A DNA stretch of 64,000 nt, taken from NCBI GenBank assembly GCA_004431415.1, contig QPMI01000267.1:20730-84729 (forward strand), in the 5' to 3' direction. The DNA is from Cyanophora paradoxa CCMP329. Taxonomy: Eukaryota; Plantae; Glaucophyta. Each line of letters starts with the position of its first letter. Position 1 is the first letter of the stretch. The notes under the pieces were generated by a model. The model was given only the letters and a program-made list of their open reading frames with translations, searched no databases and was not told the DNA's origin. The translations under genes were made by a program, and so were the position numbers. Below, piece by piece: positions 1 to 64,000 of this stretch.

Positions 1-3000
1 TCTGCAAATAGCGGGCCCATCTAGGCTTCATTAAGCTAGCCTAGAGTCAGTTGGCTCAGGTCTGCCGCATACACAATTTATGAAAATCGAAATTGCGGCT
101 CGCGCCGAAAAACTTCTCACCGCGGGCCTGCGGCCCGTCCGGATCCATGGCGCCACCGATGTCGCTAAGCGTGATCATCGCCACCGTTTCGCTGTCGTGT
201 CGCTGTCGCTTATAGGTGTGATAAAGGAGCATCGCCAGCGTTTTCAAAGAAGTGAAGCAGAAAGGAAGGAAAGCATTCAGCGGCTCCATCGACGGCGGTT
301 GACCGTACTCGAATGGACTGCGGAAATCACCCGGGATTTCAAGATGCTACCCCAACTCCGCTTGCGGATCCGCGGCACGGCACGGCGAGATCAAGACTAA
401 GGTTGGCGCAAAGAGGGCTGGACGAAGAAATGAATCCAGCTTGCTGCATCAATGTTAATAAACAGCTTTGCAGTTCTCTGAGCCACATGACTGTCTCCAG
501 TCTTCGCAGTATTGTGAGGCTTATTTTTCGTCTTTGCGGTACTGCGGTCGCAATGTGTGTGAGCCGGAGATTTAAAGAACACGCGTAGTAGTTGGTAACA
601 GTTGAGTACGCCACTAGCAACTGCATGCGGAGGTCTTCTAGGATTCTGGATTCCATAACCGTTATCATCACCAACCAGAATCATCATGAAATGAAAAGTT
701 GATCGGGCATGAACGGAAAAGAAAATAGCAAGTAAAGAAACCGAAAAGCAAGTTAGAAGCACCCGTGTGCATGTGCTGCGCATTTTCACCTGACCCTGTA
801 GTTGCCATAAATGTAATGGTATACGGCAAACGACAAGGATAGCTAAAGACTGTATGCCCTGTAGGCTAGCTGCGCGCGAAGTCGATCGCGGCTGCCGGCT
901 TCGGGATTCACGACATCGATATATCGACGATGCTCACGATGCATTCGGCCGCACCAGGAGCAGTTTCAGTTAGGGGTTCTTGCAAATTGGAACATGCAGA
1001 TCATGATATCGAGCCCAGGGCGGTCCGTTCAGCCCGTCAGCGTGTTCTCACATGCTGAATGGAAAGCGCCGGCCACAAGCGGTGCTTGCGATACACTGTA
1101 TATCGCCACTAGGAATGCACCAACACCTGGAGCGATCCGGCTCATTATCATGAGCGCCTCTGCTCTGTGGCTGAGCGCCTCTGCTCTGAGGCTGAGCCCT
1201 CTTAAGGGAGCGCTTTTGTCGACGCCAAATTTATGGCCGAAAGCCCAAGACGTCGACGTGCACAGCCGGCCGTCGGACACCATGGCAACTCCAGGTGCAG
1301 GTTTTTTTTGAAGTTTGGTGTGTCTCGCATTCTTACACACGGTACCCGTCCGGCTCCTACCTCGGCACCGTACCACTCTACAACTGTGAACTGAGAGGCC
1401 GAGGATGTCCTATCTGTGATTCTAACTCGTCCTCCGCACATACTACGGATCCTCCTTCCGCCCCGTATTCCGCTCTTGATTCCGTACCCGGGCTTGTGAA
1501 CTCAGTTCCACATGACCCATGCACGCGCCCACATTGCAGAGCCTTCGGCATGGTGTCACCCATTTGCACGGTCCTAGTTGCTTGCTTGATGGTTCTTACG
1601 CTTGGCGGTGTTGGGACCAGGAGCTCGGTACCCTCACGGGGCCCGAGGTCACAGCTTCAAAGCTGCAAGTCCCAGCACAATTGCCAAGACAAATAAAATT
1701 GTATCGATCGCTTCTTCAAATAGCGGGCCCATCTAGGCTACATTAAGCTAGCCTAGAGTCAGTTGGCTCAGGTCTGCCGCAGTGCTGGCGTGGCCGCTCC
1801 CATACACGAATTATGAAAATCGGAATTGCGGCTCGCGCCGAAAAACTTCTCACCGCGGGCCTGCGGCCCGTCCGGATCCATGGCGCCACCGATGTCCATC
1901 AATGTTAAAGCTTTGCAGTTCTCTGAGCCACATGACTGTCTCCAGTCTTCGCAGTATTGTGAGGCTTATTTTTCGTCTTTGCGGTACTGCGGTCGCAATG
2001 TGTGTGAGCCGGAGATTTAAAGAACACGCGTAGTAGTTGGTAACAGTTGAGTACGCCACTAGCAACTGCATGCGGAGGTCTTCTAGGATTCTGGATTCCA
2101 TAACCGTTATCATCACCAACCAGAATCATCATGAAATGAAAAGTTGATCGGGCATGAACGGAAAAGAAAATAGCAAGTAAAGAAACCGAAAAGCAAGTTA
2201 GAAGCACCCGTGTGCATGTGCTGCGCATTTTCACCTGACCCTGTAGTTGCCATAAATGTAATGGTATACGGCAAACGACAAGGATAGCTAAAGACTGTAT
2301 GCCCTGTAGGCTAGCTGCGCGCGAAGTCGATCGCGGCTGCCGGCTTCGGGATTCACGACATCGATATATCGACGATGCTCACGATGCATTCGGCCGCACC
2401 AGGAGCAGTTTCAGTTAGGGGTTCTTGCAAATTGGAACATGCAGATCATGATATCGAGCCCAGGGCGGTCCGTTCAGCCCGTCAGCGTGTTCTCACATGC
2501 TGAATGGAAAGCGCCGGCCACAAGCGGTGCTTGCGATACACTGTATATCGCCACTAGCAATGCACCAACACCTGGAGCGATCCGGCTCATTATCATGAGC
2601 GCCTCTGCTCTGTGGCTGAGCGCCTCTGCTCTGAGGCTGAGCCCTCTTAAGGGAGCGCTTTTGTCGACGCCAAATTTATGGCCGAAAGCCCAAGACGTCG
2701 ACGTGCACAGCCGGCCGTCGGACACCATGGCAACTCCAGGTGCAGGTTTTTTTTGAAGTTTGGTGTGTCTCGCATTCTTACACACGGTACCCGTCCGGCT
2801 CCTACCTCGGCACCGTACCACTCTACAACTGTGAACTGAGAGGCCGAGGATGTCCTATCTGTGATTCTAACTCGTCCTCCGCACATACTACGGATCCTCC
2901 TTCCGCCCCGTATTCCGCTCTTGATTCCGTACCCGGGCTTGTGAACTCATGATCAGTTCCACATGACCCATGCACGCGCCCACATTGCAGAGCCTTCGGC

Positions 3001-6000
3001 ATGGTGTCACCCATTTGCACGGTCCTAGTTGCTTGCTTGATGGTTCTTACGCTTGGCGGTGTTGGGACCAGGAGCTCGGTACCCCTCACGGGGCCCGAGG
3101 TCACAGCTTCAAAGCTGCAAGTCCCAGCACAATTGCCAAGACAAATAAAATTGTATCGATCGCTTCTTCAAATAGCGGGCCCATCTAGGCTACATTAAGC
3201 TAGCCTAGAGTCAGTTGGCTCAGGTCTGCCGCAGTGCTGGCGTGGCCGCTCCCATACACGAATTATGAAAATCGGAATTGCGGCTCGCGCCGAAAAACTT
3301 CTCACCGCGGGCCTGCGGCCCGTCCGGATCCATGGCGCCACCGATGTCCATCAATGTTAAAGCTTTGCAGTTCTCTGAGCCACATGACTGTCTCCAGTCT
3401 TCGCAGTATTGTGAGGCTTATTTTTCGTCTTTGCGGTACTGCGGTCGCAATGTGTGTGAGCCGGAGATTTAAAGAACACGCGTAGTAGTTGGTAACAGTT
3501 GAGTACGCCACTAGCAACTGCATGCGGAGGTCTTCTAGGATTCTGGATTCCATAACCGTTATCATCACCAACCAGAATCATCATGAAATGAAAAGTTGAT
3601 CGGGCATGAACGGAAAAGAAAATAGCAAGTAAAGAAACCGAAAAGCAAGTTAGAAGCACCCGTGTGCATGTGCTGCGCATTTTCACCTGACCCTGTAGTT
3701 GCCATAAATGTAATGGTATACGGCAAACGACAAGGATAGCTAAAGACTGTATGCCCTGTAGGCTAGCTGCGCGCGAAGTCGATCGCGGCTGCCGGCTTCG
3801 GGATTCACGACATCGATATATCGACGATGCTCACGATGCATTCGGCCGCACCAGGAGCAGTTTCAGTTAGGGGTTCTTGCAAATTGGAACATGCAGATCA
3901 TGATATCGAGCCCAGGGCGGTCCGTTCAGCCCGTCAGCGTGTTCTCACATGCTGAATGGAAAGCGCCGGCCACAAGCGGTGCTTGCGATACACTGTATAT
4001 CGCCACTAGGAATGCACCAACACCTGGAGCGATCCGGCTCATTATCATGAGCGCCTCTGCTCTGTGGCTGAGCGCCTCTGCTCTGAGGCTGAGCCCTCTT
4101 AAGGGAGCGCTTTTGTCGACGCCAAATTTATGGCCGAAGGCCCAAGACGTCGACGTGCACAGCCGGCCGTCGGACACCATGGCAACTCCAGGTGCAGGTT
4201 TTTTTTGAAGTTTGGTGTGTCTCGCATTCTTACACACGGTACCCGTCCGGCTCCTACCTCGGCACCGTACCACTCTACAACTGTGAACTGAGAGGCCGAG
4301 GATGTCCTATCTGTGATTCTAACTCGTCCTCCGCACATACTACGGATCCTCCTTCCGCCCCGTATTCCGCTCTTGATTCCGTACCCGGGCTTGTGAACTC
4401 AGTTCCACATGACCCATGCACGCGCCCACATTGCAGAGCCTTCGGCATGGTGTCACCCATTTGCACGGTCCTAGTTGCTTGCTTGATGGTTCTTACGCTT
4501 GGCGGTGTTGGGACCAGGAGCTCGGTACCCCTCACGGGGCCCGAGGTCACAGCTTCAAAGCTGCAAGTCCCAGCACAATTGCCAAGACAAATAAAATTGT
4601 ATCGATCGCTTCTTCAAATAGCGGGCCCATCTAGGCTACATTAAGCTAGCCTAGAGTCAGTTGGCTCAGGTCTGCCGCAGTGCTGGCGTGGCCGCTCCCA
4701 TACACGAATTATGAAAATCGGAATTGCGGCTCGCGCCGAAAAACTTCTCACCGCGGGCCTGCGGCCCGTCCGGATCCATGGCGCCACCGATGTCCATCAA
4801 TGTTAAAGCTTTGCAGTTCTCTGAGCCACATGACTGTCTCCAGTCTTCGCAGTATTGTGAGGCTTATTTTTCGTCTTTGCGGTACTGCGGTCGCAATGTG
4901 TGTGAGCCGGAGATTTAAAGAACACGCGTAGTAGTTGGTAACAGTTGAGTACGCCACTAGCAACTGCATGCGGAGGTCTTCTAGGATTCTGGATTCCATA
5001 ACCGTTATCATCACCAACCAGAATCATCATGAAATGAAAAGTTGATCGGGCATGAACGGAAAAGAAAATAGCAAGTAAAGAAACCGAAAAGCAAGTTAGA
5101 AGCACCCGTGTGCATGTGCTGCGCATTTTCACCTGACCCTGTAGTTGCCATAAATGTAATGGTATACGGCAAACGACAAGGATAGCTAAAGACTGTATGC
5201 CCTGTAGGCTAGCTGCGCGCGAAGTCGATCGCGGCTGCCGGCTTCGGGATTCACGACATCGATATATCGACGATGCTCACGATGCATTCGGCCGCACCAG
5301 GAGCAGTTTCAGTTAGGGGTTCTTGCAAATTGGAACATGCAGATCATGATATCGAGCCCAGGGCGGTCCGTTCAGCCCGTCAGCGTGTTCTCACATGCTG
5401 AATGGAAAGCGCCGGCCACAAGCGGTGCTTGCGATACACTGTATATCGCCACTAGGAATGCACCAACACCTGGAGCGATCCGGCTCATTATCATGAGCGC
5501 CTCTGCTCTGTGGCTGAGCGCCTCTGCTCTGAGGCTGAGCCCTCTTAAGGGAGCGCTTTTGTCGACGCCAAATTTATGGCCGAAGGCCCAAGACGTCGAC
5601 GTGCACAGCCGGCCGTCGGACACCATGGCAACTCCAGGTGCAGGTTTTTTTGAAGTTTGGTGTGTCTCGCATTCTTACACACGGTACCCGTCCGGCTCCT
5701 ACCTCGGCACCGTACCACTCTACAACTGTGAACTGAGAGGCCGAGGATGTCCTATCTGTGATTCTAACTCGTCCTCCGCACATACTACGGATCCTCCTTC
5801 CGCCCCGTATTCCGCTCTTGATTCCGTACCCGGGCTTGTGAACTCAGTTCCACATGACCCATGCACGCGCCCACATTGCAGAGCCTTCGGCATGGTGTCA
5901 CCCATTTGCACGGTCCTAGTTGCTTGCTTGATGGTTCTTACGCTTGGCGGTGTTGGGACCAGGAGCTCGGTACCCCTCACGGGCCCGAGGTCACAGCTTC

Positions 6001-7546
6001 AAAGCTGCAAGTCCCAGCACAATTGCCAAGACAAATAAAATTGTATCGATCGCTTCTTCAAATAGCGGGCCCATCTAGGCTACATTAAGCTAGCCTAGAG
6101 TCAGTTGGCTCAGGTCTGCCGCAGTGCTGGCGTGGCCGCTCCCATACACGAATTATGAAAATCGGAATTGCGGCTCGCGCCGAAAAACTTCTCACCGCGG
6201 GCCTGCGGCCCGTCCGGATCCATGGCGCCACCGATGTCCATCAATGTTAAAGCTTTGCAGTTCTCTGAGCCACATGACTGTCTCCAGTCTTCGCAGTATT
6301 GTGAGGCTTATTTTTCGTCTTTGCGGTACTGCGGTCGCAATGTGTGTGAGCCGGAGATTTAAAGAACACGCGTAGTAGTTGGTAACAGTTGAGTACGCCA
6401 CTAGCAACTGCATGCGGAGGTCTTCTAGGATTCTGGATTCCATAACCGTTATCATCACCAACCAGAATCATCATGAAATGAAAAGTTGATCGGGCATGAA
6501 CGGAAAAGAAAATAGCAAGTAAAGAAACCGAAAAGCAAGTTAGAAGCACCCGTGTGCATGTGCTGCGCATTTTCACCTGACCCTGTAGTTGCCATAAATG
6601 TAATGGTATACGGCAAACGACAAGGATAGCTAAAGACTGTATGCCCTGTAGGCTAGCTGCGCGCGAAGTCGATCGCGGCTGCCGGCTTCGGGATTCACGA
6701 CATCGATATATCGACGATGCTCACGATGCATTCGGCCGCACCAGGAGCAGTTTCAGTTAGGGGTTCTTGCAAATTGGAACATGCAGATCATGATATCGAG
6801 CCCAGGGCGGTCCGTTCAGCCCGTCAGCCGCTGAGCGTGTTCTCACATGCTGAATGGAAAGCGCCGGCCACAAGCGGTGCTTGCGATACACTGTATATCG
6901 CCACTAGGAATGCACCAACACCTGGAGCGATCCGGCTCATTATCATGAGCGCCTCTGCTCTGTGGCTGAGCGCCTCTGCTCTGAGGCTGAGCCCTCTTAA
7001 GGGAGCGCTTTTGTCGACGCCAAATTTATGGCCGAAGGCCCAAGACGTCGACGTGCACAGCCGGCCGTCGGACACCATGGCAACTCCAGGTGCAGGTTTT
7101 TTTTGAAGTTTGGTGTGTCTCGCATTCTTACACACGGTACCCGTCCGGCTCCTACCTCGGCACCGTACCACTCTACAACTGTGAACTGAGAGGCCGAGGA
7201 TGTCCTATCTGTGATTCTAACTCGTCCTCCGCACATACTACGGATCCTCCTTCCGCCCCGTATTCCGCTCTTGATTCCGTACCCGGGCTTGTGACCTCAG
7301 TTCCACATGACCCATGCACGCGCCCACATTGCAGAGCCTTCGGCATGGTGTCACCCAGTTGCACGGTCCTAGTTGCTTGCTTGATGGTTCTTACGCTTGG
7401 CCGTGTTGGGACCAGGAGCTCGGTACCACTCACGGGGCCCGAGGTCACAGCTTCAAAGCTGCAAGTCCCAGCACAATTGCCAAGACAAATTAAATTAAAT
7501 CGATCGCTTCTTCAAATAGCGGGCTCATCTAGGCTACATTAAGCTA
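1..7546. repeat. Tandem array of ~1445-1452 bp units (5 near-identical copies plus a diverged partial copy at the window start)
   Basis: The marker CATCAATGTTAA recurs at ~447, 1897, 3349, 4795 and 6239, and the same short ORFs recur every ~1445 bp. GC is much lower than in the genes. No recognisable protein motif. Confidence 0.97.
1124..1309 (+). ncRNA. Candidate structured RNA (or degenerate MITE) inside each tandem unit, ending in a T8 run
   Basis: Nested inverted repeats CACCTGGAG 1124-1132 / CTCCAGGTG 1289-1297, CCGGCT / AGCCGG and GTCGACG / CGTCGAC, small hairpins, then T8 at 1302-1309. No family recognised. Confidence 0.25.
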
Positions 7547-9341
7547 AGCGTGATCATCGTGAAGGGGCGGCTGGCGCGCTGTTGCGGCGGCGCGGAATGG
7601 GTGTCGAGTTGGCGTCGCCGGCCATTCCGTAGGTGATCCGACGCACTCGCGTCATTCAGGAGGATGCGCCGCAGCTGTAAAGTTAGATGATCGGCGGAAG
7701 CTTTCAATTTAAGTGATCGCTCGTTCCGCTTCTCTCATCCTCGCTGTCGAGTCAGTTCTTTTCCAAATGCAGCGAAGCGAAGGCCTTTCCGTCGGCTTTT
7801 GCATGTCAGGCTCAGTTCCTTTCAAATGAGGGCGGAATTCCTCGACAAGAGGGTGCAGGTATTTGGGCGCCTTCCTCGTTTGCCGTAGTATACGAATACG
7901 TCCCTCGGCCTCTCTTCCCGTTTGTAAACAGGGCGTAAAAAAGTGCAAACGTACCTCAGCCTTGGGAGTAAGCCCCGTGAGAACTTTAGCTCAGCCTTGG
8001 GGAGGGGAGCAAGCGTAGCTCAGTGTATTTCAAATGAGAACCTTCTCTAATCGTTAGTCGATCCTTTAGAGATAGGAATTCCGTTTCAAAAGCCGGGCGG
8101 GACGGCTGTGGTGGCGGCCGTGGTCAGAGACGCGGGCCCCGCCGGGGCACATGCGCAGGCGGGGCTGGCACTGGACGCGGCGCTGGCGGCAAGCGCACAA
8201 CAGAGGCACCAGACTCCGGGGATGCGTTCTTCTTCAAACGCCCACGGGTCCTCGCCCCGTTCAACTCCCCTGTGCCGGCCTGGGGCCTGTGGGGCGTGAT
8301 CGCCGGGGTCCCAGTGCAGTCCGGCGCCTGGGTCCCAGTTGGCAGCCGGGCCTCAGGGGCGCGGCCGCGGCTGAGACTGCGTCGGTGGCTCGCACAGCGA
8401 CCAGCGCCGGCAGTCAATGCTGCAGGAGCAAGTTGTATGGGCGGACCTTGCTCTGTATACAACGTAGGTATACACTTAAGGCTTATACGTAGCTATGGGG
8501 GGTTTGAATTCCTTACACGTGCTCGGCCTTGCGCATGCACATGCACGGAGTGCCCCGGACTCGAGCTCGGGATATCGATATCGATATCGATAGTCCCTGC
8601 TCGCTGCCACGTATACGTATACGTACATACAGTGCCACGGTGACGGCGTCAAGTGTGCGTTTTATAAATAAAAAGGCCTAGCTATAGGGGTCACCGTCAG
8701 GCGGCTCGAGCTCGCCGATCGATATCACGAGCGGCGGATCGAATTCCGGCCTCGGCGGCCGGCCTCGTCGCTGGCCATTCGAATTCCGTAGGAGATTCAG
8801 GAGCGCGCGCGTCATGGGATATCGATTGCTTCCGGCTGGCCGCAATGTTGGCCGGCTTAATGGCCGGCAGCGTTAGTGAACGCGTACGCGCGTACGCGCG
8901 CGCGGCAGTAGCCTTGGCGTACGCGTTGCATATATATACTTGGCTCTGGATCGATATCCCGGAGCTCATCGCATCGGCCGCCGGGCGCTTTCTCATTTAA
9001 TTTAGCTATAGTAATTTCCGATCGCGAAGTTCGAATTCGTTCCTCTATATATAGCTATAGCTAGATCTCAGAGTCTCCTCATGATCATGATTATGATCAT
9101 ATGCATCTAGCCTAGTAGATCTCGATCGCGAGCTCCTGGCAGTACTAGTCGAGTTGCTAGATGGCGGTTCTTTTCCACATATATGCATGGCCATGGTAGT
9201 GGTGACAAATCCTAGCTATATAGGCGACCGCGGGCCGGTGATGGTGTACATGTTGTACACATATGTCATGATCAAGTGTGTGTAGGGGTAGAGCTCACTT
9301 CGTTCGCACAGTTCGCTCTTCAGTTCGCGAGCCCGGAAGCA

Positions 9342-10397
9342 ATGGTCGACTATCTTGAGAAGTTCGCCGTCACCCACAAGCTCGAGGTTGCCGTGAACGA
9401 GCTCCTCCGCTCCAGGCCCCAGGACCCGTGCGTCGCCCGAATCCGCCGCTTCCTGGGCCGCGCTGGCTGAGCTGGAGGCCAGGTTCGAGTTTCTCGCCCA
9501 CCGCATCGCCAAGATGTCCGTCGAGCACCCTCAGGGCGTGCGCGCTGCCACTCCAGCGCTGATTCCAGGATGACCGCCTGACGTGCCACGAGCAGATCAT
9601 CCCGCAGCTCAGCGACTCCGCGAAGAAGTCGCTCGGCGCTGAGATGGTGCGCGCGTGGCCAGCGACCGGCGCCGCTCGCGATCAACCATCTCGCAGGCGC
9701 ACATGTTCGGCTACCGCATGTCGATGGAGGAGGGCTTCGGTGGGCTCCTCGCCCTTCTATTCATTCCTTTCGCTGACTGTCTCGCAGCCAAGGCGCGCGC
9801 CGGCGGCAAGCAGGACGAGAAGCCGGCGAAGGAGGACAAGAAGCCAGAGCCCGCCAAGCCGGCTCCGGCCCCGGCCCCGGCCGCCGCTGATGACGACGAC
9901 GTTGACCTCTTCGGTGCGGCGCCTCGCGCGGCCCATGGGGCGCGCGTCGTGACCTGTGGGGCGCAGCGGACGAGACCCCCGAGGAGGAGGCGGCGCGCGA
10001 GGCGCGGCTGAAGGCGATCGCGGACGCGAACAAGAAGGTGAAGAAGGCGGTCATCGCCAAGTCCTCCCTCCTCATCGACGTCAAGCCGTGGGACGACACC
10101 ACCGGTGCGCCCCGCCTACTTCGCGTCGCTCCGCCTCGCCTCTTCGCGCCGCCCGCTCACGCGCGCCGGCGCGCTGCAGACATGAAGAAGCTGGAGGAGT
10201 GCGTGCGGAGCATCCAGATGGACGGGCTCGTGTGGGGCCAGAGCAAGCTGGTGCCGGTCGCGTTCGGCGTGAAGAAGCTGCAGATCAACGCGGTCATCGA
10301 GGACGACAAGGTCTCGACCGACGAGCTCGAGGAGCAGATCGTTGCCTTCGAGGACTACGTCCAGTCCTTCGACATCGCCGCCTTCAACAAGATCTAG
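9342..10397 (+). CDS. EEF1B: Translation elongation factor 1B beta/delta-type GEF subunit, 7 exons, with N-terminal RIIa/Dpy-30-like motif
   Basis: Spliced by hand over six GT-AG introns: DDDDVDLF(A)[10 protein letters not shown] acidic region, [36 protein letters not shown]...KKLQI...DDKVS, ending FDIAAFNKI*, the hallmark EF1B GEF domain. Confidence 0.95.
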
Positions 10398-10629
10398 GCG
10401 CCCCGCCCCCTCCCTCCTCCACGGCGCCCCGTGTTCTATGCAGCTCGGTGCCCGTTTGCTTCTTTCCGCGGTCTGCATATGCGCACGGCGGGCAGCGTGG
10501 TGGTCGTCGGTCGGTTCGATAAGCATTCAATAAGGGAGCCGCTGAGCTTGTTGTTACGTGCGGGGCGGGCTGGGGCTCGCCGCCGCAGCAGACGCACTTG
10601 CTCCGGGCCCTCGGGGAAGGGGAAGACTT

Positions 10630-16109
<5,480 letters not shown>

Positions 16110-16897
16110 CAGCTCCCGTGTACAAACGCTGCCCCGACTTCGATCCCCGCGACCGCCACATGGGCCGGCACCCCACGGGCCTCAATTTAAAGATACAAAA
16201 ACCCCTCCTTTCCGGGAGCCCGGCGGCCCTCGAGGGGAACCCTGAGCCCTATTGATCATGAGTTAGAGAAAGGGGGGCGCTCGGCGGCTATGAATTTCAA
16301 TGCGAGTGACAAGTTCCGAGTTCGAAGTATACGTAGGATCACATGTACATGGAGCTATAGTGACTCATGATCAGTGAACATATAGCATGAAGTGAATCCT
16401 ATATAGCTAAACATATATAAGCCCGAGCTCGAGCTCGAGGAGGCCGGGGGAGGGGGGGGCCGGCCGCGGGGGGCGGAGGCGCATGGGGCGCTATATATAT
16501 ATAGTTACCCCATTTATTATTATAAATTCATGCATGCGCACTAGCTCGATCCGGATCCCTGCGCATGCGATATCGATATCGATATCGATCGATATACTCG
16601 AGCTCGAGCTCGATTGAGAGCTCGGCCGTGTGCGCGCGCGCGGGGCCGGGCCGGCACCGGCGCCAGCTAGCCCCCGCGAAATTCAAGCTAATTATAAAAA
16701 GGACAGCGCCCCATGCGCATGCATATGCAGAACCTATATAAGCTATATATATATAGGCTAGATCTAGAGGGACTGATCGACGGGGCTATAAATTGAAATT
16801 CCCGCTGGGGATCGCCCATTCGAAGTTCGATCGCCCGCCGCCGACCTACCGCACCCGTTACAATTATCTCAGGGCCCGCGCGCGCGCTCACGCCACC

Positions 16898-19075
16898 ATG
16901 AACTACCAAAACTTCACCGTCCTGATTACCGGTGAGCGCCCCTGCTCCGAGGCTCAGCGGCTCTCGTCAACGTAATCGCTCTCCCGAGCACCCCGTCCCG
17001 GAATATGAATGCGGGCTCTCTCTGACTTTCACGCGGAGGCGCTGGTTCGGGGATCGGCCGCTCGTTGGCGTCGTGCTTCGCCGAGCGGGGCGCGAACGTC
17101 GTACTGGTCGACCGCACCCAGCGCGAGCTTGAGAACTGGTGCGCTCTCCCGTGGGGCGCGTGAAATCATGAGCGGCGCTCAAGCGCGTACCTCGGAAAAT
17201 TTACGCAGTGCGCGGGAGTGCAAGGAGAAGTACGGCGTGCGCCCGTACCGCTTTCGCTTTTACTGGCTTAATCTCGCGGCTGATATTTTGCTCCCGACTC
17301 GCCCGCCGCGCCCGCGCGCTGCCGGTTCAGGACCGACTGATCCACTTCGTCTCCGACCTCACGCGCGTCGAGGATCTCCAGCGCCTCGTCGGCGAGACCG
17401 TGAACCGGTTCGGCGGAATTGATGTGCGCCGCCAGCCGAGAGCTCGAATTCGATTGTTCGCAGCCCACGATATATATTTATATAATTAAGCGCTGACTGC
17501 CTGTCGATGCGTACAGGTCCTCATTAACAACGCTGTGCGCACAGTTGCAGCACCTGCATGCGCAGCCTCGAGCTCTGAATTCAACCGAATTAATATCCCG
17601 CGGGCCCAATCATTGAATATCCCGCACGATCAAGCCCTTGAAGCTCAATTATAAGCTGACCATCCCCCGCGCGCGCTTTTGTGCAGGGCGTTCTCGATGG
17701 CAACAAGCGCGCACAGGAGGCAAACCTTGCCGAGTGGGAGTACTGCATGGTACGTGCGAAACTGTCCAATCGATGTCTACAATTTAGCAAATCGCTTTCG
17801 CGGCCGCGGACCGGATTGTAAGAATCATTTCGTTTTCAGGACGTGAACCTCCGTGCCCCGATGCACCGTGCGCATATATATATGCATGCGCCCCCGTGCT
17901 CCGCCACGCCATTTGAAATTGCGGCCTGTAATTATAATGAGCGCAACTGATTGCCGCATGCACATGTATGCGCAGTTACTCGCCTCGCGCTTGGTAAATT
18001 CCCAATCTACATTTAATTATAGCCGCCGGGCCGCGCTGGTTCAGTTAACGCTTAACTCGCGCAGAGAACATGATTCAGCGGCGCGACCCGAACCGGCCGA
18101 AGGCCATCGTCTTCATGGTGCGAAAGTTTTGAATTTAAATCCCCGTGGGCGCGGCTGCATTTCACGATCACTTTCATCTGCTGATCACGATCACGGTACC
18201 GGTGGTGCGGGGCTGCAGACGGGCGGCTACGCGAAGGAGTCGCAGGCGCGGATGGCGGCGTACACGGCGACGAAGCACGGCCTGCGCGGCTTCGCCGGCT
18301 CCCTCTTCGAAGACGTCCGCGACCACGGTCCGCCGCCCCCGCCAGCGCCAGCCCCGGTTCCGCCCACGCCGCCCGCGCCCGGCCCTTAAGCTTGCTCCGA
18401 TCCGCCATATATATGCATCGAGCCGTGATTGATCGAGATTGCGATTCGACCGCATTCGGGGCGTACGCGCAGGCATCAAGGTCATCCAAATCTCGCCGGT
18501 GAGCCCAAATTAAATTGAACCGCGCTTAACTCCGCCAACAAGCGCGGATCGCGATCGGACCGTCGGACGGGTGGCAGGGGTACACGGCGACGAAGATGAC
18601 GGAGGAGGTGTTGAGCCGGACGGGGGGGCAGCGCTACGATGAGTCCCGCCTCGTGCGCCTCGCCGTCCCTCCTGATCATGAAGACCTACGCCCAGGCCTA
18701 GGGCCCCGGCCCCGGCCTGCATCTAGATCTGGCCCGGCCCTGGCCATAGGGCCGGGCCGCTGCACGGGCCGGGGCGGCCGCGGGGACTGTAGCTGTTTGT
18801 ATATAATTATTTATGATCTCACCGACGCTTTTCCCTCCGCAGCTGTCCCCGAGCGACATTGCCCGCACGATTTGCTTCGCCGTGAGCATTTTGCTTCGTA
18901 GCTATATAGCTATATATATATGTATAGATCGAACTCCATATCTTAAATTTGCTTACCGAATCCTGACTGGCCACGGTTTCGGGCCGGTGCCTCGGGTCCG
19001 CAGATTGAGCAGCCGCAAAACGTCTGTGTGACCGACATCGTGATCCGCGGCCAGCTGCCGCACACCCCATACTAG
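16898..19075 (+). CDS. Classical short-chain dehydrogenase/reductase with many small exons
   Basis: Spliced motifs VLITGAGSGIG, FGGIDVLINNAG, DVNL, YTATK (YxxxK), GIKVIQISPGYTAT, LSPSDIARTI, ending DIVIRGQLPHTPY*. Confidence 0.93.
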
Positions 19076-19595
19076 GCTCCACGGGCCGGCGCCCCGCCGG
19101 GCGGCCGCCGGCGCCCGGCGCGCACCTATAGCTGGACCCCTTGGCGACCCGTAATGTCAGTTTTTCGCGGGGGCCGCGCCTCCGGTTTACAATTTGCAAT
19201 ATTAATTGCAATTTTGCTGCTGTCGACGTCGACGTCGATCCGATGATCAACCCATGGTCATGATCAATGCGCATGCGCGTATACGTACATTCAAGATCAT
19301 GATCAATTATACGTACATGGGCACTATATATATAGCTAAAGGTTTTCGCACTTCGAACTCGCGAATTTTGCAGCTGGGGGGAGAAAACAGGGGGGTAGAG
19401 GTCACTGGAGCTCCTCGTCGCGCATCGATCAACGTGTGATGAGAAGCCGCTGAGCTAGCGTGCGGATCCGGAAGCACAGCGAGCGGAAGCCAGGGAGACC
19501 GACGTCGAAGCGCGGAAGCCCGGCCTGAGCCCGACCTGAGATCTGCCAACAGCTCCAGCCACGTACCAGCGCTCCAGCCACGCACGTTCGCTAGC

Positions 19596-21457
19596 ATGGC
19601 ATACGGGACCGACGTGCGTCACCCAACGCTGGGCTGTGGCGGCGTGGCTGACGCGCGCACCGCAGACGCTCTTCTCCGTGTCGCGAGCGATACCGGTGAC
19701 GCGCCAGGCGCTCCAGAACCTCTCCGTGCTCGACGAGGACACGCGGTTCCAGCTCTCCAGGGCGACCACGGAGGCGGTGCAGCTCCTGCGGCGCGTGCTC
19801 GCCTCCTCCGGCCCGAGTTGCAATTACATCGAACTCGACTTCGAGGGTGCGCTTTGGGTGCTGCTTCTGCTGGTGGTCGCGCCTCCGACGGGCCGCTCTC
19901 CAGGGAACTCGGAGCACGCGCAGGCGGTGTGCGAGGCAGCGGCGTTGATGCGGCACGCGCGGGCGCTCAAGCTGTGCGAGGTGTCGCTGGCGGCGTCGGC
20001 GCTGGCGGCGGCGTTGGGCGGGGCGGCGACGAGCCTCTTCCTGTACCGGGTGGCGGTGGCGGGGGAGGGCCAGGCCGAGCTCCTCGCCCGCCTCGACGAG
20101 ATCCAGGTCGAGACCCTCTCCCTCCAGGAGTCCGACTGCCCCGTAGCCCTCTCTGGCGCGCCCCCGCCCCCCGCCCGCCCGCCCCGCAGCCCCGTGCGAT
20201 CTCCGCCCCGCAGGGCGCCGCCAGAAGGAGCCATCCGAGTCGTGGTTCGGGCAGCTGGTGGGGCGCGGCGCGGCGGTGGCGCGCAAGCTCGTGGTGAAGA
20301 ACTGCAAGGGCCTCACGGACGGGGCGGTCCGGGCGCTTGCGGGGGTCCTGCGCGGCCCGCACCGCCTTGAGGAGGTGCACCTGTCGGGGGCCCCCGGCGT
20401 CTCCTCCGCGGCCTGGGCGGACCTTCAGCACGCCGTCGCCGCCCTCCGCGGCGCCGGCCACCGGCCCCCGCCCCCGGAGATCCGGTCCGCACGCGCAGCG
20501 CCCTCCTGGGGTCCGCGCTGACGGCTGCGGGGGCCAGGGTGGAGGGGCGGCGCCTCGAGGAGGGCACCGCGCTGCCCCCCGCCGGTCCCAGCAAGCGCCC
20601 GCGCTCCTCCCTCGAGGGCGCCGACCCGCACGAGGACTCCGACGGCACCAGCGCCCCCGCCGCCGCCCGGGCCCCGCCCCGGCCCCGCCCCACCCCCGCC
20701 CCGCGCGGCCCCACCCCGCCCCCGGAGGCACCGGCCGGCTCTTCGTCAGCCCCCGTGCCGTCCGCGGGCCCCTCGGCCACTCGCAAAGCCGCCACTACGC
20801 CAGTCGCCGGTGCGTCTCGCGCTCGAAAGGGCCTGCCAGCCGCTGAGGCCCCGCAGACGAACGTGTGCCGGCTGCTCCTCCGCCAACGGCCGCCGAGCAG
20901 CCGAGCGGGCAGGGCGAAGAAAGCCCCGCAGGGAAGGGGGCCGGCGGGAGGCGCCTACCCCCGGCCGACGCAGGAAGTCACGCGCAGACCGAGCCCCGTA
21001 AGGCGCGGCGGGCGGGGGCGCCGGAGCAGCGGCAACGGGCGCGGGGCGGGGGGGCGATGATGCTGCTGGCGGAGGCGGTGTGCGCGGAGCGGGGCGGGAG
21101 CGAGGCGAGCGCCTCAAGCAGCGACGACGAGGAGGGGCCGCAGGGGACCCTCCTCTGGCTCCGCCGCCTCCACTCCGATGCCCCGCCTGTGCCCCTCTGG
21201 CTGCCCCTCCGCGGCGAGGGCGCCGCCGCCGCCGCCACCCTCCCCGCCCTCCTCGGTCCGCCGGCCCCGCCCCGCACGCCGGCCCCGCGCTGAGGGGGCC
21301 GGGCGCTGCAGCGGCGGCAAGCGCGCTCTTCGAGGAGAAGGTGGTGGAGCTCTGGGACGCGCGCCTGAACGGGGTGCAGAGCGCGACGGACGCCCTCGCC
21401 GCCCCGCCCGGCACCGCCTTCTACGCCGCCACCCCCCGCGACCTCGCCTCCCACTAG
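19596..21457 (+). CDS. RNI-like leucine-rich repeat protein
   Basis: LRR-like units (ETLSLQES, RKLVVKNCKGLTDGAVRALA, RLEEVHLSGAPGVS) with short GT-AG introns; stop at 21457. Confidence 0.65.
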
Positions 21458-21742
21458 CACCAGTACCCTCCCGCCCCCTGTTCCCGCCCATCCCTTCGTT
21501 CGCGATTGGGGCTCTGTAACTCGCTGCATTTTGTTTCAAGACTTCTCTTTGAAACGTGCAACTCTCCCCCCAGAGAATCTTTTCGAATGCATGTGCCCCG
21601 CGCCCCAGAGAGAGGGCCCCAGCATTCAGCACTCGCGCGCCGCAGTCCTTGCAATTGTGCTCTTGAATGTACACTGCAGCTGCCTTGAGCTCCGGTACAG
21701 CGGCGCGTGCGCACGGTGAATGTACAGCGGGCGGCCGGGCCC

Positions 21743-24700
21743 TCAGCTGCCCCAGGTGGAGCCGTAGTAGGGAGACGGCGAGGGCGCCGAGTACGAGTCC
21801 GAGTAGGGCAGCGGGCTGAATGGCATGCCCGTGTAGGGGGACCACATGGAGGAGGTGGGGAGCGCCGGGCTCGCCGGCGGGGCGCTCGCGGTGTAGGCGC
21901 TGGTGGAGGAGGCCGGGGCGCTGTGCGCCGAGTACGAGCCCGTGCCGGCGGTGAAGGTCGCCTGCGCCTGCGGGTTGTACGAGCTGGCAGCGTGGCTGCC
22001 AGCCGCCGCCGCCGCCGCCGCCGTCGAGCCGGCTGCGGTCGCAGTCGAGCCGGCCGCCGCCGCCGAGGCGAGGGCAGAGGGCTGGAGGAAGGTCGGGACG
22101 GCGCCCTGCGAGTACGAGGCCTGCGCGCTGGAGCTCCCGCGCTGGGCGGACGCCGAGGAGGCCGAGGCCGGCGCCGAGCTCTGCCGCGAGCTGCTGGGCG
22201 CCGGGGGCGGCAGGAAGGTCGGCACGTTGTCCCGCGACTCTTGCGTGGCCCCCGTGTAGCCCGAGTAGCTCGCCGCCGCCCCCGCCGAGGAGGCGTACGT
22301 GCTCGACGAGGAGCGCGTGTCGACCCGCTCCCGCTGCGAGCCCGAGCTGCCCGACTGGCTCTGCTGAGCCCGCGACTGCGGCTGCGAGTAGGCTGCCGCC
22401 GCCTGCGAGTAGGCCGCCTGCGCCGTCTGCGTGTAGGCCTGCGCCGCCTGCGCCGCCTGCGAGTAGGCCGACTGCGGCTGCGTGTACGTCGTCTGCGCCG
22501 CCTGCGAGTAGGCCGACTGGGCCGTCGGCGCCGCCTGCGAGTAGCCGGCCTGCGCCGCTTGCGAGTAGGCGGACTGGGCCGTCTGGGCGGCCTGCGTGTA
22601 GGCGGACTGCGCCGCCTGCGCCTGCGAGTAGGCGGACTGGTCGGCCTGCGAGTAGGCGGACTGCGTGGCCTGGGCGGCCTGCGTGTAGGCCTGCGAGGCG
22701 GTCTGCGCGCGGCTCGACGAGGACGAGACGCCCGAGGCGGAGCTGCCCGCCCCGGAGGCCCCCACGCTCGAGAGACCCGCCCCCGTGGCCGGCAGGCTTG
22801 TCCCCGAGACGCCGGCGCCGGAGCCGCTCGAGGAGGAGAGGCCGATGGCCGGGAGGGCGCTCTGGGCCTGCACAGGAGCAGCCGGCGCGGCCTGCGGGAG
22901 CTGGAGCTGCTGGGCCTGCTGCTGGTAGGCGGCCTGCTGCTGGTAGGCGTACGCCTGCTGCATCTGCTGCTGCATGTATTGCTGCTGCATCATCAGCTGC
23001 TGCATCTGCTGCATCTGCATCTGGTACGCCGCCTCCAGACCCCCCGCCGCCGCCCCCGCCGGGTACCCCGCCGCCGCCGCCGCCGCCATCGCCGCGGAGG
23101 CCGCCGCAGCCGTGGCCGGGTCCTGCGGCACCTCTTCCGCCGCCGCCTCTTCCTCCTCCTCTTCTCCCCGCGCGGCCGCCTGCCCTCCGCTGGACCGGTT
23201 CCGCGTCCGGCCTCGCGACTCGCTCCGGCCACTCGCGCGGCCGGCACCCGACTCGGCTGCGCCTGCAGCCCGACCAGCCGATCCGCGCCCGGCCGCTCCT
23301 TGAGCGCCTGCCGTGGCCGCCGAAGCACGTGGCGCGGTGGCGGCAGCGCCGGCGGCGGAGCGCGCTCCAGCGGAGGCGGCGCTGGGGCGGCCGGCGGAAG
23401 AGGCCCGGGAGGCGGGCGGCTGCGGCGTCCCCGTGGCGCTCGATGCGCGCGATCCGGCTGCCGCTGCTGCACCCGTCGCCTTGCTCGTCACTCGCACCGC
23501 TGTTCCCGTTGCACTCGTTGCCACAGCTGCCACCGGAGCCGGCGGGAGCGGCGGGGCAGCGGGGGTGGCGGAGCCAGCATTGCGGCGACGCGGGCTGCGC
23601 GGCGAGCAGCAGGCGTGGCCGGCGTAGCGGCGGGCGCCGGCGCGGCGGCTGCGGAGGCGGCTGCGGGGCGGCTGCGGGGGCGGCTGCGGGTGCGGCTGCG
23701 GGGCTGCCTGGGGGCCAGCTGCGGGCGCTGCGGGCGCGGCGCCTGCCGCCGGAGCGTCCTTCGTCCTCCGCTTCCGCTTCTTTGACGCCGTCGGGGCGCC
23801 CTCGCTGCCCGCCCCCGCAGCCGCCGAAGCAGACGCGGCGGCGGCGGCGGCGGCCGGAGCGGCGGCGGCAGTGGCCCGCGCGGCCGGAGCGGCCGAAGAG
23901 GAGGAAGCCGCCGGCGCAGAGGCCGCCGCCGGAGCGGCGGGGCTGGGGCGGCGGGGCGTCAGCGGAGGCGCCGGGGTGTCGGCCTTGGCCTTGCCGCGGG
24001 GCTTGCGGGGCGTGTGGACGGGCTCCTTGCCGCCGGCGAGGGAGCCGTCCATGACGCAGCGCACGGCGCGGTTGCCCCGAAGGCAGAGCTCCAGCTGCCC
24101 GTTGCGTGAGGCCGGCGGCGGGGGCGGCGGGGCGGGCGGGGGCGCACGAGGAGCTCGTAGAGGATGCAGTTGGTGGGCCCCAGCTCGCGCTCCGGGGCGT
24201 AGCGCTCCCCCGAGAAGGCCTCCAGCAGGTCCAGCGCCTGGCCTGCGCCCCGGCCCCCCGCTCGGCCCCCGCGGTGGCGGGGCGGGGCGGCGGGCGGCGC
24301 TGCGCGGGCACCGAAGAGGTCGTCGTCGGAAATGATGCGCATGACCTCCACCACGGCCGCCACCCGCTCCTTCGCCGCCCTGCCGCCACCGCCGTCGTCA
24401 CCTTGGCCCCGCAAGCGCGGCGACGGGGGGTGGCCCCTGGCGGGCCGACGCACTCCTTGCGGGCGACCTGAGTGCCCTTCTTGAGGGGCTTGACGGGGAG
24501 GTTGCGGAGGAGGGGGAAGCGCTCCGTCGTGCGCTCCGTCTGCGAGAGCTGGATCTTCGCCTCGCGCGCCGCCGCCCGCGCCTCCTGCGCCTGCTTTTCC
24601 GCCAGCTGCGCCGCCGGCGTCGGCCCCGGCGCCGCCGCTGCGCGCCCCGGCACTGCGGACCTCGCAGGACTGCTTCGCGCGCATGAGCTCGCTGAGGCAG

Positions 24701-27700
24701 TGGCTCCGCGTGCGCTCCACCTGCGCGGCCGCTCAGGGCGGGGGAGGAGGGCGGGGGGCGGGGCGGGGCGGGCCTCGGCGAGGAGGGAGGCGCGGACGCG
24801 GGACTCGGCGGTGGCGAGCGACTCGCGGGCCGAGGCGAGCTCCCCGTTCAGCCGCTCCAGCTCCGCCGTCAGCCGCTGCACGTCCCGCGGCGGCGCAGGC
24901 CCCTGGCTCGCCCCCGCCCCGCTCCCCGCGGCCCCGCCACCGGCGCCCCCGCCGCTGCCGCTCGCCTCGAGGACCGCGATGCGGTCGTGCAGACGGAGGA
25001 GGAGTCCTTCGGCGTCCCGCAGCTTCGTCTGCGCCGCCTCCGCCTCCGCCCGCCAATGGCGCACCTCCGCCTCCTTGGCGCCGGCCTGGGCGGCGGCGAC
25101 GGCGCGGCCCTCCTCCATGTCGGCCGTCCGCTTCCGCACCTCTTCCAGCTCCGCCGCCGTCTTGGCCAGCTCCGCCCGCAGCTGCTCGACGAGCTCGGCG
25201 CTCGGGGGCTCGCCCGGGGTGACGCCCTGGGCGGGCCCGAGGAGCTTCTGCTTGCGCTTCTTGCGCTCCGCCTCGAGGAGCTTCTCGGTGTCCTTGAGCT
25301 TGTTGCGGAGGAAGGCGATGGTGGAGTCGCGGCCGTCGGCGCCGGGCGCCGCCGGCGCGGGGGCCCCCGGGCCGCTGCTGCCGCGCAGCGAGGCCTCGTG
25401 GGAGCGCTCCTCGCTGGAGAGCTTCTCCCGTAGGTACGCGATCAGGGCGTCCCGCGTGTCCTCCGCCGGGCCCAGGCTCTCCCCGCCCCCCAGCCCCGCC
25501 AGAGGGCCCGGGCCCCCCAGGTACCCCGCCAGCTCCTGGCCCTGCCCTCCCGAGCCGGAGCCGGCGCCGCGGCCCGGCGCCCCCGCCGAAGACGAGGAGC
25601 CGGCGCGGGGGTTGCTGGAGGCACCACCGGGTCCGGGGAGCCAGACTGTGGCCGACGTCGAGAGCGCCACGCTCCCGCGGGCGGCGGCGGCGGCGGCGGC
25701 GGCGCCCCCGGTGGGGACGGGGAGGGAGAGGGAGGTGGCGGCCTGCGTCAGGGCGATGCCGCGGGCGGCGGCGCTGCCGGCGGGGGCGGCGCCAATGCCG
25801 CCGGGGGCCGGGAGGGAGATGGTGGCCGAGGGCGGCGCGAGCGGGATCGCCCGCGCCGCCGACGGCCTTGATGAGGCCGGCACGGGGAGGACGATCGGCC
25901 CGCCCACGGGCCCCGTGCTCGACGGGGCGCCCAGGATGAGCCCGCCCGTCGTGCCCCCCCCGGGGGCCCCCGAGAGCGACCCGGGGTCCCCGGGGGCCGC
26001 CAAGGAGATGGAGCCTCCGGAGACGGGGAGCGGGAAGGAGGAGCCCGGGGCGGTGGCGACGCCGCGGCCCCCGGCGGACGGCGGAAGGGCGAAGCCGCCG
26101 GCGCCGCGACCCACCGACAGGGGGACCACACCCCGACCGTACCCGTACCCGGGGCCGGGCGCCGGGCTCGTCGCGAACGGGAACGGCCCCGCGCCGCGGG
26201 CCGCTCCCGAGAGGGGCACAGCGCCCGGAAGGGGCACAGGGAACCGAACGGGTACGGCGCCGGGGACAGGCCGGACGGGGACGGCACCCGGAATCGGGAA
26301 CCCGCGTCCGCCGACGGGCACGGCGCCTGGCTTGGGGGCGGCGTTCTTGCCTCCCTTGGACGCCGCCTTGGCGGCCTTCCCCGAGCTCTTGCCCTCGGAA
26401 GCCTGCGGCGCGCCGGGGTTAGGCGGCAGGCGCAGGGCCGCCCGGCGCGCGGCGCACCGCGCCCTCCTTGCGCTTCTTCTTGCCCTCCTTCTGGTTGGGG
26501 CGACGGAGCTTGTCGCGGTTGGCGCGCGAGGCGAGCGGGGCCTTCCGCCGCTTCTTGGCGCCGCCTCCGGCCTCCGAGGAGCTGGAGCTGGAGCTGCTCG
26601 CCCCCTCTTCCTCGGCGGAGGAGTAGGAGGAGGCGGACGAGGAGGAGTCTGCCTTCTTCTTCTTCGACTTGCGCCGGTTCCTGGCCGCCGGCTTGGACGC
26701 GCTCGCCCCGTCGCCCGTCTTCTGGCGCTTGGCGGCAGGCTTGGAGGGCGTCGACGTGCGCTTGGACCGCAACCTCGACGACGGGCCCGCCGGCGACTTG
26801 CCGGCAGCGCCGCCCTCCTCTCCCCCGCCTGCCCCCTCCTTCTCTGCATCCTTGCCTCCGCCCGCTTCAGCACCCGTCCCGTCGCCGATCGGACCCGTAC
26901 CGCCCGCTGCTGCGACCTCTCCATCCTCCGAAGCGTTCGGGACTTCCCGGATGTCAACACTCGGCTGCTCCGCCGCCGCTGATTCCGTGGCGCCCGAAGC
27001 TGCGCTCTCCTCCATCGCATCGGCGCCCTCGGCAGCGGCATCGCCCGCTGCACCAGCCTCCTCCGCTGCCACAGGCTCTGCCGACGCCTTCGCTGATTCG
27101 CGCGCGTCCGTTGTCTCCTCCGTCGCATCGGCGCTCTCAGCTGCGGCATCGTCGGCGGCATCGCCCGCTGCACCAGCCTCCTCCGCTGCCGCAGGCTCTG
27201 CCGACACCCCCGCTGATTCGCGCGCGTCCGTTGCCTCCTCCATCGCATCGGCGCCCTCAGCTGCGGCATCGTCGGCGGCATCGCCCGCTGCACCAGCCTC
27301 CTCCGCTGCCGCAGGCTCTGCCGACGCCTCCGCTGATTCGCGCGCGTCCGTTGCCTCCTCCATCGCATCGGCGCCCTCAGCTGCGGCATCGTCGGCGGCA
27401 TCGCCCGCTGCACCAACCTCCTCCGCTGCCGCAGGCTCTGCCGACGCCCCCGCTGATTCGCGCGCGTCCGTTGCCTCCTCCATCGCATCGGCGCCCTCAG
27501 CTGCGGCATCGTCGGCGGCATCGCCCGCTGCACCAACCTCCTCCGCTGCCGCAGGCTCTGCCGACGCCCCCGCTGATTCGCGCGCGTCCGTTGTCTCCTC
27601 CATCGCATCGGCGCCCTCAGCTGCGGCATCGTCGGCGGCATCGCCCGCTGCACCAGCCTCCTCCGCTGCCGCAGGCTCTGCCGACGTCTCCGCTGATTCG

Positions 27701-28394
27701 CGCGCGTCCGTTGCCTCCTCCGTCGCATCGGCGCCCTCAGCTGCGGCATCGTCGGCGGCATCGCCCGCTGCACCAGCCTCCTCCGCTGCCGCAAGCTCTG
27801 CCGACGCCCCCGCTGATTCGCGCGCGTCCGTTGTCTCCTCCACTGCATCGGCGTCTGGAACTGCATCGCCGGCGGGATCGATCACTGCACCGCTTTCCTG
27901 CGCGGCCGCAGGCTGCAGCGGACCTTCTGCAGATGCTTTCACATCCATCTCATCCGTTTCTTCCATCGCGGCGGTGTCTTCTGTGTCGTCGGCACCTTCA
28001 GTCGGATCGTCGACTGCGGTGGTCGCTGTGGTCTCCTCCGCCGCTGCCGGGGCAGGTTCCGGAGCCTCGGAGCTTTGCATATCGATCGCATCGCCCGGAA
28101 CGTGTGCTGCCTGTTGAGCTGCTTCGGTTAGACTGCCGGCAGGCCCAGCGTCCGTGTCAGCGTCCAAGGGCTTCGGGGCATCCTGGGACGATCGTAAGAA
28201 GGCAAGATGGCGAGAAAAAGCTTCGAGAAAACGCTGACAGGAGCGGGGTCCGAGTCGGAAAGCTGCCCGGGCTCCTTATCGAGGATTCCGTCAGAAGTTA
28301 GCGGATCTGCGAAGACGCTCGTTTTCAACGTCCGACTTTGAAATCTCTGATGCTATGCACTCGTACCTCCAGGCTGCTGGCCCTCCTCCGCCAT
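21743..28394 (-). CDS. Very long low-complexity protein: acidic 40-aa repeats, Lys/Ser basic patch, PGAVP repeats, coiled coil, Q/S/Y/A-rich C-terminus
   Basis: Start ATG 28394 (MAEEGQQPG|DPLTSDGILDKE...|DAPKPLDADT) joined through GT-AG introns to the 582-aa, 2250-aa and 773-aa open frames; ends YGSTWGS*. Confidence 0.75.
27013..27851 (-). repeat. 120-bp coding minisatellite (~7 copies) encoding EEATDARESAGASAEPAAAEEAGAAGDAADDAAAEGADAM-like repeats
   Basis: Sequence lines repeat at 120-bp period (27121, 27241, 27361, 27481, 27601, 27721) with few substitutions and no frame change. Confidence 0.95.
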
Positions 28395-28580
28395 CCGCGA
28401 ACTCGCCCTTGGCAATTAGGATCGTCGGCTCTACTGTGTCGAGCGAAACGTCTCTATCACGTTCAGGATCCCAATTCGACGTTTTCACGCCGCTGCGGAA
28501 AACGAGGCGATCCAGGGACTAGAGCCGGGGGGAAGTGGATTCCCGGGGCTACAGGCTCACCACTGCGTTCGCCGAGAACG
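28395..28580. promoter_or_regulatory. Compact bidirectional promoter region (186 bp between divergent ATGs)
   Basis: ATG 28394 (-) and ATG 28581 (+) are head to head. Confidence 0.5.
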
Positions 28581-29764
28581 ATGGCCGAGGAGCGCGAGGC
28601 GAAGCGCGCGCGCGTAGAAAGCTCGTCAGCAACGAGCGACGCACTGAACGTGGACACGAGCGACGAGCGGCTGCAGCTGATCGACCTCCCGGATGAACTT
28701 CTCCTTCGCGTTTTCTCGAGCTGCAGCGCCAACGCAAGCCGCTGTGCTCTCGCGAGGACGTGCAAGAGGCTGCACCAGCTGTCGAACTTGCCGGAAGCCG
28801 GGTGGCGCTATTTGCCGCTGCGCGTCAGCGTCGGGTGCTCTGCCGAGGACGCGTCGACAGCGAAGGCCGAATCTGTCCTCGGCGAGAGATTTGAGGGCCG
28901 CTTCATGTGCGCGATGCATTTTCTACCGGCTTGTGCGATGTGCAGCCAGCGTACGCACGCACAGGAGCGGGACGGAAGCGATCGAGTTTGCCTCCGAGCG
29001 GCGCTTCGGCCGCGTCACCACTCTTCGTTTCGTTTTCGCGCGGCGGCGGCCGCGGTCTACATCCGTGCAGGATTGCGAGGAGGAGCTGGCTGTTCTCGAC
29101 AGGTGAGGACGCGAGCGAAGACCTCGAGGAGCTATAGCTAGCGCTAGGCGGCGGCCCGAGTCGCCCGGGGGCGGCGCAGAGTGCTTGCGGGCGCCTCCTT
29201 CGCGGGCGTCGTCACGGACCTCTACCTGTACGTCTACAAGCCCGTGCTCTGCGAGGACGACGCCGGGGAGGGCGGCGGGGCGGGGGGGCAGGGCTTCTCG
29301 GCGATGCGGGAGGTGGAGCCGGGGGCGGACGAGGCAGAGGTTATCGCCCGGCGCCTCCCCAGCCTCCGCTCCGTGTTCTGCACCGAGGTGCCACCCCGCC
29401 CCGCCACCGCCCCCTGCGCACACTGCCGGCCCGAGGCGGCGCACAGGGCGGCCTGCGGACCTTCACGGGGCTCGCGCTGGGGGGCCTGCGGGGCCTGGAG
29501 CAGCTGCTGACGGCGCGCCACCTGCGCTCCTGGCACCTCCTCCTCGCCCTCTTCCCCCGCCTCCACCGCCTCTCCAACTGCGTCCTCTCGGGGGGCGCCG
29601 CCCCCCGCCCCCCGCGCCCCGCGCCCCGCCGACGGGCGCCCGCAGGAACGAGGGCCTCCGCCTCCTCGCCGCCCCCGACGCGGCGCGGCGCGGGCACGCC
29701 GCGGCGCGCCGCCTCTTCTTCGAACCGGCCGTTCTCTTCGCCCTCGGCCCGACCTCGCCGCCCG

Positions 29765-29796
<32 letters not shown>

Positions 29797-30740
29797 CGGA
29801 TCGCGGGGCGGCGCGGCCGCCCCTGGAGGTGGCCGGTCTGACCCTCGTAGGCCTCGACCTGCGCCTCCCCGGCGCCCTTGACGCCCTCGTCCCTCTCCTC
29901 GCCCGCGGCGTGCGCCCCCCGCCCCCGCCTATCCCCCGGCGCGGCCCCTGAGCCGCCTCCGCCAGGCGCGCTTCGTGACCCTCAAGGGGGCCTCGGGGGT
30001 GGCGGCCCTGCTGCGCGCCCTCGCCGCCCTGCCCCCGTCCCGCCCCTTCCTCGCCGCCGCCGCCGCGTGCCCCTCGGACTCGCCGGCGCCAGCGGTCGCT
30101 GCGACGACGGGCGGCTTCCACTTCGCGTTTGACGGCTGCGAATGGGGCACGCAGGAGGCGCGCCCCGCCGCCGGCCGCCTCCCAGCTCCCCTCACGCGCC
30201 CTCCCCGCAGCTCGCGGGCCTGGCGTCGCTCGGCGGGCGGGTGGAGAGCCTGCGCGTCGAGGGCCGCCCGCCGAGCAGCGCCGCGCCCCCGGCGGCTGCC
30301 CTGCTCGAGGCGGCGGCGGCGCTCGCGGCCCTCCGCCACCTCGAGCTCGCTTCGTGCCCGGGCGCCGTCCCCCTGGAGGCGACGCGGCGCCTCCTCGCCG
30401 CCTGCCCCCTCCTCGCCTCCCTCTCCCTCGCCAGGTGCCCGCCCCTGCCGGCGGCCCCGGCAGGCCTGCCCCTGAGAGGGCGCCAGGTGCGCCGCGCTGG
30501 AGGCCGGCGTGCTGGAGGCCCTCGAGGGGCGCCGGGAGGCGGCGGGGCGCGATGGGCGCCCCTTCGCCTTCGAGGCGCCCCCGAGGCCCCCGAGGCGGAG
30601 GGCGGTCCCGGAGCCTGCCCAGCCCTCTGACGACGAGTCCCCCCCCCCCCCCCCCCCTCCGAGCGCTCCGAGCTCTGCCGCGCCTGTTTGCGTCTTCTGC
30701 AGCGAAGAAGTGCGGTCGAAGAACAGGCGCGGCTCTGGGT
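28581..30740 (+). CDS. F-box/LRR protein (3' end approximate)
   Basis: F-box LIDLPDELLLRVFSSC...RCALARTCKRLHQL followed by LRR-like exons (LRHLELASCPG, ACPLLASLSLARC). Confidence 0.8.
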
Positions 30741-30745
30741 CTGCC

Positions 30746-33700
30746 TCAGGGCGCGGGGAAGCAGGCAGCGTCGAAGGCGGCGCTGAGCTGCGGCCAGGCG
30801 GCGTCCGAGGCGAGGGACGGGGCGAGCCCCGCCGCCCGCATCCCCTCCGCCGTCGCCACGAGGAGCGCACGGGCCGCCCGCCCGAGCCGCCGCCCCGACG
30901 CGAGCGTCACGAGTCGCACTGCGAGGCCGTCCGCCGCCGCCCGCGCCGCGGCAACCGCCGCGGGTCTGCTCCGCCGGCGGGTCGGGCAGAGGGCGAGAAA
31001 GAGGGCGGGGAGGGTGGCGGGAGGGCGCGGGCAGCGGAGCAAGCGGCGAGCTCCGGGGCGGGGCACCCGAGGAGGGCGCCCTCGCCGGGGTCCTCCGCCA
31101 CCAGCGAGGGGCCGGCGGCGAGCGCCGCCCCGCCCTCGCCCTCGCCCTCGCCCGCGCCCTCGGCGGGTCGGCGCGGGGCCGGGGGCGCGGGCGGCCCAGG
31201 CGCGGGCGGCGTGGGCGAGGTAGCGGAGGAGGCCGTCGGGGCGCTCGGCGAGGGCCGCGAGGTCGAGCGTGTCACACGCCCACGCCGCCACCCGCCCCGC
31301 CCCGCCGCCTCCTCCCCGCGCCCCACCCCGCCAGCGCCCCAAGCGGCCGCGCCAGCGCCGGCGCCAGCGCCGCCCCCGCCTCCGACTCGCCGCACAGCTG
31401 CCGCCAGCGCGCGGCGGCGGCGGCGAGGGGCGTGCGGGGAGGGGCCGCCCCGCGGAGGCGAGGTGCGCGGCGAGGAGGGCGCCCTTGGCCCGCAGCACCG
31501 CCGGGGGCCGCGGAGGGCGGCGGCGACGGCGGCGGCGGCGGCGTCGCCGCCGCCGGCGTGGAGGGCGCAGGCGGCGGGGTCGCCGGCGAGGAGCGCCGCC
31601 CCCGCCTCGGGCTCCGCCAGCGCCGCCGCCTCCGCCAGCGCCCAGAAGGCCGCCTCCGCCTCCCCCGAGGGAAGAGCGCCCCGGCGGCCGGCGCGCAGCA
31701 GGGGCCGGGGCGGGGGCGGGCACGGGCCCGGTCGAGCGCAAGGGCGAGCGCGCGGTGGAGCTCGGCCCGGACGGTGGCGTGCAGCGGGGGCGACGGGAGC
31801 GCCAGCGCCTCCGCCAGGGCCTCCGCAAAGGGGCGCCAGAGGGCCCCGGGGCGCGCTGCGGGCGGCGGCGGCGGGGGCGCAGGCGTCGAGGAGGTCGGCG
31901 GCGAGCTTGCGGGCGCGCCCCGAGGAGAAGAGGGCGAGCAGCCGCGGCATCGCCCGCACGAGCGCCTCCCGCACCTGCCCCCGCCCCCGTCAGCGTGCGT
32001 CCCACCCCGCCGCCCCGCCCCCGCCCCGCGCGCCTCGGGCTCGAGGGAGGGCCAGCGGGCCGGCTCGGCGAGCTCCGAGAGGAGCGCCGCGGCGCGGGCG
32101 ACGGCCGCCGGGGAGCCCGGGGCCGGGCACGTGGCGCGCCCCACGAGCAGGAGCACGGCGGCGGCGCGCCCGCGGGGCCCGGCGCCGCTCTTGAGGGCGC
32201 GCTGCACGAGCGGCGTGTAGTCGAGGGGCGGGAGCGAGGCGGCGTGCCGCGCCAGCACCCGCAGCGCCCCCGCCAGCGCCTCTGCCGCCCCGCCGTCGGC
32301 CGCGGCGGCGGGGCGGGCCGGGGCGGAGGCGCGGGGCGGACCTGGGGCCGGGGCGGCGGCGCCGGGGCCGCCCTCGACGAGCTCGAGGAGGCAGCGGACG
32401 ACGCCTTGCCGCACGTTCGGCAGCGTCAGCGCCGCCCGCTCCCCGCCACCTGCGCCCGCCGCCGCCGCCGCCGCTGTGCCCGCCGTGAGGAAAAGCCTCG
32501 AGAGGGTGGGGAGGAGGGGCAGGCCGTTCGCACCGCTGAGGAGGCCGGCGCCGTCGCCGGCGGCTGCGGCTGCGGCGGCGGCGTGGCGGGCGGCGAGGCC
32601 GGCGACCGCGCCGAGGGCCATGGCGGCGAGGCGCCGGAGCTGCGACCGGCGGCTCGCAGGGCGGGGCGGGCGGGGCGGGGCGGGCGCACCTTGGAGTCGG
32701 CGTCGGCGTCGAGGACAGCCTCGAGGGCCTCCATCGCTTCCCGGCCGCCCCGCCGCCCCCGCCTCCGCCAGCGCCCGCGGCAGCTCCCGCACCCGCCGCG
32801 CTGCCGCAGCTGCCGCCGGCACCGCCGCCCCGAACGCCGCGCCGGGAGTCCCGCCGCGGGGGCCGCCACGAGGTCCGCCCCGAGGGCGTGCCCAATCGCT
32901 GCGCGTCGTTAGCAGAGAAGGCCGGAGAGGGTGAGCGGCTGGAGCATACCGAGAACGGCGGCGGCTCGGGCGGCCGGCGGGCGCTTCGCCGCGGCCGGCA
33001 CCACGGCCGCCCATCGCTCCAGGAGGGCGCGAGGGGCGTCGGGGCCGCCGGGGGCTGCCGGCCCGTACCCCTCCCGATCAAGCATCCGCAGCTGCGCGCC
33101 GGCGGGAGCTTGAGCGGCCGCGAGGGATCACAAAGGAGGGAGGGGCACCGCGGTGGCGAGGGCGGCGGGGCTGGCCCAGGCGAGGGGCCCGGATGCGTCG
33201 GAGGAGCCGGCGAGGGCGCGCTCGGCGTGGGCGCGCAGGGGCGCGAGGGCCGCCGCGACGCCCTCCGCGGAGAGCAGGTCGAGGGCGAAGCAGCGGGCGA
33301 GGAGGGGCGGGAGGGCGGCGCAGGCCCCCGCCGCTCGCCCCTCCACCGCCGAGTCCACCGCCTCCGCCGCCGCCGCCACGAGGCCCCGCAGCAGCCTGCG
33401 CCCCGCGCCCCGCCCGTTGGCGAGGGCGCGCCGAGCAGCGCGCGGCGCTCGGGGCGGGCCCTTGCATGCCGGCGGCCGCCGCGTAGGAAGCGGCACCGCC
33501 GAGGGCGGCGAGGGCGCCGCCCTCGTCCCACCCGGCACCGTCCGCCGCGCGCGGCGGCGGCTGCGCCGCAGGCTCTCCGCCGACTTCGCCCTGCGCGCGG
33601 CGTCGCGGGCGGCGGGGCGAGGCAAGGCTGGGGACGGCGGGCCTGCAGGGAGGGCGGGAGGCGGGCGGCGGCCAGGAGGGCCCGGAGGGCGTCGGTGGCG

Positions 33701-36700
33701 AGCTCGCGGCGGGCGCCGCGGCCGCCCTGCGCGGGACTGGAGTCAGCTGCGGCGGGACGGCCGAGGGCGGGGGGCTCGCTCGGGCTCGTGGGCGGCGGGG
33801 GCCCTCGGGGCCGTCCGCCTCCTCCTCGTGCGCGGCGAGGCCCTCCAGCACGCAGCCTGCGCCGCGTCGGCGCTGCCCCGGCCCCGCAGGCGCAGCGGCC
33901 CCGCAGGCGCCGCGCACCCAGCCCGAGGGCGGCCCCGCAGCGGCCCCACTCCCCAACCGCTGCGCCGCCTGTCACGTGCACGGCGCGCTGCGGGGCGGCG
34001 CGGGCGGCGGGCGACGCACAGGGGCTGGCGAGGGCGTCGGCGAGGGCGGCGAGGGCAGCTTGCCGCCGCGCCGTCTCCAGTGGGGGCAGCGACGCTGCGC
34101 GCGGGCGGCTCGGGCGCTGCGCCGCGCGGCGGGCCCGCAAGCACGCCGCACCCGCTGCGAATCCAAGGCCGGCGGCGGCGCCGAAGGCGAGCCAGTCGGC
34201 GCCCTCCTGGGAGGAGTTGAAGGGCGGGCGGGCGAGGGGCGGGGGCGGGGCGGACGTGGCGGGCGGCGAGGGCGGGGAGGAGGGCGTCCACGGCCGCCTC
34301 GATCACGGCGTGCGCCGCCGCCGCCTCCACCGGCACCGCCGCCCCCTGGTGCGCCCTGCCAGCCCCGCTCGGCCCCTCTCCTCGTTGGCGCGGCGAGGAG
34401 CCGGCGCGCACCGAATGGCGTCGTCGACGGCGGCGGCGAGGGTGCCGACGGCGAGGGCGGCGTTGAGGGCTGCCGCGGGGCCCCCCGGCGGCTCGGCGAG
34501 CGCCTGCGCGTTCGTCAGAGGCGCCGGGCCGCGCTGGAGGGCCGCGCGGGCCGGCAGCAGGCTCTCGAGAAGGGAGCAGGCCGCCTCGTGCAGCGCCGGC
34601 CAGCGCCCGCCGGCCTCCCCCTGCGCCGCACCTCGTCCCCGCGCGCGGGGCGAGGGCCGGGCGGCGCACCTTCGCAGACAAGAGCGGGCTCCCCGCGAAC
34701 TCGACGGGGGCCTGCGCCAGCAGGCACTCCCTGCGCGCGCCGGCGCCGAGGGGCCTCAGCGGAAGACCGGAGAAGGGGGCGGGGACGCTCGGACCGCATG
34801 AAGGCGCGCCAGGCCGGGGGCGCGGCGAATCGAGCGAGCCAGTCGGAGGCCGGCGGCTCTTGCAGCGCGTCCGTGAGCCGCCGGCGCGCCGCCCGCGCCG
34901 CCTCCTGCGCCGCCTCCTCCCTCTCGCGCCGCTGCCGCTTCTCCCCCGCCGTGCGCGCCGCCTCCGGCCGCGCCAGCGGGGCCCCCGGCGGGCAGTGCAG
35001 CGCCCCGAGGGCCGCGCCGGCGCGCACCAACGGAGGAAGGGGCGCCCCGCCGGCGGCGGCCGCGTCGGCGGCGGCGCGGACGCGCGCGGCGGCGGCGGCG
35101 GAGGCGCGGGCGGCGGCAGGGAGGAGGGCGTCGTGCGCCTCGGCGGCGGGGCGCGCGGCGGGGCCGGCCGCCTCCCGCCCCCCCTTGGAATCGCCCCCGC
35201 GCGGCTTGAGGGCGGTCCACTGGGCGACGCCGCGGCGCTGGAGCTCGGGGCCGGCGGCGGCCGAGAGGAGCGCCTCGCAGGCGTCGAGGGCGGGGCCGGC
35301 GCCGCGCGCTCCCTCGCGCCGCAGCAGCTCCGCGTATCGCGCGTAGTCCGGCTGCGGCGCCTCAGGCGGGGCGGGGCCGGCGGGGCGGGGGCGGCGGCGC
35401 GCGCCTCGACCTCGGGCTCCTCCTCCTCCCCCTCCCCGGCCTCGCCGGCCGCCTTCGCCGCCTCCCCGCCCCCCTCCTCCTCCTCCTCCTCTGCCTCCTC
35501 GAGGGTGCCGGCCTCGAGGGCAGCCACGAGCTCCGGAGTGAAGGCCGCCTGCGGGGAGCCTCGGCGTGGTGCGGCCCCGGCGGGGCGGCGGCCGCACCAG
35601 AGCCTCGTAGGCCGCCGCCCGCACGCCCTCGGGGCCTCCTCCGAGCGCGCCGCCGCCCAGAGCCGCCGCAGCACGCCGGCCGCCTGCGGGGCGCTCAGCG
35701 GGGCGGGGCGCGGGGGCGGGGCGGGGCGGGGGCGCCTGGGCGGGGCTGGAGGCGGCGTCGGCGGCGGCGTGGCCGAGGAGGGCGAGGAGGGCGCGCTCGG
35801 GAGCGGGTGGAGCGGGGCGGGCTCGCCCTCGAGGCGCAGGAGGCGGCGCGAGACGAGGACGCGGAGGACGGTGTAGAAGTCCAGCGCGTCCGCCCCGCAC
35901 AGCGCGTCCAGCGCCTCCAGCGCCCCCGCAGCCGCCGCCGGGTTCCCCTCCCGCAGCGCCAGCGCCCCCTGCCGGCCGCCTCGCCGGGGCGCTGGTGGGG
36001 CGGGCGGAGCGGGCGGCGGGCGTGGGCGCGCCTGGATGAGGTGGAGGGCGTCGAGGGCACGGCGGGGTCGGCAGCGGGCGACCTCGCGCAGCGCCCCGCA
36101 CACCGCCAGCTGCAGCTCCCGGTCCCCCGGCGACCCCGCCTCCGCCTCCTTCGCCGCCCCCGCCAGCGCCTCCAGCAGCTGCCCCCCGTCAGGCCCCGCC
36201 CCGCGCGGCGGGCGGCGGGCCGCGGGCCTTGGGGAAGAAGCGGTCGGTCCTGCGCCAGAGGTCGAGGTAGAGGGTGAGGGCGGCGGGGCGCGCCGCCTTG
36301 ACGGCGAGCAGCGGCTGGAGGGCGCGGATGACGGGCGTGAGCGCGGCCGGAGGCGACGCCGCGCTGACGAGGTGCGGGAGGCAGCGGAGGACGCCGAGCT
36401 GCTCTGCCGCCGGCACCCGGTTCGCCGCGTGCAGCAGCACCGGCAGCGCCGCCGGCCCCAGCGCGGCGCCCGTGGCGGGGCCGAAGGCGCGGGCTCGGAC
36501 AGCGGCGCTGGGGTGGAAGGCGAGGGCGGCGAGGGCGGCGCGGTCGGGCGGGGCCAGCCGGCGGGCGGCGGCGGCCTCGGCGAGCCCGTCAAGCCAGCGG
36601 AGGGTCGCCGGCGGCGCCTCGGCCCCCCTGCAAAGGCCGCCGCCAGCGCCGCCCGCAGCGCCGCCAGCTCGCCAAGCTCCCCCGCCGCCTCCCACTCCGG

Positions 36701-37961
36701 CCTGCACCCGCCCGTGGACTCCGCACCAGGCCCGGGAGCGTCGGTCTCGGCGGCGGCGGCGGCGGCTTCGATGGCGGCGCGGGCGGCGGGCCCGGCGGCG
36801 AGGGGAAGGGCGAGGAGGGCGGCGGCGCGGGCGAAGGCGGCGTCGGCGGGGGCAGGGGCCCGGCGGCGGCGAGGGCGGCGCGGAGGGCGGCGGCGGCGGC
36901 GGCGGCGTCCTCGTCGCCCCCGCGTCGGCCTCGAGGAGCAGGGCGGCCGCCCCGAAGGCCTCCTCGGGGCCCGCCCCGCCCCCTCCAGCGCCGCCTCCAG
37001 CGCCCGCGCCGCCCCCGCCGCCGGCAGCCCCGCCCGCGCGCTCTGGCCCGCCCCCGGTCAGCACGCTCCGCGGGGCGTGGCCACGCGGGGTGCGAGAGGG
37101 CAGACCCGGATGCCGTGGGCGAGGAGCAGGGAGAGGAGGGCGCGGCGGGGGCGCCCGGCGGGGGCCCGGGGCGGCGAGGAGGCGCGCGTGGCCTCCTCCA
37201 GCGCGGCCGCGACCTCCGCGAGGGGCGCCCCGGGGCGCGCCGCGTGCCACCGGAGGCCCGCCGCGAGGGCCGCGAGGGCGCGCGCCCCGCACTCCCCGCC
37301 GCCGGCCGCGAGGCCCGCCAGCCAGGACTGCACGAGCGGCCGCATCGCGGCGCGCTCCGGCGGCGGGCTCGGCTCCCGCAGGGCGAAGGCGGCGAAGGGC
37401 TCGAGGCGGGCGAGAACAGCGGCGGCGGCGGCATCGCCGTCGGCCTCGGCGGCCTCGACGGCGCGCTGCGCCTCAAGCAGGAGGTGCTGCCACGCGCCAG
37501 GCCGGTTCGCCCGCACGCAGAGCACGAAAGGGTGCGCCTCGAGGGCGGCGGCGGCGCCGGGCTCCGGGAGGAGGCGGCCGAGGCCGCGGGCGATGGGCGC
37601 GAGGGCGGCGGCAGGCGCCACCGAGACCGCCGAAAGCAGGTCGTTGAGAACGCGGTTCCGAAACGCCTCCGAGCGGCCCGCGAGCTCCGTCAGCGCCTCC
37701 ACCGCCGCCTCCACCACGCGCGCCCGGCCGTGCTTTAGCCTGCGCTCTGTCAGGCCCAGCGCGGCAGAGCGGCGTGGCGCGGGCGCACCCTTTCGACGAG
37801 AGGAGCTCGTACAGCGGCTGCGCGGTCGCGCTGGGACAGGCGCAGCCGGGCGGGAGGCTCGCCTTCAGATAAGCGCCGGCCTGCTCGACTGCATCGCGTG
37901 CGATCGCATCCACCGGCACGCGCAGCTTCTCCCCGACCGCGGCCGGGTCCGGCGCTTTCAT
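30746..37961 (-). CDS. FOCAD: Focadhesin / RST1 ARM-repeat protein (a few apparent frameshifts)
   Basis: Segments matching the family pattern: HPFVLCVRANRPGAWQHLL, LYLDLWRRTDRFFPKLLEAL, LAVCGALREVARCRPRRALDALHLIQ, LEALDALCGADALDFYTVLRVL, EWGRCGAALGLG, LPPLDYTPLV. Confidence 0.85.
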
Positions 37962-38077
37962 CGGCGGGAGCTCCCCGGGCGTTGCAAACTGGACCGGCCA
38001 TCTCGAGGAGTACGTATATACGTATATACGTATATACTAGTATACGTATACGCCGACGTTTCCGAATTCGAGCAAGC

Positions 38078-38318
38078 CACAGCTCGTTTTTTTTCCTAAT
38101 CGACCCAACACGGCCCGGATATGGGCAAGGGTAGCCGGCGATCGCGATAACTTTTCACCCGCCGCAGAACGGCTAGTCTCCTCGCAACCGCTTGTAGCCG
38201 GCATGCTACCGGGTAGATTGCACTAGCTAAAGCCGGGGAATTCCAAAAACCCGAGGGGAATTTAACGAAACCGGATATTTGGCCGTGTCGGGTCGACCGG
38301 TAAAAAAAACGAGCTGTG
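38078..38318. mobile_element. 241-bp non-autonomous TIR DNA transposon (MITE), CACAG termini, probable 2-bp TSD (GC); CMC/EnSpm-like
   Basis: CACAGCTCGTTTTTTTT(cctaa)TCGACCCAACACGGCC at the left is the reverse complement of GGCCGTGTCGGGTCGA(ccggt)AAAAAAAACGAGCTGTG at the right; GC flanks both ends. Confidence 0.8.
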
Positions 38319-38514
38319 GCGCTATAGCTAGCGCTCTAGAGCTCAGCTCGAGGGGAGACGAATTCGAAGATGATATGCATATGCGTATGCATGCATATGC
38401 ATGCCATATGGGGGGTGCCGGCCGGCGGCCCGGATCGGAGAGTTGGTAGGGGGGCTCGTCGACAGATCAAAATCGGGATAGCGATCGCAAAGTAAACGAC
38501 AGAAATTCGGCGCG

Positions 38515-39301
38515 ATGTCAGTCAAGTACACTGAGGTGCGCGCGCGTGTTTATAAGCGGATCCGGATGCGGGCGCCGGGGCCACGCATTTATGCACCAGC
38601 GGGAGACGAAATTATTCTACGCTCGGGTTTTTGCCCCCGTCTCGCGCGAAGCGGGATCTGGCGCGTTCTCGAAGGCCGCAAATTTCTCACGACGCGCCGT
38701 CCGCCGCGCGCGCTCGCGCAGCTCTATCCGCTCGCGGCGGCGGTCGGAGTCGGCCTGGGGTTCGGCCTGTGGACCGGAAGCCAAAAGCTCTTGAGGGCCA
38801 ACGACGTCGTGTGCGCTCTTCCCTTCGAATTTCGCATGAAATTGCTTGACCCGATCCCGCCGCGCCGGCCGCGGGCCGCGGGCCGCGGGCCGCCCGTGCA
38901 GCCCGACGCGCAATCGCACCCTCGCGTTCTTCAAGGGAGACGAATACGGAGGGATCGGGCCGGAATCGGACATCTTCAAAACGAGGGTGCGCGCGGACCC
39001 TGCATCTGTCCGGGGCATTTAAACGCAATGAGCTGCAGAGCTAGCGAGTTCTAGATTTCGAGATCTCGGCGGCGAAATCAGCTGCAGCCCGGCGATCGCT
39101 ATATATCTTCGGACCCGGGATATGTCGATCATGATTGATCTGATCTGATCTCGAGCTCAGGGCGTCATCCCCGGGAAGGCTGGGCTGCGGGTGGGCGACC
39201 CGCGGCCGGAAGACTTCCCGGATCCGGTGACCGCCAAGGTCCAGCGGGGCGTGGAGCTCGAGTCCGACACCCCCGTCGCCGTCTCGCACAAGCTCAAGTA
39301 G
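38515..39301 (+). CDS. B12D / NDUFA4 (MLRQ)-family small mitochondrial membrane protein, 4 exons
   Basis: Spliced MSVKYTELYPLAAAVGVGLGFGLWTGSQKLLRANDVVPTRNR... fits the family pattern (E-x-YPL, one TM helix, N/P-D/E-V); ends VSHKLK*. Confidence 0.8.
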
Positions 39302-40396
39302 ACGCCCTCGGTCCGCGCGCGCTCCGTCCAGCGGCTCGCAGCCAGCTGCATATACGCAGCCTGGTCCGGGTCTCGACCCGACCGCGAGCTCGAGGCTTGC
39401 GCTCATGATCAGCCCCCGCGAGCGCTGGGTAATTATAATATACGTGTACATAAAAATCAATGCTAAGTAATGATTTGCACAAACACCGTTCACAAGGCGA
39501 TCGCGAGTGACACGATGCAGCTTCTGGCCGCGGCCAGTAGCTATAGGAAGAGCGGGGCGGCTCCCAGAAGCGGGGAATGGTGCATTCGTACGTTTGCGCA
39601 CGTGTGTGGGAAAGGCCTGCGGCTGGCCTGGAATTCACGGCGTTGACGCGACGAGCTTCTTGGCCTCGGGCTTCCGCGAGAGATAGGTGTGAATGTAAGA
39701 GCAGGTCGGGACGACCTTCAGCCCCTCGCGCTCCGCGACCCTGCATAGATGTATGCGCGGATGCATATGATCAGCGGCCGGACGCAGGAAGCTGGAGTGG
39801 TACGCACGCGAAAGCCTCGTCAACCTAAGCACATTGGTGAACTGAAGCGATTGCACGGATAAGAGGCACGCACGAGCTTCTCTGCGAGGCCCTGCCCGCG
39901 GTAGGATGCTGGCACGTAGGTGTGCTTCGCAGGCCGCAGGCGCAGACGGCGCTGCCCGCGTCAGCAACGGCACGGAACGGATCCACACGCGCGAGGTCAA
40001 CAAGGCACACTGACCTGCAGGTCGAGCAAAGTGCCTCTCCTCTCGTAGAGCAAGTGGGCGTCCTGTATACGCGTCGAGGGGGCTAAGAGAGCGAGTTTCG
40101 CTGCACGCACCGGCTTGTCGGAGAGGAAGAACTTCCCGGCTTGTGTGTCGTGCTGGACCGTGGAGGACATTGCGCGAACTGGGATCGCACGGCTCGCTGC
40201 GGCCGGCGCGCGCTTTCCCAGACAGCTGAGGGCAAGGACGAACGAAGCCAGGGCGTGGGAAGCGCGTTGCCGCGCTGCTTTGTGTCAAGTTTGCGTCGAC
40301 TTTGCGATTAGGTTGGGGTACGTCAAGTTGCCGGCTATTGCAAGCTTGGGCTTAGCTAGTCCGGCCGCACATTGGCGCCGGCTGCAGCACGGCAGC

Positions 40397-43300
40397 ATGG
40401 CCTCGCCGACGTCTGCACGAGACAGCGCGCGGCTCACTGCACGCTCGAGTGTTCCCACAGCCGGCTCCTCTCTTCGCCGGCCCAGCAGCGCCGTCGAATC
40501 TTCGAGCCGTACAGGCAGTTGGGCGAGCGTGCTGGGCCCCGGCTCGCTGACGGCACGGGGAAGCTTGACGCTTCGGGACAAACCGCAAGCGAAGTCGTTG
40601 ATCGAACCCTCGCGTGCGCCAGGCGCCGGCCTTCCACCGCTCTATTGAGCTCACCCGTTGCCGCAGATCCGGTGTTCTGGTCGACGCCGCTGGACCCCGG
40701 CGAATGCCTCGAGCTTGCGATGCACCGGCATGCGCTTCAGAAAGCCGCGGGCGCCAGCACGGCGGCGGAAGCAGGCGAGGCGCACACGGCGTCAGCGGGG
40801 AGCATCCACTCCCCGAATCCGCACCGACGCAGCGCCCCCAGCATGCCGCCGCGGCCGGCGTCCGCGCCGCGCGCCCGGCCGCCTAGCGCCGGGCGCGACG
40901 CCACGCGGACGCTGCTAAGCGCGACGCCGGAGCACCCGCCGCGGCCAGAGTCGCCGGCACCGGGCAGCCGAAGCAGCACGGCCCGCTGACCTTCGTCAAC
41001 GTGCCCACGGGGCCCCTGCCCCCTCGCCGCTCGCCCTCCCGACCCGGTCCACACGCGGCCCGGCGGCCGGCACACGCCGACGGCCCCGCGGGGGCGCCCG
41101 CGGCGGCCGCCGCGGCCGGCGTCGGCCTCGCGGGCGCGGCCGGCATCGGCGCAGCGGCCGGTCTCGGCGGCGTCGAAGCAGGAGGGGAAGGGCGGGGGAG
41201 CGGGAGCGGTACGGGGCGCTGCGGCGGCGGATTGCGGAGGCCGGGGCGGTGCGGGTGTACCTCTGCTGCGACTTCGACGAGTTCCGAGAGGAGCGCGAGG
41301 CGCTCCGCCGCGAGTCCGCCCGCCTCCGCCGCCTCTGCGAGGACCGGTGCCGCCCCGCCCCTCCGCCCCCCGCCGGCGCCCCGGCCTGAGCCGCGCCGGC
41401 GCTGACGCAGGGGCGTTTCATTCGACTGGGTCGACATGCGCTGGGGTCCGGCCGGGCGGGCCCGCGGGAGGGGGCGGGGCGGGGCTGAGGGGCGCGCGGG
41501 CGGGGCGCAGGGCTGACGGGGGAGGAGAGCCGGCAGCCGGAGATGCTCGTGCGGTGCCTGGACGAGGTTCGGCGCCGGCGGGGCGGGCGCGGGGAGGGGC
41601 GCGGGCCCACGCGGGCCGGCAGGTCGAGCGCGCCGCCCCCTTCTTCGTCGGCCTCCTCGGCAACCGCTACGGCGAGACCGCCGTGCGCGCCCGCGCCCGC
41701 CCCCAGCCCCCGTGGCGCCGGCGAGCCGGCGGCAGGCGCCGGGGCTGGAGGGGTACGACTCGCCGGTGCGGGCGGCCTTCGACGCCGCCGTGCGGGACCC
41801 GCGCTTCGCCTACCTCGACGGGTGCGCCCGCGCTGGGGCGGGGCCGGGAGGGGCGACGGGCGGCAGGGAGATGCGGCGGTGGTCGCTGGCGGCGTGCGAG
41901 GTCTACCACGCCCTCGAGCGCGCGGGCGCCTCCCCGCGTCGAGGGCCTCCCGACGAGCCCGCCCCGCTGGTCCCCGCCCCACCCCGCCCCGCCCCGCCCC
42001 GCCCCGCCCGCCCCGAGCCCCTCGCCGCTGCCCGCAGAAGAAGAGGAGGACGGGGACGGGGCGCTCTTTCCGCTGCACGCGCCCTGGAACCTGCCGGAGT
42101 GCAAGGGGATCTACTACCGGGACCCGGCGCTCTCGGCGGAGGTGGCGCGGCGCGAGGGCCTCGCCGCCGAGCCCGAGGACTCGCACCGGCGCCTCCACTT
42201 CCTCAAGGCGAGCCCCGCCCGCCCCGCTGGCCCGGCGCCCCCGCGCGCCCCGCGCCTGAGCGTGGTGCAGCGCAAGTGGGTCCCCGTCAAGGCCGAGACC
42301 TACCCGGGCCTCCGCGTCCGCTGGTCCCCCGACGCCGGCTACCGGGTGCGGGCGCCGGGCGGGCGGCCGTTGCGGGGCGGGGGCCGAGGGTGCGGGGCGG
42401 GGGGCAGAGCGTGTCGGAGCTGGTGGCGCGCGTCCTCCGCGACCTCGAGGACCTCCTCTCCAAGTGGGGCCCCTGCCCCCGCCCCCGCTGCCGGCGCCCG
42501 CGCCGAGGCCCGCGCCCCCCGCAGGGTGCTGTACCCCGTGGAGGAGGCGGTGCCGCGGCTCGCGGAGCGGGTGGCCCTCATCGCCGAGTCCCGCCACGCC
42601 GCCATCGTCCGCGCCGCCTGCGACACGTCCGCCCCGCCCGCCCGCCGCCCCGCGCCGCCTCACGCGGCCGGGGCGGGCGGCAGGTGGCGGCGGGCCTGCA
42701 GCGGCACGAGGCGCTGGTGAAGGTGAACGGGGCGTTCGCGGCGGGGCGCGGGTGGTGGTCGTGAAGGGGAGGCCGGGGCGGGGAAGACGACGCTGGCGGC
42801 GCGCTGGTTCGCGTGGGCGCGCGAGGAGGACCCGAGGCCCTCGCCCTCTTCCACTCCACCGACGCCGGCCACACCGCCCGCTCCGGTGCCCCCGGCCCCG
42901 GCCCCGGCCCCGGCCCGGGCCGGGCCCGCCTGACGCCTCCGGCAGCTGTCGGCGTCCTGGGGCGCATGGCGCGCGCCTCGGCACCGGCCTCCGCCCCCGC
43001 CGGCCCCGCTCTCGGCGTTCGAGAAGAACGCGCGGCACGAGAGCGCGCTGGCGGAGGCCGGGGGGCGGGTGCAGCGGCTGGCGGCGGCCTTCCGGCGTGC
43101 GCGGAGCAACGCGATCGTGCTGGTGCTGGACGGGGCGGCGGCGCTGCTGGACGAGGAGGAGCGGCCGCTCGGCGCCGTGCTGCACGCCGTGCTGCGGCCG
43201 CTCTTCGCGGCCGGGGAGCGCGCGGTGCGGGTGCTGGTGACCGTCCCTGCGGGGGCGGCCACCGACCTGGACGAGGCGGCCCTCTCGGGGGAGAACCCGC

Positions 43301-45547
43301 TGGCGCCGGCCGCGACAAGGAGCGCGAGCCGGGCCGCCGCCCATCGCCTTCGTCGCGCTGCCGCCCCTCGAGTCGCGCGAGGAGCGCCTGCGCGTGCTCG
43401 CCGCCCTCGCGGGGCGCCTCCCGAGCGGCCCCCGAGGCCTCCTCGCCCGCCTCGCCCTCGAGCCCGCGCCGCCTCCCCGCCTTCCTCCGCCTCCTCCTCC
43501 AGCGCGCCCTCGCCGCCGGCCTCCCGACGCCCTCGGCGCCCAGCTCGAGGCCTGCTCCTCCCCGTCGCCGCGGGGGGCGCCAGCCCGCGGCCCCGCCCCG
43601 CCTCCCCGCTCCCCGTCGCCCCGGGCTCCTCCCTGCACGCGCTCGTCTCGCTGGACGGGCGGCGGGCGGCGCTGGCGCTGGACCTGCCGCTGGGCGAGCT
43701 CGCGGAGAAGTACCTCGCCTGGGGCGACCGGGAGCGCTCCTCGGCCGCCTCGGCCGCCCGCCCCGCCGAGGCCTACTTCCGCTTCATCGAGGGGGCCACG
43801 CGCGAGCGCTCCCCGCTCCGCGCCCTCGAGTGCGCCCGCCTCCTCCTCCTCCCCTACGGCCGCGCCCAGGGCGGCGGCTGGTCGGACGCCCCCGCCCTCG
43901 GCTCCGGGGACGCCGCGGCGCTGCGGCGGGCGGACCTCGCGGCGCTGACGGGCCGCGGGAGGCGGCCGAGCGGCGCGCCGCGTGGCTCTACGACGCCGGC
44001 CTGCCCCCGGTGCGCCCCGCCCCGCCTCCGGGGCCGGCGCGGTTTCCGGGGGCGCGCGCCGACGGGGCGGGCGGGCGGCAGGTGCTGTTGGACGCCCTCC
44101 GCGCGCAGTTGCGCCACATGTTCGCCCCGGCGCCGGCCCCGCCGAGCGCCCCGCGGGGGCGCCGCCGCCCTCTCCGGGGCACTCGGGCCCGCGCGCCCGT
44201 GCCGCATGGGCCGCTGGTGGCGCTGGTGCAGACGGTGCTGGCGATGCTCTACGTCGAGGAGGCCGCCGCGCTCCGCCGGCGGGCGCGCGGGGCGGGGGCG
44301 CTCGCGGAGCCCCTCTCCCGCCTCGCCTCGCTGCTCGCGCGCTTCAAGCCCTGGAGCGGCCTCGGCCTCGCCACCCCTCCTCGAGGCCGACGTGCCTCCC
44401 CCGCCCGCCCGCCCGCCCCGCCCGAGCGTCGCCAACGCGCCGCCCAGGTCCGCGTCCTCCTCGACTCTTCTGACGGCGGTCCGACCCCTCACCTCGCCCC
44501 CCGCCGCCCCTCCGCCGCTGAGGGGACCGCAGGGGACGCCGACGGGCGGGGCCGGCGGGAGGCGGCGGCAGAGGCCGCGCGGGGCCGCCTGCAGATCGCC
44601 CTCGCCGGTCACGTGCGCTCGCCTTAGGCGCCGGGCTCGGCCGGCCCGGCGCGGGCTCACTCGCGTGCGGGGCGGCAGGCGGCGGAGCTGGCGCCCTCGC
44701 TGGTGGGCGGGGAGTCGCTCTCGGCGCTGGCGGAGGCGACGGTGGCGTCGGCGCTGGACCGGGCGGCGCGCGAGCTCGGCTCCTCGAAGCCGGCCGAGGT
44801 GCTCGTCTTCGCCGTCGCCCTCTCCAGCGCCGGGCCCTCCGAGGCCGACCTCCTCGCCCTCACCGACTGGACCCGCGACGAGTGGCGCCGCGTCTGCGAG
44901 GCCCGCCCCCGCCCCGCCGCCCCGCCCCCGCCCCCGCCCCCGCCTCACGCCCCTCTCAGCTCATGGGCCCCGTGCTCGAGCGCTCGGGGGGGCGGGTCTC
45001 CTTCACGGATGCGCGCGTGGCGCAAGCGGCCCTCGACGCGATCATGGACGGCGACGGGACGCCGGCCGGGCGGCACGGCGCCGCCCAGCGCCGCGTGGAG
45101 TGGCACAAGTTCGCGGTGCGCAGCGGATACGCGTCGGAGGTGCGGCGGGCGGAGGAGGAGAGCTACCACAAGGCGTGGCTGAAGCGGCCCGTGGGGTGCG
45201 CCTGCGGGCGGTGCGACGAGTCGCGCATCCAGGTGCTCGGGGCGCTCCCCAAGCGGGCCAGCGCGGCGCGGCACGTGCCGCCGGACGGCCTCGTGGGGAA
45301 GGCGGCGCGCTTCGCCCCGAACCTCGCCCGGCCCCTCGTCCTCCCCCGCGAACAGCTCGTGCGCCTCGGCGCAAGCCATCCCTCGCTCTTGCAGATCGGT
45401 GACGGCGCGCAGGAGGACCGGATCGGGCGGCTGTACAGGACGGGGACGGCGCGGATGAGGCGGGAGGTGGAGATGCGGGCGGAGGAGAAGCAGGCGGCGG
45501 CGGCGCGCGCCGCCGCCAACAGGGCTTACGTCGAGCAGCTCCGCGCC
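40397..45547 (+). CDS. DUF4062 + P-loop NTPase protein (TEP1/NPHP3/TTC41-like architecture), 5' part; last exon interrupted by the Polinton-like element
   Basis: VRVYLCCDFDEFREEREAL..., GVSFDWVDMRWG, RCLDEVERAAPFFVGLLGNRYG (DUF4062 pattern); a Walker A-like VVVKG.AGAGKTTLAARW and a Walker B-like IVLVLDGA. Confidence 0.8.
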
Positions 45548-45974
45548 AAAAAATGAGAGAGGACCTGATTCTGTGGCCCACCCCTCTTCACCACCCTCAC
45601 CTCTCCGAACCCACCCCAACCCACCCAATCCAGCGTCTTCCCAGCCATCACTCTCGCCAACCCTTCCGCTACGTCTACCGCCCTTCTCTCCCTCTGGTCT
45701 ACCTCCCCTTCCATCCAGCAACCACTAGGTACTATCTAACGTCTACTCCAATCGATCTTGCAAAAGATATAGCAGTGATTTGAGACGGGCCCCAACGCGA
45801 CGGTCTGCAGAGATAGCTTAATCAGCAGCTAGGCGTTAATACTGTGTTCTTCCTATCTAAATAGCGGAGAGGTTTCCAGGTTCTAGCTAGACGATAAAAC
45901 TATATAATCGAAGCTGATTGCATATGCGAGTTTAGGTTCTAGTTAGTCAATAATACTGTGTGGATGATAGCGCC
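45548..45974 (+). repeat. Left terminal inverted repeat (427 bp)
   Basis: Reverse complement of 56164-56592; I see only two homopolymer-length differences and one substitution. Confidence 0.97.
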
Positions 45975-45981
45975 AGTAGCA

Positions 45982-46375
45982 ATGTTGAAGATTTGGACAG
46001 GAAGTCCTAAAAACGAAAAGATCGAGAGATGTTGAAGATTTGGACAGAAAGTATAGTAATGTAGACGAGCTTCTATGCGCTGGCATAAAGTATAGTAATG
46101 TAGACGAGCTTCTATGCGCTGGCATAAAAGTATAGTAATGTAGACGAGCTTCTATGCGCTGGCATAAAAGTATAGTAATGTAGACGAGCTTCTATGCGCT
46201 GGCATAAAAGTGATAGTGCGCTGATAGTGCGCTGATAGTGCGCTGATAGTGCGCTGATAGCTAGCCGGAGACAAGCCGAGACAAGCCCGAGACAAGCCCT
46301 GTGCCAAGCCGGATCCGGAGACCAAGCCCGAGCCAAGCCGTCAAGCCAATCGTTACAGGCATCGTTACAGGCATT
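45982..46375. repeat. Subterminal tandem repeat cluster: 19-mer x2, 40/41-mer x4, 11-mer GTGCGCTGATA x4, ~10-mer GACAAGCC x~5, 12-mer x2
   Basis: AAAGTATAGTAATGTAGACGAGCTTCTATGCGCTGGCATA repeated 46048-46210, followed by the shorter arrays. Confidence 0.93.
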
Positions 46376-47029
46376 CACTCCAGCGATGCCGGAGCCTAGC
46401 TTAGTGAAGCCGCTCAGCATTGGCTTGTACTCGATCGCCGGCCCGACAGGATCAGCACTGCTAGAGGCGATGCGCAGGATCGATGCGTTAGCTACAGGCA
46501 GCTCGCTAGCATTCTCATCGACCTCGGGGATCGCAACAATCGTCTTAGCAGGAACAGCAGATGCAGGAGGGGCAACCTTCTTATCGACCTTTGTCTTCGT
46601 GATCGGTTCATTTAAAATCTTGTTCTCCATCTTAGTCTCAGCCGCGATGCCAGCTATAAGATCACTAGCTCGCTTCTTTGAAACTGTTTTAAGACCGGTC
46701 ACAGTTTTAATGAAATACCTGCTACGATTAGCCGTCTCTGAGATGTACAGCGGCCCATCGTCGGTATTCCTTAGCTTGCTAGTCTTGGTCTTCTTAGTCC
46801 GAGAATTCGGGATCTTATCAAGAATAGCGTTCTCATCGGCGGTAAGAGCATAGTCGTTGGATGCACCCTCACCGCCACCAGCGCGACGGGCTAGCGGGTA
46901 AGCATCAGTATCACCACTCAAGAACTCGATGTGATTCTTCTTAGTAGGGCTGGAAGTGCGCAGCCAAGACTGCATGTCTGTCGACTTCTTTCGCGGAGTG
47001 CGCAGCCGAGACTGCTTGTCTGTCGACAT
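46112..47029 (-). CDS. Hypothetical basic (Lys/Arg/Ser/Thr-rich) protein of the element; 3' end uncertain
   Basis: 305-aa ORF starting 4 nt after the mCP stop, with AAAGATG start context; duplicated N-terminal STD(K/M)QS(R/W)LRT; runs into the subterminal repeats. Confidence 0.6.
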   Translation of the reverse strand: MSTDKQSRLRTPRKKSTDMQSWLRTSSPTKKNHIEFLSGDTDAYPLARRAGGGEGASNDYALTADENAILDKIPNSRTKKTKTSKLRNTDDGPLYISETANRSRYFIKTVTGLKTVSKKRASDLIAGIAAETKMENKILNEPITKTKVDKKVAPPASAVPAKTIVAIPEVDENASELPVANASILRIASSSADPVGPAIEYKPMLSGFTKLGSGIAGVNACNDACNDWLDGLARAWSPDPAWHRACLGLVSACLRLAISALSAHYQRTISALSLLCQRIEARLHYYTFMPAHRSSSTLLYFYASA

Positions 47030-47032
47030 CTT

Positions 47033-47930
47033 TTAACTAGTAGTGGGAAAAAACTTATGCGAACGATCTGTCGAAGGGACGTACTCGCTGGCTGCATTCT
47101 TGATTGCGGATTTAGCAGCAGCAGACGTGTAAGAGACATCCTCGATATCGAACTCTAGCACGAACGAGAACTCCGTGTTTGTGACAGCGTCTGTTCCATT
47201 ATGATAGCGCAGCGATATGTCAAGTTCAGACAGCTCAGCGTTTCGATCGAAGCCTGTGACGGGAACACGATCCTCAGATGTGAACTTGATGAGCTCCCCG
47301 AATTTTGAGTCGATGTGAATCTTTGCGATCGAGCCCGTTGTATAGGGGTTAAGTGTCAAGATCGAGCCTTTGATCTGCTGAATGTACAGGAACAAATACG
47401 TGTGATAAAGTAGATCAACTGGCATATCGCTGAACAGCTCGTACGAATATTGTACGCCATCGATTGTCTCAGGTGTGTCAAGCTCACTGGAAAGGTCACT
47501 GAGAGTCTTCGCAAACCGAGCAGGTTCGCTAGTTCGGCCGATGTGAAGCTCAAAATAAAGTCCGCTTCACACAGGAACCTAAGCCGCATTGAGATCTCTT
47601 CGAACTGAACGACGAACTTGCGCTGATAAGTAGTTCCACCGTAACTATACTGCTGGGTTTTAAGAAGCGTGCTTAGATAGTTTGCAAGGGAGGTTGGCGT
47701 ATAGACTCCGGGCTTGAAAGTGTTGGCACGTGTTTTCTCAACGCCAGAGGGATCAAGGGTGCCGGTGATAATTGCGGCTTGTGTGGACAGGTTGAACATG
47801 TTATGAAACAGTTCTAGCGAATCAACTCGCACCGACTTTACATTAACGAGGGGCCTTGGGAGATTGATCTTGAAATTCGAGGACGTGCCTTCGAACCGGT
47901 CCTAGAATCGACATTTACGCGGAGCTTCAT
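47033..47930 (-). CDS. Minor capsid protein (penton, single jelly-roll), frameshifted in this assembly
   Basis: N-terminus MKLRVNVDSR(D)RFEGTSSNFKINLPRPLVNVKSVRV and C-terminus LSELDISLRYHNG...TEFSFVLEF match the PLV/NCLDV penton pattern. Confidence 0.8.
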
Positions 47931-47974
47931 CTTTACAACAATATGCATGAAAATTTTCTGGTCTATAATAGCAA

Positions 47975-49200
47975 ATGGCGCAAGCAGGAACAACTCTAAA
48001 GGAGCTCCTCACTACCAAAGGTTCAAGCGAGCTTTATCTATCCCGGGTCTCACTGTCGGTGTCAGCCCCAAGTTCAAGCCTTTCCTTGAAACGATCCGTC
48101 CGCGAGGCAACTCGTACGGCTTCGCGCAGACTGCCGCTTTCGACCTTCCGCGCAAGCAACTTCTAAACGGTGTCTCGCTATACTTTAAGGTCAGCGTCGC
48201 TGGCGGAGCGGCCGCCTCAGTGCTGCCGAATGGCGCAGGTGCATTTATTGAAAACGTGCGCTTTGTTCATGGATCCTTCAAGATGGTGATCCCAGGAGAC
48301 TGGCTTACTGTGAACGCGCTCATCGATAATAGCGTTGCATCCGCCCAGGCTTTTGCTAGCAGCTACGGCTTTGGAAAGGACGCTGCTCTTGAGATTCTCG
48401 ATGCCAGTCGCGAGTATGTGCTAAAGATCCCTCCCAGCTCTGGGACAATTCATACTTCCCGCTCCTCGCACTGGCTGACATGCCCACCGTCGAGATTGAC
48501 TTCCGTTCGGCTTCGGTGGTTGGAACTGTCGCTAGTGCTGTTGCAACTCTAACGGATTGTGCCCTGGTTTGCCAGTTCGTGAATATCCCTAGCGAAGAGG
48601 CTGAGTCTATGCTTAAATCTGCAAACGAGAGCGGTGGTATTCGAATTCCTTTCACCGAGATTATTTCAAAGCGCTCGAGGCAGTTAAAGACTGACGACGC
48701 GGGAATGCAGTCGAAATCTCCCTTGCCAACGTCAGCGGCCTTGTGCACGCGATCCTGATGACAGTGCGTAATGCGAATCACCTGGGCACTCGCAATCACA
48801 ATTCATTTGCTGGCAACGGAAATGCGCTGAAAATCGATTCGTTTGAGATCATGCACAACAACCGAACTCTCGACATCAGCAATAAGCCAATCTCTGGGTT
48901 TGTATCATCGTGCTATCACATTCCAACTCAATACCGCGGTGCAACACTGGCAATTCAGCTCTTGGCTTCGAGGACGGAAATGTCTATGGGATTGTGCTTT
49001 CGAAATCTGGCAAAGACTCACTGCATAACGCTGTCCTCGGCTACACAGACTTCTTTAATTCCAGCAGCAGCTACTGCTCGCTAACTGTGACCGGCTGCAC
49101 AAACGCAGCGCCAGCAGTTGTTGACTTCCACGTCCTGCGCCACAATGTTCTCGTAATTAACTCGTATCAAATGTCAACTCTAAAGGTAAGTAACTTCTAG
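47975..49200 (+). CDS. Major capsid protein (double jelly-roll), frameshifted in this assembly
   Basis: About 400 aa across the frames: YGFAQTAAFDLPR..LLNGVSLYFKV, GAFIENVRF, YFPLLAL..PTVEIDFRS, IDSFEIMHN, C-terminal RHNVLVI; lies between penton and ATPase. Confidence 0.82.
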
Positions 49201-49890
49201 ATGGATATCAAACTGTTTGATCCTACAGAAATAAAACTGCCTAAACGGTTCTTGTTTGTCGGTCCAACAAACTCGGCAAGAGCACCTACGTAAAACACGT
49301 GCTAAATGCTGTAGCGCCACAGTTAGACGATATTTACGTCTTCAGTACGACCGCATTTACTGGGCAATGGAATGATACAACACGACCAAGTAATATCCAG
49401 GAAGAATGGATCCAGTTTTGGTTGAAGCGCTGCTAGAACGACAAAAAGAAAGAAGACGCAAAAATGATGATCGCAAGATTGCAATTGTTTTAGACGATTT
49501 ACTTGACAATGACCTAGTAAATGTCCACAGTGACAGACTCATGCAAAAGCTATTTACTTCTGGCCGTCATTACAACACCACCCTTTTCATAACGACTCAA
49601 CGTCTTTGTGGCATCAGTCCGACGATTCGCGGAACTGTGAGTACGTTTGCTTTTCGTCGATTTTGAGCAATGTTAAAGAGTTCAACACTTGCTTCGACGA
49701 ATATAATGCCGGAGCGAGTCGAGCAAATCTAATGCGTCTTTTCGTTGAATGGGTCATTCGTTTCAGGTTTTGATATATGAAGGCGTGAGCGCGGACCGCG
49801 TTTATGCTGTTGACAAAGCCTCTGGAACGACTTCGGCTCTATTGCGCTTTGTGCGCGTAAAAAGCAGCGCGATCGAAAGTCGGTAGCCAG
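49201..49890 (+). CDS. A32-like (FtsK/HerA) genome-packaging ATPase, frameshifted; 3' end approximate
   Basis: FLFVGPTNS(G)KST Walker A, IAIVLDDL Walker B, LFTSGRHYN and ITTQ...ISPTIR.N motifs. Confidence 0.92.
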
Positions 49891-50089
49891 GACTGTTTGA
49901 GCAACCAACTTGTATATTCTGGACGTGATGTCGCGATCCACAGGTAGGAGGCTCCTTTAAAATACCAAAGCTGATGCAGTGACTTGGGGTGAGTTGACTC
50001 CTGCCTGGCCAACAGTCTTCTAGATTTAACTCTTCCTCTGCCGTTTCGAGTTCGAGTTCCATTAAAAAGATAAAGGGGTGTTATTCCCT

Positions 50090-50661
50090 TCATTCAAACC
50101 TGTGGAAGTTCAGCCGCAGAAACGGCTTGTCCTCTTCGCTGGTATGTTCTATAACGTAAGCATCACGAGCTTGAGCTGCTGCTTCGGCGGTTGCAAAGTA
50201 GCCGATGTTCTTTAGACGGCCATTGATCCTGTAATTTGCTTTCCATTTACAAAGTCGCTCATAGAAGCTGACGCCAATGAATCCTGATGTGTTTGTGAGC
50301 CGACGGTTTTGGTTCAACATCTGCTGACGCTTTGTCGCCAAACGTAGATTCTCGCGACGATTATCGAGTTTGTTATTATTAATGTGATCTACAGTAAGGT
50401 CATTCTCAAGTCTCCAACAATGAACGTATGCAAATACATATTCTTTCCATTGATCTTGCTCGAGGTATAACCATTGTTCAAACACCATCGTTTCTCCAGC
50501 ACTCGATCAGCATCATCCTGTGATACAAAAGCGTAGGCGACGATTACTTTGCGCCGATTGCGAATACCGCCTAACGGAATCAAAGCAGCTCCTCTGGAAC
50601 ATCTGGAACGATGACCTCCATCTGCGCAGCGAGCTGCTTGTCTGCGACTTTTTCGTTACAT
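50090..50661 (-). CDS. HNH endonuclease with C-terminal AP2 DNA-binding domain, frameshifted; start approximate
   Basis: MYLHTFI...VDHINNNKLDNRRENLR (HNH) followed by NTSGFIGVSF...KWKA...IGYFATAEAAAQARD (AP2). Confidence 0.92.
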
Positions 50662-50827
50662 TTACAGTTTGCATTATCTTTAAGACTTAAAAGTCGCGCT
50701 AATTTGTCTTAAAAGGATTTATGTCTCTTATTATTGAGAGACAAACCGAACAATGACTTCTGCAATTACTGCGGATTGCGTTGCGGTTAAACGTGGCGTG
50801 GGCGACCCCTAAGGTTCGTCTTTTAAC

Positions 50828-51094
50828 AATGGAGCCTTATCAGCCGAAGAAGAAGGGGCCTAAACGATGGAGGTCACCCCGGAGATTTTAGCAGAGCGAC
50901 GCAGAAAGAATGCTGAACGCAATCGCAAACTGCGCCACACGAACGAAACATACCGTTTGAAACAGCTTGCCATCACAGCGAAGTATCGAGCTGAGAATCC
51001 TGATAGGATCCGGGAGTACCACAGGAATGCTATTGCGCGTAGATGCCTCGCGAAGAGCGGAGCTTCTGTAGAGCTCGAGGTGATGCAGCTTTAG
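50828..51094 (+). CDS. Small basic hypothetical protein
   Basis: RRRKNAERNRK...KYRAENPDRIREYHR charged helical pattern common in small viral ORFs; ATG at 50828 (needs one indel) or 50867. Confidence 0.5.
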
Positions 51095-51979
51095 CACCTG
51101 CTCGTAGCTTTGGCTCCCCTGCAATCTCAAGCTTCTTGAGCTCTCGATACTGCCGGCTTTGACCGCTGTATTTTTTTGTTTCGATCAAACCCTCACGTCT
51201 CAATCGTCTCTGCTGTCGCATTTGCACTTCTTCTTTTTCGATTCGTGTTTGAGGTGCAAGCTCACGCGGTTGACATATTTCCGATGGTTTAACACGTCTA
51301 GAAATTTCCACACCCTGTTTTGTAACGAGTCGAACACGGTTCTTGTCTGCGCCAGCAACTATGTACGTCTCCTTGCTTGGCTTTGTGGTTCCCTTCGCAA
51401 AAACGCTTGGCTTCGGCTCCAGGACTTGCACTTCGGTCCCTGTGCGCGGTATGTTCGAATTGTCTCGTTCAATATCGTTCTGTCGCTGTCTAACTTGATG
51501 CAGCTGCTCGGCTACCTGTGTATTTTCCCGCATCCACTTTGGTGAGTGCTCCCGCCGAAAGAGCTGTGGGCTGTTTCATTGTACGCCTTGACAATTGCCG
51601 GCAAACGTGAGAGGAAATGCGGGGAGCCACGAGCTTCTGTATCAGTCTGAATCAGTGCTCGCAATGTCCTCGCGAACCTGTCGATAATTCCCAGCTTGGA
51701 GCCTTTTGAAATGTGATCATCCTTAGCCACATCAGTGTGCATTTTCAACGAGTTCTCTTCAGCCATTTCCCGAATTGCTGCTGTGTTGAAGCCGTTGTCT
51801 CCTGAAAAGCCCCATATTCCAGGTAGCTGCTCGATCATTTTTGGAAGCTGCTTAAAAGTCTCGAGCTTACGGACCACAGCGAAACGGGTTGCAATCTCGA
51901 CCGCTGCGAACAGGCGAAATCTCCCAATGAACAGCACGTCAATTTGCCACGCACCGGGTGGCGCAGTAATCTGGTACAT
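51030..51979 (-). CDS. Retroviral-like (rve) integrase, one frameshift near 51540
   Basis: WQIDVLF...AVEIATRF (D1), FSGDNG (D2), KLGIIDRFARTL (third acidic residue), YNETAHSS, and a C-terminal GTEVQV...FAKG segment. Confidence 0.9.
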
Positions 51980-51988
51980 CTTTGTAAA

Positions 51989-54900
51989 TCAGGCGCGATT
52001 TTTATAATGTCCAATCGCTCGGGTGTTGATCCCGTCAGTCTCGAGGAAGCGTTTGGTATCAAGGGATGTAGAGCCTGACGCGAGGTTCGTTGTAAATAAA
52101 TCTCATGTAGTTTCGAGCGGAAACCGAGAATTCCTTTGATGTCATACGATTGCTTTTCTCCCTCTTTAGGGCAGACGCACCGGAAGAATACATCCTTGTG
52201 AGTCTGTTGTAGTACGTCTTTTGAATACCCTTGCATACCTGCTTGTCCGTGGAATCTTCACGCGAATAATAGTAAGATTTCGGCCGGTTAGCGATCCACT
52301 CTGTCATTTGCAGACCATGGAGCTCATCCTTGAATAATCCCGGAGTTTTCCCCATCGATCGTAGAGCTCGAACCTCATCGGCTGTCATGCCATCGAAGAA
52401 TCGATGTGTCTCTGGGTAGTCGCTAACATCCAGCTCATGCTTGATTGAGCGTAAATCAGCATAGATATCTTTGGTGCGAACCTCGATGATGAGACTGTCA
52501 GTATCCGTACCTAATAGTGTCAGCCGCTGGCCCCAAAGCAGCTTGAGCACCTGGTAGTAAAAGCGGTACATGTGCAGCTTGGAAAGTTCGAGGATGACGA
52601 ACCCGCAGTAGATAGGTTTGTTCAGATTGTACTCACTTTTGCGCTTGGAAACGAATACAAGGTTCTCTTCGTACATCACCACCTGCTTCAACCGATTTGG
52701 TTCGCTGTTGATCTTCACCAGACGGTCTCCCGAAGTCACAAGCTCTGAAAAGCAGTGCTTTCTCACGTTCTCCATTGTTTTGCCAAAGACACTGTTGTTC
52801 ATCAACTTGTAAAGGTCCTTCTGGTATGTGAACTGCGATTCTTTACGTTTTTGAGTATTGAGATCTATGAAACGCCCTAGCCATGCGCTTTGTTCGTACG
52901 ATAGGATCCGATGGATGTTGGTTACTATCATTCCCAGTGACGTATAGAGCTGAAGCAAGCGTCCATCAACAACATAATTCTTTTTTGGAAGCAGATTTGG
53001 AACGAGCTTTGGAGTTCGTTCAACTGAGGTAAGCTTCTCGTCGTTAATCATATCCTGTTGTCGCTTTGATAGGTGTTCCTTGGACACACACATCCGTTCA
53101 GGGGCCAGCGGATAGTCTGAGAACTCGTCATGGAGATGCTCAGGCATGTACATATCGACTTCGAGAGCATAGCCACGAGCTCCATCCGCGTCAAGGCTTG
53201 CAACGTACTGCATTACATCAACGTCTTGATCTAGTTTATCCCAGCGGAAATCTCCTGTGGGTAGCTTGCGCTTCATTGCGACGCCGTACAAGTTGTTTGC
53301 ATCGAGGTACATGAGCCACGATTCCTTGTGTGTTCGGTAGTAGTTAGAAATGCATGTAGACTGTGAGACTGTAGGCTCAACAGCGTGGGTGTACTTGTTG
53401 AACTTTATGCTCAAATATTTGTTCTCAGCTCGTGCGTAGCGTTTTGAGATCATTGAGATTCCGCCCCTGATCCCGGATTCTATAAATCTGTGCATATCCT
53501 GCTGCCCTCGTGAAAGAGCTCGAGCTTCACTCCAGTGTGCTTAAGTGCTGCCTGCCAAGCAAATCCGGCGATGACATAAAATAGCTAGGATCTAGGCCAT
53601 ACGTTTCAATACACGTATCACGATAGTTTTCAAACACGTCAGCTAGTAACGCGATATCTGTCATCATATACTCCATTGTATAGCCTGATAGCGTTCTGCA
53701 GCCGAGCTCTCGCCAAACAGCCTTCGCATGTGCGTACTCATCTTTCGTGCATTTCTTCTGTTTAAGCTGATTTTTGAAATAACGACGTGCAGGCAGTTTA
53801 GACTCCTGAAAGCGAGCCCAGCTCGTCATGTAGTCATAAGGGTAAATCCCTTTGCTAGTCATCAGCTTGAACGAGTCTCGTCCAGATACAGCGAGCGCGT
53901 GATCTTCTTCTTCTCCGCGGGCAGAGCCTTTGCAAGGTCGTCCAAGCTCGCATTCAAGTGCTGAGCCGAGTCCCGTAGAACGTAAATTCCATACTTGAAC
54001 TGCGAAATTCGCTCGCTATTCTGGAAGACCTGATCGAATTTTATCGAAAGGAGACTCTGCGGGCGGAGCCGGCGTTCGAGCCCTTCTTCGCCTTCTTTTT
54101 CTGCTCTGGGGTCATCTCACGCCCACCGTACTTGCTTTCAAACTCGCTTTCGACATGCGCTTGAAACTCCTTCCAAGCTGCTAAACGACGGTTATAGCCA
54201 GATGCTAGAGCACGTACGAGCAGGTGGAAGTCAAATCCTCGACCGTTGTGCCAGAATAATGGAACAGCAGCTGATTCGCGCGGCGTCGATTGCAAGCTCT
54301 GCAGGCAGCCCCGAAATATCGGCCAGATTCGTGGCAGTGATCACGGTGCTTGTCTTTCGCATCCTTGAACGTGTTCTTGCACATGTAGCACTCGGTCGTC
54401 GTTTGAAAACGCTGCTCCTCTTCCTGAGTAATCTGGATTGGTGCAGTCTCTCGCAAAAGCTCTCGGAATTGTGGTTCATTTCGTCCAACCATTGCACGAA
54501 CTTCTCAGTGCAGTCCTCGCTCTCCGAACCCATGTATTTGAAACAAAACTGTTCACCTTTTGAAGATACAACCAGACAGCCGACTGAAGCAATCACATGC
54601 ACACCTTTCTTTTCGGTCTTTCCACTAATGCAGGGAATTGGCATTGTAATCGTCTCTGAATCAGCATATCCGACCAGACGTTGCCGGATTGAGTACTCAA
54701 AGTTAATAAACTTCTGGATATGTGCTCCTTTCTCCGGCAGAACATCTCTTGCGTGTTCATCCCGATCAAGGCAACGGTCATATTTCAGATGATTTTCAAA
54801 TGCTTGATCTGAGCTAAAACCGACCTGGCAGGCTAAGCAATAGTGCTTTGCATTTGATTCGTTCTTTCGGAACAGTCGTGAGACGCTCTTAATCCAGAGG

Positions 54901-56034
54901 TAATGCCCGACATCGTTTCCCTCCCAGCCGGCACATACAGTATTGGGATTGCGTCTCTCGCAGCACTGATATGGATTGGTATGATATCCTGCTTATCTAG
55001 AGCAGTTGTATAAACGCAGAGCTTGACGTTATTTGCTTGCTCGAATTTGGTGAACATCCTCGAGTCAAGCGGGGTCGGATATGTAAGCATTGAGCAGTCC
55101 AGCGATGTCTCGTGCTGGCGGTAGTTCCCTGCATGCCGAGAATCAACACCTTCGCCCAATGGATTGCGAGCAGCAAGGACTGCGTATTTAAAGCACTCGT
55201 TGTTCGGTGCATTTATATTGATAAGCGCGTGCTTGTCTGAGAGCCACTTTGGCAGTACAAAGCCTCGGCCACGGCCACCAATCCTGCGGAAATAGCGCAC
55301 AGTTTTAAAGACCAGATACACCCACGTGTCAAATACTGAGGAATCCCTGCTTTTCTCTGCCGAGATCATGTCTAATTCTTCGAGCTGTGAACGCAAGGCG
55401 CCTCAATGCTTGTCCCTGGCTCGATGCGATCGAAACGACGATGTTCAATAACGATAGCGATCGTAGAATCTGTCTCTGGCTTTCTGTAGACACCCAATCC
55501 AGAGATTTGTAGTGCAATGCCATTCTTACCGCCTCTGCAAGATTTACCTGGGCGCTTACGAATGATATAGCATTCTGTTTGAACTGCTCAGAATTCTCGA
55601 AGCGAGCTTGCATTGATGTTACGCGGCCAGAACCGCGAGGCAATTGGTATTTCCACTCCGCATATCGCCGTCAAGCGCTGTTGTAGTATTTCCGTCATTG
55701 ATTTGAACATCATTTCCACCGTCATCCTCAGGCAGCTCGGCAAAGCCACGGACGATCTCTGCCTGCACCTCTGCGATCGCCAGCTCTAGTCGACGACCTG
55801 ACACAGGACGCGCTGGCCTAGGAAGTCTTGCAAGTTCGTTCAAAAGTGAAGCGTACTTTTCCAAAGTTGCAAACCGTGTTCTCGACCCTTGTGCTGAAAT
55901 TCTAATCAATTTATTTTGAAAGCTCCATGTATGACGCGTCGATTATACAATGAAATCGCGAGCGCTTCGATCTGGTCTTTGATTCTGGCCAACCGGAAGC
56001 GCCGAGTCGCTGCATTATTTTGGGTAACGTCCAT
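51989..56034 (-). CDS. Protein-primed family B DNA polymerase (pPolB) with N-terminal terminal-protein region and Zn/EndoVII-like insert; multiple frameshifts
   Basis: NECFKYAV, GYADSET (ExoI), DHCH.SGRYFGAACRACN, HNGRGFDFH (ExoII), KGIYPYDY, YLDANNLYG, KLMNNSVFGKTMEN, GTDTDS, GLFKDE, C-terminal DTKR...DGINTRAIGHY. Confidence 0.96.
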
Positions 56035-56163
56035 TGGAAGTATATATCACAATTTTTTTGCTTGTTCCAAACGCAACTTCACATAGCAATATTGGAAAGG
56101 GATCTCTTTAAGACAAAATAAGAGAAACCTCAATTGCGGTGACCCTTTGGTGATTCAAAGACC

Positions 56164-56592
56164 GGCGCTATCATCCACACAGTATTATTGACTAACTAGA
56201 ACCTAAACTCGCATATGCAATCAGCTTCGATTATATAGTTTTATCGTCTAGCTAGAACCTGGAAACCTCTCCGCTATTTAGATAGGAAGAACACAGTATT
56301 AACGCCTAGCTGCTGATTAAGCTATCTCTGCAGACCGTCGCGTTGGGGGCCCGTCTCAAATCACTGCTATATCTTTTGCAAGATCGATTGGAGTAGACGT
56401 TAGATACTACCTAGTGGTTGCTGGATGGAAGGGGAGGTAGACCAGAGGGAGAGAAGGGCGGTAGACGTAGCGGAAGGGTTGGCGAGAGTGATGGCTGGGA
56501 AGACGCTGGATTGGGTGGGTTGGGGTGGGTTCGGAGAGGTGAGGGTGGTGAAGAGGGGTGGGCCACAGAATCAGGTCCTCTCTCATTTTTTT
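56164..56592 (-). repeat. Right terminal inverted repeat (429 bp)
   Basis: Reverse complement of 45548-45974; followed by TSD CGCGCC. Confidence 0.97.
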
Positions 56593-57018
56593 CGCGCCCG
56601 CATCCGCGGCGACAAGGCCCGCGAGGCCGCCGAGCGAGCAGCCCGTGCCCGTGCTGCCGCCGCCGCCCAGGAGACCCAAGCCGAGGCGGCCGCCGGCGAA
56701 ACTGAAGGTGCTCCCGCGCACCCCGGCTCTGGAGCCTCGGCGGCGCCGGCGCCGCCATCGCAGTCCAGCCCGTCTGTGGGGGCCGGCTTGCTCTCAACGA
56801 AGCCCGGGTGCCCCCCAACCACCCCTTCCGGGCCCGCAAGCTCGGTCAGGCGTGCATCCTCCGCGGCCGCCGCCCCTGTTGGAGACCCCAAGGCCGCCCT
56901 GCAGTCGCAACCGCAACCCGGACGCAGCGATGAAGTGCGGCACTTGCACCCTCACCGGCCTCTCCACGGCGACGTAGTGTCACCCGTGGCGCCGGCCGTT
57001 CCTGTCACGTCCCACTGA
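56593..57018 (+). CDS. Displaced 3' end (~140 codons) of the DUF4062/NTPase gene
   Basis: Removing the element and one TSD joins YVEQLRA to RIRGDKAREAAERAARAR...VTSH* in frame. Confidence 0.8.
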   Translation, partial: RARIRGDKAREAAERAARARAAAAAQETQAEAAAGETEGAPAHPGSGASAAPAPPSQSSPSVGAGLLSTKPGCPPTTPSGPASSVRRASSAAAAPVGDPKAALQSQPQPGRSDEVRHLHPHRPLHGDVVSPVAPAVPVTSH

Positions 57019-57449
57019 CATTTAGATGGATACCATGCCGGCCGTGTGCCAATTTTATACATAAAGCAGAGCTGCAGCGCGCTAGCGCCAGCGCTAGCGC
57101 TAGCTGCAGGCTGCAGCTGCAACCGGCCGCCCTTGGCGAACGAAGTCTTCCCCCCCCCCCCACCTGCGAAGGCAGGTGGGGTATGCCAGCCCATCAGATG
57201 AAGTTCGTGCAGATGAAGCCGGTCACCTCACTCCGACCACGCGGCGCCATGTGAGTACGGTCAGTCGAACCGAGCTTCTGGCGGTCCAGTTCGCAGTCGC
57301 CTGCGTCCCATCTAGATCTTGATCAACAAGCGTGCGCGTTCGGGCTCGCATACGGCGTCGACGACACTCTGCCTATTAAGCTAGTTTCGCCCCAGCAACT
57401 CTTCGGGCCCGCTGCAGCGCCCTGCGCAGCGTCTGCAGTGCCCTGCACC

Positions 57450-60400
57450 ATGGGCGGCGACCCTGACAACGTCGCCGGCGGGCCGGCGGCGGCCGCCCGC
57501 TTGACCGCGCGGCTCAAGCAGCCTGCCGCCGGGCAGGAGCGTCCGGTCGCCGCGGACGGCCTCGACCTCCTCGAGCTGACCTTCGACTTCGGGGGCGCCT
57601 CGGAGGCCGAGCTCCCGGACGTCCGGCTGCTCATCCTCGCGGACCACTCGGGCTCGATGGCCGGCTCTTGGGAGCGCAACGTCGTCCCCGCGATCAAGTG
57701 CGCATCGCCATCGAACGCGCCCGCCCCTCTGATCATGAGGCGGCGGCAGGTACGTGTACGAGCAGGCGATGCAGGCGGGGAACGTGCACCTCACGCTCGT
57801 CACCTTCAACGACAAGGCCAAGGTCGTGGACTCGGACGCCTTCCTCTCCGAGCTCGAGAAGACGCGCGCGTCCGGCGGGACGCACTTCGGGGCCGCCTAC
57901 GAGCGCGTCCTCGAGGTCCTCGAGGCCGACAAGGCGGAGCTCGAGCACCCCGCGCACCCCGTCTCCCTCGTCCTCGCCCTCTTCACCGGTCCCCGCCCCC
58001 GCCCCGCCCCGCCCGCCACGCCACGCCGCCGGCCGAGGCGCGGCGCAGACGGGCAGGACGGGCAGCGCGCGGCGTCGAAGCGCTCGTTCGAGAAGCTGCA
58101 GGCCCGCCTGCGCGCCCTCGGCCCCGGCGTGCCCTCCGTCTGCCACTGCATCGGCTTCACCTCGTGCGCACGCCCGCCGCCCCCGCCCGCGCACGCCGGC
58201 GCCCCCGCCGACCGGCGCCCCGCCCGCCCCGCCCGCCCAGGAGCATCGACATGCCCCTGCTCGACGTGAGCCGCCGGCCCGCGCGCCGCGCCGAAGAACG
58301 CGCGGCAAAAACTGAGGCGGGGGCGGCAGGGGATCCGGCAGGGCCTGGGGACGCAGGCGGGTGAGTTCCAGTTCGCGGCCGCCGACGAGGCGGAGGGCCT
58401 CAAGGAGCGCCTCGAGCTCGTGCGCCCGCCCCGTCCGCCCGCCCCGCCCGCCCGCCCGGCCTCACGCCCCGCAGCTGGTGCACGTCGCGGCCCTGGGCCC
58501 CGCCGCCCAGCGCGCCGCCCGCGCCACCGTCTCCCTGGAGGGTTACACCATCGTCGAGGAGAGCCTGGTGGCGCCCTCGGCGGGGGCGACGGCGACGCGC
58601 GAGCTCCGCCCCGACGCCCGCGGCGCCGCCTCCCTCGCCCTCACCGTCCGCCGCAACCCCGCCACCCGTGCGCCCCCGCCCCCGCCCCCGCCCCGGCCCC
58701 GCGCCACCGCCCCCGTGACCCGGCGGCAGCGGCGGACACGCCGCTGCTCGTTCAGGCGGTGCTGAGCGGCGAGGCGGGCCCCGCGGAGCTCTCCTGCCTC
58801 GCCGAGCCCGACGGCGCCTCCACGCCCTTCGCCCTCGCCAACGTGCGCCCCGCCCCGCCCCGCCCCGCCGGGCCGCCGGGCCGCGGGGCCGACGGGGCGG
58901 GGCAGCTGGGCCTGCTGGTGTGCGATGCGCGCATCGAGGCGCTGGGCCGCTCGTGCGCGGGCGTCAAGGAGGGGGCCCCCCTCGTCCCCGACTGGGCGGA
59001 GCGCCTCAAGGGCCTCGCCGCGGCGGTGGCGGGGGCCAAGCAGCCGCAGCAGCTGCGGGCGCTCGGCAACCGCAGCCACGCCCGCGCCGCCGTCCTCGAG
59101 CTCGCCGACTCCCTCACCAAGCAGGCCCGCCCCGCCCGCCCCGCCCCCGCACCGCACCGCACCGCCCGCAGCTGACGCCCCGGCAGGTCTCGCGCCTGAT
59201 GGAGTCCCTCACGGCGCTCGTCGCCGGCTCCTCCTCCACCGGAGACCGCGCCCGCATGGCCGAGGCCCGCCCGCCCCGTCGCCGCCCCGCCCCGGCCCGG
59301 CCCTGACGCCGCCGGCAGATCGCGTACGGGGCGACCTTCGCCAAGGCGCGGCGGGCGCGCATGATGTCCACGATGGCGATCCGCAACGCGGCGGCGGCCG
59401 ACGCGCTGGAGGCGCGGCTGAAGGCCTTCTCGACGGACCTGGACCGCGTGGGCAGCGTGCCGGCCGAGTCGCTGGCGCTCTTCCGCTGCTCGCTGACGAC
59501 GTGCGGGTGGGTGGACCTGCTGCTCGGCGCCGAGGGCCCCGGCGGCGCCGAGGGCGCCGAGGAGCGCGACATCCTCGGCTTCGGGGTGGCCGTCGGGCGC
59601 CCCGAGCACGTCGTCGACGACCCCAACCACCTCCGCATCTACGCCGTCTCCGTCCGCCCGCCCCGCCCCGCCCCGCCCCGCCCCGCCCCGCCCTCCCCGG
59701 GCGCCGGCGAGCGGGGGAGGGGCCACAGAGCACGCTGGCGGCGCGCACGGCGTTCATGGACGCCGTCAAGTTCGGGATCGAGGTGAAGGGCGCGGAGGCG
59801 ACGCACGGCGGCTTCCGCCTGGGCTCGGCGGAGGCGGGGCCCCGCGGCGTGGCCTTCACGGGGATCGCCCGCGAGCCCGTGAACGCGTGGATGCCGCTCT
59901 TCATCGCCCCCGCCCACTGGGAGCTCGCGCGCCTCCTCTGGAAGCCCTCCCTCGCCTACTTCGTCACCCTCAACCCCGTCCGCCCCGGCCCCGCCCCGCC
60001 CCGTCCCAGGCCCCCGCCGCGCGCCTCTGACGGGCCGTCCGGGCGTGCAGATGGCGTACGGGGAGAAGCAGGGGGACGCGGCGCTGCTGCTGCTGGGGAC
60101 GATGGCGACCCGCGCGCGGCAGCCGTCCGAGCGCGAGGCGGCGCTCCTCTTCGCCTACCTCCGCACCGCGGCGGCGGCCGCCCAGGACCCCGAGACCGGC
60201 ATCGGCGAGCGCGCCCGCGCCATGCTCGCCCGCTTCCTCCGCGACGCCAAGAGCGTCCAGAGTGCGCCCCGCGCCCCACGCCTCGCACCCTGCCCCTCGC
60301 GCTCGAGCTCGGGGCCGACGGGCGGGGCCGGCAGACCTCGTGTCGCTGCTGGGGGCGCTGCTGGCGCTGCCCGACGAGGAGCTGGCGGCGCTGGTGCCGG

Positions 60401-62269
60401 ACGCGGCGGCCGAGGCCTGGCTCTGGGAGACCTTCGTCTGCGAGGCCCTCCGCCGCTCCGTCTACTCCCTCTTCGCCCCTGTCCGCGCCGACCGCGACAA
60501 GCGTGACGACCAGACCGGCTACGCGCACCGCCTCGGCGCCCTCGTCGACGCCCTCCTCGCCGGCGACCCCGCCCTCGCCGCCGCCGGCCCCGAGCAGGCC
60601 CCGGCGCTCGCCCCCGCCCGCTTCCCCGCGGTGGCGGAGGCGCTCCCGGCGGCGCTGGACGCGCTGCACGAGTCGCGCATGGCGGCGCTGGCGGAGGGGG
60701 ACGGGTCGGAGGCGGAGGCGGAGGCGGCCTTCGCGGCGCGGGCGCGGGCGCTGCTGGTGAGCCCCGAGGCCCTGCGCGAGGCGCAGCGCTCGGCCTACGA
60801 GAAGTCCGCCGGCGCCTCTTTCGAGGCCTACGCCGACGCCTCCTACAAGCGCTACTACAAGGCCCGCCCCGCCCCGCCCCGCCCTGCCCCCGGCCCGCCC
60901 CGCCTGAGGCCGGCGCAGAAGGAGCGGCGGGTGGTGCGGCGCCTGGGCCGCTCGACGCGCATCTTCCAGGCCTGGGAGGGCGAGGACGAGGTCCGCCCCG
61001 CCCGCCCCCGCCCGCCCGGCGCCGCCGACCCCGCCGCAGAGCTCGCCCCTGCGCGCCGAGTGGCGCGAGTACCTCCGCGCCACCATGGCCTACGCCGCCG
61101 CCGCCTCCGCCGCCTCCCCTGCCACCCCACGGCCCCTGCAGCGGTCCCGCAGCGGCCTCCGCAGCGGCGCCCGCCCCGGCAGCCGACGCGCAGCCGGCGG
61201 CCGGCCCGTCGGAGGCGGCGGGCGGCGCCGGGGCGGCTGAGGGCGGGGCGGGGGCGGCGCGTGCGCACGCGTGGGCGTGGCTGGCGGCGCGCTTCAACGA
61301 GCGGGGCATCCCGATGCTGGGCCAGATCCTCTCCGCCCTCACCGTCCTCGGCGCCTGGCGCCGCATCGCCCGCGCCGCCGGCGGCACGGCCGCCGCGTAC
61401 GCCGTACTCGACGGCAACGGGGGCGTCGCCCCGGCGGCCTGGGTGGGGGCCCTGCGGGAGGCCCTCGCGGAGCGGGAGGCGGCGCCGGAGGACTTCCGCA
61501 CTCTCTTCGGCCTCCTCGGCTGGGCCCTCCCCGAGGAGGCCCTCCCCGCCGCCCCCGCCGCCCCGCCACCTTCGCCTCCCGCTGGTGGACCCTCTACTCC
61601 CACGGTGCCCCGGCCCCGCCCCGCGGGCCCCGCCCCGCCCCGCCGGCCCCGCTGACGTCGGCACCCCCGCAGAGGAGGCGGGCGCCGTGAAGGCGGGGGC
61701 GGAGGCGGCGGGGGCGGCGCGGGCCGTCGTCGTGCACGCCACCCAGATGAACGTGCGCGCCCCGCCCGCCGCCTCCCGCCGTGCCGGGGCCGACGCGGGG
61801 GCCCCGGCAGGTGACGCTGCAGATGATCGAGCTGGAGAAGGACGCGGCGTACCGCAACCCCGTGCGAGACCCGGCGGGGTACCTCGCCTACGTGGCGGCC
61901 CTGCGCGCGCGGGAGGCGCGCGCGGCGTACGAGGCGCGCAAGGGCCGGGCGCGCGACGAGGCGCTGATGTCGGCGATGGAGCGGACGCGGGAGCTGGCGG
62001 CCTTCGCGGGGATGGTGCGCGAGCTGACCCCCTACCGCGCCCACAAGAAGTTCACGGCCCTCCTCGAGCGCTTCGCCACCCCGGGGGCGGCCGCCATGCC
62101 CCTCGGCCCCGCCAAGCTCCGCCTCCTCCTCTCCGGCGTCTACGAAGAGGGCGGGCTGGCGGCCCCCATCCTGGATGCCGGGCGCCCCTGGGCCCCCGCC
62201 CGGCCCCTCGCCGCCAAGCTCGCCGCCACCTGGGGCGCCGCCGCCTCCGCCCCCGTCGCCGCCGCCTGA
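57450..62269 (+). CDS. von Willebrand factor A domain protein with long uncharacterised C-terminal region, many short introns
   Basis: LLILADHSGSM (MIDAS DxSxS), LVTFND, SGGTHFGAA, LALFT|DGQD, HCIGFT; downstream RPEHVVDDP, HGGF, REPVNAWMPLFI; stop at 62269. Confidence 0.88.
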
Positions 62270-63353
62270 GCGCCCCACTCGCGCGGCCTTTCGAATTCAC
62301 CTCGCTGTAGACCACTTTCACGCGGCATTCGCCGCTTTCAGATTCAATTCGAAGCTCCGGCGTCGACGTCCTCGCGCACCATCTTCTCATACTGCAGTAC
62401 TTCGCCTGCCAAAGGTCTTTGTAAGTCTCCCGCAAGACTGTAAATAATGTAGTTAGATTTGCATATGCGCTCTCAGTCGCGCTCTCAGTCTCACAGTCGA
62501 ATATATTGCAATCGATTTGTGTTTTCATTTTTGTAAATGTGTGTTTTTGTCACAGTGTGTTCCAATCTTATCGATCATGATCATAGTATCCTGACAAAGA
62601 ACGGAACTTCGGAGCGCGGCGTTGCCGCCGTGCGAACTTCGGGATTCGAAGTTGCGCGCTGCGCTGCTACCGTAGTACCGTCGCGTGATCGCCGAGACGC
62701 GTACGGTTCAACGGTTTAACCAGTAATATAACTCGCAGAGTCTGGACTGCCGCGCGCAGTGCCAGGCTGCATTTGCAATTGCAACGGTTACTAAGTTATA
62801 ATTAACACCACACGTACACTGTGACTCGTGCCACGTGTGACACTCAGGGCCAAATTGCCAGCAAGTTGCAACCGGTACCGAGTGTCTCGTCATGCGCATG
62901 CATCCTGTGGCCGCCGGCCGCGGGCAGCACTGGCAGGAGCCTCATGATCATGATCAGCTGCAGGAGCCTGGGCCCCGGGCCCGTCGGCCCGGGCCAGAAA
63001 TCCGAAGTTCGAAGCCAGCAAATGCAATTGCATTTCTCGTGCATGGGCCAGAGCATTTCAAATTCAGGTGGGCTTGAAGGTGGAAAACGCGGCTCTGGCG
63101 GGGGGGGGGGGGGGGGGGGGGGGGGGAGGGGGGGGGGGGGAGGGGGGGCTCGCGATCGCGATGATCGAATCGCGATCGACCGCGGGGCGGCACGCGCGAC
63201 GATGTCGAGAGGGGCGCGGGGCCCCGTCAGGGCGGGACGCCGGCGGCGGCGTGGAGCCGCGGGGCTTCCTCCAGCCGCCTCCCCTCCTGCCCCCGGCCGC
63301 GGCCCTCGGCGCCGCCCCGGGAGAGGGAGAGGGGGGGGGGGGGGGGGTGGGAC

Positions 63354-64000
63354 TCACGGCGGCGTCCCGGGCCTCGTCGTCGAGCTGCCAGAGGCCCCCG
63401 CCCAGCGGACGGCGGGGTACGCGGCGCGCAGGGCGGCCGGCGGGGCGCGCACGCCGCTCCCGAAGACGTTCGCCTCGCGCAGCTCGGGAGCCCCGCCAGC
63501 AGCCCGTGCAGCGCCTGCGCACGTGCACCCCGCCGGCCTCGCAGGGCGCCGGGGCGGGCGGGGCGGGGCGGGGCGGGCGCGCCTCGTCGGAGAAGAGGGG
63601 GCACGCCGCGAACGCCACGCGCCGCAGGCCGCGGCAGAAGAGCCCCAGCAGCGCCGGGCCCGCCCCCGAGCCCGCGCCGCCCCGGCCCCGGCCCCAGGTG
63701 GCAGGGCGGGGCGGGGCGGGGCGGCTTGGGGCGGGCGCCGGGGCGGGCGGGCGGGGCGGGGCGCCGCCGACGCCGGCGCCGACGAGGACGCAGTAGGACA
63801 TGGAGAGGGACTGCGGGGGCGGCGGGGGGGGGGGGCCTCAGCGGCGCCTCAGCGGGCGGGGGCGGGGCGGGGTAAAGGCGGACGCGGAGGCGGGGGAGGG
63901 CGGCGAGGGAGAGGAAGGCGGCGTCGGTGAGGGCCGCGCACCACGAGAGGTCGAGCTCCTCCAGGCCCCCGCAGCAGCGCGCCAGCGCCGCCACCGTCCG
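63354..64000 (-). CDS. 3' part of a cysteine-containing LRR (FBXL-like) protein; continues past the window, stop position uncertain
   Basis: ALARCCGGLEELDLSWCAALTDAAFLSLAALPRLR, SLSMSYC, FCRGLRRVAFAACPLFSDE, GLPELREANVFG. Confidence 0.8.

What the first reader, a model, noticed from the sequence alone, without database searches (positions are those of the whole stretch)
45548..56592. Compact, complete Polinton-like endogenous virus (11.0 kb) with both capsids, ATPase, pPolB, rve integrase and HNH-AP2 but no visible protease
Seen: TIRs, a 6-bp TSD and eight intronless genes. Known: canonical Polintons/Mavericks are usually 15-20 kb and carry an adenain-like cysteine protease, while many Polinton-like viruses lack it. 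This element pairs the Polinton replication/integration module with an MCP and penton whose motifs (FPLLAL..VEIDFRS, HNVLVI; VDSRDR, FSFVLEF) resemble the NCLDV/PLV type, and it has almost no unassigned space for a protease. Inference: a minimal, probably virion-forming lineage in a GC-rich protist, possibly undescribed.
Basis: partly seen in the sequence, partly recalled or inferred. Interest (0 to 1): 0.85.

Follow-up and report, generated by a model that had tools for sequence, protein, structure and literature searches.

The report
Compact polinton-like provirus in glaucophyte alga
An 11-kb, eight-gene virus genome with intact ends sits inside a host gene of what is likely the alga Cyanophora paradoxa; it likely copies itself and would build particles without a capsid-maturation protease, as most polinton-like viruses lack one, and a near-identical capsid gene was already catalogued, so it is an unusually small but otherwise ordinary member of a known group.

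Summary
Observation confirmed: 11,045 bp, 430-bp TIRs (99.3%), 6-bp TSD, eight intronless genes. The frameshifts are one-base homopolymer gaps that short-read contigs fill, so the family is intact. Depth of roughly 13-45x the flank suggests tens of copies. Corrections: the '305-aa ORF' is 221 aa and no protease. No Ulp1/adenain protease exists (profile E 0.39; controls 14 of 14 found), but pPolB keeps a vOTU cysteine-protease domain with both catalytic residues. The element is not undescribed at gene level. A near-identical major capsid protein from Cyanophora paradoxa is in Bellas 2023 Table S2 (HHpred: ascovirus MCP). Bulzu 2025 tallies 156 glaucophyte PLVs with 0 proteases, 49 pPolB and 85 rve, so protease absence is the norm. 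What remains: small size (published medians 19-29 kb), an unplaced capsid lineage with no environmental relative found, purifying selection on the capsid (10 of 11 listed changes synonymous), and insertion into a spliced host exon. Scan notes e1-10643325 and e1-10595630 describe sibling PLV families in this genome, possibly this one (unverified). New member of a known kind; interest 0.3.

The parts
45542..45547 (.). left copy of the 6-bp target-site duplication
45548..45977 (.). left terminal inverted repeat, 430 bp; begins with a run of six A; no terminal hairpin
   Evidence: fold z-score +1.16; the host-TIR junction is bridged by contigs of runs X2, X4, X5
46048..46374 (.). left subterminal tandem repeats (40 bp x4.2; 11 bp x4.5; 11-12 bp arrays)
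46365..47029 (-).
   Evidence: 1 Cys at residue 220, 2 His at 33 and 215; no Pfam hit; no usable Atlas hit
47055..47948 (-). minor capsid protein (penton), 298 aa, three one-base gaps
   Evidence: profile of 16 penton-like ORFs from IMG/VR loci scores it 24.3 bits, E 9.4e-7, against a best of 3.6 bits in 50 shuffles; a family member folds (pLDDT 77) like the mavirus penton (Foldseek E 2e-9)
47975..49200 (+). double jelly-roll major capsid protein, 409 aa, four one-base gaps
   Evidence: near-identical by eye to the Cyanophora paradoxa MCP in Bellas 2023 Table S2 row 23, HHpred 96.9% to an ascovirus MCP; Atlas features: 19 of 30 hits in clusters where 38% of members carry Capsid_N
49201..49900 (+). 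A32-like packaging ATPase, about 234 aa
   Evidence: Pfam Pox_A32 E 0.00095, below the curated cut-off; profile of 7 viral ATPases E 7.4e-19
50090..50674 (-). HNH-AP2 endonuclease; start codon uncertain
   Evidence: Pfam HNH_3 E 2e-10, AP2 E 7e-4
50753..51094 (+). 114-aa basic ORF with an AT-hook-like motif and a basic helix; likely DNA-binding
   Evidence: read through three listed gaps; weak likeness to small ORFs of L001 and L004, E 0.15-0.18; motif name recalled
51030..51979 (-). rve-type integrase, 316 aa, catalytic D-D-D; lacks the N-terminal ~35-75 aa of its homologues
   Evidence: Pfam rve E 0.02; homologues in IMG/VR loci E down to 3e-11; alignment; closest database proteins 32-33% identical
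51989..56034 (-). protein-primed family B polymerase, about 1,350 aa: N-terminal region (terminal protein inferred), vOTU, C2H2 finger, exonuclease with endonuclease VII insert, palm
   Evidence: 10 of 10 catalytic positions checked are conserved
54860..55260 (-). vOTU-like cysteine protease domain inside pPolB (Cys codon near 55195, His near 54905)
   Evidence: Cys and His shared by 38 of 40 aligned rows, the other 2 being gaps; domain defined in PMC11161782 section 8
56161..56592 (.). right terminal inverted repeat; ends in a run of seven T
56593..56598 (.). right copy of the target-site duplication
45413..45547 (+). interrupted host exon; the spliced host transcript runs into the left TIR, where the frame stops after two codons
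   Evidence: contigs of X21 and X24 splice 45358/45413 (GT..AG) and extend to 45602 and 45696; frame check
56593..57018 (+). rest of the interrupted host frame (141 codons, in frame if one TSD copy is kept); inferred, no empty-site contig seen
   Evidence: no Pfam hit

Best explanation
This is one copy, with near-identical TIRs and a 6-bp target duplication, of a likely multi-copy family of compact polinton-like viruses in what is likely Cyanophora paradoxa; it likely integrates with its own rve integrase, would be copied from its ends by its protein-primed polymerase, and is predicted to be packaged by its A32 ATPase into a double jelly-roll capsid that needs no maturation protease. Shown: ends, TSD, gene set, catalytic residues, error origin of the frameshifts, insertion into a spliced host exon. 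Inferred, by analogy: the vOTU domain cuts the terminal protein off the polymerase (PMC11161782); the terminal A run serves as a sliding-back start as in phi29 (PMC3480470); particles form only under some trigger, most likely a co-infecting giant virus (about even odds against autonomous nuclear replication). The HNH-AP2 gene is likely a passenger.
For: Ends and TSD; rve makes 6-bp TSDs (PMC12220804). All 16 listed indels are letters that short-read contigs add; 12 of 12 checked repeat the next base; 11 of the 13 pPolB breaks fall in listed contig gaps. Depth over the element 910-2264 against 46-49 on junction contigs in X5, and 68-130 against 5 in X2. vOTU, exonuclease and palm residues conserved. 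Five of seven internal gene junctions lie inside listed contigs of family-level depth, so the compact layout is not private to this copy. Of 35 scored codon changes among copies 25 are synonymous, 10 of 11 in the MCP (binomial p 8e-6 at 25% synonymous sites; 2e-4 at 35%). MCP, penton and ATPase identities. Protease-less PLVs with pPolB and rve are common.
Against: No particle, free linear DNA or terminal protein was observed; nothing here tests them. Depth is no copy number, and the 80% GC flank is likely under-sequenced, which inflates the ratio. The variant counts use only the 40 best-supported of 112 rows, come from contigs that may include sister families, and show past selection, not present activity. 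My own fold of an MCP piece failed (pLDDT 38.9), so the MCP fold rests on a published HHpred result and Atlas features. The terminal-protein domain is inferred from position only. Host identity rests on a by-eye match to a published table and on unreviewed scan notes; no host gene was placed in a tree.
Confidence: 0.75

Rival explanations
1. The family now spreads only as a self-synthesising transposon inside the genome, and the capsid module is a recent relic that no longer makes particles.
For: Only integrated copies are known; no relative in IMG/VR or JGI metagenomes by MCP or penton patterns; Bellas 2023 leaves this route open.
Against: MCP, penton and ATPase frames are open once read errors are set aside, and 10 of 11 listed MCP changes are synonymous. 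The pattern scans find only close relatives, so a blank is weak.
Confidence: 0.12
2. The 11-kb form is a deletion derivative of a larger virus, and the missing genes (fibre, protease or others) come from bigger siblings in the same genome.
For: Loose ends in DNA contigs at 46218, 46380, 49360, 49896-50105, 51391 and 52194 show that other copies diverge there; two junctions (ATPase/HNH, AT-hook/integrase) are not bridged in the listed records; no fibre gene is visible; scan notes describe mosaic siblings.
Against: Five of seven junctions are bridged at family depth, and depth is fairly even along all 11 kb; no glaucophyte PLV in Bulzu 2025 has a protease to lend.
Confidence: 0.1
3. The element is a decayed provirus whose roughly 40 frameshifts are real.
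For: Every gene is broken in the window.
Against: Short-read contigs of X1, X2, X4 and X5 add the missing letter at each listed place, at full depth in X4 for 12 of 12; TIRs differ at 3 of 431 columns. The contigs are family averages, so a private lesion in this copy is not excluded.
Confidence: 0.03

Closest known systems
Cyanophora paradoxa endogenous PLVs: Bellas et al. 2023, PMC10120064 (main text parts 1-4 of 7; supplement rows of Tables S1, S2, S4) and Bulzu et al. 2025, PMC12220804 (passages; Tables S3, S6)
   Same: Table S2 row 23 is near-identical to this MCP over about 370 shown residues (one substitution outside the breaks, by eye); row 24 is a sister type. 366 MCP hits in two clusters of 272 and 94. 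Of 156 glaucophyte PLVs: 0 proteases, 49 pPolB, 85 rve, 40 HNH_3, 139 Pox_A32.
   Different: Neither paper describes this family's genome, size, ends or gene order in the text I saw; which of the two clusters it is I did not determine; the Bellas supplement was cut when stored.
Polintons/Mavericks/adintoviruses (Polintoviricetes); PMC11161782 sections 8 and 10, PMC8502044 section 3.4
   Same: pPolB with vOTU plus rve, TIRs, 6-bp TSD, A32 ATPase, two capsid genes. Best polymerase hits are 39-45% identical and include a coral adintovirus PolB and Rhizophagus proteins. Starrett et al. already noted adintovirus-like proteins in Cyanophora contigs.
   Different: No Ulp1/adenain protease; MCP does not match a profile of 7 polinton-type MCPs; 11 kb against 15-20 kb; the polymerase is a long unplaced branch, at most 40% identical.
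Protease-less pPolB-rve PLVs in viral metagenomes (loci L001, L017; Aquintoviricetes-like by my reading)
   Same: pPolB, rve, A32, MCP, penton and an AT-hook ORF, with no protease detected in the fetched stretch; the ATPase groups with these two (SH-aLRT 96).
   Different: ATPase only 25% identical and on a long branch; no detectable MCP similarity; contigs of 17 kb with more genes.
Mavirus and EMALEs of Cafeteria burkhardae (PMC8547959, passages)
   Same: pPolB-rve elements of lower GC in a GC-rich flagellate, with TIRs and TSDs; 13 integration sites were in exons.
   Different: Virophage capsid and a protease in mavirus-like elements; mavirus pPolB lacks most of the exonuclease, which is intact here.
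NCLDV-related small viruses (Mriyaviricetes, Zoravirus, Zephyrvirus; bioRxiv 10.64898/2026.06.19.733378, parts 1-3 of 5) and OmPLV (PMC12721341, passages)
   Same: MCP whose best remote match is an NCLDV capsid; no protease.
   Different: No room for HUH, Mriya48 or VLTF genes; those groups are 15-45 kb; the preprint's main text does not mention Cyanophora, and its supplements were closed.

Membership tests
Polinton-like virus (catch-all, Polisuviricotina) | double jelly-roll MCP | tested here: met
   Atlas Capsid_N clusters; published HHpred of a near-identical protein; my own fold of a piece failed
Polinton-like virus (catch-all, Polisuviricotina) | single jelly-roll penton | tested here: met
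   profile E 9.4e-7; homologue folds like the mavirus penton
Polinton-like virus (catch-all, Polisuviricotina) | A32-like packaging ATPase | tested here: met
Polinton-like virus (catch-all, Polisuviricotina) | virion formation | not testable with these tools
   only indirect: open frames and synonymous bias
Polintoviricetes (canonical Polinton/Maverick) | pPolB with TP-vOTU-exonuclease-palm | tested here: met
   TP inferred from position only
Polintoviricetes (canonical Polinton/Maverick) | rve integrase, TIRs, 5-6-bp TSD | tested here: met
Polintoviricetes (canonical Polinton/Maverick) | Ulp1/adenain maturation protease | tested here: not met
   best E 0.39 in six frames and read-through proteins; leave-one-out controls 14 of 14 at E 3e-8 or better
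Polintoviricetes (canonical Polinton/Maverick) | Maverick-Polinton-type MCP | tested here: not met
   no score against a profile of 7 MCPs that includes a PF21738 member; shallow profile
Aquintoviricetes (TsV, PgVV, Dino groups) | MCP/ATPase clade membership | tested here: inconclusive
   ATPase joins L001/L017 on a long branch; MCP not matched by their 2-sequence profile; no named reference set was on hand
Virophages (Virophaviricetes) | virophage-type MCP and cysteine protease | tested here: not met
   no protease; published best MCP match is an ascovirus capsid; virophage MCP profile itself not run
Mriyaviricetes / NCLDV-related dwarf viruses | HUH endonuclease, Mriya48, VLTF2/3 | tested here: not met
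   all coding space assigned except the 221-aa and 114-aa ORFs, which match nothing in Pfam or the Atlas (221 aa) or look like a small basic DNA binder (114 aa); Mriya48 profile not available, so the 221-aa ORF is not excluded

The most novel reading that the evidence does not exclude
The 11-kb, eight-gene form is the normal, particle-forming genome of a glaucophyte-restricted virus lineage whose capsid module belongs to no named class: among the smallest self-replicating, self-integrating double jelly-roll viruses of eukaryotes, still jumping into genes of a cultured model alga, and inducible as what would be a first virus recovered from a glaucophyte (my one search, listed no such isolate).
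Probability: 0.25. Interest if true: 0.6.

Novelty: new member of a known kind. Interest (0 to 1): 0.3.

Why it matters
If the family makes particles, it is close to a minimal parts list for an integrating eukaryotic dsDNA virus (two capsid proteins, ATPase, polymerase, integrase, three small extras) in a cultured alga. That makes the open questions about endogenous PLVs directly testable: do they form virions, need a giant-virus helper, and cleave their terminal protein with vOTU? As a discovery it is modest, because the capsid gene and the protease-free gene content of glaucophyte PLVs are already in published tables.

Tried and rejected
No whole genome is held, so copies and their lengths could not be counted. 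No RNA holder listed for the element. Run X20 (organism B, share 0.06) lays 4 short pieces at depth 2-3; not used for habitat or expression. The X5 joint 45503-57102 has a 20-base side and misses the TSD, so I rejected it as an empty site. Searches for capsid-module relatives were blank or spurious. MCP query against 1.84 billion representatives: 1 hit, a repeat protein; that query was partly out of frame. MCP patterns in viral contigs: 0 of 14 stretches. In metagenomes: 1 of 220, a bacterial region without viral genes. Penton patterns: 0 of 32. ATPase piece: 0 of 62 candidates. pPolB single-protein patterns: 0 of 2. PDB sequence searches: nothing relevant. The ATPase alignment was too divergent to scan with. 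Single-sequence fold of an MCP piece: pLDDT 38.9, not searched further. Protease in the 305/221-aa ORF or any frame: rejected. Hairpin ends as in other elements of this genome: rejected. The pPolB tree is the quick search only (careful search unfinished) and places the element nowhere with support; it used 19 of 120 database hits and 20 of 26 loci. The 'mcpD' seed gathered proteins I could not confirm as capsids and was ignored. Paper searches without a description of this family. Rfam on 1-9000: no match.
Full report
Observation. The element spans 45548-56592 (11,045 bp, GC 48% against 77-80% in the flanks). The TIRs align over 431 columns at 99.3%. A 6-bp duplication, CGCGCC, abuts both ends. 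Contigs of three DNA runs (X2, X4, X5) cross the left host junction and one (X5) the right, so the insertion is not an assembly join.

Frameshifts. Every gene is broken in the window. Short-read contigs of runs X1, X2, X4 and X5 add one letter at each of the 16 places listed; 30 and 31 further rows were not shown. All 12 places checked repeat the next base, 11 of them in an existing run. The polymerase needs 13 breaks to read through, and 11 of them fall in listed contig gaps. This is the pattern of long-read errors; Bellas 2023 reports similar assembly artefacts in protist EVEs. Because contigs average the family, a private lesion in this copy is not excluded. I read genes through with X at the breaks, inside scripts only.

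Gene set. They fill 9,366 of 10,183 bp between the TIRs. The penton scores E 9.4e-7 against a profile of 16 ORFs from IMG/VR loci (best of 50 shuffles 3.6 bits against 24.3); one of those ORFs, folded with an alignment that held our two pieces, matches the mavirus penton. The ATPase scores E 7e-19 against 7 viral ATPases. An MCP piece draws 19 of 30 Atlas hits from clusters where 38% of members carry Capsid_N, behind three unnamed clusters and at a low recognition value; my single-sequence fold of that piece failed.

Protease. A profile of 14 adenain/Ulp1 proteases from the fetched loci recovers each left-out member (14 of 14, E 3e-8 or better) but finds nothing in the element (best E 0.39). 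The 221-aa ORF has one Cys, at its end. The polymerase, however, keeps the vOTU Cys and His shared by 38 of 40 aligned rows, together with all eight exonuclease and palm residues checked. Krupovic et al. (PMC11161782, sections 8 and 10) propose that this domain frees the terminal protein. So the element lacks a maturation protease but not every protease.

Copies and selection. Depth over the element is 910-2264 in X5 against 46-49 on junction contigs, and 68-130 against 5 in X2. The tool warns that depth is no copy number, and GC bias inflates the ratio, so 'tens of copies' is a likely reading only. Five of seven internal gene junctions lie inside listed contigs of family depth (46589-48451, 48769-49262, 50084-51004, 51349-52170); ATPase/HNH and AT-hook/integrase are not bridged among listed records, and loose ends show variants. 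Of the 40 variant rows shown (72 hidden), I scored 34: 25 synonymous, 9 not. Three rows form one non-synonymous MCP codon, added afterwards; three rows in uncertain frame were dropped. MCP is then 10 of 11 synonymous (p 8e-6 at 25%, 2e-4 at 35%), the orphan 6 of 11. This points to selection on the capsid among family members.

Host and site. The flanks have 52-77-nt GT-AG introns. Contigs of RNA-labelled runs from two studies splice 45358/45413 and run 55-149 bases into the left TIR, where the host frame stops after two codons. With one TSD copy the frame would continue for 141 codons; no empty-site contig was seen. Exonic insertion is known for EMALEs (13 sites; PMC8547959). Unreviewed scan notes named Cyanophora paradoxa. 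Independently, Bellas 2023 Table S2 row 23 lists a C. paradoxa MCP that matches ours over about 370 shown residues with one substitution outside the breaks (by eye), with HHpred 96.9% to an ascovirus MCP. The host is therefore likely C. paradoxa; no host gene was placed in a tree.

What is known. Bellas 2023 counts 366 MCP hits in two clusters in this species; by column position both fall among the unnamed clusters, which is my reading of the header row. The paper gives 14-40 kb as the usual size and says most non-virophage MCPs resemble NCLDV capsids. Bulzu 2025 Table S6: of 156 glaucophyte PLVs, 0 have a protease in any of nine profiles, 49 pPolB, 85 rve, 40 HNH_3, and only 2 are caught by their PLV MCP profile; of 1,850 alveolate elements, 634 have pPolB, 607 rve and 4 a protease. 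Their Table S3 gives PLV medians of 19-29 kb in 11 hosts, with minima under 11 kb in 4 of 11, completeness unknown. Bellas and Sommaruga 2026 call the Gosseviruses the only major PLV group with a core protease. Barth et al. 2026 describe frequent re-pairing of pPolB with capsid types and a stable pPolB-DDE link. Starrett 2021 noted adintovirus-like proteins in Cyanophora contigs. I found no genome-level account of this family; bioRxiv supplements were closed and the Bellas 2023 supplement was cut, and either may hold one.

Placement. The polymerase is of the polinton type (best hits 39-45% over the C-terminal piece) but a long unsupported branch in a quick tree of 40 rows. The integrase's closest proteins are 32-33% identical. 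The ATPase joins two protease-less IMG/VR elements at 25% identity. The MCP matches none of three shallow capsid profiles, and no relative turned up in representative, viral or metagenome searches. It works like a polinton but fails two polinton membership features; it meets the loose PLV definition; its class is open.

Mechanism. Shown: the parts, intact ends and TSD. Inferred: the rve integrase inserts the linear genome with a 6-bp stagger (PMC12220804). After release, pPolB primes on its own terminal protein at the terminal A/T run, which suits sliding-back as in phi29 (PMC3480470); the TIR has no hairpin. vOTU detaches the terminal protein, and the A32 ATPase fills an MCP-penton capsid without maturation cleavage. 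Whether a giant virus is needed is about even odds; nothing here tests it.

Verdict. A real, intact, unusually small member of the glaucophyte PLVs already tallied in print. New member of a known kind; interest 0.3. Boldest reading left open (probability 0.25): a minimal, particle-forming genome of an unnamed glaucophyte lineage, interest 0.6.

Noticed in passing
window 1-7546: Tandem array of a ~1.45-kb unit, about 99% identical, at least five copies, GC ~52% in an 80% GC region; no Rfam match.
   Followed up: partly
window 27023-27914: Tandem array with a 120-bp period, 84-94% identical between copies.
   Followed up: no
window 51976-51991: The integrase starts three codons after the pPolB stop in the same frame and lacks the N-terminal part of its homologues; the stop is unchanged in an X2 contig. 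Read-through to a polymerase-integrase fusion is possible but untested.
   Followed up: partly
window 45548-45556 and 56584-56592: The ends are A6 and T7 runs just outside TG..CA, unlike the 5'-AG ends I recall for canonical polintons; the run fits sliding-back priming. The one-base difference may be a read error.
   Followed up: partly
window 47849-49069 and 55582-56395: Depth rises over the MCP and over the 5' end of pPolB, and an X20 contig leaves the sequence at 55761. This fits scan note e1-10643325 of a sister family that shares the capsid and a polymerase leader, but I could not confirm that it is the same family.
   Followed up: partly
window, 60 bases upstream of the MCP and ATPase starts: TCTA lies 11-21 bases ahead of 2 of 8 start codons; the CroV/mavirus late-promoter link comes from scan note e1-10416723 and recall; too few to count.
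   Followed up: partly
window 9906-10397 (+): Host translation elongation factor 1-beta gene with short GT-AG introns.
   Followed up: no
L001, L017: IMG/VR contigs of 17 kb with pPolB, rve, A32 and capsid genes and no detected protease; 16 of the 26 loci do have one in the fetched stretch.
   Followed up: partly

Follow-up and report, generated by a model that had tools for sequence, protein, structure and literature searches.

Silent-site patterns in other eukaryotes

In Ectocarpus, C is avoided at the 5′ ends of exons and G at their 3′ ends (Wu et al. 2013, PMC3787667). The exons carry purine-rich hexamers at the 5′ end and pyrimidine-rich hexamers at the 3′ end, which are ascribed to splicing (PMC3787667). 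The genes of Cyanophora resemble them in the antisymmetric G/C skew at the fourfold sites of exon ends, which has the same direction. The Ectocarpus skew is described as 'somewhat' antisymmetric inside a mostly symmetric trend, in a genome with large introns (PMC3787667), whereas that of Cyanophora is near-deterministic in single exons (12% versus 70% G), forms blocks deep in exons, and continues through introns of 45-80 nt.

In yeast mononucleosomal DNA, A marks the 5′ end and T the 3′ end, and C and G are asymmetric to a lesser degree (PMC5703254, PMC4422121). This palindromic purine-5′/pyrimidine-3′ asymmetry is present in codons and leaks into amino acids (Quintales 2015, PMC4422121; PMC5703254), and in both respects Cyanophora is similar. 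The yeast signatures concern mapped 150-bp nucleosomes, consist mainly of A/T, and are averages of tens of thousands of sequences (PMC4422121). In contrast, the Cyanophora pattern consists of G/C, is visible by eye, varies in length, is tied to introns, and is known from sequence alone. A further paper on yeast nucleosomal signatures is that of Gonzalez (2016, PMC5088595).

Codon usage in Trichomonas has a nucleosome periodicity of 120.9 nt (Chen 2008, PMC2577358), and its long-range structure, like that of Cyanophora, is strongest at third codon positions. In Trichomonas the GC content oscillates with a fixed period, most strongly at 5′ ends, and codons ending in G rise and fall together with those ending in C (PMC2577358). 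In Cyanophora, G and C are opposed, the period is loose, and the signal is weakest at the 5′ end.

Some algal introners favour nucleosome linkers (PMC9860276). The introns of Cyanophora are comparable in occupying recurrent positions of the local sequence landscape, but their spacing is unphased and they resemble simple CCCCG/GGGGC tracts. The main text of the introner paper makes no mention of Cyanophora (PMC9860276). No description of the block pattern in a glaucophyte was found in the literature covered, mostly open-access papers, so an earlier description may exist.

Block pattern in the main gene

The window is the whole stretch of 64 kb that was analysed, and all statistics concern eight genes within it. 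The main gene (57450..62269, plus strand) has 17 exons, 16 introns of 49-77 nt, and 1272 codons. Ten of the introns are joints listed in contigs of presumed RNA origin, a status that is a guess, not on record, backed by the GT..AG joints of these runs. The other six lie in skipped stretches and are consistent with the contig offsets and one open frame. A single C is missing from the window at three places in this gene. The N-terminus looks vWA-like by its motif, as judged by eye; a Pfam search with six single exons gave no match.

Exon 60335..60861 (plus strand, 527 nt) contains two full G-to-C cycles with switches near 60409, 60628, and 60762, including an internal C-to-G switch without an intron, and presumed-RNA contigs are unbroken over 60335-60853. 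It holds the three intervals in which the initial annotation read G-ending, then C-ending, then again G-ending codons, and the fourfold sites confirm this: 18 G and 4 C at 60340-60430 (n=22), 40 C, 3 G, and 2 T at 60440-60625 (n=45), and 32 G and 7 C at 60630-60790 (n=39). Exon 61040..61604 (plus, 565 nt) comprises internal C, G, C, G, and C blocks, with presumed-RNA contigs continuous over 61038-61603. Exon 59319..59651 (plus, 333 nt) has one switch between about 204 nt of G and about 127 nt of C, a cycle of about 410 nt when its intron is counted. The last exon (61811..62269, plus) is G-ending at its start, while C fills every one of the 17 fourfold sites that precede the stop. A typical intron (58843..58905, plus) consists of a GT donor, a (CCCCG)n first half, and a G-rich second half that includes a branch-like motif and CAG. 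It contains the C-to-G switch, and its acceptor coincides with the start of a presumed-RNA contig piece.

A hidden Markov model (HMM) yields 14 C-to-G switches over 58400-62269, close to the 13 cycles in 3.8 kb first counted. No substitutions are listed in this gene against three presumed-RNA runs or one DNA run, and an assembly artefact is therefore ruled out as the source of the blocks. The autocorrelation of fourfold G/C sites, a check proposed in the initial annotation, clearly exceeds that of within-family shuffles (z +23 at 0-30 nt). The z score is about -8 at 120-210 nt, +4 at 270 nt, and +7.6 at 540 nt, but such long-lag scores against independent shuffles exaggerate periodicity, so telegraph and Gibbs nulls were used.

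Extent of the pattern

The pattern is present in seven further genes on both strands, which bears out its reported occurrence in the VPS4, FOCAD, and NTPase genes. Outside the main gene, reads confirm only a few boundaries. The VPS4-like gene (14130..16109, plus), a name presumed from its translation, is a predicted model with 11 predicted introns and an open frame without frameshift, and its exons run from G to C. A search with a VPS4 exon gave one match. The coiled-coil-like gene (10630..12997, minus), a predicted model without its 5′ part, has the same polarity on its sense strand; its cycles measure about 105-235 nt, and a 594-nt exon holds two of them. The long gene putatively named FOCAD (30746..37961, minus) and the gene labelled P-loop NTPase-like (40720..45556, plus) are predicted models with the same G-to-C exon polarity. 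Presumed-RNA contigs are continuous over 36228-36831 in the former and 42945-43546 in the latter. Closely spaced introns of the NTPase-like gene alternate between C-rich and G-rich. The low-complexity gene (21743..27866, minus; predicted model, exons of 1.4-2.3 kb) has weaker blocks of irregular spacing. The gene at 19596..21457 (plus, 3 confident introns) has the same polarity, which is weaker in an F-box/LRR-like gene, so named by eye (28581..30630, plus, 5 confident introns).

Of 3733 pairs of adjacent fourfold sites, 69.5% agree in being G or C, compared with 50.7% after shuffling (z 23). This like-with-like coupling declines smoothly with distance, reaches about 40-60 nt, and spans codon families and exon-intron borders. 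All eight fourfold families flip together, so protein sequence and tRNA preference are indeed insufficient. Coupling is 0.691 between different families and 0.714 within one; it is thus not limited to the same amino acid, and codon autocorrelation from tRNA reuse is rejected. A CpG difference between the states is likewise rejected (0.478 versus 0.481 CpG per codon). Codon positions 1-2 also move from purine to pyrimidine across exons, and the E:D, Q:H, and M:I ratios are higher in G blocks (p 0.005-0.013).

The viral-like element lacks the coupling, as reported (0.496 versus 0.502 shuffled, 248 pairs), and its skew autocorrelation is near 0. PHROGs and PDB searches of the ORFs tried from this insertion gave no match. 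Neither the element at 46-56.5 kb nor the repeat at 1-8 kb has any of the pattern; both are only about 50% GC, and the window is without GC-rich intergenic DNA. The fading at gene 5′ ends also holds, with coupling of only 0.52 in the first 200 nt (116 pairs, four genes), where ApT is 2-5 times commoner. Control contigs came from a metagenome motif scan with five loci, two bacterial-looking and three short and eukaryote-looking. Coupling is absent (0.48-0.52) in the bacterial DNA of 67-76% GC and in the three GC-rich eukaryote contigs, which share the CCCCG intron start yet have no blocks. High GC alone is therefore rejected as the cause, even 76% GC bacterial genes being without coupling.

Lock to splice sites and stop codons

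The main organiser of the blocks, overlooked in the initial annotation, is a lock to splice sites and stop codons. C lies before and just inside donors, and G around and after acceptors. On both strands, G makes up 12% of G/C sites within the 30 nt upstream of a donor (50/419) and 70% within the 30 nt downstream of an acceptor (331/476); minus-strand genes alone have 21/171 and 147/191. C upstream and G downstream occur together at 72% of 67 introns, compared with 17+/-5% (maximum 36%) in 1000 shifts. Donor and acceptor terms are significant beyond neighbour effects (z -6.1 and +4.6), and synonymous usage varies with distance to splice sites. The exon end remains C even before a G-rich intron start (state -0.48, 13 introns). 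Among 36 exons of 72-333 nt, longer exons have their switch correspondingly further in, so that its position scales with length. A C block precedes most stop codons (5 of the 6 genes with readable ends).

Introns had been described as following the local block. Some are wholly G-rich, as in the VPS4-like gene (14605-14663, 14999-15060, 15458-15519, 15991-16054), but most contain a C-to-G switch, and G/(G+C) climbs from 0.27 to 0.61 along introns (n=71). Exon state tracks that of the intron end next to it (rho 0.46 and 0.56, n=69). GC donors are found in 21/80 introns. The skew is not confined to about 70 nt of exon ends: strong blocks lie more than 90-100 nt from both ends, and blocks lose no coherence at sites over 100 nt away from every splice site (nearest-neighbour term z 5.9, 1593 sites). 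Half of the C-to-G walls (45/90) are away from any confident intron.

Block length and periodicity

The alternating blocks of about 100-200 bp are real, but they have no regular period. Median lengths are 91 nt for G blocks (n=86) and 104 nt for C blocks (n=77); in both, the 10th to 90th percentiles span about 30-190 nt. Cycles are broad, with quartiles of 147-272 nt and single cycles from about 120 to 410 nt, and their coefficient of variation (CV) is 0.49, compared with 0.57-0.59+/-0.05 under memoryless blocks. Memoryless blocks fit the long-exon interiors (chi2 6.1 over 12 bins), where regular ones are rejected (41.8). The autocorrelation echo near 270 nt is gone in held-out genes. A fixed-period wave is rejected on these grounds.

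The periodogram has a loose hump at 280-300 nt, which is sharper in genomic than in spliced coordinates and so points to DNA or pre-mRNA rather than mRNA. Simulation with only short-range coupling and splice-site pulls reproduces a hump at 260-280 nt. In 12 runs, however, the simulated trough at 90-120 nt is too shallow (-0.03+/-0.01 versus -0.11 observed) and the peak power too low (4.7+/-0.6 versus 7.2). With splice-site terms included, coupling is still negative at 97-132 and 181-240 nt (z -2.3 and -3.8). Adjacent introns are unphased, with 23/76 spacings under 147 bp and no steps. Seven dinucleotide classes give no 10-bp signal in a scan that is a weak test, because detrending by a 31-nt average depresses all lags under 16 nt.

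Predicted RNA folding

Native windows of 30-60 nt are predicted to be 0.9-1.6 kcal/mol less stable than synonymous shuffles (p about 1e-5), a weakening of only about 6-10% of folding energy. Full partition functions predict a more open branch-point zone (0.366 versus 0.321, p 0.009, 52 introns) and, in short windows, a more open nascent donor (0.374 versus 0.332, p 0.004). Longer windows give no gain in donor openness (0.260 versus 0.293; 0.337 versus 0.322, p 0.3), and the acceptor has no extra predicted openness.

Explanations of the pattern

The best explanation, advanced tentatively, is that like-next-to-like coupling, pinned at splice sites, is kept by selection on unspliced RNA. If G and C were mixed at about 80% GC, very stable short hairpins would form, which like beside like would weaken. 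A spliceosome acting on introns of 45-80 nt would prefer a C-only unpaired donor zone and an open branch point, and one G-to-C wall per exon would then be required. Block length would be limited by the cost of very long tracts of G or of C, through R-loops or template G4, and this cap would yield a loose rhythm of 200-300 nt. The splice lock, the scaling switch position, the memoryless interiors, the donor and acceptor terms left after neighbour effects, the simulated hump, and the predicted openness of branch points and nascent donors count in its favour, as does the same though weak G-5′/C-3′ exon polarity reported for Ectocarpus (PMC3787667). Segregation of G and C weakens short hairpins automatically, so this weakening fits the idea but is no proof, and its small size counts against it. 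So do the missing gain in donor openness in longer windows and in acceptor openness, the shallow trough and low peak of the simulation, and the A/T-richness of internal C-to-G walls relative to G-to-C walls (17/228 versus 21/630, p 0.014, without the low-complexity gene), as expected of linkers. The controls without coupling indicate that high GC is insufficient and that the account still lacks a factor specific to the lineage.

Because the pattern equals its own reverse complement, RNA and DNA causes cannot be told apart by the strand lock alone. A nucleosomal signature is possible but rather doubtful. On each strand, the 5′ half of a nucleosome would be rich in purines and the 3′ half in pyrimidines, with introns in linkers at C-to-G walls. 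Mutation, repair, or methylation coupled to chromatin would have written this signature, or selection for positioning would maintain it. The pattern is strand-symmetric, G-to-C across exons on either strand, and shares with yeast its direction and its amino-acid leakage. The A/T-richer internal walls, the linker preference of some algal introners, and introns that are G-richer after short exons (rho -0.43, n=45), as if two close introns shared one cycle, also agree with it, and the pattern fades at the ApT-rich gene starts that carry 6mA in many protists (PMC12695648). The methods of that study include C. paradoxa DNA. It stays a candidate because some anti-correlation at 100-240 nt is left unexplained. 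The nucleosome phasing first proposed is nevertheless unproven: long-exon interiors have no regular nucleosome-length repeat, cycle lengths are nearly as variable as memoryless ones, intron spacings are unphased and often below 147 bp, and the 10-bp signal is absent. Real splice sites are not flanked by A/T-rich sequence (21/734 versus 158/3190), and the known nucleosome-linked codon rhythm is the opposite, since it peaks at 5′ ends and keeps codons ending in G and in C in a single phase (PMC2577358).

It is unlikely that the pattern, itself free of selection, comes from neighbour-dependent mutation, repair, or conversion that copies the local purine/pyrimidine state across tens of bases and is seeded by selected C-rich intron starts and G-rich intron ends. 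Memoryless block lengths, the smooth decay of coupling, the dependence of exon state on the adjacent intron end, and equal CpG density in both states are in line with such copying. Splice-site pulls survive neighbour correction, however, C is enriched before stop codons too, and codon slippage is disfavoured because coupling is equal across codon families; no mutational process of this range is known to us. A pure splice-motif code would explain the strong exon-end effects: G-rich enhancers would follow acceptors, C-rich ones would surround donors, and both cryptic G|GY donors and motifs resembling branch points would be avoided. GGY before donors (141 versus 174 shuffled), branch-like motifs after acceptors (19 versus 30), the GC donors, and the Ectocarpus precedent (PMC3787667) agree with it. 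Blocks as coherent far from splice sites as near them, walls that lie at no confident intron, and C before stop codons make it decidedly improbable. The RNA options of the initial annotation, G4 structures or selection for long stems in which G blocks fold back on C blocks, have very little likelihood. Predicted pairing of exon flanks across introns does exceed shuffles (11.3 versus 6.4 pairs, p 0.005), and C. paradoxa has widespread exonic small RNAs (PMC3700990). Own arms have no pairing advantage over foreign ones (z -1.2, +1.0, -1.7), the lengths of G blocks and next C blocks are uncorrelated (rho 0.07, n=71), total folding energy is not gained (-0.558 versus -0.558 per nt), and exonic G4 motifs are not in excess (8 versus 8.4 shuffled in sense, 16 versus 13.2 in template); short folds are even weaker than in shuffles.

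Significance

Effects of splicing or chromatin on silent sites are usually averages over thousands of genes, while here they are readable in single exons. The organism could therefore cleanly test splicing, RNA folding, and nucleosomes against each other. Estimates of codon usage and dS that assume independent sites would be wrong for the Cyanophora genome, and the block pattern may be necessary in transgenes. Gene prediction gains a free signal from the G-to-C exon polarity in this genome, whose gene structures its own authors deem problematic (PMC6704402). On a wider and doubtful reading, all silent sites may carry a second, near-deterministic code of short-range attraction and longer-range repulsion, with walls marking exon centres and introns. 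Such a code may also place nucleosomes, define the 60-nt introns, and bend the choice between Glu and Asp or Gln and His.

Silent-site blocks

The genes are written in alternating G-rich and C-rich blocks at silent codon sites, and in the eight genes of this one window the pattern is real and strong. Neighbouring fourfold sites have the same state, G or C, in 0.695 of 3733 pairs versus 0.507 ± 0.008 in family-preserving shuffles, which is the kind of excess over shuffled controls that the initial annotation had named as its test. In one exon of the main gene (57450–62269, plus strand), the three intervals described as G, C and G blocks contain 18 G and 4 C, 3 G and 40 C, and 32 G and 7 C at fourfold sites. 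The estimate of about 13 cycles, each of one G and one C block, agrees with the 14 C-to-G switches counted in 58400–62269. All eight fourfold families switch state together. Codon positions 1–2 shift from purine to pyrimidine, and the amino acids weakly track the state: in G blocks, E is favoured over D, Q over H, and M over I. The two states do not differ in CpG density.

The coupling is absent from the virus-like inserted element, as had been stated, with a neighbour agreement of 0.496, and from two bacterial-looking loci (0.517 in the one with 76% GC, 0.473 in the one with 67% GC). It is also absent from three other GC-rich eukaryote-looking contigs (0.48–0.52; four models), which have the same CCCCG intron start; these controls comprise 84–402 pairs each. 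The pattern is apparently lineage-specific. These three contigs, from a motif scan of metagenomes (L003:250–303, L004:135–207, L005:545–617), have the intron start GTGCGC(CCCG)n and a CTGA branch motif in common with the window, and lack exonic G/C blocks.

The fading reported for gene 5′ ends is seen in four genes, where the pattern is weak in the initial 200 nt and partial up to 400 nt. ApT reaches 21–26 per kb at these gene starts versus 6–11 deeper inside. Lower-GC, short, housekeeping-like genes comprise an SDR-like gene (16898–19075), a small mitochondrial-like protein gene (38480–39300, by eye), and EF1B (9342–10397). The introns and flanks of the first two are rich in ApT palindromes (ATAT, GATC, CATG), like gene starts, and are possibly a 6mA zone. 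The accessible text of PMC12695648 describes 6mA at gene starts in many protists; C. paradoxa DNA was among the samples, and that text reports nothing specific to this species.

Gene models

The GC content is 67% across the window and up to 78–85% in gene bodies, and the genes are dense, intron-rich, and eukaryotic. This GC content and the abundant short introns agree with the C. paradoxa assembly paper, which in its accessible text gives 67.6% GC and 9.2 introns per gene (PMC6704402). One 71-residue exon of EF1B is 100% identical to EukProt tig00001126_g7120.t1, whose identifier has the format used in that paper (for example tig0021589_g22709), and that protein matches the model except for a stretch of about 20 residues retained in the model.

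The main gene has a single open frame of 1272 codons. Contigs from three runs presumed to be RNA join 10 of its 16 introns, and the remaining six lie inside stretches skipped in the read comparison and are compatible with the contig offsets. No substitutions are listed in this gene against these runs or one DNA run, the difference being three single C's missing from the window. At 61124, 61145, 61560, 41922–43462 (ten places in this interval alone), 33796, and 36622, contigs of other runs carry single C's or G's that are missing from the assembly, and false frameshifts are the result.

The seven further genes are predictions from a purpose-made parser. During its training G and C were treated as one class at fourfold sites and within intron bodies, which made the skew unusable there. 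A second read comparison confirmed two long unbroken exons and three boundaries among them. The names FOCAD and NTPase come from the sequence-only first reading and are presumptive, as are the labels VPS4, F-box, and vWA, recognised by eye. For the statistics, 80 introns were retained, 15 doubtful ones were removed, and frameshift surroundings were masked. The retained introns have a median length of 59 nt, with 59 GT and 21 GC donors; 17 of the GC donors follow AG. By eye, introns across the window have no U-rich polypyrimidine tract separating the branch-like motif from CAG.

Inserted element and repeats

The inserted element (45548–56591) is 11 kb long, has about 48% GC and terminal inverted repeats that each span about 430 bp, and is flanked by a 6-bp direct repeat. 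It contains an HNH-AP2 ORF and, by eye, an integrase-like ORF and a DNA polymerase B-like gene split by frameshifts into several pieces; we take it to resemble a Polinton-like virus. It looks to be inserted in the final coding exon of the NTPase-like gene, and the frame of that gene seems to resume beyond it at about 56592–57018. A 40-bp tandem repeat of 4.2 copies (46048–46217) lies just inside its left inverted repeat. Elsewhere, 1–7550 holds about five near-identical head-to-tail copies of a unit of about 1.45 kb (about 53% GC, by eye), and a coding 120-bp tandem repeat (27035–27853; 6.8 copies, 96% matches) lies within the acidic N-terminus of a minus-strand gene.

Anchoring to gene structure

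Gene structure is the organiser of the blocks. Among fourfold sites that are G or C, those in the final 30 nt upstream of donors are G in 50 of 419 cases, and those in the 30 nt directly downstream of acceptors are G in 331 of 476; plus-strand and minus-strand genes agree in this. Of 67 introns, 46 pass from upstream C to downstream G, 11 are flanked by C at both ends, and one shows the reverse order; in a similar count the first class makes up 72%, versus 17 ± 5% under 1000 shifts. Introns had been described as following the local block, and they do more than that: G/(G+C) climbs from 0.27 to 0.61 along the intron. Half of the C-to-G walls (45/90) fall at a confident intron, and a C-rich stretch lies ahead of the stop codon in five of six readable gene ends. 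A logistic model assigns separate contributions to the donor (z −6.1), to the acceptor (z +4.6), and to neighbouring sites up to about 40 nt away.

Block spacing

Of the cyclic blocks of about 100–200 bp first described, the alternation holds and the regular period does not. The median length is 91 nt for G blocks and 104 nt for C blocks, the spread is broad, and the 72 cycles have a median of 202 nt, quartiles of 147–272, and a CV of 0.49 versus 0.57–0.59 expected for memoryless blocks. The interiors of 11 long-exon stretches (12 correlated bins) are compatible with memoryless (chi2 6.1) or mildly regular blocks (4.5), and regular-length blocks are rejected there (41.8). The echoes at 270/540 nt in the main gene are weak or missing in the genes held out, and a broad hump at 280–300 nt stands out more sharply in genomic coordinates than in spliced ones. 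Introns are spaced continuously, 23 of the 76 spacings being below 147 bp, and a weak test gave no 10-bp signal.

A simulation built from nothing but short-range coupling and splice-site pulls (12 runs) matches the hump position and misses both its height (4.7 ± 0.6 versus 7.2 observed) and the trough at 90–120 nt (−0.03 versus −0.11 observed). Negative coupling at 97–132 nt (z −2.3) and 181–240 nt (z −3.8) persists after longer splice terms and, with this shortfall, points to some longer-range balancing force in addition.

Predicted RNA folding

All RNA structure results are predicted folding. Native windows are predicted to be less stable than synonymous shuffles by 0.85, 1.46, and 1.55 kcal/mol at 30, 45, and 60 nt, with no predicted difference at 150 nt. 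Around 52 introns, the modelled branch zone is more open (0.366 versus 0.321) and predicted exon–exon pairing across introns is raised, with total stability unchanged and no gain in donor or acceptor openness. The nascent donor is predicted to be modestly more open in short windows, with no gain in the longest.

Possible causes

The coupling of like to like, the opposite donor and acceptor pulls, and the irregular internal blocks are established, and the sharper hump in genomic coordinates points to action on DNA or pre-mRNA. The favoured cause, held tentatively, is selection on hyper-GC pre-mRNA, in which short hairpins would be selected against, the needs of short-intron splicing would set the sign of the blocks, and long G or C tracts would carry a cost that limits block length. 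Against it, the folding gains are small and an automatic consequence of composition, and other GC-rich sequences lack the pattern. Nucleosomes would account for its symmetry and direction, for internal C-to-G walls being A/T-richer (17/228 versus 21/630), and for the residual anti-correlation, but the regular repeat is lacking and a nucleosomal origin is somewhat unlikely.

Neighbour-dependent mutation is a less probable source of the blocks, and a pure splice-motif code is more doubtful still. Selected stems or G4, as proposed earlier, are very improbable: arms pair no better with their own partners than with foreign ones, the lengths of G and next-C blocks are uncorrelated, and exonic G4 motifs show no excess.

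Relation to known systems

Ectocarpus has an exon-end polarity identical to that of the window but weak (PMC3787667), and yeast nucleosomal signatures have palindromic purine-to-pyrimidine patterns extending to amino acids (PMC4422121, PMC5703254). Trichomonas has a GC rhythm with a fixed period, strongest at the 5′ end (PMC2577358); all of these are taken from the accessible text of the papers. Searches of the openly accessible literature listed no glaucophyte description of such G/C blocks. The blocks in the eight genes of this one window are an extreme new form of the known splice-linked or nucleosome-linked silent-site skew.
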